DNA of 64,000 nucleotides, taken from Candidatus Spongiisociaceae bacterium. GTDB taxonomy: Bacteria > Actinomycetota > Acidimicrobiia > Spongiisociales > Spongiisociaceae. Location: the NCBI GenBank assembly GCA_965262915.1, contig OZ253564.1, positions 3,456,001 through 3,520,000 of the forward strand, given 5' to 3'. The position numbers and the translations under genes are program-made. Under the pieces are notes generated by a model that made no database searches, had not been told where the DNA came from, and saw nothing but the letters and a program-made list of their open reading frames with translations. This document shows positions 1 through 64,000 of this stretch, one piece after another; positions within the stretch are counted from its first letter, which is position 1, and each line of letters starts with the position of its first letter.

Positions 1-468
1 AGCTTGATCGCTGACGGAGCCGAGGTGGTGGGTCACAGCCAGGACACGCCGTCGGTATGCCAGGCAGCCGAAGCAGCCGGCTTGTTCTGCACGGGCAACA
101 CGATCGATCAGGGTGAATTCACACCCGGGGCATGGCTGACAGGGGACGTGATCAACTGGGGCACCTACTACGTCCTCAGAGTCGGCGAGGTTCTCGACGG
201 GACCTGGGAGACCGGTGCGTTCTACGGGACGATGGCTGATGGCGTCATGGAAATAGCTCCGTTCGGTGAAGCTGTGGCTGAGGACACCCGAGCGCTGATC
301 AGCGACGCCCGCGACCGTATCGAGGCTCAAAGCTTCGCCTACTTCACCGGCCCCATACGCGACCAGGCGGGTGAGCTACGCGTTCCTGACGGCACAGCGA
401 TGTCGTTCGATGAGATCGTCACGATGGATTGGTTCGTTGAAGGAATCCTCGGTAGCCCGACAGGGTGA
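1..468 (+). CDS. BMP-family ABC transporter substrate-binding protein, 3' part (runs off the window edge)
   Basis: C-terminal BMP/PnrA-like sequence (GAEVVGHSQD, NWGTYY, FTGPIRDQAG, MDWFVEGI) directly upstream of an ABC ATPase and two permeases. Confidence 0.85.
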   Translation, partial: SLIADGAEVVGHSQDTPSVCQAAEAAGLFCTGNTIDQGEFTPGAWLTGDVINWGTYYVLRVGEVLDGTWETGAFYGTMADGVMEIAPFGEAVAEDTRALISDARDRIEAQSFAYFTGPIRDQAGELRVPDGTAMSFDEIVTMDWFVEGILGSPTG

Positions 469-556
469 TCGAGCAGGTTTCCGGACGCCGCCCACGGGTC
501 AGGACGATCAAAAGACCGAGCAACCATCGTGGTTGACACGCGAGCAATGAACTCAC

Positions 557-2086
557 GTGGCTGCCGATAGCCTTGCGCTGCAACTAGAGGGCATAACCAA
601 GCGTTTCCCACGAGTGGTTGCGAACGACCGGATCGACTTTGATCTCCGCCGTGGAGAGGTTCATGCCCTTCTGGGCCAGAACGGCGCCGGCAAGTCGACC
701 CTGGCCCACATCATCAGCGGTCTCTACCGGCCCGACCAGGGTGTGATCCGCGTATTCGGGCAACAGGTCAATATGAAATCGCCCCGCGAGGCGCTCGACA
801 CAGGCATCGGCATGGTGCACCAGCACTTCAGGCTGGTCCCGTCGCTTACGGTCGCGCAGAACATCGTGCTGGGCCAGGAGAAGCCCGGGAGGTTCTTCAA
901 ACTCACGGAGCGTGACCTCCGGTCACGCGTCGCGACCGTGGCTGCCGAATACAACCTGCCGGTCGATCCCGATGCTCGAGTCTGGCAGCTGTCCGTCGGA
1001 GAGCAGCAGCGTGTCGAGCTGTTGAAGGCCCTCTACCGAGAGGCACGAATCCTGATTCTCGACGAGCCCACTGCAGTGTTGACCCCGCAGGAGGCGGACT
1101 CGCTCTTCGACACGGTTCGCGAGATGGTGGGTCGAGGGCGATCGGTCATCCTGATCTCGCACAAACTCGACGAGGTCCTCGCGGTGGCCGATCGCATCAC
1201 GGTGCTTCGTGACGGCAAGAAGGTCGGGACTTCGAGCAGGCGAGACGTCTCTGCTCGTTCGCTCGCACGGATGATGGTCGGCCGAGACGTTTCCCTGTCG
1301 CGCAGGCGGCGCGATGTGTCGTCAGGGGCGAGCGCCGTTCCCGTGATCGAACTATCCGGCGTGATGGCAGACGGGGATCGCGGTGGTCCGGTGCTCCATG
1401 ACGTCTCGCTCGACGTACGCGCGGGCGAGATACTCGGCATAGCCGGGGTGGCCGGCAACGGACAGCGAGAGCTTGCCGAGGTCGTGGCCGGACTCCGAAG
1501 ACCGTCGACAGGCAGGATCCGCATTCGTGGACGTCACTATGTGTCGCATACGCCCCAGGAAGCCATCGGGCTGGGGGTCGGCTATGTACCGGACGACCGT
1601 CTCGGAACCGGGCTCGCGCCCAATATCACAGTCGCCGAGAACCTCGTATTGAAATCATTCTCCGGGGAACCCTTTTCCTGGGGGCCATTCTTGAGGCACG
1701 ATCGTATCGGTTCCCACGGGCGAACCCTGATAGACCAGTACGACATCAGAGGCGCCGCCCACACCGCCGCGGTTCGTTCGCTATCCGGCGGGAACGTACA
1801 GAAGGTCCTGCTCGCACGGGAGATCGCGAGCCGGCCAGCGGCCCTGGTGGCTGTGTCTCCAACGCGCGGCCTCGATATCGTGGCGGCGGAATACGTTCGG
1901 CAACTGATCGCCGAGTTGGCCTCCTCCGGTGCGGCGATCCTCCTGATCAGTGAGGATCTGGATGAGGTCCTGACCCTCTCCGACCGGGTCGGCGTTCTGT
2001 ACGAAGGGCGAATCGTGGGGATGAAGGACTCGGCCTCTGCAAGAGTCGAGGACATCGGCTTGCTCATGGCGGGAGCATCCGAATGA
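557..2086 (+). CDS. Nucleoside/sugar (CUT2-type) ABC transporter ATP-binding protein, two fused ABC domains
   Basis: Walker A GQNGAGKST, LSVGEQQRVE, ILDEPT, second-domain LSGGNVQK. Confidence 0.95.
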   Translation: MAADSLALQLEGITKRFPRVVANDRIDFDLRRGEVHALLGQNGAGKSTLAHIISGLYRPDQGVIRVFGQQVNMKSPREALDTGIGMVHQHFRLVPSLTVAQNIVLGQEKPGRFFKLTERDLRSRVATVAAEYNLPVDPDARVWQLSVGEQQRVELLKALYREARILILDEPTAVLTPQEADSLFDTVREMVGRGRSVILISHKLDEVLAVADRITVLRDGKKVGTSSRRDVSARSLARMMVGRDVSLSRRRRDVSSGASAVPVIELSGVMADGDRGGPVLHDVSLDVRAGEILGIAGVAGNGQRELAEVVAGLRRPSTGRIRIRGRHYVSHTPQEAIGLGVGYVPDDRLGTGLAPNITVAENLVLKSFSGEPFSWGPFLRHDRIGSHGRTLIDQYDIRGAAHTAAVRSLSGGNVQKVLLAREIASRPAALVAVSPTRGLDIVAAEYVRQLIAELASSGAAILLISEDLDEVLTLSDRVGVLYEGRIVGMKDSASARVEDIGLLMAGASE

Positions 2087-3411
2087 GGTTCAAGAGACGG
2101 CTCGACACCCCGTGGTGGTTGACGATCACGGTCCCGATCGGATCGGTGCTGGCCGCGTTGGTGGTTGGGGCAGGCGTTCTTCTCATAACCGGTCACAATC
2201 CGGTCGACACCTACACCCGATTGTTCGAGCGAGGCTTTCTGTCCGAAGCTGCGTTATCGGCCACCATCCGCTCCGCAACGCCGTTGGTCTTCACCGGTCT
2301 GGCGGCTGCTGCTGCGTTCCGGATGGGGCTCTGGAACATCGGCGGCGAGGGGCAACTCTACATGGGGGCCGTCGGTGCCTCGGGGATCGGTCTCGCACTT
2401 GCCGGTGCTCCCGCCCTCGTCGTGATTCCGGCGATGGTGGTAGCGGGTGCGGGGTTCGGTTTCCTGTGGGCTCTCGTGCCGGGTGTGCTGCGGGCACGGT
2501 TCAACACCAACGAGATAATCACCAGCCTGATGCTGAACTACGTCGCGTCCCTTGTACTTGCCTACTTGATCCTCGACAGCATGTCGCCCTGGCGGGACCA
2601 ATCCCCTGGAACGACCTTTCCTCTGGGAGCGAGGCTCCCCGAAGCTGCGTCCTGGCCCCGGCTCCTCACGGAGTTGTCGGTCCTGGGAGCTGCTCTGGTC
2701 TCGTTGGGAATAGTTGTCGGCGTGATTGCCTGGATGAGGCGTCGCGCTCGCAGCGCCACGGTAAGGAAGAACGTCCTCATCATCTCGGCAAGCGCAGTCG
2801 CGGCTCTGCTGATCGGAGGATCCTTGACCAATGGTCTTGCGACCATCGTTCCGCTCGGAATGGTGCTGGGCGTCGGGGGTGCGATTGCGGTCTGGGTGCT
2901 CTACCGCGAGACCGGATTCGGTTTTGAAGTCCGCGTAATCAGCGATTCACCCGCCGCTGCTCGCTATTCCGGGATGAATACTGGACGCAAGATCGTAGTT
3001 GTGATGATGCTCTCCGGGGCACTGGCAGGGTTGGGCGGCGCCAGCCAGGTGGGCGACTTCGCCCATCTGCTCGACCCGTACGGTCTCCCGCAGAGCGTCT
3101 ACGGATACACGGGAATCGTCGTGGCGGCTCTGGCTGCCAACAATCCGTTGGGCGTAGTGCTGTCCGCCTTCCTTCTCGGAGGACTCACCAATGCCGGCTT
3201 CAGCCTCCGAGGGCTCGACTTCCCGCTGGGACTCGTCGGGATCTTGCAGGGTCTGATCCTCTTCTTCGCCATCGGTGGCACCGTTCTGATCCGGTACCGC
3301 GTGCGGTTCCGGACGCGAACCCTCGCGAGTGACGGTGAGCCTCACGCTCGGTACGAACCTGGGGAACCCCCGCTTGCGGGCGCCGGAGGCGGAATCGACG
3401 GCGGACAGTGA
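2083..3411 (+). CDS. Nucleoside-type ABC transporter permease
   Basis: NIGGEGQ, NEIITSLMLNY and GYTGIVVAAL motifs; multiple TM segments; ATGA overlap with ATPase. Confidence 0.92.
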   Translation: MRFKRRLDTPWWLTITVPIGSVLAALVVGAGVLLITGHNPVDTYTRLFERGFLSEAALSATIRSATPLVFTGLAAAAAFRMGLWNIGGEGQLYMGAVGASGIGLALAGAPALVVIPAMVVAGAGFGFLWALVPGVLRARFNTNEIITSLMLNYVASLVLAYLILDSMSPWRDQSPGTTFPLGARLPEAASWPRLLTELSVLGAALVSLGIVVGVIAWMRRRARSATVRKNVLIISASAVAALLIGGSLTNGLATIVPLGMVLGVGGAIAVWVLYRETGFGFEVRVISDSPAAARYSGMNTGRKIVVVMMLSGALAGLGGASQVGDFAHLLDPYGLPQSVYGYTGIVVAALAANNPLGVVLSAFLLGGLTNAGFSLRGLDFPLGLVGILQGLILFFAIGGTVLIRYRVRFRTRTLASDGEPHARYEPGEPPLAGAGGGIDGGQ

Positions 3412-4364
3412 ACGACAATCTCGTCGTCGTCCTTCTGGCGTCGGCCGTGTTCTACGGCACGCCGCTCCTGTACGCCGCTCTCGGGGAGATCCTCACTGAG
3501 CGGTCAGGCGTGCTGAACCTCGGCCTCGAGGGGATGATGCTGATGGGGGCGGTCATGGGTTTCTGGACGGTCCAGTATGTGGATGGACCGGGGTGGCTGG
3601 TTCTCACCGGTGCCGTCCTGGTGGCAGCCGTTGCGGGGGCCGGAACCGCTCTCATCCACGCCGTGCTCGCGATCACCTTCCACGCCAACCAGATCGTTTC
3701 CGGGATAGCTCTGACCATCTTTGCCGGAGTGATCGGCTTGTCGGCCTACGTCGGAACGAGGGCGGGCGTGGGAGGCACGCCCTTGGCACACCACTTCCGT
3801 TCCTTGAACCTTTTCGGCCTGAAGGAGTTTCCTATCCTGGGCCCGATCGTTTTCGACCAACACGCTCTGGTATATCTGTCATGGGCGCTCGTCCTGGTCT
3901 GCACGTGGTACATGTACCGCACGAGTATTGGCCTGAGATTACGATCGGTGGGGGACGCTCCCGAAACCGCGGATGCCGCAGGAATCAATGTGGTCAGATA
4001 CCGCTACGTGCACACGCTCGTCGGCGGCGCGCTTGCAGGCATAGGAGGATCGGTGTTCAGCCTCGCCATAGCACTCAACTGGCTGGATGGGATGACTGCA
4101 GGCGCCGGATGGATAGCGATCGCGTTGGTCATATTCGGTTTCTGGCGACCCATTCCCGTCATGGTCGGCGCATACTTCTTCGGCGGACTCTCCGGTCTCG
4201 GCTTCGCCCTCCAGACGCGCCAGGTACGTCTCCCACCGGAACTGTTCGCCTCGCTGCCCTACGTGATGACGATCATCGTGCTCACCGTCGTGTCCTCAGG
4301 ATGGGCACGACACCGTTCCACCGCGCCGGCCGCCCTGGGTACCCCTTACCTGCGGGAAAGTTGA
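3408..4364 (+). CDS. Nucleoside-type ABC transporter permease
   Basis: ERSGVLNLGLEGMMLMG, GWIAIALVIFG, LPYVMT motifs. Confidence 0.93.
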   Translation: MNDNLVVVLLASAVFYGTPLLYAALGEILTERSGVLNLGLEGMMLMGAVMGFWTVQYVDGPGWLVLTGAVLVAAVAGAGTALIHAVLAITFHANQIVSGIALTIFAGVIGLSAYVGTRAGVGGTPLAHHFRSLNLFGLKEFPILGPIVFDQHALVYLSWALVLVCTWYMYRTSIGLRLRSVGDAPETADAAGINVVRYRYVHTLVGGALAGIGGSVFSLAIALNWLDGMTAGAGWIAIALVIFGFWRPIPVMVGAYFFGGLSGLGFALQTRQVRLPPELFASLPYVMTIIVLTVVSSGWARHRSTAPAALGTPYLRES

Positions 4365-4433
4365 GCAGGCCGACCGACCAACCCGGCGGTCGAGGGTAGG
4401 TGGAACACAAGACCACCGGGATACCGGCTGCCG

Positions 4434-5186
4434 TCAGGCAAGAGCGCCCGAGTATTCTCTGAGCGATCTGGATACAGTTGCGGCGTCCGTTTCGGCACCG
4501 AAGAGGCCTCCCTGATACCTCACGAGCCCCAAGAGGTTCTCTGTTACCTCGGGGTTGACACCGGCAACCCCGTCAGAGATCATCAGGCAGTCGTACCCTT
4601 GGTCAACGGCATCGTATAAGGTCGCGGCAACGCACACATTCGAAGTGATCCCGGTGATGATCAGCGATCGGATGTCCCGCGCCTCGATCCATCTGCGGAA
4701 CGGCTCGTTTCCGAACGTGCTGTAGGTCGTCTTGTTGAAGACCGGTTCGCCGGGGAGAGGCGTAAGTTCTTCGATGATCCCCGCTCCGGGCTCGCCATGA
4801 ATCATTCCCCTGCCGAACCGGTTCGGCTTGCCATACGGGGTACCGAAGCGTATCGCTTGTTCCCGCTTGAAGTCCGGAAGATCCGACAGGTCGGGAGAGA
4901 AGGAGTTCGTGAAGTGCACCACGTTGATTCCCGGGACACTGCGCGCCGCGTCAAGAAGCTCGCGGAGCCCCGGCACGATCGCTCGAATCAGAGAGAGGTC
5001 GAAACCCATATCCGTGAACCATCCGCCGTCGAGTACGCCATCCACCTCCATATCGATTACGAGAAGGGCCACTTCCGAAGGCGTCGCCGGGCCTAGCAAC
5101 GGCCACTCGTGCGGAAAGGAAGGAATGGTGAGCGTTGCTTCAGCCCTTCGGCGATCTGATATGTCGGAATTCGATGGCTCTGACAT
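4434..5186 (-). CDS. Isochorismatase-like cysteine hydrolase, biuret/triuret hydrolase-like subgroup
   Basis: Asp (LLVIDME), Lys (FNKT) and Cys (GITSNVCV) triad; PDLSDLP, GEPG and C-terminal QGGLFG segments resemble BiuH-type enzymes. Confidence 0.8.
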   Translation of the reverse strand: MSEPSNSDISDRRRAEATLTIPSFPHEWPLLGPATPSEVALLVIDMEVDGVLDGGWFTDMGFDLSLIRAIVPGLRELLDAARSVPGINVVHFTNSFSPDLSDLPDFKREQAIRFGTPYGKPNRFGRGMIHGEPGAGIIEELTPLPGEPVFNKTTYSTFGNEPFRRWIEARDIRSLIITGITSNVCVAATLYDAVDQGYDCLMISDGVAGVNPEVTENLLGLVRYQGGLFGAETDAATVSRSLREYSGALA

Positions 5187-5337
5187 GGTGAACTGACCTC
5201 CCGGCGGGTCTTGCTAGCGAACGACTTAACCGTCAGTACCGATCGAGTGAGACTACCAGCCGCCCCTCGTCCGTGAAGATCTAGGCACAACCGTGGTTGG
5301 CCGTAGGGTAGGCTGGTGGGTCTTGTGAAGAGGAGCG

Positions 5338-7743
5338 ATGAGCCGCCAGCCGGCCTTGCCTGAGCGGCCCCTCCATGTGGGGGCCAATGTAAGCCGTGTG
5401 GAAGACGAACGGCTCCTCCGCGGAAGGGCTCGATACGTTGCCGACATCGAGGTCCCGAACATGGCTGAGGTGGCGATCGTAAGAAGCCCTGTTGCCCACG
5501 CCGAGCTGGGGAGCGTCGACCTGGGGCCTGCAACCCGGATGCCTGGGGCTATTGCTGCTTTCGCGGCCTCTGATATGAACGACGTTCATCCGTTCCCCGA
5601 CACCAACCCCATGGTACGCCCGGTAGGCCTCTTTCCACTTGCCAGGGAACGCGTGCGTTATGTGGGTGCCCCCGTCGCCGTTGTAGTAGCCGAGGACCGT
5701 TACCTAGCCGAGGACGCAGCTGCTGCGGTCTGGGTGGACTACGAACCGTTGCCCGCTGTCATGTCCGTTGAGGCAAGTATCGGCGGTCCGCAACGGTTGT
5801 ATGACGAATGGCCGGACAACAAGATCCTCGATCTCCAACTCACCGATCCCGAAATCGACGCGATCTTCCGGAAACATCATGTAGTCCAGGAGACGTACAG
5901 GACTCACCGTCACACCGGCGTGCCGCTGGAGACACGCGGCTGCCTCGCACAGTTTGACGGCGGCCGCGTCACCCTATGGTCCTCTACCCAGAGTCCGCAT
6001 TACGTCCGAACGATCCTGGCGCGGATGCTTGGTCTCCCCGAAAGCCGCATTCGTGTGATTGCACCCGACATGGGAGGAGGCTTCGGGATCAAGAGCCACA
6101 TGTATCCCGAGGAAGTCCTCGTTCCTTGGTTGGCGATCAAGCTGGGTCGACCGATGAGGTGGATTGAAGATAGGGTGGAGCACTTCACGGCTTCTAATCA
6201 CGCTCGCGAACAGACCATCAATATCGAAGCCGCATTTACCGACGAGGGGCGGATTCTCGCCGTTCGTGCTCACATCATCGGCGATGTCGGATCGGGTGAG
6301 ATCTGGTTCCCGGGGACCGGACCGAGCGTTGTAGCTGCGGGGATGATCACGGGACCTTACCGGATCGGCCGAACATTGGCGTCCATCACATGCGTTGTCA
6401 CCAACAAGACGCCGGCAGGCGCATACCGAGGTTATGGACAGCCGGAAGGCGTGTTCGCCCTCGAGAGCCTCATCGACAAGGCGGCCTCCGAGCTTGGACT
6501 TGATCCGGTGGGTATCCGGCGGACCAACCTCCTCCAACAGGATGATCTGCCCTTCACGACATTCAGTGGGTACGTCCTCGACTCCGGGAGCTTTCGGGAA
6601 GCCTATGACATGACCGTGGAGACTGCTCGCCAGGCATACGCACCTGCCGCAGAAGAGTATCGAGATGACGATGGGGTACGGATCGGTCTGGGTTTCGCAA
6701 CCTACTGGGAGGGCACTTCACCGAGCGGTTTCCTCAACACCGGGCTGTGGGGAGCTCACGATTCCGCCTCGGTGCGCGTCGAGCCGGACGGGGGCGTCGT
6801 CGTGAGCGTCGGGGTTACCACAACTGGACAAGGTGTAGAGACGATGGTTGCGACTCTGGCCGCCGATATCCTGCGCATTCCGCTCGATAGCGTCCGGGTG
6901 GAAATGGGTGACACGGATACATGCCCCCACGGTCAAGGCGGTTGGGGTAGCCGCAGCACGGTGATGGGGGGCGGCGCCGTGGTGATGGCAGCCGGGCGGA
7001 TCCGGGACAAGATGATGCGGATTGCTGCCCACGCGTTGGAGGCCGACGTGGGCGACATCGTCACATCGGAAGGTCGCTTCGAGGTCCGAGGGACACGGGT
7101 AGGAATCTCGTTCGCTGAAGTGGCCGGAATCGCCACGGTGAGTAGCTTTCGCCTTCCCGACAACCTGGAGGCCGGTCTCGACGCTACCGCCGTATACACG
7201 GCCAACGTGGATCATTGGCCCAATGAACTGGGCCGTATCAACCCATGCCCGACGTACTCGAACGCCTCGCATGCCGCGATCGTGAAAGTGGAACTTGCAA
7301 CGGGTGCAGTGACAGTTCTTAAGTACATATCGACTCACGACTGCGGCCCGGTGATCAATCCTCGTATCGTCAAAGGACAGGTCGAGGGAGGGATCGCGCA
7401 GGGTATCGGAGGGGCCCTTCTCGAGAACCTCGTCTATAGCGATGACGGGCAGCTCCTGTCCGCCAGTTTCATGGATTACCTGATTCCCACCGCAAATGAG
7501 ATTCCCGACATGGTCGTGCAACATCTCGAGTCGCCCAGCCCCAACACACCGATGGGCGTTAAGGGTGTTGGTGAGGGTGGAGTCATCGGCGTCTCCGCGG
7601 CTGTTGCGAACGCAGTACGGGATGCTCTTGCAGAGTTCGGCGTGGAGATCACCGAACTACCGCTGTCGCCTCCTATCGTTCGAAAACTGATTCGAGGGAA
7701 GTCGGCCGACACACTGGCACCAAAGCAGTCCACTAACCATTGA
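5338..7743 (+). CDS. Xanthine dehydrogenase-family molybdopterin-binding large subunit (CoxL/CutL-like, not form I CODH)
   Basis: RVEDERLLRG, MGGGFG, AYRGYGQPE, GQVEGGIAQG, DYLIP, KGVGEGG motifs. Confidence 0.92.
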   Translation: MSRQPALPERPLHVGANVSRVEDERLLRGRARYVADIEVPNMAEVAIVRSPVAHAELGSVDLGPATRMPGAIAAFAASDMNDVHPFPDTNPMVRPVGLFPLARERVRYVGAPVAVVVAEDRYLAEDAAAAVWVDYEPLPAVMSVEASIGGPQRLYDEWPDNKILDLQLTDPEIDAIFRKHHVVQETYRTHRHTGVPLETRGCLAQFDGGRVTLWSSTQSPHYVRTILARMLGLPESRIRVIAPDMGGGFGIKSHMYPEEVLVPWLAIKLGRPMRWIEDRVEHFTASNHAREQTINIEAAFTDEGRILAVRAHIIGDVGSGEIWFPGTGPSVVAAGMITGPYRIGRTLASITCVVTNKTPAGAYRGYGQPEGVFALESLIDKAASELGLDPVGIRRTNLLQQDDLPFTTFSGYVLDSGSFREAYDMTVETARQAYAPAAEEYRDDDGVRIGLGFATYWEGTSPSGFLNTGLWGAHDSASVRVEPDGGVVVSVGVTTTGQGVETMVATLAADILRIPLDSVRVEMGDTDTCPHGQGGWGSRSTVMGGGAVVMAAGRIRDKMMRIAAHALEADVGDIVTSEGRFEVRGTRVGISFAEVAGIATVSSFRLPDNLEAGLDATAVYTANVDHWPNELGRINPCPTYSNASHAAIVKVELATGAVTVLKYISTHDCGPVINPRIVKGQVEGGIAQGIGGALLENLVYSDDGQLLSASFMDYLIPTANEIPDMVVQHLESPSPNTPMGVKGVGEGGVIGVSAAVANAVRDALAEFGVEITELPLSPPIVRKLIRGKSADTLAPKQSTNH

Positions 7744-7953
7744 CGCGACCACTACATGCCTATCGACTGCGGAGCCAGGCGGGACGGTATGGCTGATTAC
7801 CAAGCGCCGCGGTGATCGATACCGATCAGACACCGACGCTCGGACACGTTGGCCGCGGTCCTGAGCGCTGCCGATCGGTCCTCCCGACCCGCATGGCGCC
7901 GGGCAGCAACCGTTTAGGGGGCCCTCCATGTCGAGCAGCTCCACCACACGCAC

Positions 7954-8667
7954 TCATTTCCGGAGAGCCACAAAGCACGAATCCTTCGGAGACAGGAGAG
8001 CCATCTCCGACCGGGCATCGGGCTGGTATCTCTGGAGGAGACCCCTGAGGTCCCTCGCGGCGGCCGCCACATCCTCGTTTGCTCGGTCGTGGTGGCCTTC
8101 GACGGTGAACAGGGCTTCGACCGTCCGCGGACCGGTGGCACTCTGGGCGCTCTGACGCCAGCACCAGCGGCGGGCGCTCACCGCACCTGCCTCGTCGACG
8201 AACACGACCTCGCCCGGATGGGGCGCTACCACCCGGGTGCTCCCGAGATCGGTGAACCGCTCCCCGCCACCGGCGAAGCGGACCACGGTGGACCCCGTCA
8301 CATGAGCCTGGTCGAAGGCAGCCACAGGGAGCCGGTAGCGGATCGCCACCAGGTTGGCGATGTCGACCAGGAGGTTGATCGACGGGATGTCTCCGCGCTT
8401 GACAAGGCGCCGGAGGAGGGCCTCGGCGGCGTTGCGGTACTGCGTCGGCTTGACCCCGAACCCGGCGAAGGCCCGGCGCCACGCCGCGATGGAGGGGAGC
8501 GCCGAGATCGCCCGGCTGCCGATCTCGCTGCGGGAGGCGAGTTGCTGCGCCCGGAACTGGTCTCGGAGCTCGGCCGGGCTGGCACCGTTCGACAGCCCGA
8601 CCGCATGGACCACCCCGGCCCGGATTGTCGGGTACCGCTCCAGGACGCGCCGGTCGTAGGAGAACAT
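7954..8667 (-). CDS. Free-standing B3/4 domain protein (PheRS beta editing-domain homologue)
   Basis: AWRRAFAGFGVKPTQYRNAAEALLRR, INLLVDIANLV, RRWCWRQS; ATG at 8667 chosen. Confidence 0.88.
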   Translation of the reverse strand: MFSYDRRVLERYPTIRAGVVHAVGLSNGASPAELRDQFRAQQLASRSEIGSRAISALPSIAAWRRAFAGFGVKPTQYRNAAEALLRRLVKRGDIPSINLLVDIANLVAIRYRLPVAAFDQAHVTGSTVVRFAGGGERFTDLGSTRVVAPHPGEVVFVDEAGAVSARRWCWRQSAQSATGPRTVEALFTVEGHHDRANEDVAAAARDLRGLLQRYQPDARSEMALLSPKDSCFVALRK

Positions 8668-8671
8668 CTGC

Positions 8672-9040
8672 CTACCCGTGGCTTCCTGCGCGTCGCCACA
8701 GGAGAGCAACACCTACGGCGGCGAATGTCACCAGATCGACAACGGGAGCGGGCCAGATCGCCGGGTGGGAGTAGCCCACGGTGACATAAGCGATGGCCCA
8801 TGCGCAGTCGGCCACCGTCAGAGCAAGAACCAGCGCGCCGGAGATACGCCAGGCTTGGGCCAGGCCACCCCGAATGATCGCATATGTCAGGAGAGGTACG
8901 GTCACGGGCGCGGCATAGATAGCTGCCCCACCGATCGAAAAGAGAAGAACCGCCGCCCCGATTATCAAGGCTTTGAGCAGAAGGCCTCGGATCTTCCCGG
9001 TCACACTCCGTACGTTAGCCACCGGCGGAATATGTCTCAT
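8672..9040 (-). CDS. Hypothetical membrane protein
   Basis: 122 aa with 3-4 hydrophobic segments, co-oriented between ABC ATPase and B3/4 gene. Confidence 0.5.
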   Translation of the reverse strand: MRHIPPVANVRSVTGKIRGLLLKALIIGAAVLLFSIGGAAIYAAPVTVPLLTYAIIRGGLAQAWRISGALVLALTVADCAWAIAYVTVGYSHPAIWPAPVVDLVTFAAVGVALLWRRAGSHG

Positions 9041-9194
9041 GATGCCTGGCCATCGGACCTCCGCGTACAGAACGCGGGACCAATCAGGCTGCCTCGATCA
9101 GCCGGTGGAGAGCTTGTTCCCGCAAACACCGAACCATCTCGATAACGCAACGTTCTCGGCTTCAGAGGTGGCGCGTGGCGCTGGATACCGCCGC

Positions 9195-9941
9195 TCAGGG
9201 GGTCGATATGGCCCCCAGGAACCTCTTCAGGCCCGCGTCCTGGGGTCTGCGGATCAAGTCCTCGGGCGAACCCTGCTCCACCAACGCACCCCCATCCATG
9301 TAGATCATGCGGTCAGCGACATCCAACGCAAAACCAAGCTCGTGCGTCACCACCAGCATCGTCATGCCTTCTTCGGCGAGGCTACGCATCACCCCGAGCA
9401 CCTCGCCGATGAGTTCCGGGTCAAGCGCCGACGTTGGCTCATCGAAGAGCATGACCTCTGGATTCAGCGCCAGAGCCCTCGCAATTGCGACCCGCTGCTG
9501 CTGGCCGCCCGAGAGTCGGTTCGGGTAGACGTCGCGCTTGTCCGCCAGACCGACCTTCGCCAGCAGATCCTCACCCGCTCTGGTGGCGTCCGAGCGCGAA
9601 GCTCCCTGCACGGCGACCAGGCCTTCGATCACGTTGCCGAGAGCCGTTCGGTGGGGAAAGAGGTTGAAGGACTGGAAGACCATTCCCGAGAGCAGTCGGA
9701 GTTCGAGGATCTCCTTCGTCTTCCGGCGTGTGATCGGGCCGGCCTCGACGGACCTCTCACCGATGCTTATCGTGCCGGTGTCCGGTATCTCCAGGTAGTT
9801 GATACACCGCAGGAGAGTGCTCTTTCCCGAACCAGACCGCCCGCACAGGGCAACGACCTCACCCCTTTCGACGTCGAGAGTGACGTCTTTCACCGCGTGT
9901 ACCTCGCCGAAAGACTTACTCAGCCCCCTTACCGATAACAC
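9195..9941 (-). CDS. Polar amino acid ABC transporter ATP-binding protein (GlnQ-like)
   Basis: [44 protein letters not shown]. Confidence 0.95.
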
Positions 9942-9953
9942 AGCGGTTCCCGG

Positions 9954-10745
9954 TCAGTCACGAGCATACGCAACCCCGATGCGGCTTTCGAGGCGAGCCT
10001 GGAACCAGTTGAGAGCAACCGTGAGGCACCAGTAGATGCTCCCGGCGAGTATCAACATCTCGAGAATCCGGAAGTCGCGCTGGCCGATGCTCTGCGCCTT
10101 GGAAAAGAGTTCGGCAACACCGATGAAGCTCACCAACGTCGAGTCCTTGAGAATGAAAATGTAGTAGTTGGCGGTCGGAGGGATTGCATTCCGCGCTGCC
10201 TGGGGAAAGATGACACGACGGAAGGCTTTCACAGGCGTCATACCTATTGCCCGGGCGGCCTCTGTCTGACCGTAGTGTACCGACTGGATACTGACCCGGA
10301 AGACCTCGCTCAGGTAGGCACCGTTGGTGATGCCGAGACCCAGGATCCCGGCCTGTATCGAAGTCAGGAGAAGCGACGAGTGAAGATGGGGAAGCCCGAA
10401 GTAGAGCAGAAAGAGGACAACGATTACCGGAACCCCCTGGCCGAGGGATACGTAGAGTTTGGCCGGTACATTGAAAACCGGCCGTGGTGACAGGAGGCCC
10501 AAGGCTCCGAAAAAGCCGAGAAAGCACGCCAGCGCCGTTCCCCAGAACGCTACGTACAACACCAGCGGAATGGTGGCCACGAGTATCGGTACCTTCTCCA
10601 ACAAGTAGGAGAAACTGATCCCCAGGACCATCAACGCGAGAGCCAGTATGGCCAATACGGCTATTTGAACCGGTCGCATGCGTCTCTTGACGCGATCTAT
10701 CTCTGCGGTTTGGGGAGGTAGCCAGATACGCGTTGCCCCTCTCAC
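9954..10745 (-). CDS. Polar amino acid ABC transporter permease
   Basis: AYLSEVFR, GQTEAARAIG, LKDSTLVSFIG. Confidence 0.93.
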   Translation of the reverse strand: MRGATRIWLPPQTAEIDRVKRRMRPVQIAVLAILALALMVLGISFSYLLEKVPILVATIPLVLYVAFWGTALACFLGFFGALGLLSPRPVFNVPAKLYVSLGQGVPVIVVLFLLYFGLPHLHSSLLLTSIQAGILGLGITNGAYLSEVFRVSIQSVHYGQTEAARAIGMTPVKAFRRVIFPQAARNAIPPTANYYIFILKDSTLVSFIGVAELFSKAQSIGQRDFRILEMLILAGSIYWCLTVALNWFQARLESRIGVAYARD

Positions 10746-11662
10746 GACGAACTCCTTTCATAGGCGGTCGCCATCCTTCGTTCCGACATACCGAGCAATC
10801 GGCGGAAGACAACAGTCAGTATCCAGTAGATCAGCGCAGCAATCAGGATCGTCTCGAAGAGCCGGAGGTTCTGGCTACCGATTCTCTGAGCACGCTGGAA
10901 CAGGATCGGCACTCCAAGGAAGCCGACCAGGGCAGTATCCTTCAGCATCATCACAAAATGGTTGCCCGTCGGAGCAAGGGCGAATCGGATTGCCTGGGGC
11001 CAGATGATGCGCCGTTTTGTCTGGCGTAGCGTCATTCCCATTGCGGCCGAGGCCTCCCACTGACCGAGGGGAACGGACTGGAACCCGGCACGAAAGACCT
11101 CGGCCAGGTACGCAGCGTGAAAGATCGAGATAGCCAGGACAGCTGAAACGATCGGGTCGAGCACCAGAGCCTTCCTCAGCCAATCCGGTCCACCACCGGC
11201 CAACTGCGGTAGCGCGATGAAGATGAAAACGATCTGGACGATCAGCGGCGTACCTCGGACCACGGATGCGTACATGGACGCGACACCCCTTGCCCAAGCG
11301 CTCATCGAGAGTCGTGCGACGGCAGTGACAGCAGCGAGCGCTAGGGCGAGAACCATCGAGATCGCTGCAATGGCAATGACCAGAGGCGTCAGCGAGACTA
11401 GGAACCAGGTCCAAGTGCGCATGAACTGGGCATCGAGACCCAAGCGCAGCAGGAAGAGAAAAATGCCGGCAAGTAATGCGAGGCGCACGACCCACTCACG
11501 CAAGGGGAGGGGTATGCGCCGGACAAACAGTTCGAGACGCTCGGCTCTGGTCAGCGTAACGTCTCGTGTCCGTCCAACTACGCTCTCCTGCGTCGGATCG
11601 TCGCTCGATCGAGGCCGGTCGGTCCTGGGTACCGAAGCGACGCGGTACTCCTGACGGGCCAA
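10742..11662 (-). CDS. Polar amino acid ABC transporter permease
   Basis: RGTPLIVQI, AYLAEVFRAG, GQWEASAAMG; TTG start behind AAAGGAGA RBS. Confidence 0.92.
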   Translation of the reverse strand: MARQEYRVASVPRTDRPRSSDDPTQESVVGRTRDVTLTRAERLELFVRRIPLPLREWVVRLALLAGIFLFLLRLGLDAQFMRTWTWFLVSLTPLVIAIAAISMVLALALAAVTAVARLSMSAWARGVASMYASVVRGTPLIVQIVFIFIALPQLAGGGPDWLRKALVLDPIVSAVLAISIFHAAYLAEVFRAGFQSVPLGQWEASAAMGMTLRQTKRRIIWPQAIRFALAPTGNHFVMMLKDTALVGFLGVPILFQRAQRIGSQNLRLFETILIAALIYWILTVVFRRLLGMSERRMATAYERSSS

Positions 11663-11686
11663 GGCCGGCCTCTCCTTTCTCGCCTA

Positions 11687-11848
11687 ATGGTCTGTCTGTA
11701 AAACAACTTGGCATGCTCTGCTTGCCAGCGACGCCCCTCGCGGCGTTCCGCCTCCTCTACGTACGCTCCCGGTACGCCATCGTCGGCGGGCCTGGCGAGG
11801 AACGCCGCTGCCGGCGCATCCCACGCCGCTATTTCACAGACAGACCAC
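11687..11848. mobile_element. 162-bp MITE-like non-autonomous element, copy 1
   Basis: Terminal inverted repeats (A/G)TGGTCTGTCTGT(A/G)AAA; about 93% identical (12 mismatches by hand alignment) to inverted copy at 26966-27127; folds as a long hairpin. Confidence 0.85.
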
Positions 11849-11862
11849 TTGGAGCCAGGCTA

Positions 11863-11894
11863 GGTCCAGACCCCGATGGTCCGGGGTCTGGACC
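11863..11894 (-). terminator. Stem-loop after substrate-binding protein gene (terminator or mRNA-stabilising hairpin)
   Basis: Perfect 13-bp stem GGTCCAGACCCCG / CGGGGTCTGGACC, 6-nt loop, 12 nt past the stop; no U-tract. Confidence 0.65.
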
Positions 11895-11906
11895 GAGGAG
11901 AATCGA

Positions 11907-12791
11907 TCAGGCACATTCCGGAGGGAAACCACCCGGCTTCGTGTTGTCCCAGCCGTTCCACTTTATGGCCAGCGCGGAGAGGGTACCGTCAGCATGCATC
12001 TCGCCGATGATGCGGTCAACCTCGTCTCGCAGACGAGTCGCGTCCTTGGGCGAGGACCCGTCGAACACCAGGCCGTTCACCTCCGAGAAGAGAACCGCTC
12101 GGTCGGGTACGTACTTGACCGGCGCACCGTCTTGGATCTGGCTGCAGACATTGTTGGATGTGACGAGCACGGCATCCAGTCTCACACCGTCACCCAGCGC
12201 CAGATCCGTGAAGGCCGAAAGATTGTTGTCATATGTTCGAACGTCAGCATCGTCGATGACGAAATCGAACTCGACTGCCGGCAGTTTCAGGTCCTTTCCG
12301 AGGTAGCGTTCCTGGGCGCATCCTGCACAGACGCCGATCGTCGCTCCATCGAGGTCAGTCGACGAGTCGTTGACGGTCGTGTTATCAGCATGAACGGCAA
12401 GCATGGAATCCGAGTACTGGTAGGGCTGGGTGTACAAGAGTATTTCCAGCCGCTCCTCTGTGATCGTGATCCCGTGAATCGCCACGTCCCATCTGTTCTG
12501 CCAGTTGGCAGCCACAATCACGGAGAATGACGGTTCGGTGTATTCCACCCCGTCGAGACCGAGTCGCTCCGCGATCTCTTCGGCGACATCCGGGTTGAAG
12601 CCGATGATGTTGCCGGATTCATCAAGGAACGAGTCCGGCTCGTAGATCGCTTCGAGGGCGACGCGGAGGGTTCCGCGTTCCATGACTTCCGCGAGGAGGT
12701 CACCTTCCCCGTCATCTTCGGTCGCGCATGCCGCTGCCACTACGACGAACGAGAGTGCGAGGCCGAGATATCGTAGCTTCTTCTTGCTCAT
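11907..12791 (-). CDS. Polar amino acid ABC transporter substrate-binding lipoprotein
   Basis: Lipobox AAAC, RGTLRVA, GFNPDVAEEIAERLG, ITITEER, DGTLSALAIKW. Confidence 0.93.
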   Translation of the reverse strand: MSKKKLRYLGLALSFVVVAAACATEDDGEGDLLAEVMERGTLRVALEAIYEPDSFLDESGNIIGFNPDVAEEIAERLGLDGVEYTEPSFSVIVAANWQNRWDVAIHGITITEERLEILLYTQPYQYSDSMLAVHADNTTVNDSSTDLDGATIGVCAGCAQERYLGKDLKLPAVEFDFVIDDADVRTYDNNLSAFTDLALGDGVRLDAVLVTSNNVCSQIQDGAPVKYVPDRAVLFSEVNGLVFDGSSPKDATRLRDEVDRIIGEMHADGTLSALAIKWNGWDNTKPGGFPPECA

Positions 12792-12806
12792 GTCTACTTC
12801 CTCCCC

Positions 12807-12941
12807 TTATCCGTGAACTCCTCCACCGTGAACTCCTTCTCCACACTCTCCATCAACGGAAACGGTAAAGGGCTTGCCGGCGGATGGTGCGTCCAAATCG
12901 GCGAAGACTCGGCCGATGTCGATGGCAACTCTGTGACGCAC
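12807..12941 (-). pseudogene. Short ORF resembling the N-terminus of a hydantoinase/oxoprolinase A subunit (relic)
   Basis: GTG start with GGAG RBS; RVAIDIGRVFADL resembles RIAVDIGGTFTDL of the intact gene at 55282. Confidence 0.4.
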
Positions 12942-12965
12942 GTTGATCTCCAAGAGCTTTCGGGA

Positions 12966-12995
12966 ACGATATCCAGGGGCCCACCTCTGTGTCAA
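12966..12995 (-). promoter_or_regulatory. Sigma70-type promoter for the amino acid ABC operon
   Basis: TTGACA-18 nt-TATCGT on minus strand. Confidence 0.6.
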
Positions 12996-13263
12996 ATAAC
13001 GCACAGTGATACGTACAGCGCACATCTGTGGTTCCTGGACCGGAGTCCCCCCCCCCGGCAGGCCGGACATTTCCACAGTGAGCACGCCGCGCGTTCGAGA
13101 AGGGGCGTGCGCTCTGGGAAGCAGGCCCGGTTGGATCCAGAGGTCTACGGGAAGGTTATCTGTACGCGCCGAGGATGCCGGGTGCGATTCCGGTTCCGCA
13201 GCGACTGCGTCCCTGCAGGCTGAGGGAGGGCACGTGGCCTACCCGCCGCCCATAGCCGAATCG

Positions 13264-14199
13264 TCATCGGAGGCCGCGGATGAAGGGCCGGGCCAGCGCA
13301 GCGGGTTGGCGGAACTGCTTGGTTATGAAATACATGACACCGAGGGTCAGGACGTAGGGCAGGGCGGCCAGGAACTGGGCGTTGAGCTGGTAACCGAGCA
13401 CCGGAACCGCCAAGCGGAATGCGTCGGCCAGACCGAACAGGAAAGCCCCGAGCAGGGTGCCGCGCAACGTCCAGCCGCCGAAGTAGACCGCCGCGATGGC
13501 GATGAAGCCGCGGCCACCGACGGCGCCGGTATCGAAACTCCCCACCTGGCCAAGCACCAGGAAGGCGCCGCCCAACCCGGCCAGCATGCCTCCGTAGCAG
13601 ACGGCCTGGCGCCGTCGCTTGTTCACATCGATGCCCGAGATGTCACTGGCCTGAGGGTTCTCGCCCACAGAGCGCACCTCGAGGCCCCAACGTGTCCTGT
13701 ACAGGAGCCACCAGGTGAGCGGGATGAGCGGGTATAGGAGGTAGGTGGGCCAGGTCTGGCCGAACAGCGCCGGGCCGATGAGGGGGATGTCGGAGAGGAG
13801 CGGGACCTCGATGACGCTTGCCCGGCTGGCGGCCGGGTCGATGATCCCTTCAAGGAACCCGGCCAGGCCCAGTACCAGCACGTTGGCCGTGAGCCCGACC
13901 ACGAACTGGTCGGCGGTCAGGCGGTGGCTCATGTTCGCCTGGATCAGGGCGACCAGAACACCGGCCAACACCCCGCCGCCCAGCCCTACCCAGGTAGAGC
14001 CCACGAAATGGAATGCCACCACTGCTCCGAACGCCCCGGCCAGACACGAACCCTCGACAGAGATGTTGATCGTCCCGGCCTTCTCGGCCACCAGTTCACC
14101 GAGGGCCGCAAAGGCGAGGAAGCCCCCGAGGCGTACGGCACTCCCGTACATGGTCGGGTTGCTGAAGATATCGCCCAGTGCTCCGAGGATGTCGCCCAT
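13264..14199 (-). CDS. Nucleoside-type ABC transporter permease
   Basis: EKAGTINISVEG, SVGENP, GRGFIAIAAV, LPYVLT. Confidence 0.92.
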   Translation of the reverse strand: MGDILGALGDIFSNPTMYGSAVRLGGFLAFAALGELVAEKAGTINISVEGSCLAGAFGAVVAFHFVGSTWVGLGGGVLAGVLVALIQANMSHRLTADQFVVGLTANVLVLGLAGFLEGIIDPAASRASVIEVPLLSDIPLIGPALFGQTWPTYLLYPLIPLTWWLLYRTRWGLEVRSVGENPQASDISGIDVNKRRRQAVCYGGMLAGLGGAFLVLGQVGSFDTGAVGGRGFIAIAAVYFGGWTLRGTLLGAFLFGLADAFRLAVPVLGYQLNAQFLAALPYVLTLGVMYFITKQFRQPAALARPFIRGLR

Positions 14200-15338
14200 C
14201 AGGTGCCCGCGCCCCCGAAACCGGCCTGCGCCCGGCGCCGCTCACGGATGAACTGCACGGCCGGGGGGATGAGCAGAGCGAGCACGAGTAGCGCCTGGAT
14301 CACGTCGACGATCTTGCGGTCGACCCCGGTCGCGGCCAGGAAGCCGGCGCCCGTCCGGAGGGCGGCGAACACGATCGCCATCGGGATACACAGCAGCGGC
14401 CTGCTCTGGGCCAGAAGCGCCACCAGGAGACCCTGCCACCCGATGTTGGTCGAGAACCCGGTCGTGAGGCGGGAGCCCGACGCTCCCCCGGCGAGCATCA
14501 CCGCTCCGGCGAAGCCCGCCACGCCCCCCGAGATGAACAGCGCCAGAGTGCCGGCTCGTGCCGCCGCGACGCCCACCTGGTGAGCCAGGCTCGGTCCGCT
14601 GCCCAGCAGCCGGAGCTTGAAACCGCCCATGGTGCGCGCCAGGACGAAGGCCACCGCAGCGGCCATCACCAGGGCGATCGGAAACCCAATGTGGAACTCG
14701 TTGCCGAACAGAGTGATGACCGGCAGGTGGACCGAGTCGGGAAGGGCGGCGCTGGTCACAGCCCTAGAGGGCCGGTTGGGATCGGGATCGGCCAGTACCC
14801 ATGGCGTGGTGACCGCGAACCCGATGATCTGGAGGGCTACGAACACCAGCAGCAAGGTTGAGATCACCTCGGGTACACCCCGCCGGAATCGCATGACCGC
14901 GGCGATCGCTGCGTACAAGCCACCTGCCGCAGCCCCGAGCAGCAGGCCCGCCACGAGCAGGAGTGGCCCTGGCCCGGCCAGCTTGGTTCCAACGAAGGCC
15001 ATAGCCATGGCGCCGATCAGCACCTGACCCTCCTGGCCTATGTTGAAGAACCCGGACTTGACGCCGACCACCATTCCCAGAGCGACCAGCAGCATCGGGG
15101 TGGCGATGGTAAGGGTGTTGCCCCAGCGCCCGGGGGCGAGGAACGCCCCGTCCATGAGGGCGCCGAACACGCGGCTCCACGAGTTCCCCGTGATCGCCAC
15201 CAGACCCCCCGACAGCAGGAGGGTCCCGCCGACGCTGAGCAGGTAGAGGAGGGCCATCTCGACACCGGCCCGCTCCCGCCACCGGGCGGCTGTTGCGGGC
15301 GGACCGTCCATCGTCGGATCGGCGGTGTCGGACGTCAT
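14199..15338 (-). CDS. Nucleoside-type ABC transporter permease
   Basis: FNIGQEGQ, EVISTLLL, GWQGLLVALL. Confidence 0.92.
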   Translation of the reverse strand: MTSDTADPTMDGPPATAARWRERAGVEMALLYLLSVGGTLLLSGGLVAITGNSWSRVFGALMDGAFLAPGRWGNTLTIATPMLLVALGMVVGVKSGFFNIGQEGQVLIGAMAMAFVGTKLAGPGPLLLVAGLLLGAAAGGLYAAIAAVMRFRRGVPEVISTLLLVFVALQIIGFAVTTPWVLADPDPNRPSRAVTSAALPDSVHLPVITLFGNEFHIGFPIALVMAAAVAFVLARTMGGFKLRLLGSGPSLAHQVGVAAARAGTLALFISGGVAGFAGAVMLAGGASGSRLTTGFSTNIGWQGLLVALLAQSRPLLCIPMAIVFAALRTGAGFLAATGVDRKIVDVIQALLVLALLIPPAVQFIRERRRAQAGFGGAGT

Positions 15339-16933
15339 GCCGCGGTCTCGGCTACACCGGAGCCTCCCATGAGGAGAGCGAGCCGTTCCATATCGAGGCT
15401 TGTCCGGTCCATCTCGCCGACGGTCCCTCCGCGATACACGATCACGATGCGGTCTGCGAGGGCGGTGATCTCGGCGAGGTCCGTGGAGAGGAGCACGACA
15501 CCGATACCCGATGCTGCCGCGCGTAGCAACTGGTCACCCACGAACTCGATGGCCCCGACGTCGAGGCCTCTGGTCGGCTGGTGGGCGACCAGGATCTTGG
15601 GCGCGGCGGAGAGGGCGCGGGCCAGGACCACCCTCTGCTGGTTGCCTCCCGATAGGTGATCGAGGGGCACGTCGGGTCCCGTCGTATGGATGCCGTACTC
15701 CTCGACCAGGTCGAGAGCGTGCCGACGGATCGTCTCGCGCCGCAGAAGGCCTCGGCGCTGCATCCGGTCGAGCGAGGAGAGCATGAGGTTCTCCGCCACG
15801 GTCATGCCCGGAACGCATCCCGACCGGTGACGATCCGCCGGAACCACCACCACCCCCGCGCCGGCCATCGCGCCGGCGACACCGGTGGGAACCGCCTGTC
15901 CTTCTACCTCCACAGTACCGGAGTCGAGACGGCGGAGGCTCGACAGGACGTCGGCCAGCGGGGTCTGACCGTTCCCTTCCACACCCGCCACCCCCACCAC
16001 CTCGCCCGCCCGCACTTCGAGCGAAAGGCTGTCGAGCAGGACCCGTCCGTCGTCCGCCCTCAGCGATGCACCGTCGATACGCAACAGCGGCGTCTCCGCA
16101 TCGGGCATGCCGGCACGACTCTCCCTGCTCTCGATTGCCGCTTCCGGCGGCGCAACGCTGCCGGACATTCCGAGACCCGTAGTCACCGTCCGCAAGGCAA
16201 CCGGGCGCCCCACCATGGCGCGTGCCAGGGACGGAGCGTCGGCATCGGAGGTCCTGACCCGGTCGACCACCCTTCCGTGGCGCATCACGGTGATGCAGTC
16301 GGTGGCCCGAAGAACCTCGTCCAGCTTGTGGCTGACGAGGACCACCGCCCACTTCTCCCGGTCCACGCCCTCGGATAGGACATCGAACAGTTGCTCGGAC
16401 TCGGACGGGCTCAGAACGGAAGTGGGCTCGTCGAGGATGATGATGCGGGGCTCGAGGCGCAGACACTTGATTATCTCGACCCGCTGTCGGATGCCGACCG
16501 ACAGATCGCCCACCAGCGCGTCGGGATCGACCGCCAACCCGTACCGATGCGAGATCTCCGCGACCCGACGCTTGGTGGCGTTCCGATCCAACCGGCCCTG
16601 CTCGCCCAGAGCGACGTTCTCCCAGACCGTGAGGGCGTCGACCAGGCTGTAATGCTGATGCACCATGCCGATGCCACGGCGGGTGGCATCCAGCGGATCG
16701 AGAACCCGGTACGGCGCTCCGTCGATCTCCATCCTGCCGCGATCCGGCAGGGTCAGCCCGAAGATCAGACGCATGAGCGTGGACTTGCCGGCGCCGTTCT
16801 CACCCAGCACCCCGTGCACCTCGCCGCGGTGGAGCGTGAAATCCACGCTGTCGCAGGCCACTACTTTCCCGAAACGCTTGGTCATCCCGGTGAGCGCCAG
16901 GGCCGCCGGAACGGATCCGGGGTCAACGTTCAT
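15335..16933 (-). CDS. Nucleoside/sugar ABC transporter ATP-binding protein
   Basis: GENGAGKST, LSVGIRQRVE, ILDEPT, LSGGNQQR. Confidence 0.95.
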   Translation of the reverse strand: MNVDPGSVPAALALTGMTKRFGKVVACDSVDFTLHRGEVHGVLGENGAGKSTLMRLIFGLTLPDRGRMEIDGAPYRVLDPLDATRRGIGMVHQHYSLVDALTVWENVALGEQGRLDRNATKRRVAEISHRYGLAVDPDALVGDLSVGIRQRVEIIKCLRLEPRIIILDEPTSVLSPSESEQLFDVLSEGVDREKWAVVLVSHKLDEVLRATDCITVMRHGRVVDRVRTSDADAPSLARAMVGRPVALRTVTTGLGMSGSVAPPEAAIESRESRAGMPDAETPLLRIDGASLRADDGRVLLDSLSLEVRAGEVVGVAGVEGNGQTPLADVLSSLRRLDSGTVEVEGQAVPTGVAGAMAGAGVVVVPADRHRSGCVPGMTVAENLMLSSLDRMQRRGLLRRETIRRHALDLVEEYGIHTTGPDVPLDHLSGGNQQRVVLARALSAAPKILVAHQPTRGLDVGAIEFVGDQLLRAAASGIGVVLLSTDLAEITALADRIVIVYRGGTVGEMDRTSLDMERLALLMGGSGVAETAA

Positions 16934-17128
16934 TCATGACGTCTCCGTCGGCCGAAACGGACCGCGACCGCTCTACCCCGTCCCAGGCCGGCCCGAGACC
17001 CGGCATGCCGCAGCCCATCCGGTATGTAGAAGGGGTGCTCAAGAACGGGTAAGTGGTTGGCCCCTCGTCCGCTGACGTGGCATCTTGTCATCGACCGCCG
17101 GCCCAACGGGGGGTTCTCGACCACCCTC

Positions 17129-18382
17129 CTAGAAGCCGTATGCCCCGGCGAGGATCTCGTAGATCTTATCGTTGAAATCGCCGGCGCCGATGCGGGCGTT
17201 CAGGTCCGCGAGAGCCGCCTCCTGCTCGGCCGTGGCGTTGCAGAAGTCCGCCCCGACCTCGGGATCGATCCCCACGGTAAACCGGCGAACCCCTCCTTCA
17301 AGGGCCGTGCCGTTGAGGATCTCGGTGAAGATGGGAGCGATGTAGTCGCCCGCGTCGAACATGACCTCGAGATCGTATGCCAGATCGTCACGCTCGCATC
17401 CCCTCGACGACCCGGCAGTCATAACGATCAGCCCGTCCGAGTTGGCCAGCTGCGCGATCGCCTCGTGGGCGCCGCCCAGGAACGGGTAGACAGCCGCTAC
17501 TCCTTCGGCCACCGCGGTGTTGTAGGCCTCGGTGGCGCCGGCCGTGTTGTTGAAGTCGAAGGGGTAATTGCCGGTGGGAACGTAGGTGGCGCTGAACGAG
17601 GGATCCACGAGCTGGAGGCCGTACTCGAATGCGGTGAACGACTCCACCTCGAAGTTCAGGTCACAACATCCGAGGAACACCGCGCTGTTGCCCCCGCGTT
17701 CCTGGATCAGGAGGCCGGTGGCATAGCCCGCCGAGATGTTGAGTTCCGCCCCGCTGTCAGCACTGCGGAGCATGCCGGGCGTGTCCTGGAACCCGGATCC
17801 GCAGTTGCAGTACCAGAAGATCTCCTCGTACTCGAGGAAGAGATCCTCGTTGCCGTCGGCGATGCCGCTCGATCCGATCGCGATGACGTCCACGGCTTGG
17901 CTTGCGATGGTCTCCAACTCCTCGCGGGCGTTGGCCTGCTCGACGTTGTCGACTACCAGAGGCGGCTCGTAGCCGGCCTTCTCCGACGTGTCCTCCACCC
18001 ACTCGACCAGAGCCTGGTAATAGGCGCCGTCGTCGCGAGGGCCGTCGGTGACCACCGCGATGCGCACGACGCCGTCACCGTTGAAATCGGCGGCGCCCCA
18101 GTCCGGCGGGGCTGCGGTGGTGTCGAGCATCACGGCCTCCGTGGTTTCGGTTACCGCGGCTGCGGTGCTGTCGGGCGCCGTCGCCTCGGTGCCGGCGGGC
18201 GCCTCGGGCTCGGGCGCCGCCGTGGTGGGAGCGGCCGTCGTCTCGGATGTTTCGGCCACTGTGGTGGTGGACGGCGAGGCGGTGGTGGTGGACGGTTCGG
18301 AGGTATCGCCGTCGCCGCAGGCCGCCGCCACCAGGGCCGCCGCCACCAGTCCTGCCAGGAGCTTCCTCGACCAGCGTTCCAT
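17129..18382 (-). CDS. BMP-family ABC substrate-binding lipoprotein with Thr/Ala/Pro-rich linker
   Basis: ATG 18382 with GGAGG RBS; lipobox AAAC; low-complexity linker; DDGAYYQ, SAGYATG BMP-like core. Confidence 0.88.
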   Translation of the reverse strand: MERWSRKLLAGLVAAALVAAACGDGDTSEPSTTTASPSTTTVAETSETTAAPTTAAPEPEAPAGTEATAPDSTAAAVTETTEAVMLDTTAAPPDWGAADFNGDGVVRIAVVTDGPRDDGAYYQALVEWVEDTSEKAGYEPPLVVDNVEQANAREELETIASQAVDVIAIGSSGIADGNEDLFLEYEEIFWYCNCGSGFQDTPGMLRSADSGAELNISAGYATGLLIQERGGNSAVFLGCCDLNFEVESFTAFEYGLQLVDPSFSATYVPTGNYPFDFNNTAGATEAYNTAVAEGVAAVYPFLGGAHEAIAQLANSDGLIVMTAGSSRGCERDDLAYDLEVMFDAGDYIAPIFTEILNGTALEGGVRRFTVGIDPEVGADFCNATAEQEAALADLNARIGAGDFNDKIYEILAGAYGF

Positions 18383-18581
18383 CCGTCCCGTACCTCCCCT
18401 TGATGCCCGAAGCGGGGATCCTACGCTCTCCCGCTCCTCCTGCCCTGACCGTCCAGCGGCGGCTCCTCCACCGTTGCGGGCTGGTCCGATACGCGGCAAT
18501 CCGGCCAAGTACCGACTCAGGCTAGCGACCGGACCGCGAACCCGTCCACCGGATTCGACCGGAAACCACCGGCCCGCGGTG

Positions 18582-19370
18582 CTACCGAGCAGTGCGGGGA
18601 TGGCCGTGGACCGCCGCGTAGAGCCGCCGCACCATGGCTGTGGGATCCTGGGCGCTCCACGTGTTGCGGCCGAAGGCGATCCCCGATGCTCCGGCGGCCA
18701 CTACATCGGCCGCGTAACGGACCGCATCGTCCTCGCTGTCGCGCTTGGGACCGCCGAGCACGAAAACGGGCGCCTCGCAGTTGCACACGACACGGGGAAG
18801 GTCGCCGATGTCCGGCGGGGCCATCGTCTTGATCGCGTCTGCCCCGAGTTCGATGCAGATGCGGGCGCCCCGGGCGATGTGCTCCGCATCCCACGGAACA
18901 TCCCTTGCCCATCCCCCCGGAATCGACTCGGCGATCACGGGCATCCCGATCTTCTCGCACTCGCACACCAGTTCGGCCAGCCGCCGCAGCGAAGGTCCTT
19001 CCTCGTCCATGCCGGGGTAGACCATGAGAACGACGGCGTCGGCGCCGATCGTGGCTGCCTGCTCGGCCCCGTACAGGAGGGAGAAGCTGTCGCCGGGTGC
19101 GAAACCGCCCATCTGGGTCACGCCGCCGTCCACCCGCAACACGAGACCGCACCGGGCGAACGCTTCCGGGTAGCGCCGGGCGATCTGCCAGGTGGAGAGG
19201 ATCCCGTCCGGCCCTCCGTCGGCAACCTTCTCGACGACATCCAGCGCCGGTCCGTCACCCGAGGCCGATTGCATATCGATCGCCACCAGGAACGCCCGCC
19301 CGTCCCGGCCGATGAACCGGGAGGCCCGGCGCAACTTGCCGGCCCCCACCGCCGAAGAGATGTATTCCAT
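18582..19370 (-). CDS. DhnA/LsrF-type class I aldolase
   Basis: GADAVV, ELGADAIKT (Schiff-base Lys), PVFVLGG, GIAFGRN; ATG 19370 with AGGAGA RBS. Confidence 0.88.
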   Translation of the reverse strand: MEYISSAVGAGKLRRASRFIGRDGRAFLVAIDMQSASGDGPALDVVEKVADGGPDGILSTWQIARRYPEAFARCGLVLRVDGGVTQMGGFAPGDSFSLLYGAEQAATIGADAVVLMVYPGMDEEGPSLRRLAELVCECEKIGMPVIAESIPGGWARDVPWDAEHIARGARICIELGADAIKTMAPPDIGDLPRVVCNCEAPVFVLGGPKRDSEDDAVRYAADVVAAGASGIAFGRNTWSAQDPTAMVRRLYAAVHGHPRTAR

Positions 19371-19426
19371 GTTGCACAGTCTCCTTGTCGCTGTAGGTCC
19401 CGGACCGCATCGAGTGTCGATCGCGG

Positions 19427-20734
19427 TCACTCCCGCCGCTCGGCCACTTCCAGACGGGCTGTCACCTCGTCCCCGAGGGCGATGAAGCGCTCGAGACCCT
19501 CCCGGTAGGCGGCGGCGGGTTCGGGGTCGAAGGTGGTGACGGGCGGGGTCGGCCAATCACCAGGCCCGCCTTCGCCCGGCCGGGGCCACCAACCTAGCGC
19601 GGCGCCGGCGCCCAGGGCCGCTCCGTAGGCCGCCATCTCGTCGCACTCCGGCACGTCGAACGGGACGCCCAGGACCGATGCCTTGATGGAGGTCCAGAGC
19701 GTGCTACGCGAGGGACCTCCCGAACATACCACCCTCTGCAGGATCACACCCTGGTCCCCCAGGACGCGGGCAATGTGAGCCAGGCCGTAGGCGGTCGATT
19801 CGAGCAACGCCCTCGTGATGATCGGCACCCCGGAACCCGGCCCGAGACCGTGGATGGAGGCGCGCAGCCTCATGTCCCAGCGGGGCGCTCGCTCGCCCTC
19901 CAGGAAGGGCAGCACGATGACCCCGGCAGATCCGGGCGGTACCTCGGCTGCCGCCTCCAGCAGGTCGGGTATCGGCCGGCCGGTGATCCCGGACCACCAA
20001 TCCATGATGGCGCCGTGGGCGGCGACCGGACCGCCAACTATGTAGACGCCGGGCACCGGGCTCGGCATCCCGTACTCGACGGCGGGGGGGTATTCGGCCA
20101 CCGACACTGCCACCCCCAGACCGCCGGTCTTCCCGCCGGGGTCGAAACCCCGCCCCGGAGCATCGATAGAGGCGGCCCATGCCGTCATGAACGCGTCGTT
20201 GCTGCCGGGCGCCAGGACGATGCCTGGAGGAAGCCCCTGGTCTCCCGACGTGACCCCGGCAGGGGAACCGACCGGGACCGGCGTCCCGAATCCGGGAAGC
20301 CCCTCCATCGACGACCATACGCTCTGGATCCCCGGCGAACCTCCCAGGGCGGACACTATGTAGTCCCACATCTGGCGAGGCTCGGCACCGGGCCCGAACC
20401 GTTCCCTCAACACGCCCGCCTGTGCCTCTTGCTGCTCGGTGGGGCCGGCGGTCGCTCCGGCGGGATGACGGAAGGTCACCGCCAGTTCTCCTGTCGACAC
20501 CACCGTGGTGGGACCCTGGCCACCGACGCACAGCGCCGTCGGTCTCTCACAGCCGAGCCCACCGACGGCGCGCGAGAGTCCCGCCAGCCAGATGGCCGGA
20601 TCGACCTCGCCGGTCGGACGCCGGACGCCGGACGTGTATGCCGATCTCGAAGTGGCCACGACGCTCCCGGCCCGGTCTATCGCGACGGCGCGGGCCGCGC
20701 CGCTGCCGATGTCGACTCCGGCGACGATCGGCAT
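19427..20734 (-). CDS. FGGY-family carbohydrate kinase
   Basis: GVDIGSG, LPFLEGERAP, RALLESTAY, SGGPSRS. Confidence 0.9.
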   Translation of the reverse strand: MPIVAGVDIGSGAARAVAIDRAGSVVATSRSAYTSGVRRPTGEVDPAIWLAGLSRAVGGLGCERPTALCVGGQGPTTVVSTGELAVTFRHPAGATAGPTEQQEAQAGVLRERFGPGAEPRQMWDYIVSALGGSPGIQSVWSSMEGLPGFGTPVPVGSPAGVTSGDQGLPPGIVLAPGSNDAFMTAWAASIDAPGRGFDPGGKTGGLGVAVSVAEYPPAVEYGMPSPVPGVYIVGGPVAAHGAIMDWWSGITGRPIPDLLEAAAEVPPGSAGVIVLPFLEGERAPRWDMRLRASIHGLGPGSGVPIITRALLESTAYGLAHIARVLGDQGVILQRVVCSGGPSRSTLWTSIKASVLGVPFDVPECDEMAAYGAALGAGAALGWWPRPGEGGPGDWPTPPVTTFDPEPAAAYREGLERFIALGDEVTARLEVAERRE

Positions 20735-21753
20735 CAGCCGTTCTCGAACTCCACGAACACGCGATAGGTCGGTTCGGAGGTCACCAGCGTGAGGGCATCG
20801 CCCAGGCCCGCCAGGGGGAACCGGGCGGATACCAGACGGTTGAGCTGGTCGGCGATGACTCCGGAGCGTATGATGGTCGAGGCCCGTCTCCAGTCCTCCG
20901 GCTCCTGGTTGAAGGCTCCGACGATGGCCACCTCCTCGCGGTGAGACCTGTCGGCGCCCACCGAGGCGGTCACGTCCTTGTCGAACGCGCTGTAGAGAAC
21001 CACGGTTCCCCCGCGGTCGGCCAGTTCCACGGCCAGGTCCACCCCTCCCATGGCAGCCACGAAGACTACGTCTGCCCGATCCCCCACCTCCATGGCATCG
21101 CCCGGCTCGGCAACCCAGTCGGCGCCGACCTCGAGGGCCTCGGACCGGCGAGCGGCCGACAGATCGATCACGCCGATGGTCGAGGCGCCGCCCAGCCTGG
21201 CCAGGGCCATGTGGATCCGTCCCATGAGGCCCCCGCCGATGATGGTCACCCGATCACCCGGTCTGAACCGACCCTGACGCAGGGAGTGGACGCAGCAGGC
21301 GATCGGTTCCCCCATCGCGGCATGGGCCATCGGCGCATCGCCAACCGGATGGACCGACTTGGCGTCGACCGCGATCCTCTCGGTGAACCCGCCGAACGCC
21401 ACCGTGCCATCGGACAGCCTCCGTCCCTGCCGGTATTGGCACAGACCGGTCTTGCCCCGCCGGCACGGTCCGCAGGTGAGGCATCGGGTGAGCAGGTCGA
21501 TGGTTACGCGATCACCAACCTGGGGAGAGCCCACCAGCCCGTCCACCCCTGTGCCGGCGGCCACGATGACCCCGGCGGCCTCGTGGCCCGGCGAGACCGG
21601 ATACCAGAGTTTGTCGCCCGCGAAGAGCCGGCGTTCGAGGGTGCATATACCGCACGCGGCTATATCGACCAGCACTTGGTCGGCGCCCGGGGTGGGGACG
21701 GGCTCCTGGCGGAATTCGACCTCTCCGGGTCCCGTGATGACTGCTGCTTTCAA
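20734..21753 (-). CDS. Zn-dependent MDR alcohol/polyol dehydrogenase
   Basis: CGIC...GHE catalytic Zn, CxxCxxC...C structural Zn, GGGLMG nucleotide binding; TTG start with GGGAGG. Confidence 0.92.
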   Translation of the reverse strand: MKAAVITGPGEVEFRQEPVPTPGADQVLVDIAACGICTLERRLFAGDKLWYPVSPGHEAAGVIVAAGTGVDGLVGSPQVGDRVTIDLLTRCLTCGPCRRGKTGLCQYRQGRRLSDGTVAFGGFTERIAVDAKSVHPVGDAPMAHAAMGEPIACCVHSLRQGRFRPGDRVTIIGGGLMGRIHMALARLGGASTIGVIDLSAARRSEALEVGADWVAEPGDAMEVGDRADVVFVAAMGGVDLAVELADRGGTVVLYSAFDKDVTASVGADRSHREEVAIVGAFNQEPEDWRRASTIIRSGVIADQLNRLVSARFPLAGLGDALTLVTSEPTYRVFVEFENG

Positions 21754-21863
21754 GATGCCTCCCGGATGCGCTCAGCGGAGCAGCCCCGCTCCACTACCTG
21801 CCCGCTTTCTGGAGTTGTGACCGTACCATCCCCCATCGCAGTGGTTCGGGGGCCGGCGCGCCG

Positions 21864-22100
21864 CTACCAACCGCTCTCAGCGGTCTTGATGGTCGCCGAC
21901 TTCTGCGGAAGTACTCGCGCCTGGCATCCGGACCCTCGCTCACTCCATGGCCGCTCGATCTTTAGAGGTGCGGCTCACCTCGAAGGCGGTCATGTAGTAG
22001 TGGGTGACCTACACCTGCCCCGCTTCCAGCCGGTTCGCCACCGGGTGGGCCTTGCCGGACTCTCCGTCCGGACAGCCGAGACCAGGCCGTACCGGCTGTT
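21864..22100 (-). pseudogene. Degraded 3' fragment of an aldehyde dehydrogenase gene
   Basis: Across frameshifts and a stop: NSRYGLVSAVRT / AHPVANRLEAGQV* / GHGVSEGPDARREY / KSATIK, matching the ALDH C-terminal consensus. Confidence 0.6.
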
Positions 22101-22229
22101 GGGTCGGTAGCCCGGTTCTTCGTGTATGGATCAGGACTCTGAGCCCCACAACCGGGCAGGCCATGGAGGCCGCTCCGCCGGGCGCACGCCACGTCTTCCC
22201 TGAAGACCGGAACGGTCACTCGAACTATC

Positions 22230-22682
22230 TCAGTCCCTGTACAACGCCACCCACTTGATGATCTCGTCGACTTCGGCCGACAGCTCCATCAGGCCGACGT
22301 GCTCGTCGTAGAGATCGCCGTCCATCTGTGCCTTTATCTCCGGCTCCAGCACGTGATATACAGGAAGTCCCAACGGGACTCCGGCCAACGGACCCGCCCA
22401 GGTCGGATCGCCTCTCGTCACCGTCTCCGCGAAGAGACCGGCGCTGTTGGCGTCCGGCTGGCCCAGCACCACGACCATGTCGTCGGTACCGGAAGTCTCG
22501 GCCAGGCGGTTTACGTTCGCCTGGTCCTCCAAGTCCATGGCGCCCCCCGCCGTTCAGACGAAACACTGGGTGACGCTGAACACCACGGTGGCACCGGCCG
22601 ATTCGGCCAGCAGCTTGAGGCTGGGGCCGTTGACGCCTTCGCGCTCGCCGATGGCCACCACCCGCTTACCGTTCAGATCCAT
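22230..22682 (-). CDS. grdA: Glycine/sarcosine/betaine reductase selenoprotein A (Sec at codon 43, 150 aa)
   Basis: ATG 22682 with AAAGGAGG RBS; MDLNGKRVVAIGEREGVNGP...TQCFV-UGA(22556-22554)-TAGGAMDLEDQ...ETVTRGDPTWAGPLAGV, the GrdA CxxU motif. Confidence 0.93.
22518..22542 (-). promoter_or_regulatory. Putative bacterial SECIS hairpin of grdA
   Basis: CGCC-A-UGG...CCA-GGCG stem starting 11 nt after the UGA, with GG in the apical region. Confidence 0.5.
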
Positions 22683-22763
22683 GCGTGGACCTCCTTTCAT
22701 TGCCTTTCGAGACCGGTCGAACCCGCGGGCCGCTCACCACCACGATACGTCCGGACCGCCAGC

Positions 22764-23633
22764 ATAGATCGCTTTGGTAAGGCCGGGATCGACTACAAAC
22801 CAACGGCGAACATACTAACGCTGGCTAGCGGGTTCATGGACTCCTACGACTTCACTCTCAATCCGTACAGCGGATGCTCCTTCGGTTGTACCTATTGCTA
22901 TGCCGCATTCTTCAGCCCGGACAAACAGAAAAGAGATTCCTGGGGGGACTGGGTGGTAGTCAAAGAGAACGCAGTCGAGTTGATGAGAAGGCGTAGGCGC
23001 GGTGGATTGGACGGAAGGCGCATCTATATGAGCAGTGTGACCGATCCTTACCAGCCCATTGAGAGGAAGCTGGAGATTACCCCGGAATTGCTCAAGATCA
23101 TGGCCGAGCATCACAGGCCGAAGCTAATGGTACAGACCCGTAGCCCCCTCGTCGTGCGGGACTGTGACCTGTTCCGGCAGATCGAGGGGAGCGGTGGAAG
23201 GGTTCAAGTCAATATGACGGTCACCACCGACGATATGGACATCATGCGAACGTTCGAGCCGCTCTGCCCTCCCAACCGGAAACGCTTGGAGGCGATCACA
23301 AAGATACGGGAGGCCGGTGTCGAGTCCTGTATCACGATGACACCCCTGCTGCTGGTCAGCAACGATCACGAATTCGCCGATAGCCTGATCGAGACCGGGG
23401 TCCAGAAGTTCATCGCCCAGCCCTTCCACTTCAAGAAGGGCAAGTTCGTGGCCAACACCCGCCAGGAAGCCTTCGACCTGATGTCGGAGAAGCTCGGCTG
23501 TAACCGTGGAAACTTCATTCCCAGATACCTCGGGGCCTATGACGAGTTCGTCCGGATGTTCAAGATGAGGCTACTCGAGGAAGGGCTACCGGAACTGGGG
23601 ATAGGCAAGTCCGGCTTCGAACCACCGTGGTAA
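22764..23633 (+). CDS. Radical SAM protein, spore photoproduct lyase-like family (start uncertain: ATA 22764 or ATG 22836)
   Basis: LNPYSGCSFGCTYCYA (CxxxCxxC), MSSVTDPYQPIE, QTRSPLV, FEP. Confidence 0.85.
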   Translation: MDRFGKAGIDYKPTANILTLASGFMDSYDFTLNPYSGCSFGCTYCYAAFFSPDKQKRDSWGDWVVVKENAVELMRRRRRGGLDGRRIYMSSVTDPYQPIERKLEITPELLKIMAEHHRPKLMVQTRSPLVVRDCDLFRQIEGSGGRVQVNMTVTTDDMDIMRTFEPLCPPNRKRLEAITKIREAGVESCITMTPLLLVSNDHEFADSLIETGVQKFIAQPFHFKKGKFVANTRQEAFDLMSEKLGCNRGNFIPRYLGAYDEFVRMFKMRLLEEGLPELGIGKSGFEPPW

Positions 23634-23661
23634 TGGCCCCCTGTCCGGTAATCAGATAAAG

Positions 23662-24078
23662 CTACAGCCTGAGCACCGGCACGTCCGGCGACTCAGGCCG
23701 GGGGCCCAGTGTCCGGTTCCGGCAGTCAGCAACCAGATCGAGTTCCTCCATGACGAGTTGACCGATCAACGGGTCGGCGCCCGGCGGCACCACGACGCAT
23801 CGAGCGAACGTCCAGCGGTCACCGATGTGCACGGTCAAGGGGCCGGCAATCGCTAGCTCACCTCGCCGACCGTCCGCGTAGGCGAAGGTTCCGCTGCCCA
23901 CAACCTCTACGCCGAGCCGCTCCACGACATCCGCGGGCAGCGCGAGCATCAGCGCACCTGTATCCGCAACAGCGCTGACCGTAGCCCGGCGGATTTCCGT
24001 CTCCCGGAGGATTCCCTTGTTGACCATCGCGCGGTCTTCCGCGTTCTGCAACTCGATGTCAACGACGATCTCGCCCAT
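23662..24078 (-). CDS. Clan AA (retropepsin-like) single-domain aspartic protease
   Basis: ADTGA catalytic motif, YADGR flap, PLIGQLVMEELDL. Confidence 0.85.
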   Translation of the reverse strand: MGEIVVDIELQNAEDRAMVNKGILRETEIRRATVSAVADTGALMLALPADVVERLGVEVVGSGTFAYADGRRGELAIAGPLTVHIGDRWTFARCVVVPPGADPLIGQLVMEELDLVADCRNRTLGPRPESPDVPVLRL

Positions 24079-24176
24079 AGCTCGGCTTCAACTCCCCTCT
24101 CCGGCGTGTTCGCAGTGTGATTCGCAAGTGTATCGATGTATCAGTCATACCTGCTAACACTCACATACTAACACTA

Positions 24177-25625
24177 CTATGAGCCAGCCTCTGGTCGGTG
24201 GCCAGAAGCGGAGGGTCGTTCCACCACGAAGGACACCCCGTCGACCAACTGCGTCATCCTGCCCAGGAACAGGCTGCCCTTGGCGATGATCATCGCCCGA
24301 TCCAGCTCGCCTCGGCGCATGGCCCGGTGCGCGTGGCCGAGGTAGGGGACGCCGGCCGGAATGTGGCCTTGCGTTGGGGCGAACCCCGGCATCCCACGCT
24401 CGGTCACGAACCTGTCCATCTCGCCCCTTTGTATCTCGCCCCGCAGGACCGCCATCGCCGCCAGGGTGCGGTAGTTGGTCCTGGGTACGTCGCCGCTCCC
24501 ACCCGGTTCGGTGATCTCCGGGTTGTGCATCTCCACCGCGTACCGATCGATGTCGGTCATGCCGAGACCGGCCCTCACCAGCGGTTCCACCACCAGCGCC
24601 TCGTAGACAGCCCGCGACGACGACCCGGCCCCTATCGGATGCCGGCCGGTGAGGTCGAGACGCAGTCGCATACCGTCGCCGTCGGCGGGACCGACCAGGA
24701 AGGCCATCGAAGCCAGGCAGTCCTCCATCACGGGTACCCCGTTGCGAAGGTGGGCGGCGAACTTCATGCCCAGCTTGGCCTGCGACCCGCCGCCCAGTAC
24801 CACCACGTACTCGTGAAGACCCGCCGCGACCATCGCCCCGGCCGCGATCAGGGCATGCACGGGTGCGGCGCAGAAAGCCTTGATATCGGACCCCGTGGCG
24901 TTCACGCAGCCGACCACCTCCCCGACGGCCTTCGACAGGCTACCCCCGCCCCGCTGGTAACGGTCCCCCACCGCCTCCTCCCCGCTGTTGAACAGGTAGT
25001 CCACCCGGGATGCCGGAAGGGCGCTCCGGATCATCAGGTCCGAGACGGCAAGCACCGCGGTCGCCTTGGCAGCCAGATTCTCGAACAGCACATGGGCGGA
25101 CAGCGACGCGTCCTGTTCGTGGGCGGTGCGCATGAACCCGGCCACCCTCCCCCCGTCGTAAAGGGGAAGTCCGCTGCTGCGGTCCATGATCTCCCCCAAT
25201 TCGGCCGGCCCGACACCGGTGATGCGGTCCATCCGGTGACCGAAGGCGGTCAACTCCGCCCTGGCCCGGTCCGCCAATCGCTGGTCGATGGTGAGAAGGT
25301 CGAAGTCGTCGCACAACTTCATCAGCCCGTAGAGCGCGGCCTGGGTAACCAATCGGCCTAACGGCCCGGTGGACCGGGCGGGGACAACCCTGTTCTCGTA
25401 CCAGGGGCGGGGGATGGAGGCGAGGTCGTCAGGAGCGAGGTTGCCGATGAAGGTCTGGTTGGGCGGGTAACCGACCACCTCCTCCCAGGGGCGGAGGGCC
25501 TTGGTCAGCCGTGCCGACAGGGAAGGGTCCCTCTCGATCTCGCGGACTGGTTTCGATCCGTACCGGACGAAATCGGGAGCGTGGGCCAGCGCGTAGGACG
25601 TGTCGAGGATGGCGGGTAACGGCAT
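24177..25625 (-). CDS. grdC: Glycine/sarcosine/betaine reductase component C, FabH-like subunit
   Basis: EEAVGDRYQRGGG, NATGSDIKAFCAAPVH, KLGM, HNPEITEP, PTQGHIP, KGSLFLGRMT. Confidence 0.93.
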   Translation of the reverse strand: MPLPAILDTSYALAHAPDFVRYGSKPVREIERDPSLSARLTKALRPWEEVVGYPPNQTFIGNLAPDDLASIPRPWYENRVVPARSTGPLGRLVTQAALYGLMKLCDDFDLLTIDQRLADRARAELTAFGHRMDRITGVGPAELGEIMDRSSGLPLYDGGRVAGFMRTAHEQDASLSAHVLFENLAAKATAVLAVSDLMIRSALPASRVDYLFNSGEEAVGDRYQRGGGSLSKAVGEVVGCVNATGSDIKAFCAAPVHALIAAGAMVAAGLHEYVVVLGGGSQAKLGMKFAAHLRNGVPVMEDCLASMAFLVGPADGDGMRLRLDLTGRHPIGAGSSSRAVYEALVVEPLVRAGLGMTDIDRYAVEMHNPEITEPGGSGDVPRTNYRTLAAMAVLRGEIQRGEMDRFVTERGMPGFAPTQGHIPAGVPYLGHAHRAMRRGELDRAMIIAKGSLFLGRMTQLVDGVSFVVERPSASGHRPEAGS

Positions 25626-25652
25626 CAGACTGCACTCTCCAGGGTCACCAGG

Positions 25653-26962
25653 TCACCAATCGGCGAATATTCGGGCTTCGTGGAGAGTAGTGGCAGCCGC
25701 CCTGAGGGCCTTGCACACCTGCTCGCGGCGCCAGGCGACCTCTTCGCCGGGCGTACGTACCGGGTAGCCCACCGGGTGGGGGATGAGGCCCGACGAACGG
25801 ATCCGGTTCGCCCCGGCGACCTTCGCTATCGATGTCATCGCGGTGAGCAGGGTGGCCGGTATCCCGTGCTTCTCGATCATCTTGCACATCGTTGCACCGC
25901 AACGCGTCCCGGTCCCTCAGGTACTGGTGGCGACGACCGCCTGGACCCCGTCGGCTCGGAGCCGGCGGGCGATCTCGGCGCCCATCCGCTCCGCGTCGGT
26001 CACGGTGGTACCGGTGCCCGTCGTCACGTAGACGTAGTCGTGGAGCTTGCCGATGGCGCCTTCCTCGGCCAGGGCGCGTAGGGCGTCGATCGGCACCAGC
26101 CGGTTGGGGTCGGCATCAACCCACTGCGAGTCGTAACCCGCATGGATGGACCGGAACACGGGCCACCGGTTGTCCTCGATCATGGCGAGCGGGTACCGGG
26201 CCCAGCGGGTGGCGCCGGAGGATTCGATGCGGTCCGGGTTGCCCTCCGGCACGAGCCCCCTTCGGTCAGGATGGCGACGGTGGTGGTCGACAGGTCCGCT
26301 ACTGCGGGCGCCGGTGGGACCGTCTCGGCCTGGGCCGGGAGCCGTACCTCGCTGGTGTACGGTTCGCCACCGACCTTGGCCATCAGCATGTCGAGGGCCC
26401 TGGCAGCCACCGGCGTGCGGTTCACCCAGGCGCCGCGGTAGCCCATGGGAATCCTCCCGTCATCGGCCGCCGGAAGCAGGTCCCCGCCGCGGGCGAGGCG
26501 GAGCCCGACCCTTGCCATCGACTCGAGCGCCGGGCGCATCCCGGCAGCCGAGTCGGCCGTGGCCACCATGACCACCCGGCTGCGGTAGACATCGACCGCC
26601 GGGGCATCAGGGAAGAGCCCGACAACCGCGGGGATCCCGAGCCGCTCCCTCGCGCCCGCTGCCACCGCCGCGCAGGCCAGCCCGTAGCGGCCGGCATTGA
26701 AGGCAGGGCCGGCCAGCACCAGATCCGGCTCGACTTCGGCGATGGCGGCGAGAGCGACATCGAGGTTCGCGTCCGCATCGGCGTGAAAGGCGTTGTCACC
26801 ACACACCAGGGTCCGCACGATCCTGGCCCCGTCATCAAGTAGCTGCTCGAGGGCCCGACCCGAACCGACCACCCCGTCGTGAACCTGCAAGGGGGTGCCC
26901 GCCCTGTCCTCGCCGCCGATCCCCCCGAAGAACTGGTTGAGGTAATGAACCATGCGGATCAT
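25653..26962 (-). CDS. grdB: Reductase selenoprotein B (GrdB/GrdF/GrdH family); Sec at about codon 349; 1-nt frameshift at 26256-26260 (error or pseudogene)
   Basis: Three ORF pieces join to 436 aa: HYLNQFFGGIGGE..GPAFNAGRYG..TEGG|LVPEGNPDRIES..HAGYD..DPNR..TST-UGA(25919-25917)-GTGTRCGATM..GANRI..IPHPVG. Confidence 0.88.
25890..25904 (-). promoter_or_regulatory. Bacterial SECIS hairpin of grdB
   Basis: Perfect CGUUGC-GGU-GCAACG stem-loop starting 12 nt after the in-frame UGA, G first in loop. Confidence 0.8.
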
Positions 26963-26965
26963 CTA

Positions 26966-27127
26966 GTGGTCTGTCTGTGAAATGGCGGCGTGGTATGCGC
27001 CGGCAGCGGCGTTCCTCGCAAGGCCCGCCGACGAAGGCGTACCGGGAGCGTACGTAGAGGAGGCGGAACGCAGCGAGGGCCGTCGCTGGCAAGCAGAGCA
27101 CGCCAGGTTATTTTGCAGGCAGACCAC
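26966..27127. mobile_element. 162-bp MITE-like element, copy 2, between grdE stop and grdB start
   Basis: TIRs GTGGTCTGTCTGTGAAAT / ATTTTGCAGGCAGACCAC; flanking TA (or CTA) duplication; inverted relative to copy 1. Confidence 0.88.
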
Positions 27128-28416
27128 TAAAAGGCCCTTCCGGTGAGTATGTTGCCGCCCAACTGGTTGACGCCGCAGTAGTGGTAGTACATCTTGAGGT
27201 CGAACGGGCCGCGGGCCGGCGTTTCTCCGTCGAGCAGCAGGTCGTCCCCGATCACCCGCCCGACCTCCGGCATGGTCACGATCTCGTCCTCGGAGCCGAC
27301 GCTGACGATAGCGTCGGCCTCGGGCACCGTGTAGAAGAGCGGGAAGTCGTACCCGTCGATGCCCGGCGCCTCCGACGAGACGACGACGGTCCTGATACCG
27401 GCCTGCTCCATGTACCGGCAGGCGAGCATCATGTCGATGGCCGAGTTGCCGCCCCCCTCGGCAGTGAGAACCGCCCCGTCTGCCCCTAGGAAGCCGCCGA
27501 GCTTGGCCGCCCAGTGGGACGAGCGCTCCTTGTCCTCCTGGGTGTAGTTGTGGCCGCGGTTGATGATGACCCCGGCGAAGTTCAGGTCCCGGCCGTGACG
27601 AGCTGCGAGCTCCCGGATGATCGGGTTGTTCTGGTGGAGGAAGGTGGGGTTCTTATAGCAGGCGTACACGTGGACCCCGCTCACGATGGCGCCGTCGATC
27701 ACCTCGTTGGGGTGGATGAGCGTGGGAACCAGGTTGTGGATGGTCCGCCCGTACAGGTAGGTGTCGGCCATGCTGCCCTGTCCCTGGAGCTGGTAGAAGT
27801 AGACGACGTTCGGCAGATCGGGGTGGGGGGTCGAGAAGTCGAATGTCGTCGTGGAGTCGGCTACGGCATCGGCGGTCAGGAGTGCCCGCCGGGCGACCAT
27901 CTCGGCCACCCGGAGCGTTGCTCTCCGGATGGCGTCGTCGTAGTCGTCGTTTCCCACGGTGGGATTCGGGGTGTATACCAGCACCACGTTGCAGACCCGC
28001 GACATCGGGCTGTAGACAGCGGTCGGGCCGGACATGTCCACCACCGCTTCGCGTGCCTGGAGCAGTCCCGATAAGGGCTGGGGATAGCGGCTCGACGCCA
28101 GCACGCTCACCCCGTCGATACGCACGGTTCGGCCCTCGCCTACGGTGTCCATGCCGCCGAGGAAACCCGGAAACACGGTCCCGACCCCCGGCTTGGTACG
28201 GGGTTCGACCGCGTCGAGGCAATGCACGATACGCACGTCCTCCCCCGGTCGGGCTACGGCAACTTCGACATCGGCGATGCGGGCGTCCGAGAGAACGGTG
28301 GACGCCACTTCCCGGTTCGAGATCGTCAGGGTGTGCCCGGACACCGAGGTGGCGTTGCCGAGCCGTACGTCTTCTATGTGAATGGACCGCACATCGAGCC
28401 GCAAGGATCGCCGCAT
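27127..28416 (-). CDS. grdE: Reductase component B proprotein (GrdE/GrdG family)
   Basis: DAVEPRTK, FPGF, VGEGRT, DMSGP, PTLIHPNEVIDGAIVSG..ACYKNPTFLHQNNP, EGGGN, ADAIVSVG. Confidence 0.88.
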   Translation of the reverse strand: MRRSLRLDVRSIHIEDVRLGNATSVSGHTLTISNREVASTVLSDARIADVEVAVARPGEDVRIVHCLDAVEPRTKPGVGTVFPGFLGGMDTVGEGRTVRIDGVSVLASSRYPQPLSGLLQAREAVVDMSGPTAVYSPMSRVCNVVLVYTPNPTVGNDDYDDAIRRATLRVAEMVARRALLTADAVADSTTTFDFSTPHPDLPNVVYFYQLQGQGSMADTYLYGRTIHNLVPTLIHPNEVIDGAIVSGVHVYACYKNPTFLHQNNPIIRELAARHGRDLNFAGVIINRGHNYTQEDKERSSHWAAKLGGFLGADGAVLTAEGGGNSAIDMMLACRYMEQAGIRTVVVSSEAPGIDGYDFPLFYTVPEADAIVSVGSEDEIVTMPEVGRVIGDDLLLDGETPARGPFDLKMYYHYCGVNQLGGNILTGRAF

Positions 28417-28429
28417 GCCTGGATCCAGC

Positions 28430-29356
28430 CTACCGCGCCGGCTGTCGCCGCGAGTCGCGGATCCGAATGAGGTCGGTCACCACCACCCCCAGCAGAACTA
28501 GCGCACCCCCTACGACGATTCCCGGCTGGATCTGCTCGTCCAGCATCACAACACCGGCAGACACGGCAATGAACGGGACGATGTAGCCGATGATCGTGGA
28601 GTAGGTGACGGTGACGTGGCGGATGAGGAAGTAATAGAGGCCCAACGGGACCAACGTCCCCAGTGAACCCACGTAGAGCAGGCTGAGCTGACCAGTCATC
28701 GAGGGGGTGGCGGGTACACCTTCGATTGCCAGCGCCAAGAGGGACAGGGCAACGCAACCGATGGCGAGCTGGACCCCCGTCACACCGAGCACCGAGTACT
28801 GACCGGCGTAGCGCTTGGCATAGACGGCCGCGACCGATACGGACACCACGCTGACGAGTACGAACAGTCCGGCCAGGAGTGGGTTGCCGCCTTCCGCGAC
28901 CCCCGAGTCGCCCCCGAGCAGCAGTACCGCCACCCCGCCGAGCCCCAGCAGCAGACCGACCAAGGTGACGACTTTCAGCCGCTCGTTGGCCAGCATGAAA
29001 TGCGCCACCAGCGCTGTCACCAGCGGGATCAGCGCGTTGACCAGGGACACGAAACCGGCCGAAGCATTCTCGAGAGCCAGGTTCCGTGTCTGGTAGGGCA
29101 GCAGCACGCTGAGCACCGACAGCACCGCCCCCATACGCAGTTCGAGCGGACCGACCAGCGTCCCCCGCCTCCGCCCAGCAATCAGGAAGATGACCGCTAC
29201 CGCCGCGATCAGCGAGGAAGCGGCGGCGATAGTGATCGGCCCCAACCCCTCACGGAGGGCCATCCTCACCGCGATGGGAGAGGAACCCCACCCGAAGCTG
29301 ATGAGGAGCACGAGCGCCCAGACCCGGCGGTCCGAGATGACAGATTTCACGGCCAA
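28430..29356 (-). CDS. EamA/DMT-family transporter
   Basis: About 10 TM helices in two EamA repeats (GWGSS, HFMLANER, VMLDE); 13 nt upstream of grdE. Confidence 0.9.
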   Translation of the reverse strand: MAVKSVISDRRVWALVLLISFGWGSSPIAVRMALREGLGPITIAAASSLIAAVAVIFLIAGRRRGTLVGPLELRMGAVLSVLSVLLPYQTRNLALENASAGFVSLVNALIPLVTALVAHFMLANERLKVVTLVGLLLGLGGVAVLLLGGDSGVAEGGNPLLAGLFVLVSVVSVSVAAVYAKRYAGQYSVLGVTGVQLAIGCVALSLLALAIEGVPATPSMTGQLSLLYVGSLGTLVPLGLYYFLIRHVTVTYSTIIGYIVPFIAVSAGVVMLDEQIQPGIVVGGALVLLGVVVTDLIRIRDSRRQPAR

Positions 29357-29999
29357 TGCCCCTCCAGCCGCCGGACACGCTCGAATCCATCGTCGCTTGC
29401 CGCCGGCAGCAGCCCATCGACCCGTATCCGCCCCCGGCTATGACTTTGGCATCCTGACACCTGCTGCCGGGATCGGAGATCAGGAATCTACGAGCGCATC
29501 CTACCCGTGTCGAGACGGCTGGAAACACGGCATGACAGCGTGACCGATGCCGCTGTTGGATCCGGCGGGGCCAATGCAGGAGGAGGATACCTGGGCGACT
29601 CAAACGCTGATGAGCTCCCCTCTTGCTCACCGCCGTCTACGTCTTCGGGCAGATCTGATGGGACTGGGTGGCCGCCCGACCTGGTCCTGCTAACCCTGCT
29701 ATGGCTTCAAGTCTCAGGACCACGTCATCCGGGGAGTCCGGATACTCCACGCCGACCTTGGGCTGGATCAGTACCCCGTGCTCTTCGACCTGTACATCCA
29801 GTTCCTCACCGATCTCATCCGCACTGATCCGGGACAGCTATGGACACGACGCCATGGTGAACAGCAGCCTCTCGTGGCCCGCATCTCGTGGTTGACTCCC
29901 AATCTGGGAAACCCCTCACACGACCATTGAGCTGGAAGTACCTTTCCCCACCCGTGTCGCTGCGGGGTCACACGTAGACGGTGTGGGGTCCTCAGTCGT

Positions 30000-30368
30000 T
30001 CATCTTCGATACGCCGGGCTATCCGGGTAGTCCTCCGGCTTTCCCGTGTCTCCGGACTGGATCACGAAGTCGCGGCGGTCCCGGTAGAGACAGGCACGGT
30101 TCAGCACGTAGTTGACCCCCGGCTGGATGTCGTCCCAGTGGGTCATCAGCCAGTACTTGTAGTCGCCGATGAACAGGTAGGTGTTCTTCATACGGAAGAA
30201 GCGACCGGCCACGCCCTCTCCGGAACGGAATCGCCCGCAGACTGCCTCCAGCAACTCCTGCTGCCCGTCCTTCTCGGACAGTACGTACTCGTGGGGCCAG
30301 GTGCTGCGGTAGGTGACCGCCTCCCTCCAGGGTGCGCGGGAGATCATTTCGGTCAGCTTTCGTGCCAT
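30000..30368 (-). CDS. Hypothetical protein (WPHEY / YKYW motifs)
   Basis: 122 aa, GAGGAG RBS, natural codon usage, aromatic-rich. Confidence 0.7.
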   Translation of the reverse strand: MARKLTEMISRAPWREAVTYRSTWPHEYVLSEKDGQQELLEAVCGRFRSGEGVAGRFFRMKNTYLFIGDYKYWLMTHWDDIQPGVNYVLNRACLYRDRRDFVIQSGDTGKPEDYPDSPAYRR

Positions 30369-30400
30369 TACGTTGAATCACTCCTCGTTCGGTCAGCCAC

Positions 30401-30967
30401 TCATGCCTCCGTGTTCTCCAACCCGAGACGGAAAGCACCGGCAGCACGGGGGTCATAACCCGTCAGTTGTATCTCATTGAGATTGCCGGGGTGTTCCTCC
30501 ATCCATCGAACGCACTCGGAGGCGATCACCCCTGCGGCGGCCTCCAACGGATAGCCGAACACCCCGGTCGAGATAGCCGGCATGGCCACCGTCCGAGCGC
30601 CTATCTCGGCGCAGGAGTCCAAGGCTGCTCGCACCGTCTCCCTGAGCCGGGCCGGGTTGTCCATTCCCTCGTTATAGCGGGGCCCTACGACATGCACGAC
30701 CCATCTCGCCGCCAATCCACCACCGGCCGTCACCGCCGCCTGCCCGGGTCGGAGCGGGCCGTGCTCGGATACCCACCGGTCGGAGTCAGCCAGGAACTCC
30801 TCCCCGCCCTTCGCTCCCAGCGCGGCCGCCACCCCACCGCCATGCCGGAGATACTCGTTGGCGGCGTTGACGATAACGTCGGTGGATGAAGCCGTCAGGT
30901 CCCCCTGGACCACCGTCACGGCCCCATCCTTCGAGATCCTGGCTCTTCCGCGTTTGCCACTCATCAT
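30401..30967 (-). CDS. Macro domain protein (ADP-ribose binding/hydrolase, YmdB-like)
   Basis: GDLT, IVNAAN, HGGGVA, HVVGP, PAISTGVFGYP. Confidence 0.93.
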   Translation of the reverse strand: MMSGKRGRARISKDGAVTVVQGDLTASSTDVIVNAANEYLRHGGGVAAALGAKGGEEFLADSDRWVSEHGPLRPGQAAVTAGGGLAARWVVHVVGPRYNEGMDNPARLRETVRAALDSCAEIGARTVAMPAISTGVFGYPLEAAAGVIASECVRWMEEHPGNLNEIQLTGYDPRAAGAFRLGLENTEA

Positions 30968-31163
30968 GCTGATAGCCGGTGTAGGGACGTTGCCGGCCTA
31001 CCCGACCGGTCCCGGTTCCAGGATCGTACCGATGCTCACGCCGTCGAGCCACCGCCGTCCCGGTTCCGACCCGGGGCTGTCAGCATCCATGACGGTCGCG
31101 CCCGGGCATCCGGTGGGTAGGGTGATGCTCGGCAGCGGCTCATGAACGGAGTTCGAGCGTCAT

Positions 31164-32768
31164 ATGGCGACGCAGCTCAAATACTGGGGATGGGGGTACG
31201 AAGGGGACGGCCTTTCGCCTTGTGACAGGGAGGCCCTGCTCAGCACCTTCGCTGCGGACTTCGGTATACATCCGTCAGGTGACTGTGGCGTACCGCGTCT
31301 CGACGAGCTCACGCTCCCACCGCCCCGGATGGAACCGCCGACGAGCCTCGCAGCGATATGCACGCAGGAACCTTACGAGCGGATCCTGCACAGCTTCGGG
31401 CAGTCCCAGCCCGATTCGATCCGGATCTTCGCCCGGGACTTCGCCCACGCTCCCGATGTGGTGGCCTACCCGCGGGACGAAGCCGATGTGATGGCAGTGC
31501 TCGAGTGGGCGGGTGAGGCGGGAGCGGCTCTGATCCCTTTCGGTGGTGGTTCGTCGGTCGTGGGCGGAGTGACGCCCGACATCGATGACCGGTACACGGC
31601 AACCGTAACCCTCGACATGAGCCGGATGAACCGGGTCCTCGAGGTCGACCCTGTGTCGAGGTCGGCGCGGATACAAGGCGGGGCGCGCGGTCCCGAACTG
31701 GAAGCCGCTCTGAAACCGCGCGGGGTAACGCTCCGCCACTTCCCCCAGTCCTTCCAGCATTCCACCCTGGGCGGATGGATCGCTACCCGGTCGGGCGGTC
31801 ACTTCGCGACCCTGTACACCCATATCGACGACCTGGTGGAGAACGTGACCATGGTCACACCGGCGGGCAGGATGGAGTCGCGCCGGCTTCCGGGGTCGGG
31901 TGCCGGTCCGAGTCCCGACCGGCTGGTCATTGGCTCTGAGGGTTCGCTCGGAGTGGTCACCGAGGCCTGGGTGAGGGTCCAGGGTCGGGTGTCCTTCAAG
32001 GCCACGGCCGGGTTCCGCTTTCCGGACTTCCTCGCGGCCGCCGGGGCCGTGCGAGCGATAGCGCAGGCAGGCTTGTTCCCCGCCAACGTCCGGATCGTCG
32101 ACGGGGTGGAACTGGCGGTGAACGGGGCCGGGGACGGTTCGTTCACGCTCATGGTGGTCTCCTTCGAGTCGGCCGACCGTCCTGTCGACGCCTGGATGGA
32201 CCTCGCCGAGCAATGCGCCCTCGACCACGGAGGGGTGCCCGATGTCGACTGGCACACCAGCCCCGACAGCCACCTGCGGGGAGCGGTCGGCGCCTGGCGC
32301 GACGCCTTCATCAGGATGCCCTACAACCGGGAGGTACTCACGCCGCTAGGCATCATCTCAGACACCTTCGAGTCGTCCATCACCTGGGACCGCTTCGAAG
32401 CGTTCTACCACGTGGTCACGGACGCCACCCACCGTGCCATCCGCGAGGCGACCGGTCAGAGCGGCGCCGTGTCATGCCGGTTCAGCCACGCCTATCCGGA
32501 CGGTCCGGCCCCGTACTTCGCTTTCCACTGCGCCGCACGGCCGGGCTCCATGCTGGAGCAGTGGTGGGAGATAAAACGTGCCGTCTCCGACGCAGTGATC
32601 GACAACGGAGGCACCATCACCCACCATCACGCCATCGGCCGCGATCACCAGCCGTGGTACGAGAAGCAGCGCCCCCAACTGTTCGGCGAGGTTCTCGCGA
32701 GGGCCAAGGCCCACCTCGATCCGAAGGGAGTCCTCAACCCCGGCGTGCTCATGTCTCCGGATAGATAG
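31164..32768 (+). CDS. FAD-linked oxidoreductase, alkyl-DHAP synthase-like (VAO/PCMH family)
   Basis: PFGGGSSV, RHFPQSF, TLGGWIATRSGG, GSEGSLGV, TITHHHAIG, DPKGVLNPG. Confidence 0.9.
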   Translation: MATQLKYWGWGYEGDGLSPCDREALLSTFAADFGIHPSGDCGVPRLDELTLPPPRMEPPTSLAAICTQEPYERILHSFGQSQPDSIRIFARDFAHAPDVVAYPRDEADVMAVLEWAGEAGAALIPFGGGSSVVGGVTPDIDDRYTATVTLDMSRMNRVLEVDPVSRSARIQGGARGPELEAALKPRGVTLRHFPQSFQHSTLGGWIATRSGGHFATLYTHIDDLVENVTMVTPAGRMESRRLPGSGAGPSPDRLVIGSEGSLGVVTEAWVRVQGRVSFKATAGFRFPDFLAAAGAVRAIAQAGLFPANVRIVDGVELAVNGAGDGSFTLMVVSFESADRPVDAWMDLAEQCALDHGGVPDVDWHTSPDSHLRGAVGAWRDAFIRMPYNREVLTPLGIISDTFESSITWDRFEAFYHVVTDATHRAIREATGQSGAVSCRFSHAYPDGPAPYFAFHCAARPGSMLEQWWEIKRAVSDAVIDNGGTITHHHAIGRDHQPWYEKQRPQLFGEVLARAKAHLDPKGVLNPGVLMSPDR

Positions 32769-32813
32769 ACCCCATCGTTGGCATAGGCTGTCAGGACCGG
32801 CGAAAGGGAGCAC

Positions 32814-33926
32814 GTGGCTCTTCAGATCGCGCCACCGGGTCTGAAAGGACTCGCTGTAGCGGATACCCACCTCGGTTCCGTGAGAGGTGAGGAGGGTTTC
32901 TTCCATTACCGGCAGTACGACGCGGCCGAGTTGGCGCGCCACCGCAGCCTCGAGGACGTGTGGACTCTGCAGATCGACGGCGCATTGCCCCCGGCGATGA
33001 CCGCTATCGACCCCGGCCCGCGGCGGCTCCTGCCGGGCGACGCGGCGTACGTCGTCGACACGGCAGCTGCTCACCTCGACGATCCGATGGCGGTGCTGAG
33101 GGTAGGTCTGCTGACAGTGGCGTCGATCGAAGACCGAGGGCCCCTGCTCGACCGCACTGCCGGAGAGCGACGCGACGATGCGATTCGCCTGTCCGCAGTC
33201 GTCCCCACCGTGCTGGCTCGTCACCACCGTCGCCGAGCCGGACTGAACCCCGTCGATCCGGATCCCGATCTCTCACACACGGCCGACTACCTGCGCATGG
33301 CAACCGGTGGGCAGGCCGACCCGGTCGCGGTGCGCGCCGTCCAGAGATACCTCGTAGCGACGCTCGACCACGGGTTCAACGCATCAACCTTCACCAGCCG
33401 GGTCGTGGCCAGTACCGGGGCCGATATGGCGGGATCCCTTGTGGCGGGGGTGGGAGCGCTCAGCGGACCGCTCCATGGAGGCGCTCCGAGCCGGGCGATG
33501 GAGATGATCGAGGAAATCGGCTCACCTGAGCGGGCCGCGTCCTGGGTGGAGGACCGCCTTGCCAGGGGACACAAGATCATGGGGTTCGGGCATGCCGTCT
33601 ATCGAGCCGAGGACCCGCGCGGCGCCGTGCTACGAGAGGCGGCCTCGATGCTGGGTGGAGACCTGGTGGATCAGGCGGCCGCGATCGAAAAGGAGATCCT
33701 CGGGGTGCTACGGCGATGGCGGCCCTACCACCGTATCGTCACCAACGTCGAGTACTGGGCCTCCGTCGTGCTCGAACTCGCCGGGCTGCCAAAGGCCATG
33801 TTCACACCGACGTTCGCGGTCAGCCGGTCGATAGGCTGGGCCGCCCACGTACTGGAGCAGGCCGACGGAGGCAAGATACTCCGTCCCAGCGCCCGCTACA
33901 TAGGTCCCGAACCGCTCCGATCCTGA
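32814..33926 (+). CDS. citA: Citrate synthase, actinobacterial CitA type
   Basis: DHGFNASTF, GPLHGGA, MGFGHAVY..DPR, TNVEYW. Confidence 0.85.
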   Translation: MALQIAPPGLKGLAVADTHLGSVRGEEGFFHYRQYDAAELARHRSLEDVWTLQIDGALPPAMTAIDPGPRRLLPGDAAYVVDTAAAHLDDPMAVLRVGLLTVASIEDRGPLLDRTAGERRDDAIRLSAVVPTVLARHHRRRAGLNPVDPDPDLSHTADYLRMATGGQADPVAVRAVQRYLVATLDHGFNASTFTSRVVASTGADMAGSLVAGVGALSGPLHGGAPSRAMEMIEEIGSPERAASWVEDRLARGHKIMGFGHAVYRAEDPRGAVLREAASMLGGDLVDQAAAIEKEILGVLRRWRPYHRIVTNVEYWASVVLELAGLPKAMFTPTFAVSRSIGWAAHVLEQADGGKILRPSARYIGPEPLRS

Positions 33927-33938
33927 TCCCGGCTCGTG

Positions 33939-35366
33939 TCACAGGCCCCGGCGATGCAGGTCACCTGTCCGCCTACCCCCACCGGACGGTGGAAGACCGG
34001 CGATGATCCGCACGGCCCGCTCCTCGGAGTCTTGGGAGAAACCGATCCTCACGCTGCTGAACCCGGGACCGCGTGTGGCGTCCAGCGCCAACCTGGAAGT
34101 GGTGCCCTCGACGGACGACGAGGGATCGAGGGGGCTTCCGGGCAGACCGTCCACCACGAAGAGATCCTCGGAGGGCTGGAAGTGGGTGGCCAGCGCCCAG
34201 AGCACCTCGGAGTCGTTGGTGACATCGATGTCGTCGTCTACCGCGATAACCGTCTTGAGGTACGGGTCCCATCCGAGGAGACCGAGCATTACCTGGCGGG
34301 CCTGGCCCACCCGGCGCGGCCGCAGCTTGACGTAGCAGTGAAAGTGGCTGCCCGAGTTCGGGTAGTGCAGGGCGGTAACGTCGGGGAACCGGTCCTTCAG
34401 CTTCTCGGCCATCTCCGACTCCCTCGGGATGCGGCCCAGGTTGAGGTGCTCCGCCGAGTTGCCACCGACTATGTCCAGAAGGAGGGGGTCGCGACGGATC
34501 GAAATAGCTTCCACCCGGAAGAGGCTGTTGGTGGAACGGTCGGAGGAGTACCCGGTGAACTCCCCGAACGGGCCCTCCTCGACACGGGTCTCTGGTTCGA
34601 TCACGCCCTCGAAGAGGAAATCGGAGGTGGCGGGAACCCGGATCCCGTACTTTGGTGATCGCACCACCTCCAGCGGCGCCCCGAACAGGCCTCCCGCCAC
34701 GTTACGCTCGTCGACGGTCATCGGCACCCGGGCGGAAGCAGCCAGCATGAACAAGGGATGCCCTCCGAGCACCATCGCCACCTGGAGCGGCTCCCCCCGC
34801 TCGGCGGCGGCCTTGAGCATCCGCCATAGGTCTCCGCGTGAGTGGAGGCTGGTGGCGAACTCGGTGGGCGAGTGGACCATGGCCCGGTGGTAGCTGAGAT
34901 TGCCGATCCCGTCCCGGTCCTCGGCGACGATGATCCCGCTGGTTATGTACGGCGCCCGATCGGTTTCGAAGTGGGTCAGCATCGGGAAGTCCCGCAGATC
35001 GATCCCCCCGACTCCGGTCACTTCATCCAGTACCGGCCCCCAGCCGACATCGACCGGCTCGACCAGGTTCCTGGTCCGGGCCTGGAACACGTCATGGAGG
35101 CTCTCCGGTTCGGTCCCGAGCATCCGGGAGATGCGCCGGCGGCAGGCGAACACGTTGGTGACGACCTCGAAGGGGATACCGCGGAGGTCCCCGAAGCGCA
35201 GCATCTCGTGGCGGTTGCCGTCCGCCAGGCGCCACACCACGCTTGCGACATCCCGGGAGTCGGGGACGGGTCCGGGAAAATTCAGGACATCGTCCGGGTA
35301 GGCCTCCTCGTAGGCCGAGACGAAGTCATGCAGATCCTGGCTTGCGGCGAGCCCGGCTGCGGTCAC
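33939..35366 (-). CDS. UbiD-family prenylated-FMN decarboxylase
   Basis: NLSYHR, EGPFGEFTGY, VDDDIDV, WALAT, LDPS, LDAT; GTG 35366 chosen. Confidence 0.92.
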   Translation of the reverse strand: MTAAGLAASQDLHDFVSAYEEAYPDDVLNFPGPVPDSRDVASVVWRLADGNRHEMLRFGDLRGIPFEVVTNVFACRRRISRMLGTEPESLHDVFQARTRNLVEPVDVGWGPVLDEVTGVGGIDLRDFPMLTHFETDRAPYITSGIIVAEDRDGIGNLSYHRAMVHSPTEFATSLHSRGDLWRMLKAAAERGEPLQVAMVLGGHPLFMLAASARVPMTVDERNVAGGLFGAPLEVVRSPKYGIRVPATSDFLFEGVIEPETRVEEGPFGEFTGYSSDRSTNSLFRVEAISIRRDPLLLDIVGGNSAEHLNLGRIPRESEMAEKLKDRFPDVTALHYPNSGSHFHCYVKLRPRRVGQARQVMLGLLGWDPYLKTVIAVDDDIDVTNDSEVLWALATHFQPSEDLFVVDGLPGSPLDPSSSVEGTTSRLALDATRGPGFSSVRIGFSQDSEERAVRIIAGLPPSGGGRRTGDLHRRGL

Positions 35367-35412
35367 TTCCCGACCCCCATGGCACTCGATCTCCTCCACA
35401 CCGGACCGACGG

Positions 35413-36333
35413 TCAATCGATCGGGCGCCCGTAGCCACCCTCCGCGAGCTGGGCCTTGGCGGCGTCCACCGACTCGGGTGGCGCGGTGGGCTGGATACCG
35501 ACCAACCGGGCGATGTTGTTGCCCATATAGTCCTCCAGTCGGTCCTCGCCTATACCCAACCCCTGCGGTGGCTCGTGGCAGAGCACCTCGAGGTGGGTGA
35601 GCCACATGCCGGGGTCGTTGGGGGGCGAGTCGGTCCCGAACACGAGGCGGTCCCTGGGCATCTCCTTGGCGAACTCGACGATGCGCGACTGCAGCAACCA
35701 GCCCGACTCGCCGTACACGTTGGGCGAGTCCATGATCATCCAGAAGGCCTCGAAGCAGTACACGCCGCCGGTCTGGACCCCGAAGTGACCGATGATGAAG
35801 TCGACGTTGGGAAACTCGCGGATGATCGGATAGAACTGGGTGGGGATCGAGTAGGGACCGTCACCGGTGTGGAGCAGCACGATCACACCGAGCTCGTCGC
35901 ACTTCTGCAGTGCCGGCCGGAGCCAGTCGAGGGCCCGGTCGGGACGGTACGCGTGCATGTTGGAGTGCAGCTTCATCATCTTGAAGCCGTACTCCTTGAC
36001 GTGGAACTCCAGTTCGGCAGCGCCGTTCTCCGGGCCGAAACGGGGGTTGTAGTTGAAGTTGCCGATGAAGCGGTCCGGGTACTTTTGGGTGAGTTCCGCT
36101 ATGTAGGCCATGTAGTCCCGGATCCCCTCACGACCGCCCCGGCTGCCTTGCTGCCACACGGTGTTGCCCGGGGGAGGCTGGATGAAGCCCATATCGATCC
36201 GGCGCGGTTTGCCGTTGATCCAGTACGGGCCGTCCATCAACTTCAGCATCCGCTCCCCCGTGAAAGGCTCGCCGGTGTGACGCCAGGCCTTGTCGACGAC
36301 GTTGGTGGGGTGCAGGTGGGTATCGATGATCAT
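35413..36333 (-). CDS. Amidohydrolase-family (Amidohydro_2) metal-dependent hydrolase
   Basis: IDTHLH, KLH, LHTG, GHFG, FGTDSP metal ligands. Confidence 0.9.
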   Translation of the reverse strand: MIIDTHLHPTNVVDKAWRHTGEPFTGERMLKLMDGPYWINGKPRRIDMGFIQPPPGNTVWQQGSRGGREGIRDYMAYIAELTQKYPDRFIGNFNYNPRFGPENGAAELEFHVKEYGFKMMKLHSNMHAYRPDRALDWLRPALQKCDELGVIVLLHTGDGPYSIPTQFYPIIREFPNVDFIIGHFGVQTGGVYCFEAFWMIMDSPNVYGESGWLLQSRIVEFAKEMPRDRLVFGTDSPPNDPGMWLTHLEVLCHEPPQGLGIGEDRLEDYMGNNIARLVGIQPTAPPESVDAAKAQLAEGGYGRPID

Positions 36334-36504
36334 TTGAAGGTCGCTCCTGGGTAGTCACTGCCTCGCTAGCGGGTCGGATCCCGATTCAGGATCCCGTCCG
36401 CTTCGGACTTCGTGTCCACGGCCTGTAGACCGTACAGCGTAATGGGCGAGCGGATCGGAGTCCGACCGTTACCTGCTACGGCAGTAGCCGCCCGGGTCTA
36501 GCGC

Positions 36505-37737
36505 CTACGGTGCCTTTCTGGCACCTGTGTCGCCAATCAGGTAGCGCAGAGCGGCCAGCGCATAGATCTTGGCAGCCTGGTTGACACCTTCGACGGCCAG
36601 CCGCTCGTTAGGGGCGTGTGCCCTGGGAAGATAACCGGGCCCGAAAGCGGCCACGGTAGGGATGCCGGCTATTCCCTGGAAGCTGAGAGCATCGGTCGCA
36701 CCAGGGAAGACACCCGGCTCCACGCGCCTTCTGAGGACTAGTCGGGAAGCATATTGCAAGGCGGTCACCAGCGGATGATCGGTGGGAATCTGGATGGCCT
36801 CGCAGAACCCCACCATCTTCAGCACCGCCGACAACCGCGGGTTGTCGGCCATGGACCGGTCCAGAAACTGGCGGAGATCGGCCGCTACGCTTTGCTCGCT
36901 CATCCCGGGCACGAGGCGTATGTCGGAAGAGAAACGGGCATTACCGGGATAGACGCCGTAGAAGACCCCCGCTTCCGCCATCACCCCCACGTTCACGGTC
37001 GGTCCGGAACCGTCCAGTGGATAAGGGGCATAGGTCAGTTCGTCGTGGAACTCGGATGCCATTCTCTGGATCAGCCAGGCCATTTCGACGGTGGCGTTGA
37101 CAGGATCGAAGCGATCGGAGACGCTGGAGTGCATCTGGGTTCCTACGACTTCGATGTCGACCAGCGCGGACCCGCGCGAGACCACCCCGATATTCTCCCA
37201 CTCGGACATCACCCCACACGGCTCGCCGATGATGGCTGCGTCCGCCACGAGATGTCCCTCCTGGGCCAACCACTTGGACCCGAGCGTCGAGCCTCCTTCC
37301 TCGTCGGCGGTCAGGACCAACTGGAGTTCGCCTGACCACCCTCCCGCCCGAGCCAGCGCCACCGGGGCGTACACCATTGCTGCAACCGCCGCCTTCATGT
37401 CACCCGAGCCGAGACCTCGCAGCTCACCGCCCGAGACAACGGGATCCCATGGGTCGGTTTCCCACCGGGACAGGTCACCGGCCGGCTTGGTGTCGGTGTG
37501 CCCCGAGAGGATGAGCGTCGGTCCCGGCCCCTCGCCTGGAATCCGCACTACCAGGTTGGGCCTCGAAGGACGTGCCTCCAGAAGGCTCACATCGGTGATC
37601 CCGAACACTCGCAGCAATTCGCACACCAGCCCGGCCACGGCCCTCTCGTCCCCAGGCGGATTGGGACTGGGCGTAGCCACCAGTCGGCGGGCGAAGGCAA
37701 GCTGGTCCTCGGCTGTGCTATCCAGGAAGGAGAGCAC
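36505..37737 (-). CDS. M20 metallopeptidase (ArgE/DapE-like amidohydrolase)
   Basis: SGHTD, GLGSGDMK, ADEE, GEP, HSS, ATDA, AHAPNE; start uncertain. Confidence 0.9.
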   Translation of the reverse strand: MLSFLDSTAEDQLAFARRLVATPSPNPPGDERAVAGLVCELLRVFGITDVSLLEARPSRPNLVVRIPGEGPGPTLILSGHTDTKPAGDLSRWETDPWDPVVSGGELRGLGSGDMKAAVAAMVYAPVALARAGGWSGELQLVLTADEEGGSTLGSKWLAQEGHLVADAAIIGEPCGVMSEWENIGVVSRGSALVDIEVVGTQMHSSVSDRFDPVNATVEMAWLIQRMASEFHDELTYAPYPLDGSGPTVNVGVMAEAGVFYGVYPGNARFSSDIRLVPGMSEQSVAADLRQFLDRSMADNPRLSAVLKMVGFCEAIQIPTDHPLVTALQYASRLVLRRRVEPGVFPGATDALSFQGIAGIPTVAAFGPGYLPRAHAPNERLAVEGVNQAAKIYALAALRYLIGDTGARKAP

Positions 37738-37781
37738 CTCGATATGGGGTGGGCCCGGTACGGACAGTTCGGATCGGTTTC

Positions 37782-39254
37782 CTACATCGAGTCGAGCGGG
37801 TAGAGAGGGCGGGGAGCGTGCAGAAACCGGAGATCCTCCAGTCGGGGTGAACTCGCCCCGGGAAGGTCGAGGGTCACCGCCTCCGGCGCCGCTGAGGGGA
37901 AGTTGGCCCGGTAGTCGCTGCATGAGCGCACCACCAGCACATCCGCCTGATGGGGGTCGAGCCCGGCGTGATGCCAGGTCGCCGGGTCGGCGGTGATGGC
38001 AGGCTTGGACGTTATCAGCAGATGGTGAGAACCGGACTCCAGTACCGCCCACTCCCCCATCGACACCTCCCTGCGCGTGAAGGACCGCCCCGCCAACCGG
38101 TAGCTACCCGCTCCGGATCTGTGGACTATCCCATCCACCAAGATCGAAGACGCGGCCGGGTTGAAACCCCCTCCCACCTGGACTCGCACCCTCTTGCCCA
38201 CTTCCGGCACGCACCGCCTGACAGCGGACGGGTCGAGGACGGTATGCATTACCACCATACCGGCACCGTGGATTGCGGCTTCGGAGACCATTGCCGGATC
38301 GTCTCCTGTCGCCCCGGCCGTCGGACAATCCGCAGTGTGTGCCATCAGGAAGGGCTTGATCGTAGATTTCCTCGCCGCCCGAAAGGCCATCGCGGGTTTC
38401 ATCAGCCGAGGCGTGGTCATCTGTTCCTTTCTCTGCCATACCTCGTCGGCCAGTTCCTCAGCGAGATCGCGAGCTCCAGAGGGGTCGGCTTCGGTCGTCA
38501 CCACCACCCCCAGACCGAGTTCCGGAACGTCGAGCCAAGGCTGGACCGGAAACAGCGAGACATCGAAAACATGACGGTCGGACCGCGCATCGGCAAGCCG
38601 GCGTATCTCCGACATCGGGCCGATGTCGGTGCGCATCGCTTCAGCCGGGATCAGCAGAGGTCGCTTGGCAAGGCCCAACGTGGGAGAGATCTCACCGTAC
38701 GCGATCGCGGTGACCAGCCGCGCGATCCGCTTGCCGGTGGACGCCATATCGGTGTGCGGCTCGGTGCGGTATCCGACTACCGCATCGGACAACTCGACCA
38801 TTCGCGTGGTCACGTTGGCATGGAGGTCCAGGCACACACCCAGGGGAACCGCACCGATGCGACGCCTGGCGATCTCGATCAATGCCGAATCAGCATCGAA
38901 TATGGACTCTGTCGCCATCGCCCCGTGGAGCGATAGCACCAACCCCTCCAAGTGACCCGCCTCTTCCAGGCGGTCGTCCAGCAGGCCTGACAGCCGGGCG
39001 AAGGTCTCGTCGGTCACCTTCCCCGATGGCAAGGACCAGGCCGCCAGCAAGGGAACAGGCTCCGCTCCCATCCGTCGTAGAGCGGAGAAAGCCCCTGCAA
39101 ACTCGGTATTAGTTCGCCTCAAGGCTTTGGCGGCATTCTCGCCCAGCAGGACGGTGTAGTCCTCCCACACGGTCGGACGGGAGCTGAAGGTGTTGGTCTC
39201 CTGAACTACAGAAGCCACCCCGACCCGGGGTCGTGCCAGTTGCCAAGGATCCAT
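37782..39254 (-). CDS. M81/MlrC-family metallopeptidase
   Basis: QETNTFS, LSLHGAM, LDLHAN, YRTEPHTD. Confidence 0.9.
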   Translation of the reverse strand: MDPWQLARPRVGVASVVQETNTFSSRPTVWEDYTVLLGENAAKALRRTNTEFAGAFSALRRMGAEPVPLLAAWSLPSGKVTDETFARLSGLLDDRLEEAGHLEGLVLSLHGAMATESIFDADSALIEIARRRIGAVPLGVCLDLHANVTTRMVELSDAVVGYRTEPHTDMASTGKRIARLVTAIAYGEISPTLGLAKRPLLIPAEAMRTDIGPMSEIRRLADARSDRHVFDVSLFPVQPWLDVPELGLGVVVTTEADPSGARDLAEELADEVWQRKEQMTTPRLMKPAMAFRAARKSTIKPFLMAHTADCPTAGATGDDPAMVSEAAIHGAGMVVMHTVLDPSAVRRCVPEVGKRVRVQVGGGFNPAASSILVDGIVHRSGAGSYRLAGRSFTRREVSMGEWAVLESGSHHLLITSKPAITADPATWHHAGLDPHQADVLVVRSCSDYRANFPSAAPEAVTLDLPGASSPRLEDLRFLHAPRPLYPLDSM

Positions 39255-40265
39255 TCAGGGAGCCGGAGTGAGGCCCACCGGCTGGTTCAGTCGGGCGGAG
39301 CGTTTGGCGGCGTCCACGATCGCGTGGGCAATCCGGGCTTTGGCGAGGGTCATCTCCGGTGGGGTGCTGTCACGCACCGAGCGGATGAAATGGTCGAGTG
39401 AGGCGGCGAGGTCCCCGCTGACCCGCCCTCGCGTCACGGGCCAATGGGCCAGGTCGGGCAGGGTCAGCCGGTCTGTGTCGACCACTGCCAGCCCGTGGTT
39501 GGCCCCGTCGATGAACACCCCGCCCTCGGTACCCACCACCTGCAGGGAGGCGTCGAGGGGCCCCGGGATCGAGGGGGGAAGTACCCAACTCGTCTCGAGG
39601 GAACCGATGATGCCGTTCTCGAACCGGACCAGCACCATGGCGGCGTCGTCGTGGCCGTAGGCAGCCGATCGACGGGAGATGGTCTCGGCATACACCCTGG
39701 TCACCGGTGAGTCAGCCAACCATGCCATGGCGTCGAGGTCGTGGATCCCTGCACCGATCAGCAGATCCGTCCACCTCCCGTAGGTGTCGGCGGTCGCGGA
39801 CGACGCCCGTCGGCGGGTGAATATCGTGTGAACCTCTCCCAAGCGACCGGAGGATACCGCGTTCCTCGCCTCCGTATAGCGAGGATCGAAGCGAAGGATG
39901 AAGTTCACCATAGCGAGCACTCCGGTGCTCTCGAGGGCGGTTACCAGCCGGTCGGTCCCCGCCAGGGTGGGAGCGAGCGGCTTCTCCAGCAGCAGGTGCT
40001 TTCCGGCTAGTGCCAGGGGAACAGCCACCTGGTAGCGGTGGTGTTCGGGTACCGAGACCGAAGCAGCGGAGAAGTCGCAGCGGTCCAGGAGGTCGGACAC
40101 TTCGGTGAACCACGGAACCCGGAGCCGCTCGGCCACGGCCCGCGCTGTCACCGGGTTGGTGTCGACCACCCCGGACAGCGCCGCAAGTGGGTGTTCGCTG
40201 TAGATGCGGGCATGGAGAGAACCGATGGCGCCCACTCCCACCACCGCGGTTCTGAGAGGTGTCAT
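39255..40265 (-). CDS. Gfo/Idh/MocA-family NAD(P)-dependent oxidoreductase
   Basis: GVGAIG, HLLLEKP, RFDP, IHDLD. Confidence 0.92.
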   Translation of the reverse strand: MTPLRTAVVGVGAIGSLHARIYSEHPLAALSGVVDTNPVTARAVAERLRVPWFTEVSDLLDRCDFSAASVSVPEHHRYQVAVPLALAGKHLLLEKPLAPTLAGTDRLVTALESTGVLAMVNFILRFDPRYTEARNAVSSGRLGEVHTIFTRRRASSATADTYGRWTDLLIGAGIHDLDAMAWLADSPVTRVYAETISRRSAAYGHDDAAMVLVRFENGIIGSLETSWVLPPSIPGPLDASLQVVGTEGGVFIDGANHGLAVVDTDRLTLPDLAHWPVTRGRVSGDLAASLDHFIRSVRDSTPPEMTLAKARIAHAIVDAAKRSARLNQPVGLTPAP

Positions 40266-40615
40266 CCCGACTTCCCGAGTTCGTCGGAGCGTCGGATCAG
40301 ATCGGGGGGACCGACCGGAACCCGGTGCGGATCGAGTCCGGTTGCGTTCCGGAGGGCGTTGACGATGGCTGGTGTTGAAGGCAGCGTGGGCGGTTCCCCC
40401 ACGCCGTCGAGGCCGTAGGGGGAGTCAGGATGGGGGAACTCGAAGAGTCGTACGTTGATGGGCGGCACACCGTCGATTTGGAGGTCGGAGGTGTCCGCGA
40501 AGCGACCCGGCACCCCGACGGGCACATCGGGACGCGGGATCGAGGTACCGACGCCTCTCGCGTGCTCCGTTCCCTCTCGCACCTCGATGCCCGATTGAGG
40601 GCGCGGTCCCCTCAT
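40262..40615 (-). pseudogene. Internally deleted xanthine dehydrogenase Mo subunit (PucD-like N-terminus fused to C-terminus)
   Basis: GVGTSIPRPD..GRFADTSDL (N-terminal motif) joined in frame to PPINV..PDSPYGLDGVGEPPT..AIVNALRNATG..RVPV (C-terminal motif); only 117 aa. Confidence 0.75.
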
Positions 40616-41604
40616 GTGAGGCACCCTTCCAGGTCGGACCGCAGGATCCGGCCATCGAGGTCCCGCCCGATGATCACCAACCGGCTGCTACGACGGCCCG
40701 ACCACCCACCGCCCGGGTACAACTCGAACAGACCATGCACTCCCTGAAGGATGGTCCGTTCTGGCCGACCGGCAATGTCCAAGATGCCCTTGATCCGGTA
40801 GATGTCGGCAGATCTCGTCTCCGTGAGTTCGTCCAGCCAGGCCGTCAGCCTCGATTCGTCCAACTCGCCGGTGATCTCGATGCTGGTGGCCTCCACTCCG
40901 GGATCTGCCGGGTGGGTGTACGTGTCATCGAAGAAGCCCTCGGCGGCCGATCCGGTAGACGGGTTGAACGCGTCGATACCGAGTATTTCGCCGGGATCCA
41001 CCCTGGAATAGGACGATCGGATGACCGGAGCAGTGTTGTTGAACCCCCGTATCCGGTTCTCGGTGGCCGCCAACGCGTCCTCGCTCACCAGATCGATCTT
41101 GTTCAGCACGATCCGGTCGGCACAGAGGATCTGGTCCACCACCCGGCTGTCGGGGCGGTCGGGTCCGAACTCGTCGAGGTGGCGGTCGACGTGCTTGGCG
41201 TCGACCATGGTCACTATGCCGTCGACCCGGATGTTGTTCACGAGTACGTCGACGAACAGCGCCTGAGTAACCGGAACCGGGTCGGCCAGACCGCTGGTCT
41301 CGATGACCACGTAGTCGGGAGGCTCGGGACGTGCCAGCAGTTCCTGGATGGTGGTGGTGAGGTCGTTGCGAACCGACAGCGTGCAGCAGACACACCCGTT
41401 GGCCATCTCGACCACCTCTTCGTCGGAGGAGACTATGAGATCGCCATCTATACCGATCTCCCCGAATTCGTTGACTATCACGGCGATACGCCGACCGTGG
41501 TCCGTGGAGAGAATGTGGTTCACGAGGGTCGTCTTTCCGGCACCCAGGAACCCGGTCAGCACGGTCACAGGCGGGATGGCACGGGCAAACTCCGTGACCT
41601 TCAT
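40612..41604 (-). CDS. CobW/COG0523-family G3E GTPase metallochaperone
   Basis: TGFLGAGKTT, NEFG, GCVCC, ETSG, NKID, YRIKG, QGV. Confidence 0.93.
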   Translation of the reverse strand: MKVTEFARAIPPVTVLTGFLGAGKTTLVNHILSTDHGRRIAVIVNEFGEIGIDGDLIVSSDEEVVEMANGCVCCTLSVRNDLTTTIQELLARPEPPDYVVIETSGLADPVPVTQALFVDVLVNNIRVDGIVTMVDAKHVDRHLDEFGPDRPDSRVVDQILCADRIVLNKIDLVSEDALAATENRIRGFNNTAPVIRSSYSRVDPGEILGIDAFNPSTGSAAEGFFDDTYTHPADPGVEATSIEITGELDESRLTAWLDELTETRSADIYRIKGILDIAGRPERTILQGVHGLFELYPGGGWSGRRSSRLVIIGRDLDGRILRSDLEGCLT

Positions 41605-42017
41605 CTGATCGCCAACTCCATGGCTGCCAGGCTGACCGAAGCCCCGGTAGCCAGTAGCGGAGGGTGCGCCTCTCCGGCCGGAGAGGCGGTTGCGAGGTTG
41701 CCGGCGATGGTTCCCCTGTTACGGATCTGGGGCGATCCGACCGTCCGGGAGGCAATCGCCAGGGCCGGCAACTCACGACTCAGGCGCTCGACAACATCCG
41801 TGAACGTGACGCCGGCCCCGAGTTCTACTCCACCATTTCTCCTGTGCCACCCTCTCGACTCGTCGAGGTGGGAGAGATCGAGCAGAGCCGCCGGGCGCCG
41901 CCGGGCGAAGTTGATCTCGACCATGAGATCGGTACCGCCGTTTATCGGAACCGCCTCGGAGTTCTCCGTCTTCAGAGCGACAGCATCCTGCCAGGTGCGA
42001 GGTCGAAGGTAATCCAC
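41601..42017 (-). pseudogene. Truncated xanthine dehydrogenase FAD subunit (PucC-like)
   Basis: DYLRP, GGTDLMVE, ELGAGVT, VGSPQIRNRGTIAGNL, ASPAGE; stops at 138 aa, about half the normal length. Confidence 0.8.
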
Positions 42018-42049
42018 TCCCGGTCTTCTTCCGGCAGCCACCGATGCTA

Positions 42050-42175
42050 GCGGTCTGTCTGCAAAATGATTCGGCGTGTCCTGGCAGCCATCGACGCACC
42101 GGCTGCCTCTCGCCTCCTCGACGTACACTACGGTACGCCTTCGTCGACTGGCCTCGCGAGGAACGCCGCCGTCTG
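42050..42175. mobile_element. Diverged, right-end-truncated third member of the MITE family
   Basis: CTA-GCGGTCTGTCTGCAAAAT left end and conserved core CGCCTCCTCGACGTAC..GGTACGCCTTCGTCG..GGCCTCGCGAGGAACGCCGC; no right TIR found. Confidence 0.7.
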
Positions 42176-42254
42176 CCGGGCGCCGGATACCGGAAAGGGC
42201 CTCGCAGGCCCCGGGCGTGATAGGTCCAAACGCGTCGCCCATGACAGGGAACAC

Positions 42255-42893
42255 ATGACCGGTAGGCACGTTGATACTGATCGGCCGAAGCATCTCCGGC
42301 GCGCAGTCCAACTCGAGGGGCTAACCGTTGGCTGGAACGCCGTGGAAGGGATCATCGCCGTGGCTGCAGCGCTGGCCGCGGGCAGCGTCGCTCTCCTGGG
42401 TTTCGGTATCGACAGCTTCGTGGAGACCGTCTCCGGAGCCGTGATCCTGTGGCGCATCGCTGCCGAGCGGCGCGCCACCGACGCGACCCGCGTCGACCAA
42501 GTCGAGGAGGCCGCCCGCCGCGGGGTTGTAATGAGCCTGTGGCTGCTCGCCGTGTACGTGGCTGCAGAGTCGATCCAATCCCTGGTCGTCGGCGACACAC
42601 CCTCCTCCTCGCCGGTCGGCGTGGCACTGCTGGTCGTATCGTTGGCCGTGATGAAGTGGCTGGCCAACGCCAAGCGGACCGTGGCCCGAGCCCTACACAG
42701 CCACGCCATGGAGGCCGACGCCGCCCAGACCGACTTCTGCTGGAAGCTGTCGGCAGTGGCGCTTATCGGATTGGTCGCCAATGCCGTTCTCGGTTGGTGG
42801 TGGGCCGACCCGGTCGCGGCGCTGGGCCTCGCAGCGCTGATCGCCACCGAAGCCCGCCGGACGTGGAAGCTGGGAACAGCCTGCTGCGGATAA
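42255..42893 (+). CDS. Cation efflux (CDF-like) transporter lacking the cytoplasmic C-terminal domain
   Basis: WNAVEG, GSVALLGFGIDSFVE, ADAAQT, GWWWADPVAAL, C-terminal CCG. Confidence 0.85.
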   Translation: MTGRHVDTDRPKHLRRAVQLEGLTVGWNAVEGIIAVAAALAAGSVALLGFGIDSFVETVSGAVILWRIAAERRATDATRVDQVEEAARRGVVMSLWLLAVYVAAESIQSLVVGDTPSSSPVGVALLVVSLAVMKWLANAKRTVARALHSHAMEADAAQTDFCWKLSAVALIGLVANAVLGWWWADPVAALGLAALIATEARRTWKLGTACCG

Positions 42894-43554
42894 GACCTTC
42901 CGAAACCCGGCACGAAGGGGTACAACGCTCTTGCCAGGCCCTTCGCTCGATCAGCCCCCCGGTCGCGCCGCAGCGTCTGGATGGTCAGGGCGACAAGGAG
43001 ACTGGAAGAGTGCGCTCCATGCCAGCAGCGCCCAAGTGGGCCACAGGGACTCGGTGACGGGCTCTTTCGGCAACGGCCACCGACAACGACCGAGGCACCG
43101 GCCGAAAGCGCCGTCTCTGTGGCACCGATCGTGTTTGAGGCCCTCGGTGAGATCATGATCGATGTGCTGAACATCGGTGACGACTCCGTCCTAGGTTTCC
43201 GGCTGGGCATCGTCGCGGACGCCGGGGACGACTGGATGTCGGAGGAGCCGGTCCCTTCACGCTCCGCTCGGTCGAGCGCACCATCCTGTGCTATACCAGC
43301 CGGGGTGTAACCGAAGACGGCCTCTGCCGCTAGCCGTGGTGCCCAACCATAAACGACAGCGATGGGGCACACGGGGCCGGGGATACCAGCGGTGCGCATC
43401 GGACAGTCAGTAACTGGGCAAGGGTCATGTAGCCATGCCATAGGCGGAGAGGTTGTACCGCAGAACCCGGATCCGCTGGTTAAGACCCTCTAGTAGCGTC
43501 CTTTCCGGGTTTGTGGGGTCGGGCTGTACAGGATCGGGATGAGAGACCCACGGT

Positions 43555-44298
43555 TCAGGGACGACGCGCCCGGATGATGGCGGAGTGGACCCCCTCCGCG
43601 GCCTTGGAGTTCTTTGTCTCCGTCATCTGGTGAGTGGGGACGATCTCCACATCGATCAGACCCGCGGACTCCAAGCCCTGCCTGTATTCGGTGAAGGACG
43701 GCGCCCCGGCGATACAGCCGACCCATGAGCCCCGCTCCTTGCGCTCCTCGGGACTGAGGGCGTCATCGGCGACCACGTCCGTCACCCCTACCCGCCCGCC
43801 GGGACGGAGCACTCGGGCGATCTCCGCGAAGACGGCGTTCTTGTCTTCTGACAGGTTGATCACACAATTGGAGATGACCACATCCACCGAGGCCTCGGGC
43901 AGCGGGATGTCCTCCATGTAGCCCTTGACGAATGCGACGTTGCCCACCGCCGCCTCGGCGGCATTGGCTCGCGCCAACGCCAGCATCTCATCGGTCATGT
44001 CCAAGCCGTAGGCGAATCCGGTCGGACCCACCCGGCGAGCCGACAGCAACACGTCGATCCCTCCGCCCGAGCCGAGGTCCAGCACGGTCTCGCCAGGGCG
44101 CAACTCGGCCACCGCAACCGGATTTCCGCAGCCGAGGGACCCTTCGGCCGCGGCCGCCGGAAGCTCGCCGATCTCGGACGGCTCGTAGAGGGCGGAAGCA
44201 AGCTCGAAGTGCGGCTCGGCCTCGGCCACCCTCGCCGTGGTGGCCCGGGCAGCGTTGGCGTAGCTCTTCCGCACCTGTTCGCGAACGCTTTCGGTCAT
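43555..44298 (-). CDS. arsM: Arsenite S-adenosylmethionine methyltransferase
   Basis: [45 protein letters not shown]. Confidence 0.9.
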
Positions 44299-44479
44299 GA
44301 CGGTCCTTCTCTGGCGCCGACCTACAGTACCTGCTTTGACGGCGACATACCGGTACAAGATCCTCCCTCCACCGAATAGCCCAGGTCTCCGACTCGGCCC
44401 GCAAACGATCGGTGGCCCTCACCTCAGCACCGCCGCGCCGGACCACAACAGCAGCGCCCAACCACGGCTTAAGCCACTA

Positions 44480-45309
44480 GGGCGTGTTCACCTAAAGTTA
44501 CACTGATGTGATATCATTACGATATGACAATAACACAAGAACAATACCAACTCATAGTAGACGTGTTCCCGAAACCCCGCGGTACCGTCAAGGTATCCAA
44601 CCTCCAAGCCCTCAACGGTATCCTGTACCTACTCGAGCACGGCTGCAAATGGCGGGCGCTTCCCGAACGGTTCGGGAACTGGCACACCGTTTACATGCGG
44701 ATGAGCCGCTGGGCGGCCAGCGGCGTCTTGGACCGGGTGTTCCAGCGTCTACAGCAGGAACAGCTCATCGACCTCGAAGTTCTGGGCCTGGACAGCACGT
44801 CGGTCAAGGTTCATCCCGACGGCTGTGGTGCTCTCCGAAAGCGGGGTCCCCAGGCCATCGGTCGCTCCCGGGGAGGGTTGAACACCAAGATCCACATGGT
44901 CGCGGCCAGCGCTTGTAGCGCCGTCTTATTCGCTCTTTCCCCAGGTCAGGACCATGATGCTCCCCATGGGCGGGAGCTCCTCAAAAAGATGGGCCCACGA
45001 AAAAAGGAGCAGGAAGGGGAGCAGCTAGAGCTGTTCCTGGTAGCGGACCGCGCCTATGAAGGGGACGAAACACGGCAACTGGCCGTCGCTCTGGGCTACA
45101 CGCCGGTCATCCCACCCCGAAGCAACCGCCGCCACCCGTGGGACTACAACCGTCCGATATACAAGCGACGGAACGAGGTCGAACGGCTCTTCCGACGGCT
45201 CAAAGGCTACCGGCGTGTCTTCACCCGCTACGACAAACTCGACGTGATGTTCCTAGCATTCATCACCCTCGCGCTCATACACGACACGCTCAGAAACGTG
45301 AACACGCCC
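44480..45309 (+). mobile_element. IS5-family (IS427-like subgroup) insertion sequence, 830 bp
   Basis: 12-bp perfect TIRs GGGCGTGTTCAC / GTGAACACGCCC flanked by TA duplication. Confidence 0.92.
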
Positions 45310-45312
45310 TAA
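44524..45312 (+). CDS. IS5-family DDE transposase
   Basis: GCKWRALP, LDSTSVKVH, GRSRGGLNTKIH, ADRAY, YKRRNEVERLF; stop codon uses the target TA. Confidence 0.95.
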   Translation: MTITQEQYQLIVDVFPKPRGTVKVSNLQALNGILYLLEHGCKWRALPERFGNWHTVYMRMSRWAASGVLDRVFQRLQQEQLIDLEVLGLDSTSVKVHPDGCGALRKRGPQAIGRSRGGLNTKIHMVAASACSAVLFALSPGQDHDAPHGRELLKKMGPRKKEQEGEQLELFLVADRAYEGDETRQLAVALGYTPVIPPRSNRRHPWDYNRPIYKRRNEVERLFRRLKGYRRVFTRYDKLDVMFLAFITLALIHDTLRNVNTP

Positions 45313-45728
45313 CGAAGGCCGCCCGGCCGATTGTCTCGTAGTATCCGCCGTCTCCCGCGATCGGCATTGCTACCCGATCACAGCTTCCTCGCCGTGCCTG
45401 ACCACGCCGTCGCAAGGGGGTTGAGCCTGTCACATTCCCATTGCATACGGGCAAGTAGCCGTAAACCCCACCGGTCCGCTGAGGTACCGACCGGACCGGG
45501 CAGGAATCATCGACGATGTGGCCGGAGCCGACCCACGGTGGGGGATGGCGGGACGCGTTTGGAATCTCAGGAGGTGGCGGCCGCGGGTGGGCCCGACGGA
45601 TGGATCCGGCCCGACGGTTTTCGCGTTCTCGCTGCGCGCAGGCCCAGCCCCGATTCGATAGGACAAACCGGTCGGCCCACGCCGGCTATGTGACACGGCT
45701 GGCCGACCACACCGCTATCTTCCGGCCA

Positions 45729-46346
45729 ATGGTTACCAAGGACGAACTGGCCGCCGCAGCCGCCGAGGTGTCGGCTGCGGACGGATTCGAGGCGGTGACG
45801 GTGGAGAGGCTGGCCGAAGATCTGCGGGTTCCTGAGCGTGAGGTTTCCGACCACTTCCCTACAGACGAGTTACTCCAGCAGTCGATAGTCTGGGTTGGCG
45901 CCGACGTATTCAAGAAGGCGGTGACCGAACCGGCCGCCGCAGCCCCGGAGGGCATAGAGCGGCTTAGGGCCTTGCTCTCGAACTGGGTCGACTACGCGGA
46001 TAGCGACGCCTACCGGGGTGGATTCGTCGGCGGGGCTGCCGACCTGCCGGGCCACATAAAGGATCTGATCGCCCGGATAGCCCGGTCATGGATAGAGACG
46101 CTGGCGGGACACGCGCGATTGGCGGTGGAACAGGGCGAGTTACCGTCCGGGACCGATCCGTACCAGATCGCCTTCGAGGTTCACGGGCTGGTGCAGGAGG
46201 CCAACTGGACCTTCCGCGTCCTAAGCGACGTGGAAGCCTACAACCGCGCTCGGCGAGGAATCGAGAACCGCCTGGGCAGCCAGACGTCCGACCACCCGGC
46301 GAGGTCATACGTGAATCACGCGGGCTCTGATGCTCAGAGCCGATAG
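45729..46346 (+). CDS. TetR-family regulator with degenerate HTH
   Basis: DGFEAVTVERLAEDL..HFPT, GIERLRALL, GELPSGTDPYQIAFE C-terminal domain. Confidence 0.75.
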   Translation: MVTKDELAAAAAEVSAADGFEAVTVERLAEDLRVPEREVSDHFPTDELLQQSIVWVGADVFKKAVTEPAAAAPEGIERLRALLSNWVDYADSDAYRGGFVGGAADLPGHIKDLIARIARSWIETLAGHARLAVEQGELPSGTDPYQIAFEVHGLVQEANWTFRVLSDVEAYNRARRGIENRLGSQTSDHPARSYVNHAGSDAQSR

Positions 46347-46700
46347 CAGGACGTTCATGTCCCGCGAGTCAGAGGTGAGAAGGGCGACATCAACGTCACG
46401 ATGAGTGGCATCCAACACCGCGACTGCGGTAGAGGCATCGATGACATCGGATGTGCCGGTCCTGCCGCACAGCTGTCCGGAGGCCCGTGCGGCCGACCCG
46501 TCGAGGGTCACCTCGTCGCATCGCTTCAGCGATCGCGACAAGAGAGCCTGCCGGCTCGCGTCCCGCCAAGCCTGACCGATCACCCCGGCGGGAACCCGAA
46601 CAGCTTCGCCGCGCTCGAACGCGGCCTCGATCATCGACAAGACGCGGCGATTGCCGCGATCCACCTGGATCAAGGCCCCGGTGTCGAGAACGAGCGTCAT
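46305..46700 (-). CDS. PIN-domain (VapC-like) toxin
   Basis: LVLDTGAL, VPAGVIGQAWR, DVIDA, LLTSD; overlaps antitoxin stop. Confidence 0.85.
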   Translation of the reverse strand: MTLVLDTGALIQVDRGNRRVLSMIEAAFERGEAVRVPAGVIGQAWRDASRQALLSRSLKRCDEVTLDGSAARASGQLCGRTGTSDVIDASTAVAVLDATHRDVDVALLTSDSRDMNVLLSALSIRARVIHV

Positions 46701-47059
46701 GGTCCGTAGAGCAGTTCCCGAGCCCGGGCGCGTTCCTCTTCGGTGAACGCCCCGTTCTCGGCCTGCCACTCATCGAGCAACTCCCTCCAACCCTCCATCG
46801 CCGCACGTTTCTTCTCCGGATTGTTGTGCCAACGGTTCGGATCCCGGTCAGCCGCCTCGTAAACCTCCTCCATAGCTGCCGCTAGATCCGGGTCGGACGG
46901 AACGACCGGACCTTTCACGCGTATCACGTAGAGGCGCTCCGGGGGCTCGGGCAGTTCGACGGGCCCATCGCCGACACTCTCCTGGGGTGTCGTCTCCAGA
47001 CGCTCATCGACCGAACCAATTGCTTGTGCTGTATCCATACAGGCAACGTACCCCATCAC
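46697..47059 (-). CDS. Putative antitoxin
   Basis: Immediately upstream of PIN gene; acidic; C-terminal LLDEWQAENGAFTEEERARAR. Confidence 0.65.
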   Translation of the reverse strand: MMGYVACMDTAQAIGSVDERLETTPQESVGDGPVELPEPPERLYVIRVKGPVVPSDPDLAAAMEEVYEAADRDPNRWHNNPEKKRAAMEGWRELLDEWQAENGAFTEEERARARELLYGP

Positions 47060-47140
47060 CTAGCTACGATCAAGACCCTTGACCGGCGCATCGGCCCTTA
47101 GCTCCGAATCGTCGACTCGTCTGCCAATGGTTAGCTACCT

Positions 47141-47182
47141 CTGACACCTGACACCTGACACCTGACACCTGACACCTGACAC
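47141..47182. repeat. Heptamer tandem repeat (CTGACAC)x6
   Basis: Six perfect units, 3 nt past the DUF885 stop. Confidence 0.95.
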
Positions 47183-47185
47183 CCG

Positions 47186-48820
47186 TCAGCCGGTCTGATC
47201 GATGGCTTGGATGTCGCTCGGGTCGTCCAGCATCTCCCAGCGGAGCAGCGATATGGGGACGTTGCCGTTGCTCCACAGATAGTCGTGGAACCATCGCAGG
47301 CTGAACTCGTCCCCCAGCTTCTTCTTGGCATCGCCCAGAAGGCGGATTATCTCGAGCTTGCCGACCATGTAGGCCATCGCCAGGCCCGGGTTGGACACGT
47401 ACATCGACGTTTCTTCGAGAGCGGTCTGGGGATCGACCGGGACCAACTCCTCGAACATCTTCATCCCCTCCTCGAGGGTGATGGCTCCGGTGGCCAGACT
47501 CACGTCCACCACCGTCCGCAGGCTGCGGAGTCGCTTGAAGTTCTGGGTCACCAACCTCGACCACGGAGCGTCATCGAACAAGCCGGCCTGGAGCATCAAC
47601 GCCTCGTTGTAGTGGGCCAGACCCTCGTTGATGATCGAGTCGTAGTAGCGGCGCCGTAGCGGGTTGGGATTAGCCCACGATAGGGCCAGCTGCTTGTAGT
47701 GGACTCCTTCGTGCATGATGCCCAACCGGGTGTCCCGGGCGTTGGCCTCGTAGAAATAGGACAGGGGCCGGTTGGGATCCCACACATAGGTGACCGCATC
47801 CTCGTCGAGGCGCCCATCGGAGGTCAGGTCGTTGGCCACCCCCAGCCAGTTGATGGGCTGCAGGTACTCCGGCAAGGGCGCGGTGTGGTAGCGACGGAGC
47901 GAATCGGGCTGGGTGAGAAGATTCTCATTCTCGTAGAACTCCCGCACCTCCTGCTCTGCGCGGGCCTGTGACTCGCATTGCGCCTCGGCTGTCGGGAAGC
48001 GGTCCGGCACCGGCGTATCGCCGTAGCGGTTGCGTTCCACCTCCTCCCAGGCGTAGTTGTAGTAGAGCTCGCGCTCGGCCAGCAGAACCATCTCCTCGGG
48101 CTGGAGGGGAAGCAGCGCCACATTCCGGAGGTACCACATAAAGGTGTCGCGCCCTACCGGCTCCGGTGCCGGCATCCCGGCCTGATGCTCACGTAGCCAC
48201 TCCCGGAACGACACCAGTTGCTCGGTAGCCTCGGCGCCGGCCTTGATGAGAGCACTCCGCCGGGCGACGTCAAAGAACCCGCTCAACTCTCCGACCGACC
48301 TGGGCAGGGCAGACTCGATCTCCCTAAGCAGGCGAATGGCCGACCCGGCCAGAGCCGAGGTACCGGCACGCGCCAGGTTGTCCAGCGCGATCTGCAACTG
48401 GGGACCCACCATATTGAGCTTGTGGATGATGCCGTCCTGCCGATCCGTGTCGAACGGCGGTGGCCGAAGTAGCGAGTCGAAATAGGTACCGAGCGCCTGA
48501 TGTACCTGCATGACCGCATCCCGCTCCCAGGAACGCAGAACCCTGGTCTCCCATTCCACACGGGAGATTGCTGAGCCGATCAGCCGGTGGTCAACCTGGA
48601 TCGGAACCGCTTCGCCCGAGACGTCGAGATCCTCCCATCGCTGCCGAAAGTCAGCGACCCGCTCCAGGCGTCGGCGAGCCGAGTCCTCGTCGAACTGAGG
48701 GACCCAGTCGGGCATCAACTCGAGGCGCGGTATATCGTCGGGACTGCGGTAGCCGTTGATGACCCTCCAGTCCCAGAACTCGACCCCCAGGTCCTGCACT
48801 TTCCGGTTCAAATCATCCAT
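47186..48820 (-). CDS. DUF885-family protein (putative metallopeptidase), copy 1
   Basis: HEGVHYKQ, NEGLAHYNE, RSLRTVVDV, PGLAMAYMVGKLEI, FSLRWFHD. Confidence 0.88.
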   Translation of the reverse strand: MDDLNRKVQDLGVEFWDWRVINGYRSPDDIPRLELMPDWVPQFDEDSARRRLERVADFRQRWEDLDVSGEAVPIQVDHRLIGSAISRVEWETRVLRSWERDAVMQVHQALGTYFDSLLRPPPFDTDRQDGIIHKLNMVGPQLQIALDNLARAGTSALAGSAIRLLREIESALPRSVGELSGFFDVARRSALIKAGAEATEQLVSFREWLREHQAGMPAPEPVGRDTFMWYLRNVALLPLQPEEMVLLAERELYYNYAWEEVERNRYGDTPVPDRFPTAEAQCESQARAEQEVREFYENENLLTQPDSLRRYHTAPLPEYLQPINWLGVANDLTSDGRLDEDAVTYVWDPNRPLSYFYEANARDTRLGIMHEGVHYKQLALSWANPNPLRRRYYDSIINEGLAHYNEALMLQAGLFDDAPWSRLVTQNFKRLRSLRTVVDVSLATGAITLEEGMKMFEELVPVDPQTALEETSMYVSNPGLAMAYMVGKLEIIRLLGDAKKKLGDEFSLRWFHDYLWSNGNVPISLLRWEMLDDPSDIQAIDQTG

Positions 48821-48834
48821 GTGGAATCCTCTCG

Positions 48835-49254
48835 CTAGTCCGACCACGGATTGACAACACCGATACCGCATCCCTCGAAACCACCGGTATCCCGCGTGGC
48901 CACCGAGGCGCCTACCGAACGCGCGATCGCAGCTATCTGGCAGTCAGCCCGGCTGATGGGACGGCCCGCAGCGCGTCGTGCGGCGGCTATCAGAGCGTAT
49001 GCGCGGGCGGCATCACTGTCGAAGGGGAGGATACGCCCTGCAAAGTCCTCTCTCAGAAGCCCTTCAACCGCATCCCGGAGCTTCATCCGCCGAGACCCTT
49101 CCGGCAGGACTTCAACCCCATACCTCAACTCGGCTTCGGTGATGCTCGACAGATAGAGCCGGAAGGCCGCCCGTCTGCCAACCCAATCAACCACTCGGGC
49201 TGCAGGATGCGGGCGCATCAACTCCGAAACGACGTTGGTATCCAGGACGATCAT
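48835..49254 (-). CDS. vapC: VapC/FitB PIN-domain toxin
   Basis: MIVLDTNVVSE, ITEAEL, ADCQIAAIA, ATRD, NPW. Confidence 0.93.
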   Translation of the reverse strand: MIVLDTNVVSELMRPHPAARVVDWVGRRAAFRLYLSSITEAELRYGVEVLPEGSRRMKLRDAVEGLLREDFAGRILPFDSDAARAYALIAAARRAAGRPISRADCQIAAIARSVGASVATRDTGGFEGCGIGVVNPWSD

Positions 49255-49508
49255 CGACCGCCATCGTCGAAGTCGGGTGGCTCCCTCATGGGTTCGCGCG
49301 GAGGCAGTTCCAACTCGACACCACCCAGGGGCGCAAACCGGCTCCGGATGGCCCGAACGAGATCCTTGCCGCTTGATGGCTCCGCGTGAAGCGCTGCTCT
49401 CAGGATGTCCCTAGCCTCCTGCTCCATAGATTTGCCGTTCTCGGCTGCCCGGATGCGCAGCCGACGTTTCAGTCCTTCTTCCAGGTTCCGCACTGTGATG
49501 CTTGCCAT
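49251..49508 (-). CDS. FitA/StbC-like ribbon-helix-helix antitoxin
   Basis: MASITVRNL..RLRIRAAENGKSMEQEARDIL; ATGA overlap with vapC. Confidence 0.9.
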   Translation of the reverse strand: MASITVRNLEEGLKRRLRIRAAENGKSMEQEARDILRAALHAEPSSGKDLVRAIRSRFAPLGGVELELPPREPMREPPDFDDGGR

Positions 49509-49545
49509 GACCCGCTCCTGCCTGCAACTACACAGGACTTAGCCG

Positions 49546-49562
49546 TGATTGCATTGCAATCA
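49546..49562. promoter_or_regulatory. Palindromic operator for the antitoxin-toxin operon
   Basis: TGATTGC-ATT-GCAATCA, 37 nt upstream of the antitoxin start. Confidence 0.6.
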
Positions 49563-49668
49563 TAGTCGACTGTGGTCAATCGGTTTGAGGCTGGACAGAA
49601 ACGAGGAGAATCAGTGTGGTAGGAGGGAGATCCGTTCATGGACCCCGCTGTCGGGTCCGGTAAACGGG

Positions 49669-51318
49669 TCAGATGACCATCTCGAGGCGGCGGTCCCGTT
49701 CACGATCGGCGTGAGCACGCTCGGCCGGGTCACCCCAGCCACCGCCCCCGCCGGTCTTGACCAGGAGCCGCGTTCCGGCCTCGACCTTGAGATTGTTGGC
49801 CTTGAGCATACGGGTTGGAGCCTGCCCTGGCCGGTGCACCCATACCTCGGGCGGTGCGCCGTCCTCACCGCCGAAGAGACCCCACGACGGCTGCTTCGAC
49901 CTCTCGAACCATAGATTGACGGTGCAGGGAGCGAGGAGTTCGTACTCTCGGATGATCCCGAGCCCACCGCGCCACTGGCCGTCGCCTCCGGATCCGTCCC
50001 GCAGGGTGTGGCGGTGCATCATCAACGGATACCGATTTTCCATCGTCTCGATCGGAAAGTTCTTGAAATCGCCTGCGGCCGAGTGGATTAGGGCGGACTC
50101 ACCGTCCCCTCCCTCGTAGGCGCCCCAACCACCGGTCAGCGATTCCCCGGACAGGAACAGACCGAACTCGTTCTCGCCAACAATGCTGACATTCCACGAA
50201 TCCCCTACATGGCCCGCGGCGGCCCGCTCGGGAATCGCCTCGCTCAAAGCCTTGATCATGAGATCGAGCGCCAGCATCAGATGGGGCCCGTAGTGGAGGC
50301 ACGGCGCGGTCGCCTTCGGGTTGAAGCAGGTGCCCTCGGGAGCGATAACCCGCAGGTTGCGGAAGTTGCCACCCGATACAGGCGCTCGGGGGTTGACGAG
50401 GAACTTGAAACCCTGCTCGATAGCCGAGCGGGTCTGCACCACCCCACTGTTGATGCTGCCCACACACTGCTTGTTGGAGCCTGTCAGGTCGACGGTCATG
50501 CTGTCGCCCGACACGGTGAGCGTGACCTTTACGTAGACGGGTTCCTCGGTGACACCATCGTTGTCGAGATAACCGTCCGCTACGTAGATTCCATCCGGGA
50601 TCTGCGCCACCGAAGCACGGTCCTCGACCTCTGCCTGGTCGAACACCATCTGGACGGAGGTCTCGACCTGATCCCACCCGAAACGATGCACTATCGAGCG
50701 GAACCTCTCCACCCCGGTCCGGCAGGCACTGATCTCGGCCATCAGGTCACCGACCAGCGCGGTAGGAAACCGGGAGTTCAGTGCGATCAGGTCCACGATC
50801 TGCTGGTCAAGGCGGCCGTCCCGGAAGATACATGTGGGTCCTATCCGCAGACCCTCCTGGAAGATGTCGACGGTGTCCCCCACATAGCCGGCCCGAATTG
50901 CGCCTATATCGCTCCAGTGGGCCTTCGCCGCCGCGAAACCCCGGAGTGCACCGTCGACGAAGACAGGAGCGAAGACCGTAACGTCGTTCAGGTGGCTACC
51001 GGCGATGGTCGAGTCGTTGACTATCCAGATATCCCCTTCCCGGAAAGCCTCGTATCCCTTAATCCCGATCACGGCTCGAAGCGTCCCACCCAGGCTCCCC
51101 AGAAAGAAAGGAAGGCCGGGCGCTTGGCCGAGCAGGCGACCCTGCGAGTCGAATATCCCCACCGAACAGTCCTTCATCTCGTAGATGACCGGGCTATGAG
51201 CACTCCGATACAGGTTTCTCCGCATCTGCTCCGCCCCGGAGATGAACGCGTTCCGCACCACCTCGACCGTCGCCGGCGACGGCACAGACAGGTCCGGTGT
51301 TCTGATTGCAGGACTCAT
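49669..51318 (-). CDS. Hydantoinase B / oxoprolinase-family subunit, copy 1
   Basis: SPVIYEMKDCS, GSHLNDV, HWSDIG, FQEGLRI, DLTGS, PIETME, GQWRGGLG, TGGGGGWGDP. Confidence 0.93.
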   Translation of the reverse strand: MSPAIRTPDLSVPSPATVEVVRNAFISGAEQMRRNLYRSAHSPVIYEMKDCSVGIFDSQGRLLGQAPGLPFFLGSLGGTLRAVIGIKGYEAFREGDIWIVNDSTIAGSHLNDVTVFAPVFVDGALRGFAAAKAHWSDIGAIRAGYVGDTVDIFQEGLRIGPTCIFRDGRLDQQIVDLIALNSRFPTALVGDLMAEISACRTGVERFRSIVHRFGWDQVETSVQMVFDQAEVEDRASVAQIPDGIYVADGYLDNDGVTEEPVYVKVTLTVSGDSMTVDLTGSNKQCVGSINSGVVQTRSAIEQGFKFLVNPRAPVSGGNFRNLRVIAPEGTCFNPKATAPCLHYGPHLMLALDLMIKALSEAIPERAAAGHVGDSWNVSIVGENEFGLFLSGESLTGGWGAYEGGDGESALIHSAAGDFKNFPIETMENRYPLMMHRHTLRDGSGGDGQWRGGLGIIREYELLAPCTVNLWFERSKQPSWGLFGGEDGAPPEVWVHRPGQAPTRMLKANNLKVEAGTRLLVKTGGGGGWGDPAERAHADRERDRRLEMVI

Positions 51319-51320
51319 TG

Positions 51321-51577
51321 TCAGCTACTTCCCCTCCATCCATCACCAGAAGGCCCTGAGCACCTACTAATAATTCCCAGCCGAGGCAACACCGTGGTGG
51401 TCGACGATACGATTACGATCCCCGGACCCACCAGCGGACCTTCGAGCCGGTTCCGGCCGGCGAATCGGGACCTCCAGGGCCAGGCCAAGGAACACCACCT
51501 CCGTTCGTCCACCGGGAGAACCGAATCCGGCCTAACCAGGGGAATGGGCTTTCGGTATTGGAGGTCGCACATCTCGC
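51321..51577 (-). pseudogene. Internally deleted, frameshifted hydantoinase A relic
   Basis: EMCDLQYRKPIPLV..VDER joined to RNRLEGPLVGPGIV..STTTVLP and GWELLVG..LVM, matching distant parts of the intact A gene. Confidence 0.8.
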
Positions 51578-51632
51578 CCCTGGTGGCTAGCGGTGGGTCC
51601 ACCAACGTACAATCGCAGCTATCCGACAGTCA
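51578..51632 (-). pseudogene. vapC internal fragment fused to the end of hydantoinase B copy 2
   Basis: GACTGTCGGATAGCTGCGATTGTACGTT resembles GACTGCCAGATAGCTGCGATCGCGCGTT in the intact vapC. Confidence 0.7.
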
Positions 51633-53279
51633 GATGACCATTTCGAGGCGGCGGTCCCGCTCGCGGTCCTTGGCAACACGCTCCGCCGGGTCTCCCCAGC
51701 CGCCTCCGCCGCCGGTCTTGACCAGGAGCTTCGTTCCGGCCTCCACCTTGAGATTGTTGGCCTTCAGCATGTGGATTCCCGGCTGCCCGGGGCGGTAGAC
51801 CCACACCTCGGGCGGCTTCCCGTCGTTGCCTCCGAACAGACCCCACGAAGGTTGGTTGGCCCGCTCGAACCACAATTGGACCGTGACCGGCGCCAGAATC
51901 TCGTACTCCCTGATGATTCCCAGCCCGCCTCGCCACTTGCCGTCTCCGGCTGACCCGTCGCGCAGGCTGTGGCGGCGCATGATCAGCGGGTAGCGGTGTT
52001 CCATGGTCTCGATGGGGAAGTTCTTGAAGTCGCCGGCGGCGGAGTGGATCAGGGCGGACTCGCCGTCTCCCCCTTCGTAGGCGCCCCATCCTCCTGTCAA
52101 GGCCTCCCCTGACAGAAAGAGACCGTACTCGTCCTCTCCCACGATTATGACGTTCCACGAGTCGCCCACGTGTCCGGCGGCGGCCCTCTCGGGGATCGCC
52201 GGGCTCAGAGCCTTGATCATGAGGTCGAGGGCCAGCATCAGGTGGGGCCCGTAGTGGAGGCACGGCGCGGTCGCCTTCGGGTTGAAGCACGTGCCCTTGG
52301 GGGCTATCACCTCGAGGTTGCGGAAGTTGCCTCCCGACACCGGAGCGTGAGGGTTTACCAGGAACTTGAAACCCTGCTCGATACCGGAGCGGGTCTGGAC
52401 CACACCGCTGTTGACGCTGCCCACGCACTGGCGGTTGGACCCCGTGAGGTCGACAGTCATGCTGTCGCCCGACACGGTGACCGTCACCTTGACGTAGACA
52501 GGGTCCTCGGTGACGCCGTCGTTGTCGAGGTAGCCATCAGCCACGTAGACACCGTCCGGAATCTCCTCGACCGAGGCGCGATCCTCGGCCTCGGCCTGAT
52601 CGAACACCAGTTGGATGGACTTCTGTACCTGGTCCCAACCGAAACGGCGCACGATCGAGCGGAACCTCTCGACTCCGGTCCGGCAGGCACTGATCTCGGC
52701 CATCAGGTCACCCACCAGCGCGGTCGGGAACCGGGAATTGAGCGCGATCAGATCCACGATCTGCTGGTCGAGGCGGCCGGCCCTGAAAATGCACGTTGGT
52801 CCGATTCGCAGACCCTCCTGGAAGATGTCCACCGTGTCACCGACGTAGCCTGCTTCCTTGGCGCCGATATCGTTCCAGTGCGCCTTGGCAGCCGAGAATC
52901 CTCTCAATACACCGTCGACGAAGATCGGGGCGAACACGGTCACGTCGTTGAGGTGGCTACCGGCGATGCTCGAGTCGTTGACTATCCAGATATCCCCTTC
53001 CCGGAAAGCCTCGTATCCCTTGATCTTGATGACGGCTCGAAGGGTTCCGCCCAAGCTACCCAGGAAGAAGGGGAGGCCGGGAGCTTGGCCGAGCAGGCGG
53101 CCGCCCGCGTCGAAAATCCCCACCGAGCAGTCCTTCATCTCGTAGATGACCGGGCTGTGAGCGCTCCGGTACAGGTTCCTCCGCATCTGCTCGGCCCCGG
53201 ATATGAACGCGTTCCGCACCACCTCGACCGTGGCCGGCGACGGCATGGAAGATTCAGCAACTCGCGTAGCGGCGCTCAT
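51630..53279 (-). CDS. Hydantoinase B / oxoprolinase-family subunit, copy 2
   Basis: Same motifs as copy 1, 549 aa; ATGA overlap with the A subunit. Confidence 0.93.
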   Translation of the reverse strand: MSAATRVAESSMPSPATVEVVRNAFISGAEQMRRNLYRSAHSPVIYEMKDCSVGIFDAGGRLLGQAPGLPFFLGSLGGTLRAVIKIKGYEAFREGDIWIVNDSSIAGSHLNDVTVFAPIFVDGVLRGFSAAKAHWNDIGAKEAGYVGDTVDIFQEGLRIGPTCIFRAGRLDQQIVDLIALNSRFPTALVGDLMAEISACRTGVERFRSIVRRFGWDQVQKSIQLVFDQAEAEDRASVEEIPDGVYVADGYLDNDGVTEDPVYVKVTVTVSGDSMTVDLTGSNRQCVGSVNSGVVQTRSGIEQGFKFLVNPHAPVSGGNFRNLEVIAPKGTCFNPKATAPCLHYGPHLMLALDLMIKALSPAIPERAAAGHVGDSWNVIIVGEDEYGLFLSGEALTGGWGAYEGGDGESALIHSAAGDFKNFPIETMEHRYPLIMRRHSLRDGSAGDGKWRGGLGIIREYEILAPVTVQLWFERANQPSWGLFGGNDGKPPEVWVYRPGQPGIHMLKANNLKVEAGTKLLVKTGGGGGWGDPAERVAKDRERDRRLEMVI

Positions 53280-55282
53280 GATCCCGACCCCGTCCTTTCC
53301 ATAACCAGGTGATCTTGGGGACCCACCCATAGCTCCCAGCCAGGAGGTACGACCGTGGTGGCCGACGGCTCCATGACGATCGCCGGCCCCACCAGGCGGC
53401 CGGCCAGCTGGTTCCGGGTCACGACCGGAACCTCGATAGCACGACCATCGAAAATAACTTCCTCACGAACCTCTACCGCCTCGCCGTTTCCGCCCGCTCT
53501 ACTCCCTCCCGGACCGCGTTCGAACTCGAGTATCCCCGTGAGGCGGATCGCCACCATCTCGATCGGCGCTTCGGGATTGCAGTGCCCGTACCGTTCCTCG
53601 TATCGGCTGTGGAAGCTCGCCTTGAACTCATCCTCGGCGGCCGTACCCGGCAGCGGGACGGGCAGCGAGTACTCCTGGCCGACGTAGCGGAGCTCGATGA
53701 CGGTCTCGAACCGCATCTGGGCCCTGGTCTCGTCGTCGACCTTCATCTCCCGGCACACCCTGTCCTTCAGCCGGGTGATCGGCTCGTGAAGGTCCAGGAT
53801 GGGCTGGTCGAGCCTCCGGTAGAAAGTGGACACGGCGGCGTGCCGGACATCCCCTTGCAACATGCCCCACGCCGAGAAAACACCGGGATCCCAGGGGATG
53901 ATCACCCGCTCCACCTCGAGTTCCTCGGCCAGGAACGCGGCGTGCAACGGGCCGGCCCCACCGAAGGCAACGATCGCGAAGTCCCGTGGATGCAGGCCCC
54001 GTTCCACCGTGAGTTCCCGAATCGCCTCGGCCATCACGAAGTGCGTGACATCGAGGGCTTGTTCGGCCAATTCGACCGCCGTCAGATCGAAGAACTCCGC
54101 GACCGCCTCCAACGCGTCCTCAGCCGCTTGGCGGTCCAGCGTGAGCGCGCCCGCCAGCTTCTGGGCTTTCGGTAGGCGTCCCAGAACGACATTGGCGTCG
54201 GAAACCGTCGGTTGCGTGCCACCCCGCCCGTAGCTGGCCGGTCCGGGCGCCGAGCCGGCCGACTCGGGTCCGACGCGAAGACCGCCGTGCCTCTCGTGGA
54301 TGATGCTGCCGCCGCCGGCACCGATGCTCACCAGCTCCACCGCCGGCGCCAATATCGGAAGACCCTGGAGTTCGAACTCGGACTGCATCCCGACCTGACC
54401 CCCACGCACGATCGAGACATCGAAAGAGGTGCCCCCCATGTCGATGCAGATCAGATCCGGTTGGTCCATCTGACGGCCGACCTCCCGGCCGCCTATCACT
54501 CCCCCGACCGGACCGGAATACAAGGTCAAGACCGCTCGGTCGGCGGCCGAGTCGGCTATCATCGCTCCGCCGTTGGACTGGGTGATGTGCAACTCGGCCG
54601 TCAGGCCCCTGTCCGTGAGCGCAGTCGCGAGCCGCCGGAGGTAGCTCCGCACCCGAGGAGTGATATAGACCGAGGTCACTGTGGTGGAGGTCCGCTCGTA
54701 CTCCCGCCACTCCGGGGCCACATCGTGGCTCATGATGATCGGAATATCCGGAAGCAGATCCTTCAGCAACTCCTTCACCTCAAGCTCATGAAGTGGGTCC
54801 ACATACGAATGGATCAGCGACACCGCAACCGCTTCGTACTCGCCTTCGACGATGGCCTTGGCGGCCACCTCGACCGAGTTGGTATCCAACGGAGTGAGAA
54901 CCTCGCCGGAGGCAGAGATCCGCTCGTCTACCTCGAATATGGAATCCCGCTCGGTGAGGGGGGCGGGTTTGCGATACTTCAGGTCGTACATCTCGGGACG
55001 GTGCCCACGACCGATCAGGTAGGCGTCCCGATACCCCCGGGTTGTGACGAGGGCCACGCGCCCTCCAGACCGTTCCAAAAAGGTGTTGAGCCCTACGGTC
55101 GTTCCGTGAATGAAAAGGTCCACATCGGCTAGGTCGGCACCCGCCTGCTCGACCGCGTTCAGTACACCTTCGACCAGATCTTCAGGAGTGCTCAGAACCT
55201 TGGAGACCTCGGTTCCGGACTCCGACTCCACCACCAGATCCGTGAAGGTGCCACCGATGTCAACCGCAATCCTTGTTCCCAT
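53276..55282 (-). CDS. Hydantoinase A / oxoprolinase-family ATP-binding subunit
   Basis: VDIGGTFTD, HGTT, REYERTST, SGPVGG, DMGGTSFD, IGAGGGS, GPESAG, FGGAGPLH. Confidence 0.95.
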   Translation of the reverse strand: MGTRIAVDIGGTFTDLVVESESGTEVSKVLSTPEDLVEGVLNAVEQAGADLADVDLFIHGTTVGLNTFLERSGGRVALVTTRGYRDAYLIGRGHRPEMYDLKYRKPAPLTERDSIFEVDERISASGEVLTPLDTNSVEVAAKAIVEGEYEAVAVSLIHSYVDPLHELEVKELLKDLLPDIPIIMSHDVAPEWREYERTSTTVTSVYITPRVRSYLRRLATALTDRGLTAELHITQSNGGAMIADSAADRAVLTLYSGPVGGVIGGREVGRQMDQPDLICIDMGGTSFDVSIVRGGQVGMQSEFELQGLPILAPAVELVSIGAGGGSIIHERHGGLRVGPESAGSAPGPASYGRGGTQPTVSDANVVLGRLPKAQKLAGALTLDRQAAEDALEAVAEFFDLTAVELAEQALDVTHFVMAEAIRELTVERGLHPRDFAIVAFGGAGPLHAAFLAEELEVERVIIPWDPGVFSAWGMLQGDVRHAAVSTFYRRLDQPILDLHEPITRLKDRVCREMKVDDETRAQMRFETVIELRYVGQEYSLPVPLPGTAAEDEFKASFHSRYEERYGHCNPEAPIEMVAIRLTGILEFERGPGGSRAGGNGEAVEVREEVIFDGRAIEVPVVTRNQLAGRLVGPAIVMEPSATTVVPPGWELWVGPQDHLVMERTGSGS

Positions 55283-55327
55283 TACGTTCTGTTCCCTTCA
55301 TCTGTATGGCGCGACCGCCAGAATACC

Positions 55328-55383
55328 AGTTGCCTCTTGGCCGTGGCCGGGTGCCGGTTGGCAGTTACCGGTTCTCGGGTGAC
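55328..55383. repeat. Degenerate heptamer-period repeat
   Basis: Units such as CGGGTGC CGGTTGG CAGTTAC CGGTTCT CGGGTGA upstream of the A gene. Confidence 0.5.
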
Positions 55384-55449
55384 GGCAGTAGGCGACCCGG
55401 TGCCCGCGTGCAGTGGTCCTGTGGCGACTTGGAGGTTGCCGGTTTGCTG

Positions 55450-55632
55450 TCAGGTCCGTGTGACGATGGCCACGACAATTGCGAACGCGGCGATCACTAC
55501 CCCGAGACCGGTGAGTGCGGTGGCGATGAGCCAACGGGAGGACCTGAGGATTTCCTGCTGGGTAACAGCGTGGGCGCGGGCGAAGGCTACTTCGGCCTTG
55601 GCGTCGACATAGCGTTCCGTAGCAACCGCCAT
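55450..55632 (-). CDS. Small protein with C-terminal TM helix (DUF1640-like layout)
   Basis: 60 aa, GGGAGA RBS, RWLIATALTGLGVVIAAFAIVVAIV. Confidence 0.6.
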   Translation of the reverse strand: MAVATERYVDAKAEVAFARAHAVTQQEILRSSRWLIATALTGLGVVIAAFAIVVAIVTRT

Positions 55633-55716
55633 CGCTATCTCCCGTTTCCCTAGGTACTGTCCAATAAGGCTACTAAAACGCTGCTTACGTTGTAAGAGTG
55701 TGGACAGTACCTACCA

Positions 55717-55742
55717 CTGACACCTGACACCTGGCACCTGGC
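55717..55742. repeat. Heptamer tandem repeat CTG(A/G)CAC, about 3.7 units
   Basis: CTGACAC CTGACAC CTGGCAC CTGGC, directly after DUF885 copy 2 stop. Confidence 0.85.
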
Positions 55743-55744
55743 CG

Positions 55745-57379
55745 TCAGCCAGCCTGGTCGATGGCCTGGATATCGCTCGGGTCGTCCAGCATCTCCCAGC
55801 GCAGCAGGGAGTGAGGTACGTTGCCGTTGGCCCAGAGGTAGTCGTGGAACCAGCGAAGGCTGAACTCACCGCCCAGCATGCGCCTTGCGTCACCCAGAAG
55901 ACGGATTACCTCCAGCTTGCCGACCATGTAGCTCATGGCCAGGCCGGGACCGGCCAGGTACATCGAAGTCTCCTCCAGGGCGGTCTGGTAGTCGATGGGG
56001 ATCAGGTCCATGAACGTCCTCATGCCTTCTTCCAGCGTCATGGCACCCGTCGCGAGGCTCACATCCACCACCGAGCGGAGGCTCCGTAGGCGCTTGAAGT
56101 TCTGGATCACCAGCCGCGACCACGGAGCATCGTCGAACAATCCGGCCTGGAGCATGAGCGACTCGTTGTAATGGGCGAGGCCTTCATTGGCGGTCGAGTC
56201 GTAGTACCGGCGCCGGATAGGGTTCGAATGCGCCCATGAGAGGGCCAGCTGCTTGTAATGAGCCCCTTCGTGGATAATCCCGAGACGGGGATCGTGAGCG
56301 ATCACGACGAAGAAGTACGGAAGAGGACCGGCCGGATCCCACACATAGGCGAGCGCGTCCTCGTCCAGCCGTCGATCCGAGGTCAGATCGTTGGCACAAC
56401 CCAACCAGGTGAGGGGCTGGACGTAGGGAGGCAACGGCGCCATGTGGTACCGGCGAAGCGAGTCCGGCTGGGTCAGTAGGTTCTGGTCCTCGTAGAACTC
56501 CCGGACCTCCAATTCCGAACGTATCTCGTGGGCAACCTGCGCTTCCGCCGACTCGAAGGCGGGCGGCCTCGCATGCTCCGAGCCTCGGTTCCTCTCGACC
56601 TCCTCCCAGGCATAGTTCCGGTAGATCTCCCGGTTGGCGAGAAGGATGATCTCCTCCGGGGACAGGGCGAGCAGGGCCACGTTTCGCAGGAACCACAGGA
56701 ACTTCTTCCGGCCGACCGGCTCATGTTCGGGCATCTCGTCTTGGCGGGCACGCAGCCACTCCCGGAAACCGACTACCTCTCTCGTAGCTTCTGCGCCCGC
56801 CTCCGCGAGGGGCCCCCGGCGACCTTTGTCGAAGAGGGGACTCAGCTCGCTCATGGACCGGGGTAAGGCTTCGTCGATGTCTCCCAGCAACCGCACCGCG
56901 GTGCCCGCGAGAGCCGACGTGCCGGCGCGGGCGAGGTTCTCCCTTGCCACCTCGAGTTGCGGACCTACCTGGTGAAGCTGGTAGATCACTCCGTCCTGCC
57001 GGTCCGTGTCGAACGGCGCCGCCGGAACCATCAGGTCGTAGACCGGCCCCAGAGCCTGATGCACCTGCATCACCGCGTCCCGCTCCCAGTTGCGCAGGAT
57101 GGCCACCTCCCACTCAACCCGGGATATAGCCGAGCCGACCAGCCGGTAATCGACCTGGTTCGGAACCGAATCGTCCTTTACGTCGATGGCCTCCCACCGC
57201 CGCCTGAACTCCGTGGCACGGTCGAGACGGCGCCGGGCCGAATTCCGATCGAACTCGGGGACCCAATCCGGAGGATGCTCCACTCTGGGAACATCGTCCG
57301 GACTCCGGTAGGAACTGGGAATGCGCCACTCCCAGAACTCCCGGCCCAGGTCCTGTACTTCCCGGTTCAGGTTATCCAT
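55745..57379 (-). CDS. DUF885-family protein, copy 2
   Basis: Clear paralogue of 47186-48820 (HEGAHYKQ, NEGLAHYNE); same length. Confidence 0.88.
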   Translation of the reverse strand: MDNLNREVQDLGREFWEWRIPSSYRSPDDVPRVEHPPDWVPEFDRNSARRRLDRATEFRRRWEAIDVKDDSVPNQVDYRLVGSAISRVEWEVAILRNWERDAVMQVHQALGPVYDLMVPAAPFDTDRQDGVIYQLHQVGPQLEVARENLARAGTSALAGTAVRLLGDIDEALPRSMSELSPLFDKGRRGPLAEAGAEATREVVGFREWLRARQDEMPEHEPVGRKKFLWFLRNVALLALSPEEIILLANREIYRNYAWEEVERNRGSEHARPPAFESAEAQVAHEIRSELEVREFYEDQNLLTQPDSLRRYHMAPLPPYVQPLTWLGCANDLTSDRRLDEDALAYVWDPAGPLPYFFVVIAHDPRLGIIHEGAHYKQLALSWAHSNPIRRRYYDSTANEGLAHYNESLMLQAGLFDDAPWSRLVIQNFKRLRSLRSVVDVSLATGAMTLEEGMRTFMDLIPIDYQTALEETSMYLAGPGLAMSYMVGKLEVIRLLGDARRMLGGEFSLRWFHDYLWANGNVPHSLLRWEMLDDPSDIQAIDQAG

Positions 57380-57400
57380 GCCGAGTCCTCCCACTCATTG

Positions 57401-57505
57401 GACCAAGGATTGATGACGCCGATACCGCATCCCTCGAAACGGCCGGCATCGCTCGTGGCTACCCGAGCGCCCACCGAACGTTCAGAAGCAGCTATCTGAC
57501 AGTCA
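57401..57505 (-). pseudogene. vapC 3' fragment
   Basis: Translates DCQIAASERSVGARVATSDAGRFEGCGIGVINPWS versus intact DCQIAAIARSVGASVATRDTGGFEGCGIGVVNPWS. Confidence 0.88.
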
Positions 57506-59152
57506 GATGACCATCTCGAGGCGACGGTCTCGCTCGAGGTCCGCGGCTGAACGCTCCGCCGGATCTCCCCAGCCGCCTCCGCCGCCGGTCTTGACCAGAA
57601 TCCTGGTTCCGGCCTCGACCTTGAGGTTGTTGGCCTTCAGTATGTGGACCCCCGGCTTCCCGGGGCGGTAGACCCACACCTCCGGCGGCTTTCCGTCGCC
57701 GCCTCCGAAGAGACCCCACGACGGCTGGGTAGCCCGTTCGAACCACAGCTGGACCGTGACCGGTGCCAGGATCTCGTACTCTCTGATGATTCCCAGGCCA
57801 CCGCGCCATTTCCCGTCTCCGCCGGATCCATCCCGCAGGCTGTGCCGGCGCATGATCAGCGGGTAGCGGTGCTCCATCGTTTCGATGGGGAAGTTCTTGA
57901 AGTCGCCCGCGGAGGAGTGGATCAGGGCCGATTCGCCGTCTCCTCCCTCGTAGCCGCCCCAGCCGCCGGTCAAGGATTCCCCCGACAGGAAGAGGCCATA
58001 CTCGTTCTCTCCCACGAGAATGACGTTCCATGAATCCCCCACAACTCCGGCGGCGGCTCTCTCGGGGATGACGGGGCTCAGAGCCTTGATGATGAGTTCC
58101 ATGGCCAGCGACAGGTGAGGTCCGTAGTGCAGGCAGGGGGCGGTTTCGCTCGGGTTGAAACACGTGCCTTCCGGGGCTATCACCTCGAGGTTCCGGAAGT
58201 TCCCGCCTGATACCGGTGCGTGAGGGTTGACGAGAAACTTGAAAGCCTGCTCCATAGCGGAACGGGTCTGGACCACCCCGCTGTTGATGCTGCCCACGCA
58301 CTGCGGGTTGGACCCCGAGAGGTCCACCGTCATGTTGTCACCCGCCACGGTGACCGTCACCTTGATGTAGACAGGTTCCTCGGTGACGGGGTCGCCGTCG
58401 AGATAACCGTCCGCCACGTAGACCCCGTCGGGGATCTCCGAGACCGAAGCGCGATCCTCGGCCTCGGCCTGATCGAACACCAGTTGGATCGACTTCTGTA
58501 GCTGGTCCCAATCGAAGCGTCTCACTATCGAGCGGAATCGCTCCACCCCGGTCCGGCAGGCACTTATCTCGGCCATCAGATCACCTACCAGCGCGGTCGG
58601 AAACCGGGAGTTCAGAGCGATCAGGTCCACGATCTGCTGATCGAGCCGGCCATCCCGGAAGATGCAGATGGGCGGGATCCGCAACCCTTCCTGGAAGATG
58701 TCCACCGTGTCGGTGACGAAACCGGCCTCCTTGGCGCCGATGTCGTTCCAATGGGCCTTCGCCGCCGTGAAGCCCCTCAGCGTGCCCTCGACGAAAACCG
58801 GGGCGAACACCGTCACGTCGTTGAGATGGCTCCCGCAGATGACCGAGTCGTTGACTATCCAGACATCCCCCGACCGGAAAACCTCGTACCCCTTGAGCTT
58901 GATCACCTCTCGAAGAGTGCCGCCCAGGCTGCCTAGGAAGAAGGGGAGACCGGGAGCCTGGCCGAGAAGGCGGCCCTGCACGTCGTATATGCCTACCGAG
59001 CAGTCCTTCATCTCATAGATGACCGGGCTGTGAGCGCTCCGGTACAGGTTCCGCCGCATCTGCTCGGCCCCTGAGATGAACGCGTTCCGCACCACCTCGA
59101 CCGTCGCCGGTGACGGTGTGGCTGCTTCACCGACTCGAGTGGCGGCGCTCAT
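57503..59152 (-). CDS. Hydantoinase B / oxoprolinase-family subunit, copy 3
   Basis: Same motifs, 549 aa. Confidence 0.93.
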   Translation of the reverse strand: MSAATRVGEAATPSPATVEVVRNAFISGAEQMRRNLYRSAHSPVIYEMKDCSVGIYDVQGRLLGQAPGLPFFLGSLGGTLREVIKLKGYEVFRSGDVWIVNDSVICGSHLNDVTVFAPVFVEGTLRGFTAAKAHWNDIGAKEAGFVTDTVDIFQEGLRIPPICIFRDGRLDQQIVDLIALNSRFPTALVGDLMAEISACRTGVERFRSIVRRFDWDQLQKSIQLVFDQAEAEDRASVSEIPDGVYVADGYLDGDPVTEEPVYIKVTVTVAGDNMTVDLSGSNPQCVGSINSGVVQTRSAMEQAFKFLVNPHAPVSGGNFRNLEVIAPEGTCFNPSETAPCLHYGPHLSLAMELIIKALSPVIPERAAAGVVGDSWNVILVGENEYGLFLSGESLTGGWGGYEGGDGESALIHSSAGDFKNFPIETMEHRYPLIMRRHSLRDGSGGDGKWRGGLGIIREYEILAPVTVQLWFERATQPSWGLFGGGDGKPPEVWVYRPGKPGVHILKANNLKVEAGTRILVKTGGGGGWGDPAERSAADLERDRRLEMVI

Positions 59153-59200
59153 GATCCGGACCCTCCCGTCTTCTCCATAACCAGTTGATCTTCTGGAACC
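59149..59200 (-). pseudogene. 3' tip of a deleted hydantoinase A gene
   Basis: VPEDQLVMEKTGGSGS* versus VGPQDHLVMERTGSGS* of the intact A gene; keeps ATGA overlap with B copy 3. Confidence 0.75.
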
Positions 59201-59213
59201 GGATAGTGGTGGG

Positions 59214-59432
59214 TTACTCGGCCGCCGAGAGAGCCTCGGAAGGCGCCAAGGCTTCGAGACGCCCCTTCATCTCACCTACTGTCTTCACGAGATCGAACAC
59301 TACCGCGGTGAGCTGGTCGAGCCGGTCTTCGATCCGTTTGAGGTCGGCACCGCGCCGACGATCCAGGTAGATCATGACGGTCATCATCACGGCCATAATG
59401 CCGCCGAGCGCGCTGAGGGTCGCTACATCCAT
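59214..59432 (-). CDS. Small protein, N-terminal TM helix plus coiled coil
   Basis: 72 aa, AAGGAGAGG RBS, hydrophobic N-terminus, heptad LKRIEDRLDQL..VGEMKGRLE. Confidence 0.7.
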   Translation of the reverse strand: MDVATLSALGGIMAVMMTVMIYLDRRRGADLKRIEDRLDQLTAVVFDLVKTVGEMKGRLEALAPSEALSAAE

Positions 59433-59520
59433 AGTTCCTCTCCTTCAGCGTAGCGGAGACACTGCGGGTGGCTCAACCTCTATACTCGGTCTTTTACCAC
59501 ACCATACAGCGGTCAGGAAC

Positions 59521-59549
59521 GTTATACATCCAAACCGGCAGGATATCAA
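59521..59549 (-). promoter_or_regulatory. Sigma70-type promoter
   Basis: TTGATA-17 nt-TATAAC on minus strand in an AT-rich patch. Confidence 0.6.
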
Positions 59550-59616
59550 TACCCGCGTCAGGCCGACCGGACCGGAAATCCGAGAAGGCGACGACCGTCG
59601 GGGGACACTCCGGCGC

Positions 59617-60564
59617 CTAAACGGCCTTCCAGCAGCGGACCATCCTCTGGCCGACACGGTCGGGAACCAAATCCTGTTCCGCCGAGCAGGCAGACTCGGC
59701 CAAGGGGCACCGAGGCATCAGCCGGCAACCCGAGGCCGGGTCGGTCTCGCTCTTGGGACCCAGCGCGAAATCGTCGGTCGCGAACCTGCTGGCCGCGATA
59801 AGAGCCTGCGTGTAGGGATGGGCGGGTGACTCGAAGACCTGTTCGACGGTGCCTCGTTCGACAATCTGGCCGAGGTACATGACCACGATCTCGTGGGCGC
59901 AGACCCGCACCGCCTCCAGGTCGTGGGAGATGAATACGAATGCGACGTCGAATTCCTCTTGGAGATGTTGCAGGAGGGACAGGATCTCTCCGCGTACGCT
60001 CAGGTCCAGCGACGAGGTCGGCTCGTCGAGCACCACTAGGTCCGGGTCGGGGGCCAAGGCCCGGGCAATGGCGGCTCTCTGCAGCTGCCCGCCGCTGAGC
60101 GCCGCCGGTTTCCGATCCCAGAGTTCCTCACCGAGGCTGACGGACGTCATCACATGCCGCAGGCGTTCATCCTGCTGCGCTCTCGACATATCCGTCCTGA
60201 GGCGGCGCAGAGGCTGGGCCACGGAACTGCGAACGGTCCGGGTCGGATCGAACGATGCCTGCGGCATCTGGAAGACCATCTGGATGAGACGCCGGTGGGG
60301 GCGCATCTGCCGAGCCTTGAGGCCGCCGAGTTGGACCCCTTCGAGAAGCACCTCCCCGGCAGTGGGGGGCGTCAGCCCCAGCAGGCACCGTGCAACGGTC
60401 GACTTGCCCGAGCCGCTCTCCCCGACGATTCCGAGTGTGCGCCCCCGCTCGACCACAAACGATACGTCCTGCGCGGCCCGCACCATCTCCACGCGACCGA
60501 TGGAACGCCGGACCCGGTAGGTCTTGGCAAGGTTCCGTACCTCTAGGATCGGGCTGTCAACCAT
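59617..60564 (-). CDS. Oligopeptide/dipeptide ABC ATP-binding protein (DppF/OppF-like)
   Basis: [31 protein letters not shown]-terminal Cys cluster. Confidence 0.93.
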   Translation of the reverse strand: MVDSPILEVRNLAKTYRVRRSIGRVEMVRAAQDVSFVVERGRTLGIVGESGSGKSTVARCLLGLTPPTAGEVLLEGVQLGGLKARQMRPHRRLIQMVFQMPQASFDPTRTVRSSVAQPLRRLRTDMSRAQQDERLRHVMTSVSLGEELWDRKPAALSGGQLQRAAIARALAPDPDLVVLDEPTSSLDLSVRGEILSLLQHLQEEFDVAFVFISHDLEAVRVCAHEIVVMYLGQIVERGTVEQVFESPAHPYTQALIAASRFATDDFALGPKSETDPASGCRLMPRCPLAESACSAEQDLVPDRVGQRMVRCWKAV

Positions 60565-61540
60565 TTCCGGGCCCCAGGTGGCAGAGCAACCTGCGCCGCT
60601 CGTCCGGCTCGTGCTGCGGGAGAGGCTCGCGGTCACACACCTCCATCCGCGATACGCACCTGTCCCGGAAAGCGCACAGGTCGTACACGTCTGTCATCTT
60701 CGGCACGAGCCCGGGTATCGAACGGGGCCGCTCACCGGTGCGCAGATCGACGCACTCGAGCAGTGCTCTCGAATACGGATGGGTCGGCTTGTTCAGGATC
60801 TGCTCCCGGGGACCGAACTCCACCACCCGTCCGGCGTACATGATGCCGATATGGCGCGAGACCCGGGCTACCGCACGCAGATCGTGGGAGATGAACAGCA
60901 GGGCGGCGTTGCGGGCGCTGACCTGCTTCTCTAGTAGGTCCAGAACCCGGATCTGGGTGGTCATGTCGAGGCCGGTGGTCGGCTCATCGGCCAGGATCAG
61001 CGCCGGGCCACAGGCCAGAGCCAGCGCGATGTTCACCCGCTGCGCCATCCCACCGCTCAACTGGTGGGGGTGACGCTTGAGCACGACATCGGGATCGCCG
61101 AATTCGAGTTCGCGGAGGGTGGATCGGGCGAACTCCTCCGGATCCCCTTCCGACCGGTCACGGTTCGCCTTGAACGCGTCGACGATCTGGCGCTTCACGT
61201 TCAGCATCGGATCGAGCGCCGACACCGGGTTCTGGTAGATCATCGCCACATCCGCACCGCGGTACGCCTGCAACTCCTCGGGATTCATATCGAGGACGTG
61301 CCGTCCGTTCCACTCGATGGCGCCGCCGGTGATCGCTCCGCCCGGTGGCATCAGTCGGAGGATCGACCGCAGGGTCATCGTCTTCCCCGATCCGCTCTCA
61401 CCTACCAGTCCTACTGTCTCGCCGGGATACACCTCCAGGTCCACCCCCTGGAGCGGGTGGACCGGCCCGGAAGCGGTACGGATAGTCACCTCTATGCCCG
61501 AGAGAGCCAGGAGGGCGCCGTTGGGGGTTGCTGCCCTCAC
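60557..61540 (-). CDS. Oligopeptide/dipeptide ABC ATP-binding protein (DppD/OppD-like)
   Basis: GESGSGKT, PHQLSGGMAQR, ADEPTT, HPYS; GTG 61540 overlaps permease stop. Confidence 0.93.
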   Translation of the reverse strand: MRAATPNGALLALSGIEVTIRTASGPVHPLQGVDLEVYPGETVGLVGESGSGKTMTLRSILRLMPPGGAITGGAIEWNGRHVLDMNPEELQAYRGADVAMIYQNPVSALDPMLNVKRQIVDAFKANRDRSEGDPEEFARSTLRELEFGDPDVVLKRHPHQLSGGMAQRVNIALALACGPALILADEPTTGLDMTTQIRVLDLLEKQVSARNAALLFISHDLRAVARVSRHIGIMYAGRVVEFGPREQILNKPTHPYSRALLECVDLRTGERPRSIPGLVPKMTDVYDLCAFRDRCVSRMEVCDREPLPQHEPDERRRLLCHLGPGNG

Positions 61541-62430
61541 GACGATGGGCTCGTCGGGTCGATGGGTACGTCTGACCCCATCGAGAAGCCGGTGAGGGAG
61601 TACACGGAGAGCGCGATCGCGGCCCCGGGGAAGAGAGAGGCCCACCACTTGCCCTGGATGATCAGGGTAGCGCCCTCCCTGATCATCGCACCCCACTCTG
61701 GGTTGGGGGGTTCGATTCCGAGGCCGATGAAGCTCAAACCGGCGATGATCTGGATTGCGTAGGCGCACGTCAGGGCGAAGAGCGCCAGTATCTGGCCGCG
61801 GGCGTTGGGAATGAAGTGTTTCCACACGATTCCCCAACCGCCGAGACCGCTGCACTTGGCCGCCTGGACAAACTCGGCATCCGTGAAGGGAATGAGAACG
61901 CTGCGTACCTGGCGCACGTAGGAAGGGAAATTGACGAACGCGATCGCGATGACGAGAACCACGATGCCCGTATCGAACGGACCGAAGATATTCAGGGTAC
62001 CGAGGGCGGCGAACAATGCCAGCCCGAGGAGCAGCACCGGGAACGATTGCAGCACCTCCACCACCCGGAGCACCACGGTGTCCACCCAGCCCCGCCGGTA
62101 GGCCGCCCATGCCCCCATAAAGGACCCCAGACCGCCTCCCAGCAAGACGCCGATGAGGGCCAACGTGAAGTCTATCCGTGCACCGGCCACAACCCTCGAG
62201 TAGATGTCAAGCCCAAGGTTGTCGGTGCCGAACCAGTGCTCCGCCGACGGAGGGTCCAGGGTGTTGAACGGATCGGGACGGATCGGGTCATGGGTAACGA
62301 TCCAGGGACCGATTATGACGATCAAGAGCAGGAAGAAGAAGATCGAACGTCGCACCGTCTTGCCCGTCGTGGGACCGACGAATATCCGGGAGAGCAGACT
62401 TCGGTCCGTCTGTGAACGAGTGACCATCAC
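61537..62430 (-). CDS. Oligopeptide/dipeptide ABC permease (DppC-like)
   Basis: HWFGTDNLGLDIYSR, EFVQAA, GLSFIGLG..PEWG. Confidence 0.93.
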   Translation of the reverse strand: MMVTRSQTDRSLLSRIFVGPTTGKTVRRSIFFFLLLIVIIGPWIVTHDPIRPDPFNTLDPPSAEHWFGTDNLGLDIYSRVVAGARIDFTLALIGVLLGGGLGSFMGAWAAYRRGWVDTVVLRVVEVLQSFPVLLLGLALFAALGTLNIFGPFDTGIVVLVIAIAFVNFPSYVRQVRSVLIPFTDAEFVQAAKCSGLGGWGIVWKHFIPNARGQILALFALTCAYAIQIIAGLSFIGLGIEPPNPEWGAMIREGATLIIQGKWWASLFPGAAIALSVYSLTGFSMGSDVPIDPTSPSS

Positions 62431-62433
62431 CCG

Positions 62434-63414
62434 TCAGTCCCGCACTCGCGGATCCATCGCGTACTGCAGCAGGTCCACGATGAAGTAGAGAACCACGTAA
62501 ATGGTGGCCGAGATGATCACCACGCCGAGCACGATGTCGTAGTCCGAGAACTCCATCCCCCAGACGGCGTAGGAACCTATCCCCGGCCAGGAGAACACCA
62601 CCTCCACCAGCACGGCTCCACCAATTAGGTAGCCGAACGTCATGGCCAAGAGGTTGAGCACGGGCGGCGAGGCGTTGCGGAAAACATCGCGGATCATGAC
62701 CTTGCGCCGGCTAAGGCCGTAGCTATGGGCGGCCTCCACGAACGGACTCGCCAAGGCCTCCCTCACCGCCGCTCGGGTGACCCGGAACATGGGCGGGCTG
62801 CTCGTGATCCCCAGCGTCACCGCTGGAAGGATGAGATGCCGTAGGGCCTCCCATGCCAATGCCGGATTGCCGGCGAGCAGCGCGTCGACCGTGTAAAAGC
62901 CGGTGACCATCGCGGGAGGATCGAAACCCCGACCGAGGCGCCCGAGAGGGGCAGGGAACACAGGCCATAGAAAGTAGAGCAGGAAGATGAGCAGCAACCC
63001 TAGCCAGAACGCCGGAACGCTCACCCCGAACTGGGATATCCCCTCACCGAGCTTGCCGAGCGGTCCGGTGGGCCGCACGGCGGCGCGGACGCCTAGGGGG
63101 ATTGTCCAGATACTGGCCACCACCATGCTGAAGAAGACCAACTCAGCGGTGGCCGGGAGCTTGCGAGCTATATCTTCGGCCACCGGAACGAAGGTGCGCC
63201 GGGAGGAACCGAGGTCGCCCCGCAGGAGCGCGGTGACATAGGTCGTGAACTGAATGTGGATCGGGTCGTTCAGACCCATCATCTCCGCTCTAGCTTCGAG
63301 TATCTCCTCATTGACCTGGATCCCGACGGCGGCGTACAGCGGGGTTCCGGTCGATCGAGTGACCGCGAAGGAGAGGACCACCACCGAGAAGAGCACCACG
63401 ACGAGAATGGCCAC
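62434..63414 (-). CDS. Oligopeptide/dipeptide ABC permease (DppB-like); frame stays open further upstream
   Basis: GDLGSS, LPATAEL, PAFWLG, HLILPA, VEVVFSWPGIG, DPRVR. Confidence 0.92.
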   Translation of the reverse strand: MAILVVVLFSVVVLSFAVTRSTGTPLYAAVGIQVNEEILEARAEMMGLNDPIHIQFTTYVTALLRGDLGSSRRTFVPVAEDIARKLPATAELVFFSMVVASIWTIPLGVRAAVRPTGPLGKLGEGISQFGVSVPAFWLGLLLIFLLYFLWPVFPAPLGRLGRGFDPPAMVTGFYTVDALLAGNPALAWEALRHLILPAVTLGITSSPPMFRVTRAAVREALASPFVEAAHSYGLSRRKVMIRDVFRNASPPVLNLLAMTFGYLIGGAVLVEVVFSWPGIGSYAVWGMEFSDYDIVLGVVIISATIYVVLYFIVDLLQYAMDPRVRD

Positions 63415-63522
63415 GCGGTTGGTGAGGAACAGCGCCCATCTGCGCAGGCCGGAAAACCGCGACTCTGCCTCACCCTGCCGTGTTGGTGCTTCTATCTGCA
63501 GCTCCCGGTGGATCGGGACCTA

Positions 63523-63551
63523 GAGGGGGACCGGAGCTACCCGGCCCCCTC
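63523..63551 (-). terminator. Stem-loop between SBP and permease genes
   Basis: GAGGGGG-A-CCGG / CCGG-CCCCCTC inverted repeat. Confidence 0.55.
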
Positions 63552-63573
63552 CAGATCGTGGTTTCTGGTACTA

Positions 63574-64000
63574 CTAGGTCCGTTCCAGGGCTGCGAACCA
63601 CAGCAACCCGTCGGGATGGTGGACGTATCCGCTGATGTCATCACGCAAGGCCAACGTGAAGTTGGCGTTAGCGAGCCACAGCATCGGCGAAGCTTCGGTT
63701 ACCAGGCGGATGGCCTCCCGGTACGGCTCCCGCAGGGCATTGTCATCGAGAACGGACGCGTTCTCTCGGATGATCTGGTCGACTCGCGGGTCCGTGAATC
63801 CGGTCCAGTTGATGACCGTGCCGGTTTCCCACCACAGGTAGAAGTGGTAGTACGGATCGTCGATGTAGTCGAGAAGACCGCCCCGGAATGCCGCCTGGTG
63901 TTGGAGGTTGCTCACGTTCAGGACCTCGAACATCTCCGATCCGCTGACCGGACGGATTGTCATGTCAACCCCGATGTCGGCGAAGTTGGCCTTCAGGTTG
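63574..64000 (-). CDS. Dpp/Opp-family ABC substrate-binding protein, 3' part (runs off the window edge)
   Basis: NWTGFTDPRVDQII..YREAIRLV..SPMLWL family-5 SBP C-terminus; upstream of permeases. Confidence 0.85.
   Translation of the reverse strand, partial: NLKANFADIGVDMTIRPVSGSEMFEVLNVSNLQHQAAFRGGLLDYIDDPYYHFYLWWETGTVINWTGFTDPRVDQIIRENASVLDDNALREPYREAIRLVTEASPMLWLANANFTLALRDDISGYVHHPDGLLWFAALERT

Follow-up and report, generated by a model that had tools for sequence, protein, structure and literature searches.

The window, a 64,000-nt stretch of DNA from an uncultured Acidimicrobiia bacterium, carries genes for an EamA-family permease, a GrdE-like subunit, a GrdB-like subunit, GrdC and GrdA in that order, all on the minus strand and with in-frame UGA codons in grdB and grdA. 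Profile matches established family membership for all four Grd proteins. The enzyme is a genuine relative of glycine reductase that depends on selenium and is without two textbook parts. The genes and features of the cluster are as follows:

28430..29356, minus strand: EamA-family permease (Pfam EamA, 115.9 bits), 13 nt upstream of grdE
27127..28416, minus strand: GrdE-like subunit, 429 aa, without the pyruvoyl-forming cysteine (PF09338, 401.7 bits)
26964..27129, no strand assigned: MITE-like repeat of 166 nt filling the grdE-grdB spacer (20-nt terminal inverted repeats, 85% complementary)
25653-26962, minus strand: GrdB-like selenoprotein B, whole gene (PF07355, 255.6 + 137 bits)
26258..26962, minus strand: GrdB-like N-terminal part, 235 codons, frame 1 (TIGR01918, 202.7 bits; PF07355, 255.6 bits)
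25653..26255, minus strand: GrdB-like C-terminal part, 200 codons, frame 2 (TIGR01918, 212.6 bits; Sec codon 25917-25919, stop 25653-25655)
25880..25916, minus strand: SECIS element of grdB, directly 3' of the TGA (Rfam SECIS_4, 30.3 bits, below the gathering score of 38; E 9.5e-4)
24177..25625, minus strand: GrdC, 482 aa, thiolase/KAS-III-like (NF040746, 589.5 bits, cut-off 450)
23662..24078, minus strand: clan AA aspartic-protease-like gene (TIGR03698, 40 bits, below its cut-off)
22791..23633, plus strand: radical SAM gene, PA0069-family-like (PF04055, 51.6 bits)
22230..22682, minus strand: GrdA selenoprotein A, 150 aa, CFVU motif (NF040748, 198.5 bits, cut-off 130; Sec codon 22554-22556)

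The original prediction had placed the grd and EamA genes correctly and in the right order, and had proposed an actinobacterial origin, which agrees with the closest loci being from Acidimicrobiia MAGs. It overlooked that grdB lies in two frames, that a MITE fills the grdE-grdB spacer and that two genes separate grdC from grdA. These two genes, aspartic-protease-like and radical SAM, are an insertion and stand outside the system: the former was not found between grdC and grdA of relatives, in most of which grdA comes 30-570 nt after grdC, and the 2-kb bin that holds the insert (22001-24000) has a GC content of 61.6%, against 66-69% in the flanking bins.

Comparative sequence evidence shows that the two in-frame TGAs do encode Sec, as had been proposed. 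The TGA of grdA is found at the same position in 8/8 orthologues and that of grdB is matched in seven orthologues and in an eighth (locus L025), with conserved coding sequence continuing past the TGA in each gene. Alongside the SECIS_4 match, the grdB hairpin GCGUUGC-GGN-GCAACGC is conserved and shows one compensatory change, U:A to A:U, in a paralogue, while a grdA hairpin (CYUGG-N4-CCAGG) lies 20 nt past the UGA, at about 22520-22533. GrdA is 82-95% identical to its orthologues, and the Sec motif of GrdB reads TSTUGTGTRCG where reference GrdB and GrdH have UGTCTRCG. GrdD, Trx/TrxB and SelABCD are absent from the window, as first noted; however, the genome encodes selA, selB, selD, tRNA-Sec and TrxB, which means that missing Sec machinery is no reason to regard the cluster as dead. 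The genome also holds two further GrdE/B pairs, which depend on its single GrdA and GrdC.

The two missing parts are the pyruvoyl site and GrdD. His249 of the GrdE-like subunit aligns with Cys242 of Acetoanaerobium GrdE, a position occupied by His, Tyr or Phe in 120/120 homologues and by Cys, Ser or Thr in none (0/120); among the references, it is Cys in both glycine-type proteins and Phe in betaine GrdI. The pyruvoyl site is needed for primary and secondary amine substrates, and the suggestion of a different amine substrate is therefore only loosely right. GrdD, the acetyl-phosphate-forming subunit, was not found in any of the 16 GrdC-bearing Actinomycetota genomes tested (16/16). In the single-contig genome of this bacterium the best HMM match reached 22 of the 350 bits required (positive control, 581 bits) and tblastn with two canonical GrdD sequences gave no match at E 1e-3, and further GrdC-positive genomes had no GrdD above the cut-off (0/3 and 0/12). 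GrdC keeps one invariant Cys and lacks the three Cys and the C-terminal tail of ~25 aa common to GrdC of GrdD-containing systems.

All substrate-specific NCBIfam cut-offs were missed by the window proteins. GrdB reached 372 bits summed against TIGR01917 (cut-off 602) and 395 bits summed against the GrdH profile (cut-off 775), the scores for NF040794 and NF040793 were 419 (cut-off 800) and 321 (cut-off 780), and the best NCBIfam match of the GrdE-like subunit, to sarcosine GrdG, scored 321 bits (cut-off 780). In a GrdB tree with glycine references, two GrdH references, a PrdAB outgroup and no sarcosine reference, the proteins formed a clade outside the glycine and betaine references, split from the former with 98/97 support. 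Based on these profiles and this tree, the enzyme is not a canonical glycine, sarcosine or betaine reductase, which bears out the uncharacterised variant originally predicted. Kinship with D-proline reductase is distant (PrdA 45 bits, PrdB 84 bits); PrdAB works with a pyruvoyl group and independently of GrdA and GrdC, and it served here solely as the tree outgroup and as a guide to the position of the pyruvoyl Cys.

The cluster had also been tied to surrounding N-heterocycle catabolism, a connection that we find unsupported: those genes (hydantoinase/oxoprolinase at 49669-59152 and molybdopterin dehydrogenase at 5338-7743) lie at least 15-20 kb off, past unrelated genes and a transposase. Its conserved neighbours are instead a Zn-dependent alcohol dehydrogenase (Zn-ADH), an FGGY kinase, a class I aldolase and a BMP-type ABC importer, which, with an aldehyde dehydrogenase (ALDH) in relatives, form a co-linear array of ~16 kb headed by the grd cluster:

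20734..21753, minus strand: Zn-ADH (Pfam ADH_N, ADH_zinc_N)
19427..20734, minus strand: FGGY-family kinase, xylulokinase-like (PF02782; best PDB match xylulokinase 5vm1, E 1.2e-22)
18600..19370, minus strand: class I aldolase, DhnA/FbaB/ADH-synthase type (PF01791, 83 bits; NF005556, 148 bits; PDB MJ0400, 2qjg, E 2.6e-31)
17129..18508, minus strand: BMP/PnrA-family ABC substrate-binding protein (SBP; homologues named BMP family SBP, with PF02608)
15335-16933, minus strand: importer ABC ATPase (Pfam ABC_tran x2)
14199-15338 and 13264-14199, minus strand: two importer permeases (Pfam BPD_transp_2)

This array is contiguous, co-directional and kept across genomes of 59-71% GC. Orthologues of the Zn-ADH (66-76% identical) occupy the same place in L020, L023, L024, L025, L049 and L050, the FGGY kinase has syntenic orthologues in relatives, and the entire array, down to the SBP, ABC ATPase and permease genes, recurs in co-linear order in L049, L050 and L051. 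In L023, grdE-B-C-A-ALDH-ADH-FGGY-aldolase follow one another in operon-like fashion with spacers of 16-54 nt. Using tblastn with the window EamA, an orthologue was found immediately upstream of grdE in L019 (two copies), L020, L025, L026, L041 and L049 and not found in L021, L022 and L024. Across 151 genomes of the class, the aldolase occurs in five and GrdC in four, with the aldolase in 4/4 GrdC-positive genomes and neither gene in 146/151, a co-occurrence among kin of one order that is hence not statistically independent. A flavin-reductase-like gene lies inside the array in L050 (Pfam PF01613) and has a 38%-identical tblastn match at the corresponding place in L051. The own genome gave no match to the VOC and flavin-reductase-like genes, and only a 42% identical paralogue of the ALDH and 30-36% identical paralogues of the GntR gene; the subclade of the window, L019 and L022 has kept the grd genes and lost some or all of the sugar-type genes. 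The AlphaFold model of the SBP (pLDDT 81.2) had PnrA as its top Foldseek match (2fqw, E 5e-15) and RfuA bound to riboflavin at rank 6 (4iil, E 1.7e-13), so that the predicted fold fits the BMP family, which includes riboflavin-binding RfuA, and cannot tell ligands apart.

Taken together, these genes probably serve to degrade riboflavin-like compounds at their sugar-alcohol side chain. A comparable gene set is described for Clostridium scindens, which converts riboflavin to lumichrome without oxygen. Riboflavin induces its fin genes (the "flavin induced neighbourhood"), where genes for a Zn-ADH, an ALDH, a class I aldolase and a kinase lie together with permease genes and a pair of Grd-family genes (PMC13492142, J Bacteriol 2026). 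The authors propose release of a triose, then removal of the two-carbon stub by the Grd-family pair (PMC13492142). By gene types, fin and the window array with its relatives are alike in the aldolase, Zn-ADH, ALDH, kinase, permease(s) and two Grd-family subunits, and in the proposed logic of taking a two-carbon stub off a ring nitrogen after triose release. They differ in the kinase (RibF-like in fin, FGGY-type here), in the regulator (sugar-binding in fin, GntR/FCD in the relatives of the window) and in the hosts (gut anaerobes versus respiring Acidimicrobiia), and GrdA, GrdC and the BMP-type importer are part of the window array.

Our best reading, which we hold tentatively at a probability of about 0.45, is that the grd products form a Sec-dependent member of the glycine/sarcosine/betaine reductase family, with a GrdE/GrdB-like substrate module, GrdA and GrdC and without GrdD and the pyruvoyl cofactor, which carries out the last step of the array by stripping a ring nitrogen of the carboxymethyl stub that remains once the ribityl chain is cut. 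The BMP-type system would import a compound whose ring nitrogen bears a sugar-alcohol chain, most likely riboflavin or another N-ribityl heterocycle; the Zn-ADH would oxidise this chain, the FGGY kinase phosphorylate its end and the aldolase free dihydroxyacetone phosphate, leaving an N-CH2-CHO stub (formylmethylflavin). An aldehyde dehydrogenase, encoded in the operon of relatives and missing here, would convert the stub to N-CH2-COO- (carboxymethylflavin). The Sec of GrdB would then displace the ring nitrogen, a good leaving group for which no pyruvoyl is needed, and pass the carboxymethyl group to the Sec of GrdA, itself reduced by the housekeeping thioredoxin system, before GrdC binds the group through its invariant Cys as an acetyl thioester; with GrdD lacking, the acetyl group may leave to CoA, phosphate or water. 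We infer these steps from the gene set, and any 1-X-1-deoxy-pentitol or similar compound fits the same logic. Set against this reading are the nucleoside binders (PnrA) that are the closest structural neighbours of the SBP, the kinase being of FGGY type rather than RibF-like, the frameshift in grdB, and the ALDH, VOC and flavin-reductase-like genes without a match in the own genome, together with a GntR gene represented only by a paralogue of 30-36% identity.

A glycine (or sarcosine) reductase of the ordinary kind, serving Stickland-type energy conservation and differing only by divergence of its sequence, or else run in reverse to make glycine, would account for the presence of all four core families and for the "glycine reductase" or "sarcosine reductase" labels that JGI and NCBI give to homologues, and the reference system of Acetoanaerobium noterae (L029; GrdE/GrdB-GrdA-GrdC/GrdD with TrxA/TrxB) shares a Sec-containing GrdB (39-41% identity), a GrdA with a CxxU motif (50%), GrdC (43%) and a GrdE-family subunit (37%). 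We nevertheless regard this as very improbable given the profile scores and separate clade, the absence of the Cys242 pyruvoyl site and of GrdD, the UGTG rather than UGTC Sec motif, the shortened GrdC and the lack of trx genes in the cluster, which three reference loci (trxB/trxA in L029) do have; the haem-copper oxidase in the genome indicates a respiring organism, and nothing was found in support of the glycine-forming direction once suggested. An enzyme of betaine type, or another X-CH2-COO- reductase whose substrate is a quaternary amine, sulfonium, halo- or similar acetate, with EamA importing or exporting that substrate and the ADH, kinase and aldolase forming a separate polyol operon, has more in its favour and is still unlikely. 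The GrdE-family subunit resembles that of betaine reductase (GrdH/GrdI; Enterococcus gilvus L030/L032, A. noterae L033) in having no pyruvoyl Cys, from which a substrate with a good leaving group is expected. EamA is tightly linked to grdE, the ALDH of relatives has its highest score, 481 bits, with betaine-aldehyde dehydrogenase (cut-off 668, not reached), and the grd genes have outlasted sugar-type genes in the subclade of the window. However, scores stay below the NF040795 cut-off, GrdB misses the GrdH cut-off and falls outside the GrdH references, GrdD and a BCCT transporter are lacking, the gene neighbourhood is another one, the array is contiguous and its aldolase co-occurs with GrdC, and the genome has a better betaine candidate in a paralogous GrdE/B pair that adjoins a choline sulfatase gene, which at 588 bits passes its cut-off.

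The grdB reading frame bears on whether the reductase is still in use here. A 1-nt deletion in a G5 run at 26256-26260 (minus strand) leaves two nucleotides between the halves of grdB versus three in all relatives, and the halves are in frame in 8/8 genome relatives and in every metagenome locus spanning the site. With the frame broken, the reductase module may be off in this strain or assembly. That the cluster as a whole is decaying in this strain, with a real frameshift, an operon disrupted by the MITE and the two inserted genes (a 1.5-kb foreign insert) and accessory genes lost, is a serious possibility, although not the one we favour. Metagenome run X1, one of four same-sample runs that hold 98-99% of the words, contains an exact 3.6-kb contig with the 5-G allele at full depth (0/13.7 depth with the extra base), which argues against a simple assembler slip; the missing accessory genes point the same way. 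By contrast, contigs of runs X5, X6 and X9, from three other studies, are near-identical to the window (one substitution in 1,110 nt for X5) and carry a sixth G together with the same MITE junction, suggesting that the MITE alone is tolerated. A systematic homopolymer error could still be the source of the 5-G allele in X1, whose library type is not on record. All locus genes other than grdB are intact with high GC3, and the genome has kept its Sec machinery and the two GrdE/B pairs that rely on the single GrdA and GrdC. The MITE is absent between grdE and grdB of relatives, in which the two genes abut; in its own genome, it yields 116 blastn HSPs, 74 of them of at least 120 nt, and its summed contig depth is very high in four metagenome runs.

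In textbooks, selenoenzymes of the glycine-reductase type belong to the Stickland metabolism of strict anaerobes, and GrdD is the subunit thought to make acetyl phosphate. The Candidatus Spongiisociaceae genome examined here carries a real two-selenoprotein system of the Grd family that belongs to an uncharacterised lineage without GrdD and without a pyruvoyl site, and that is frameshifted and locally rearranged in this assembly. The gene content and minus-strand placement of the cluster named in the original prediction stood up to analysis, although a frameshift in grdB, a MITE and two inserted genes had been overlooked. The features of the cluster are as follows.

28430-29356, minus strand: EamA permease gene
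27127-28416, minus strand: GrdE-family gene (PF09338, 401.7 bits)
26964-27129: MITE, a repeat of 166 nt with 20-nt terminal inverted repeats that fills the grdE-grdB spacer
25653-26962, minus strand: GrdB-family selenoprotein gene, with the Sec codon TGA at 25917-25919
24177-25625, minus strand: grdC (NF040746, 589.5 bits; cut-off 450)
22230-22682, minus strand: grdA (NF040748, 198.5 bits; cut-off 130), with a TGA at 22554-22556, ~1.5 kb beyond grdC

The equivalog cut-offs for selenoprotein A (NF040748) and component C beta (NF040746) were both exceeded. Against TIGR01918 (cut-off 65.45 bits), the model of the glycine/betaine/sarcosine/D-proline reductase selenoprotein B subfamily, the N- and C-terminal halves of GrdB scored 202.7 and 212.6 bits, which, together with the in-frame Sec codon that membership also required, places the protein in this subfamily. 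A search of the ESM Atlas with GrdE confirmed the Pfam family and nothing beyond, and sequence searches of the PDB with GrdE, a GrdB paralogue and GrdC gave no match at E 0.01. A protein homologue search scored 8,000 candidates, of which 1,318 database proteins matched at E 1e-10 or better. The nearest relatives of GrdE (69-78% identity) come from Acidimicrobiia MAGs, including Candidatus Spongiisociaceae, with one contig binned as Kiloniellaceae; a metagenome scan recovered only 11 loci, mostly short. Third-position GC of the grd-cluster genes (0.83-0.87) resembles that of the remainder of the window.

Both selenoprotein genes retain their in-frame TGA across relatives. GrdA carries the CxxU motif, as CFVU, and the grdA TGA lies at the same position in 8/8 orthologues fetched; the grdB TGA is likewise shared with its orthologues, seven in one comparison and an eighth (L025, a locus of a relative) separately, and conserved coding sequence goes on past the TGA in orthologues. 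Directly downstream of the grdB TGA, Rfam SECIS_4 matched at 30.3 bits (E 9.5e-4; gathering score of 38 not reached); the conserved hairpin shows a single compensatory change, seen in a paralogue. Judged from these sequence comparisons, the in-frame TGAs of grdB and grdA are Sec codons, as had been proposed from two in-frame UGA codons followed by SECIS-like hairpins. The Sec machinery, whose presence in the genome had been left as a check, is complete: the single 5.06-Mb contig (G000:C1, 64.4% GC) that contains the window encodes selA (433.7 bits), selB (333.2 bits), selD (390.3 bits; G000:C1:4560939-4561865) and tRNA-Sec. Since selD has one in-frame TGA, selenophosphate synthetase is probably itself a selenoprotein here. 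A promoter and terminator scan of 21700-24300 found 0 sites of either kind, and among 24 sequencing runs no RNA run is listed for this organism.

All substrate-specific NCBIfam cut-offs were missed by a wide margin. The window halves of GrdB reached 186.3 and 185.6 bits with the glycine GrdB equivalog TIGR01917 (cut-off 602.2), 218.9 and 200.3 bits with the sarcosine model NF040794 (cut-off 800), and 184.1 and 211.3 bits with the betaine model NF040795 (cut-off 775); scores were 321.1 bits for the sarcosine model NF040793 (cut-off 780) and 160 bits for the fluoroacetate reductase FarE model NF053623 (cut-off 675). Control proteins passed the corresponding thresholds, namely GrdB of Acetoanaerobium noterae (940 bits) and of Photobacterium (604 bits) with TIGR01917 (cut-off 602), GrdH of A. 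noterae (807 bits) and of Enterococcus gilvus (792 bits) with NF040795 (cut-off 775), and A. noterae GrdD with NF040747 (581 bits; cut-off 350). Reference loci were taken from a plasmid collection. A GrdB tree of 19 rows comprised the window (with X at the break), 8 orthologues, L028 (a locus of a further relative), 2 paralogues, 4 references and 3 PrdB-like outgroups. In this tree, which was built without the relatives' loci L039-L051 and without a sarcosine reference, the window clade (support 100/100) has the paralogues plus L028 as its sister group (98/97), outside the glycine references and both GrdH (betaine) references. The missed cut-offs and the tree position thus bear out the uncharacterised reductase variant of the original prediction, clear of the canonical glycine reductase clade.

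The active-site residues point in the same direction. The pyruvoyl-forming Cys of A. noterae GrdE is Cys242, which aligns without gaps to the PrdA site (...HALT/CIGPASK) and agrees with the numbering reported for the pyruvoyl Cys of Clostridioides difficile GrdE (PMC9908766). The aligned residue in the window is His249, and all 120 of the 120 homologues listed have a residue other than Cys at this position (His 16, Tyr 86, Phe 18). Betaine GrdI, with Phe at this position, likewise lacks the pyruvoyl Cys, a trait it has in common with the GrdE-like subunit of the window. The Sec motif of the window GrdB reads UGTGTRC, compared with UGTCTRC in the references. GrdC of the window lineage keeps one invariant Cys and lacks three Cys and a ~25-residue C-terminal tail common to three GrdD-associated GrdCs.

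GrdD was found in this genome neither with the NF040747 HMM (best match 22.4 bits, cut-off 350) nor by tblastn with two canonical GrdD sequences (no match at E 1e-3), and it was over the cut-off in 0/3 other GrdC-positive genomes of the class and 0/12 of the phylum. GrdC itself occurs in 4/151 sampled genomes of the class and 15/401 of the phylum, the latter tally including the unpublished genomes G288 and G461 (13/399 without them). The cluster has no thioredoxin or thioredoxin reductase gene, trxB being adjacent in three reference loci, and a housekeeping TrxB (403.6 bits) is encoded elsewhere in the genome; of the partners that had been listed for verification, TrxB was therefore located and GrdD was not. 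A tblastn search of the relatives' loci, with array proteins and no trx sequences as queries, revealed no further conserved gene. This GrdD-less lineage, common among uncultured marine, sponge-associated and groundwater Acidimicrobiia, has kept both selenoproteins and dropped both the cofactor site and the acetyl-phosphate subunit, so that the last step must work differently and the substrate must be other than glycine. We found no printed description of a GrdD-less system of Acidimicrobiia in the glycine/betaine reductase and selenoprotein literature, judged largely by title and abstract. The sections consulted of a selenoproteome survey count GrdA/GrdB organisms and contain nothing on GrdD-less forms (PMC5029168), and the Spongiisociaceae literature found was limited to nomenclature.

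In this assembly, grdB is broken into two frames at a five-G run (26256-26260). The tblastn halves of the gene are separated by 2 bases in the window vs 3 in 8/8 genome relatives and in all metagenome loci that span the site. The extra base is present at full depth in contigs of three metagenome runs from three other studies (X5, X6 and X9), and the X5 contig differs from the window, besides this base, by one substitution in 1,110 nt; these contigs indicate that grdB is intact elsewhere in the same population, and the annotation of the window, where the gene is frameshifted, must be handled with care. Run X1, probably the source sample, yielded an exact 3.6-kb contig with the five-G form, the depth with the extra base being 0 of 13.7. 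The five-G form of the source sample would be either a systematic homopolymer error or a genuine strain-level frameshift, and we lean towards the genuine frameshift. Programmed frameshifting at the G-run was rejected, since the slippery heptamer is poor and the extra base is simply present in relatives and other samples.

Two insertions interrupt the cluster. The MITE separates grdE and grdB, which adjoin directly in relatives, and its junction is shared by X5, X6 and X9; the family has 116 blastn matches in the 5.06-Mb genome (74 nearly full-length), with further copies in the window at 11685-11849 and 42048-42169. In four metagenome runs, the family has a very high summed contig depth and is therefore widespread in the communities sampled. 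Between grdC and grdA, the window carries an insert (22700-24100; 61.6% GC, a lower value, in the 2-kb bin 22001-24000) with two genes, one for a clan AA aspartic-protease-like protein and one, on the opposite strand, for a PA0069/Rv2578c-like radical SAM protein, neither of which was found at this place in relatives.

The grd system is part of a conserved catabolic array. In the relative locus L023, the order is grdE-grdB-grdC-grdA-ALDH-ADH-FGGY kinase-class I aldolase, with spacers of 16-54 nt, and ALDH directly follows grdA in L021, L023, L024, L025, L027, L039, L049 and L050. The full array is co-linear with the window over ~16 kb in three same-order genomes (L049, L050 and L051, the last on a contig as long as that of L025 and so probably from one genome with it), where EamA or a contig end is followed by the four grd genes, ALDH, ADH, kinase, aldolase, a flavin-reductase-like gene (in L050 and L051), a VOC-family gene, a GntR/FCD regulator, a BMP-family substrate-binding protein (SBP), an ABC ATPase and two permeases. 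The window keeps the ADH, kinase, aldolase, SBP and ABC genes; the VOC and flavin-reductase-like genes had no match in its genome, where ALDH and GntR are represented only by paralogues (42% and 30-36% identical). The aldolase, a DhnA/FbaB/ADH-synthase-type class I enzyme, was found in 5/151 class genomes, including all 4 with GrdC, these genomes being kin and the count therefore not independent. The kinase is xylulokinase-like, of the FGGY type. A model of the SBP (pLDDT 81.2) matches BMP-family proteins, with nucleoside-bound PnrA at rank 1 and riboflavin-bound RfuA at rank 6; by sequence, its sole PDB match was 4iil (E 0.53, not significant).

The gene logic of this array (ADH, kinase, aldolase, ALDH, Grd) suggests a substrate with a polyol chain on a heteroatom; like every catalytic step and the destination of the acetyl group, this substrate is inferred. 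The joint action of ADH, kinase and aldolase would split off dihydroxyacetone phosphate, and the X-CH2-CHO left behind would be oxidised by ALDH to X-CH2-COO-, just the kind of substrate that a Grd-type enzyme cleaves; X would be a good leaving group, since the pyruvoyl site is lacking. In the proposed route, a riboflavin-type compound would pass through formylmethyl and carboxymethyl forms to the ring plus acetyl-S-GrdC, and the housekeeping thioredoxin system would recharge GrdA. Stubs with an arsenosugar, methylthio or sulfo substituent were considered as alternative candidate substrates, and we regard a flavin-type substrate as plausible.

Published work on Clostridium scindens provides a parallel. 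This organism converts riboflavin anaerobically to lumichrome and induces a gene neighbourhood (fin, for flavin induced neighbourhood) that encodes permeases, a class I aldolase, a kinase, an ALDH and a Zn-ADH along with two Grd-family proteins; the authors proposed that a triose is released first and that the Grd-family pair then removes the two-carbon stub (PMC13492142). Faecalicatena fissicatena, without ALDH and the Grd pair, yields hydroxyethylflavin, and the KOs found to be specific to C. scindens and B. coccoides include K16306, a class I aldolase/ADH synthase (PMC13492142, Table S3). The window likewise combines a class I aldolase (18600-19370), a Zn-ADH (20734-21753) and a Grd-family pair (25653-28416) in one neighbourhood; the ALDH (finG) is absent from the window and present in relatives, and no RibF-like riboflavin kinase (finB) lies in the neighbourhood, the array kinase being of the FGGY type whereas that of fin is RibF-like. 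Gene logic and the fin proposal (PMC13492142) together suggest that the grd genes of the window may form the stub-removing end of an Acidimicrobiia counterpart to fin.

GrdC and GrdA are single-copy in the genome, which also encodes two further GrdE/GrdB pairs (Sec), one extra GrdE-like gene, one PrdB-like selenoprotein and a haem-copper oxidase subunit I (519 bits). We tentatively propose, with a probability of about 0.3 for the following parts jointly, that in respiring Acidimicrobiia a stripped-down GrdE/B-like, GrdA and GrdC set acts as a general carboxymethyl-remover. In this array, the set would be the final part of an oxygen-independent pathway that turns riboflavin-type N-ribityl compounds into lumichrome-type rings, with dihydroxyacetone phosphate and an acetyl unit as the other products; in this genome, a single GrdA/GrdC pair would work with three different GrdE/B modules, one near a choline sulfatase and one near an Opp-type importer; and Grd would be a modular platform for the reduction of C-X bonds beyond anaerobic fermentation, in which GrdC alone passes acetyl to CoA. 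The conserved array yields a substrate hypothesis that is concrete and testable, namely the two-carbon stub left when a ribityl chain is cleaved, in agreement with the C. scindens proposal, to our knowledge the sole published hint on anaerobic riboflavin breakdown. If true, it would reveal which enzyme carries out the unexplained final conversion of formylmethyl- or carboxymethylflavin to lumichrome, extend known Grd-family chemistry and give a reason for the Sec machinery being kept in aerobic Actinomycetota.

The second GrdE-like/GrdB-like (Sec) pair (L016, G000:C1:3101001-3121000, at 7677-13139 of that locus) is flanked by a BKACE-family (3-keto-5-aminohexanoate cleavage enzyme-like) gene and by a choline sulfatase (588 bits, above its cut-off); this gene content makes the pair a candidate module of the betaine/choline type, which would share GrdA and GrdC, each present once. 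The third pair and the extra GrdE-like gene (L017, G000:C1:2779001-2799000, at 4189-15853) neighbour Opp-type ABC transporter genes, a Rid-family gene and an M24 peptidase/creatinase-like gene. The PrdB-like selenoprotein (L018, 9276-10259, minus strand; G000:C1 ~4665276-4666259) has the motif VPVUPVCH, adjoins menB and scored 162 bits with TIGR04483, under the cut-off of 300; tblastn found no GrdE/PrdA-like partner at this locus.

Upstream of the EamA gene, an FAD-linked oxidase (FAD_binding_4 and FAD-oxidase_C; 31164-32768, plus strand) has an 82%-identical copy near the cluster in the relative locus L019 as well, and is possibly an accessory gene of the window/L019 subclade. A minus-strand block at 47186-59152 contains three hydantoinase-B/oxoprolinase paralogues, one hydantoinase A, two DUF885 genes and a PIN-domain gene, with an IS4/5 transposase (44524-45312) just outside. 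A link between the grd genes and the hydantoinase and molybdopterin genes of the window was set aside, the hydantoinases lying at least 20 kb, and the molybdopterin gene at least 15 kb, from the grd cluster.
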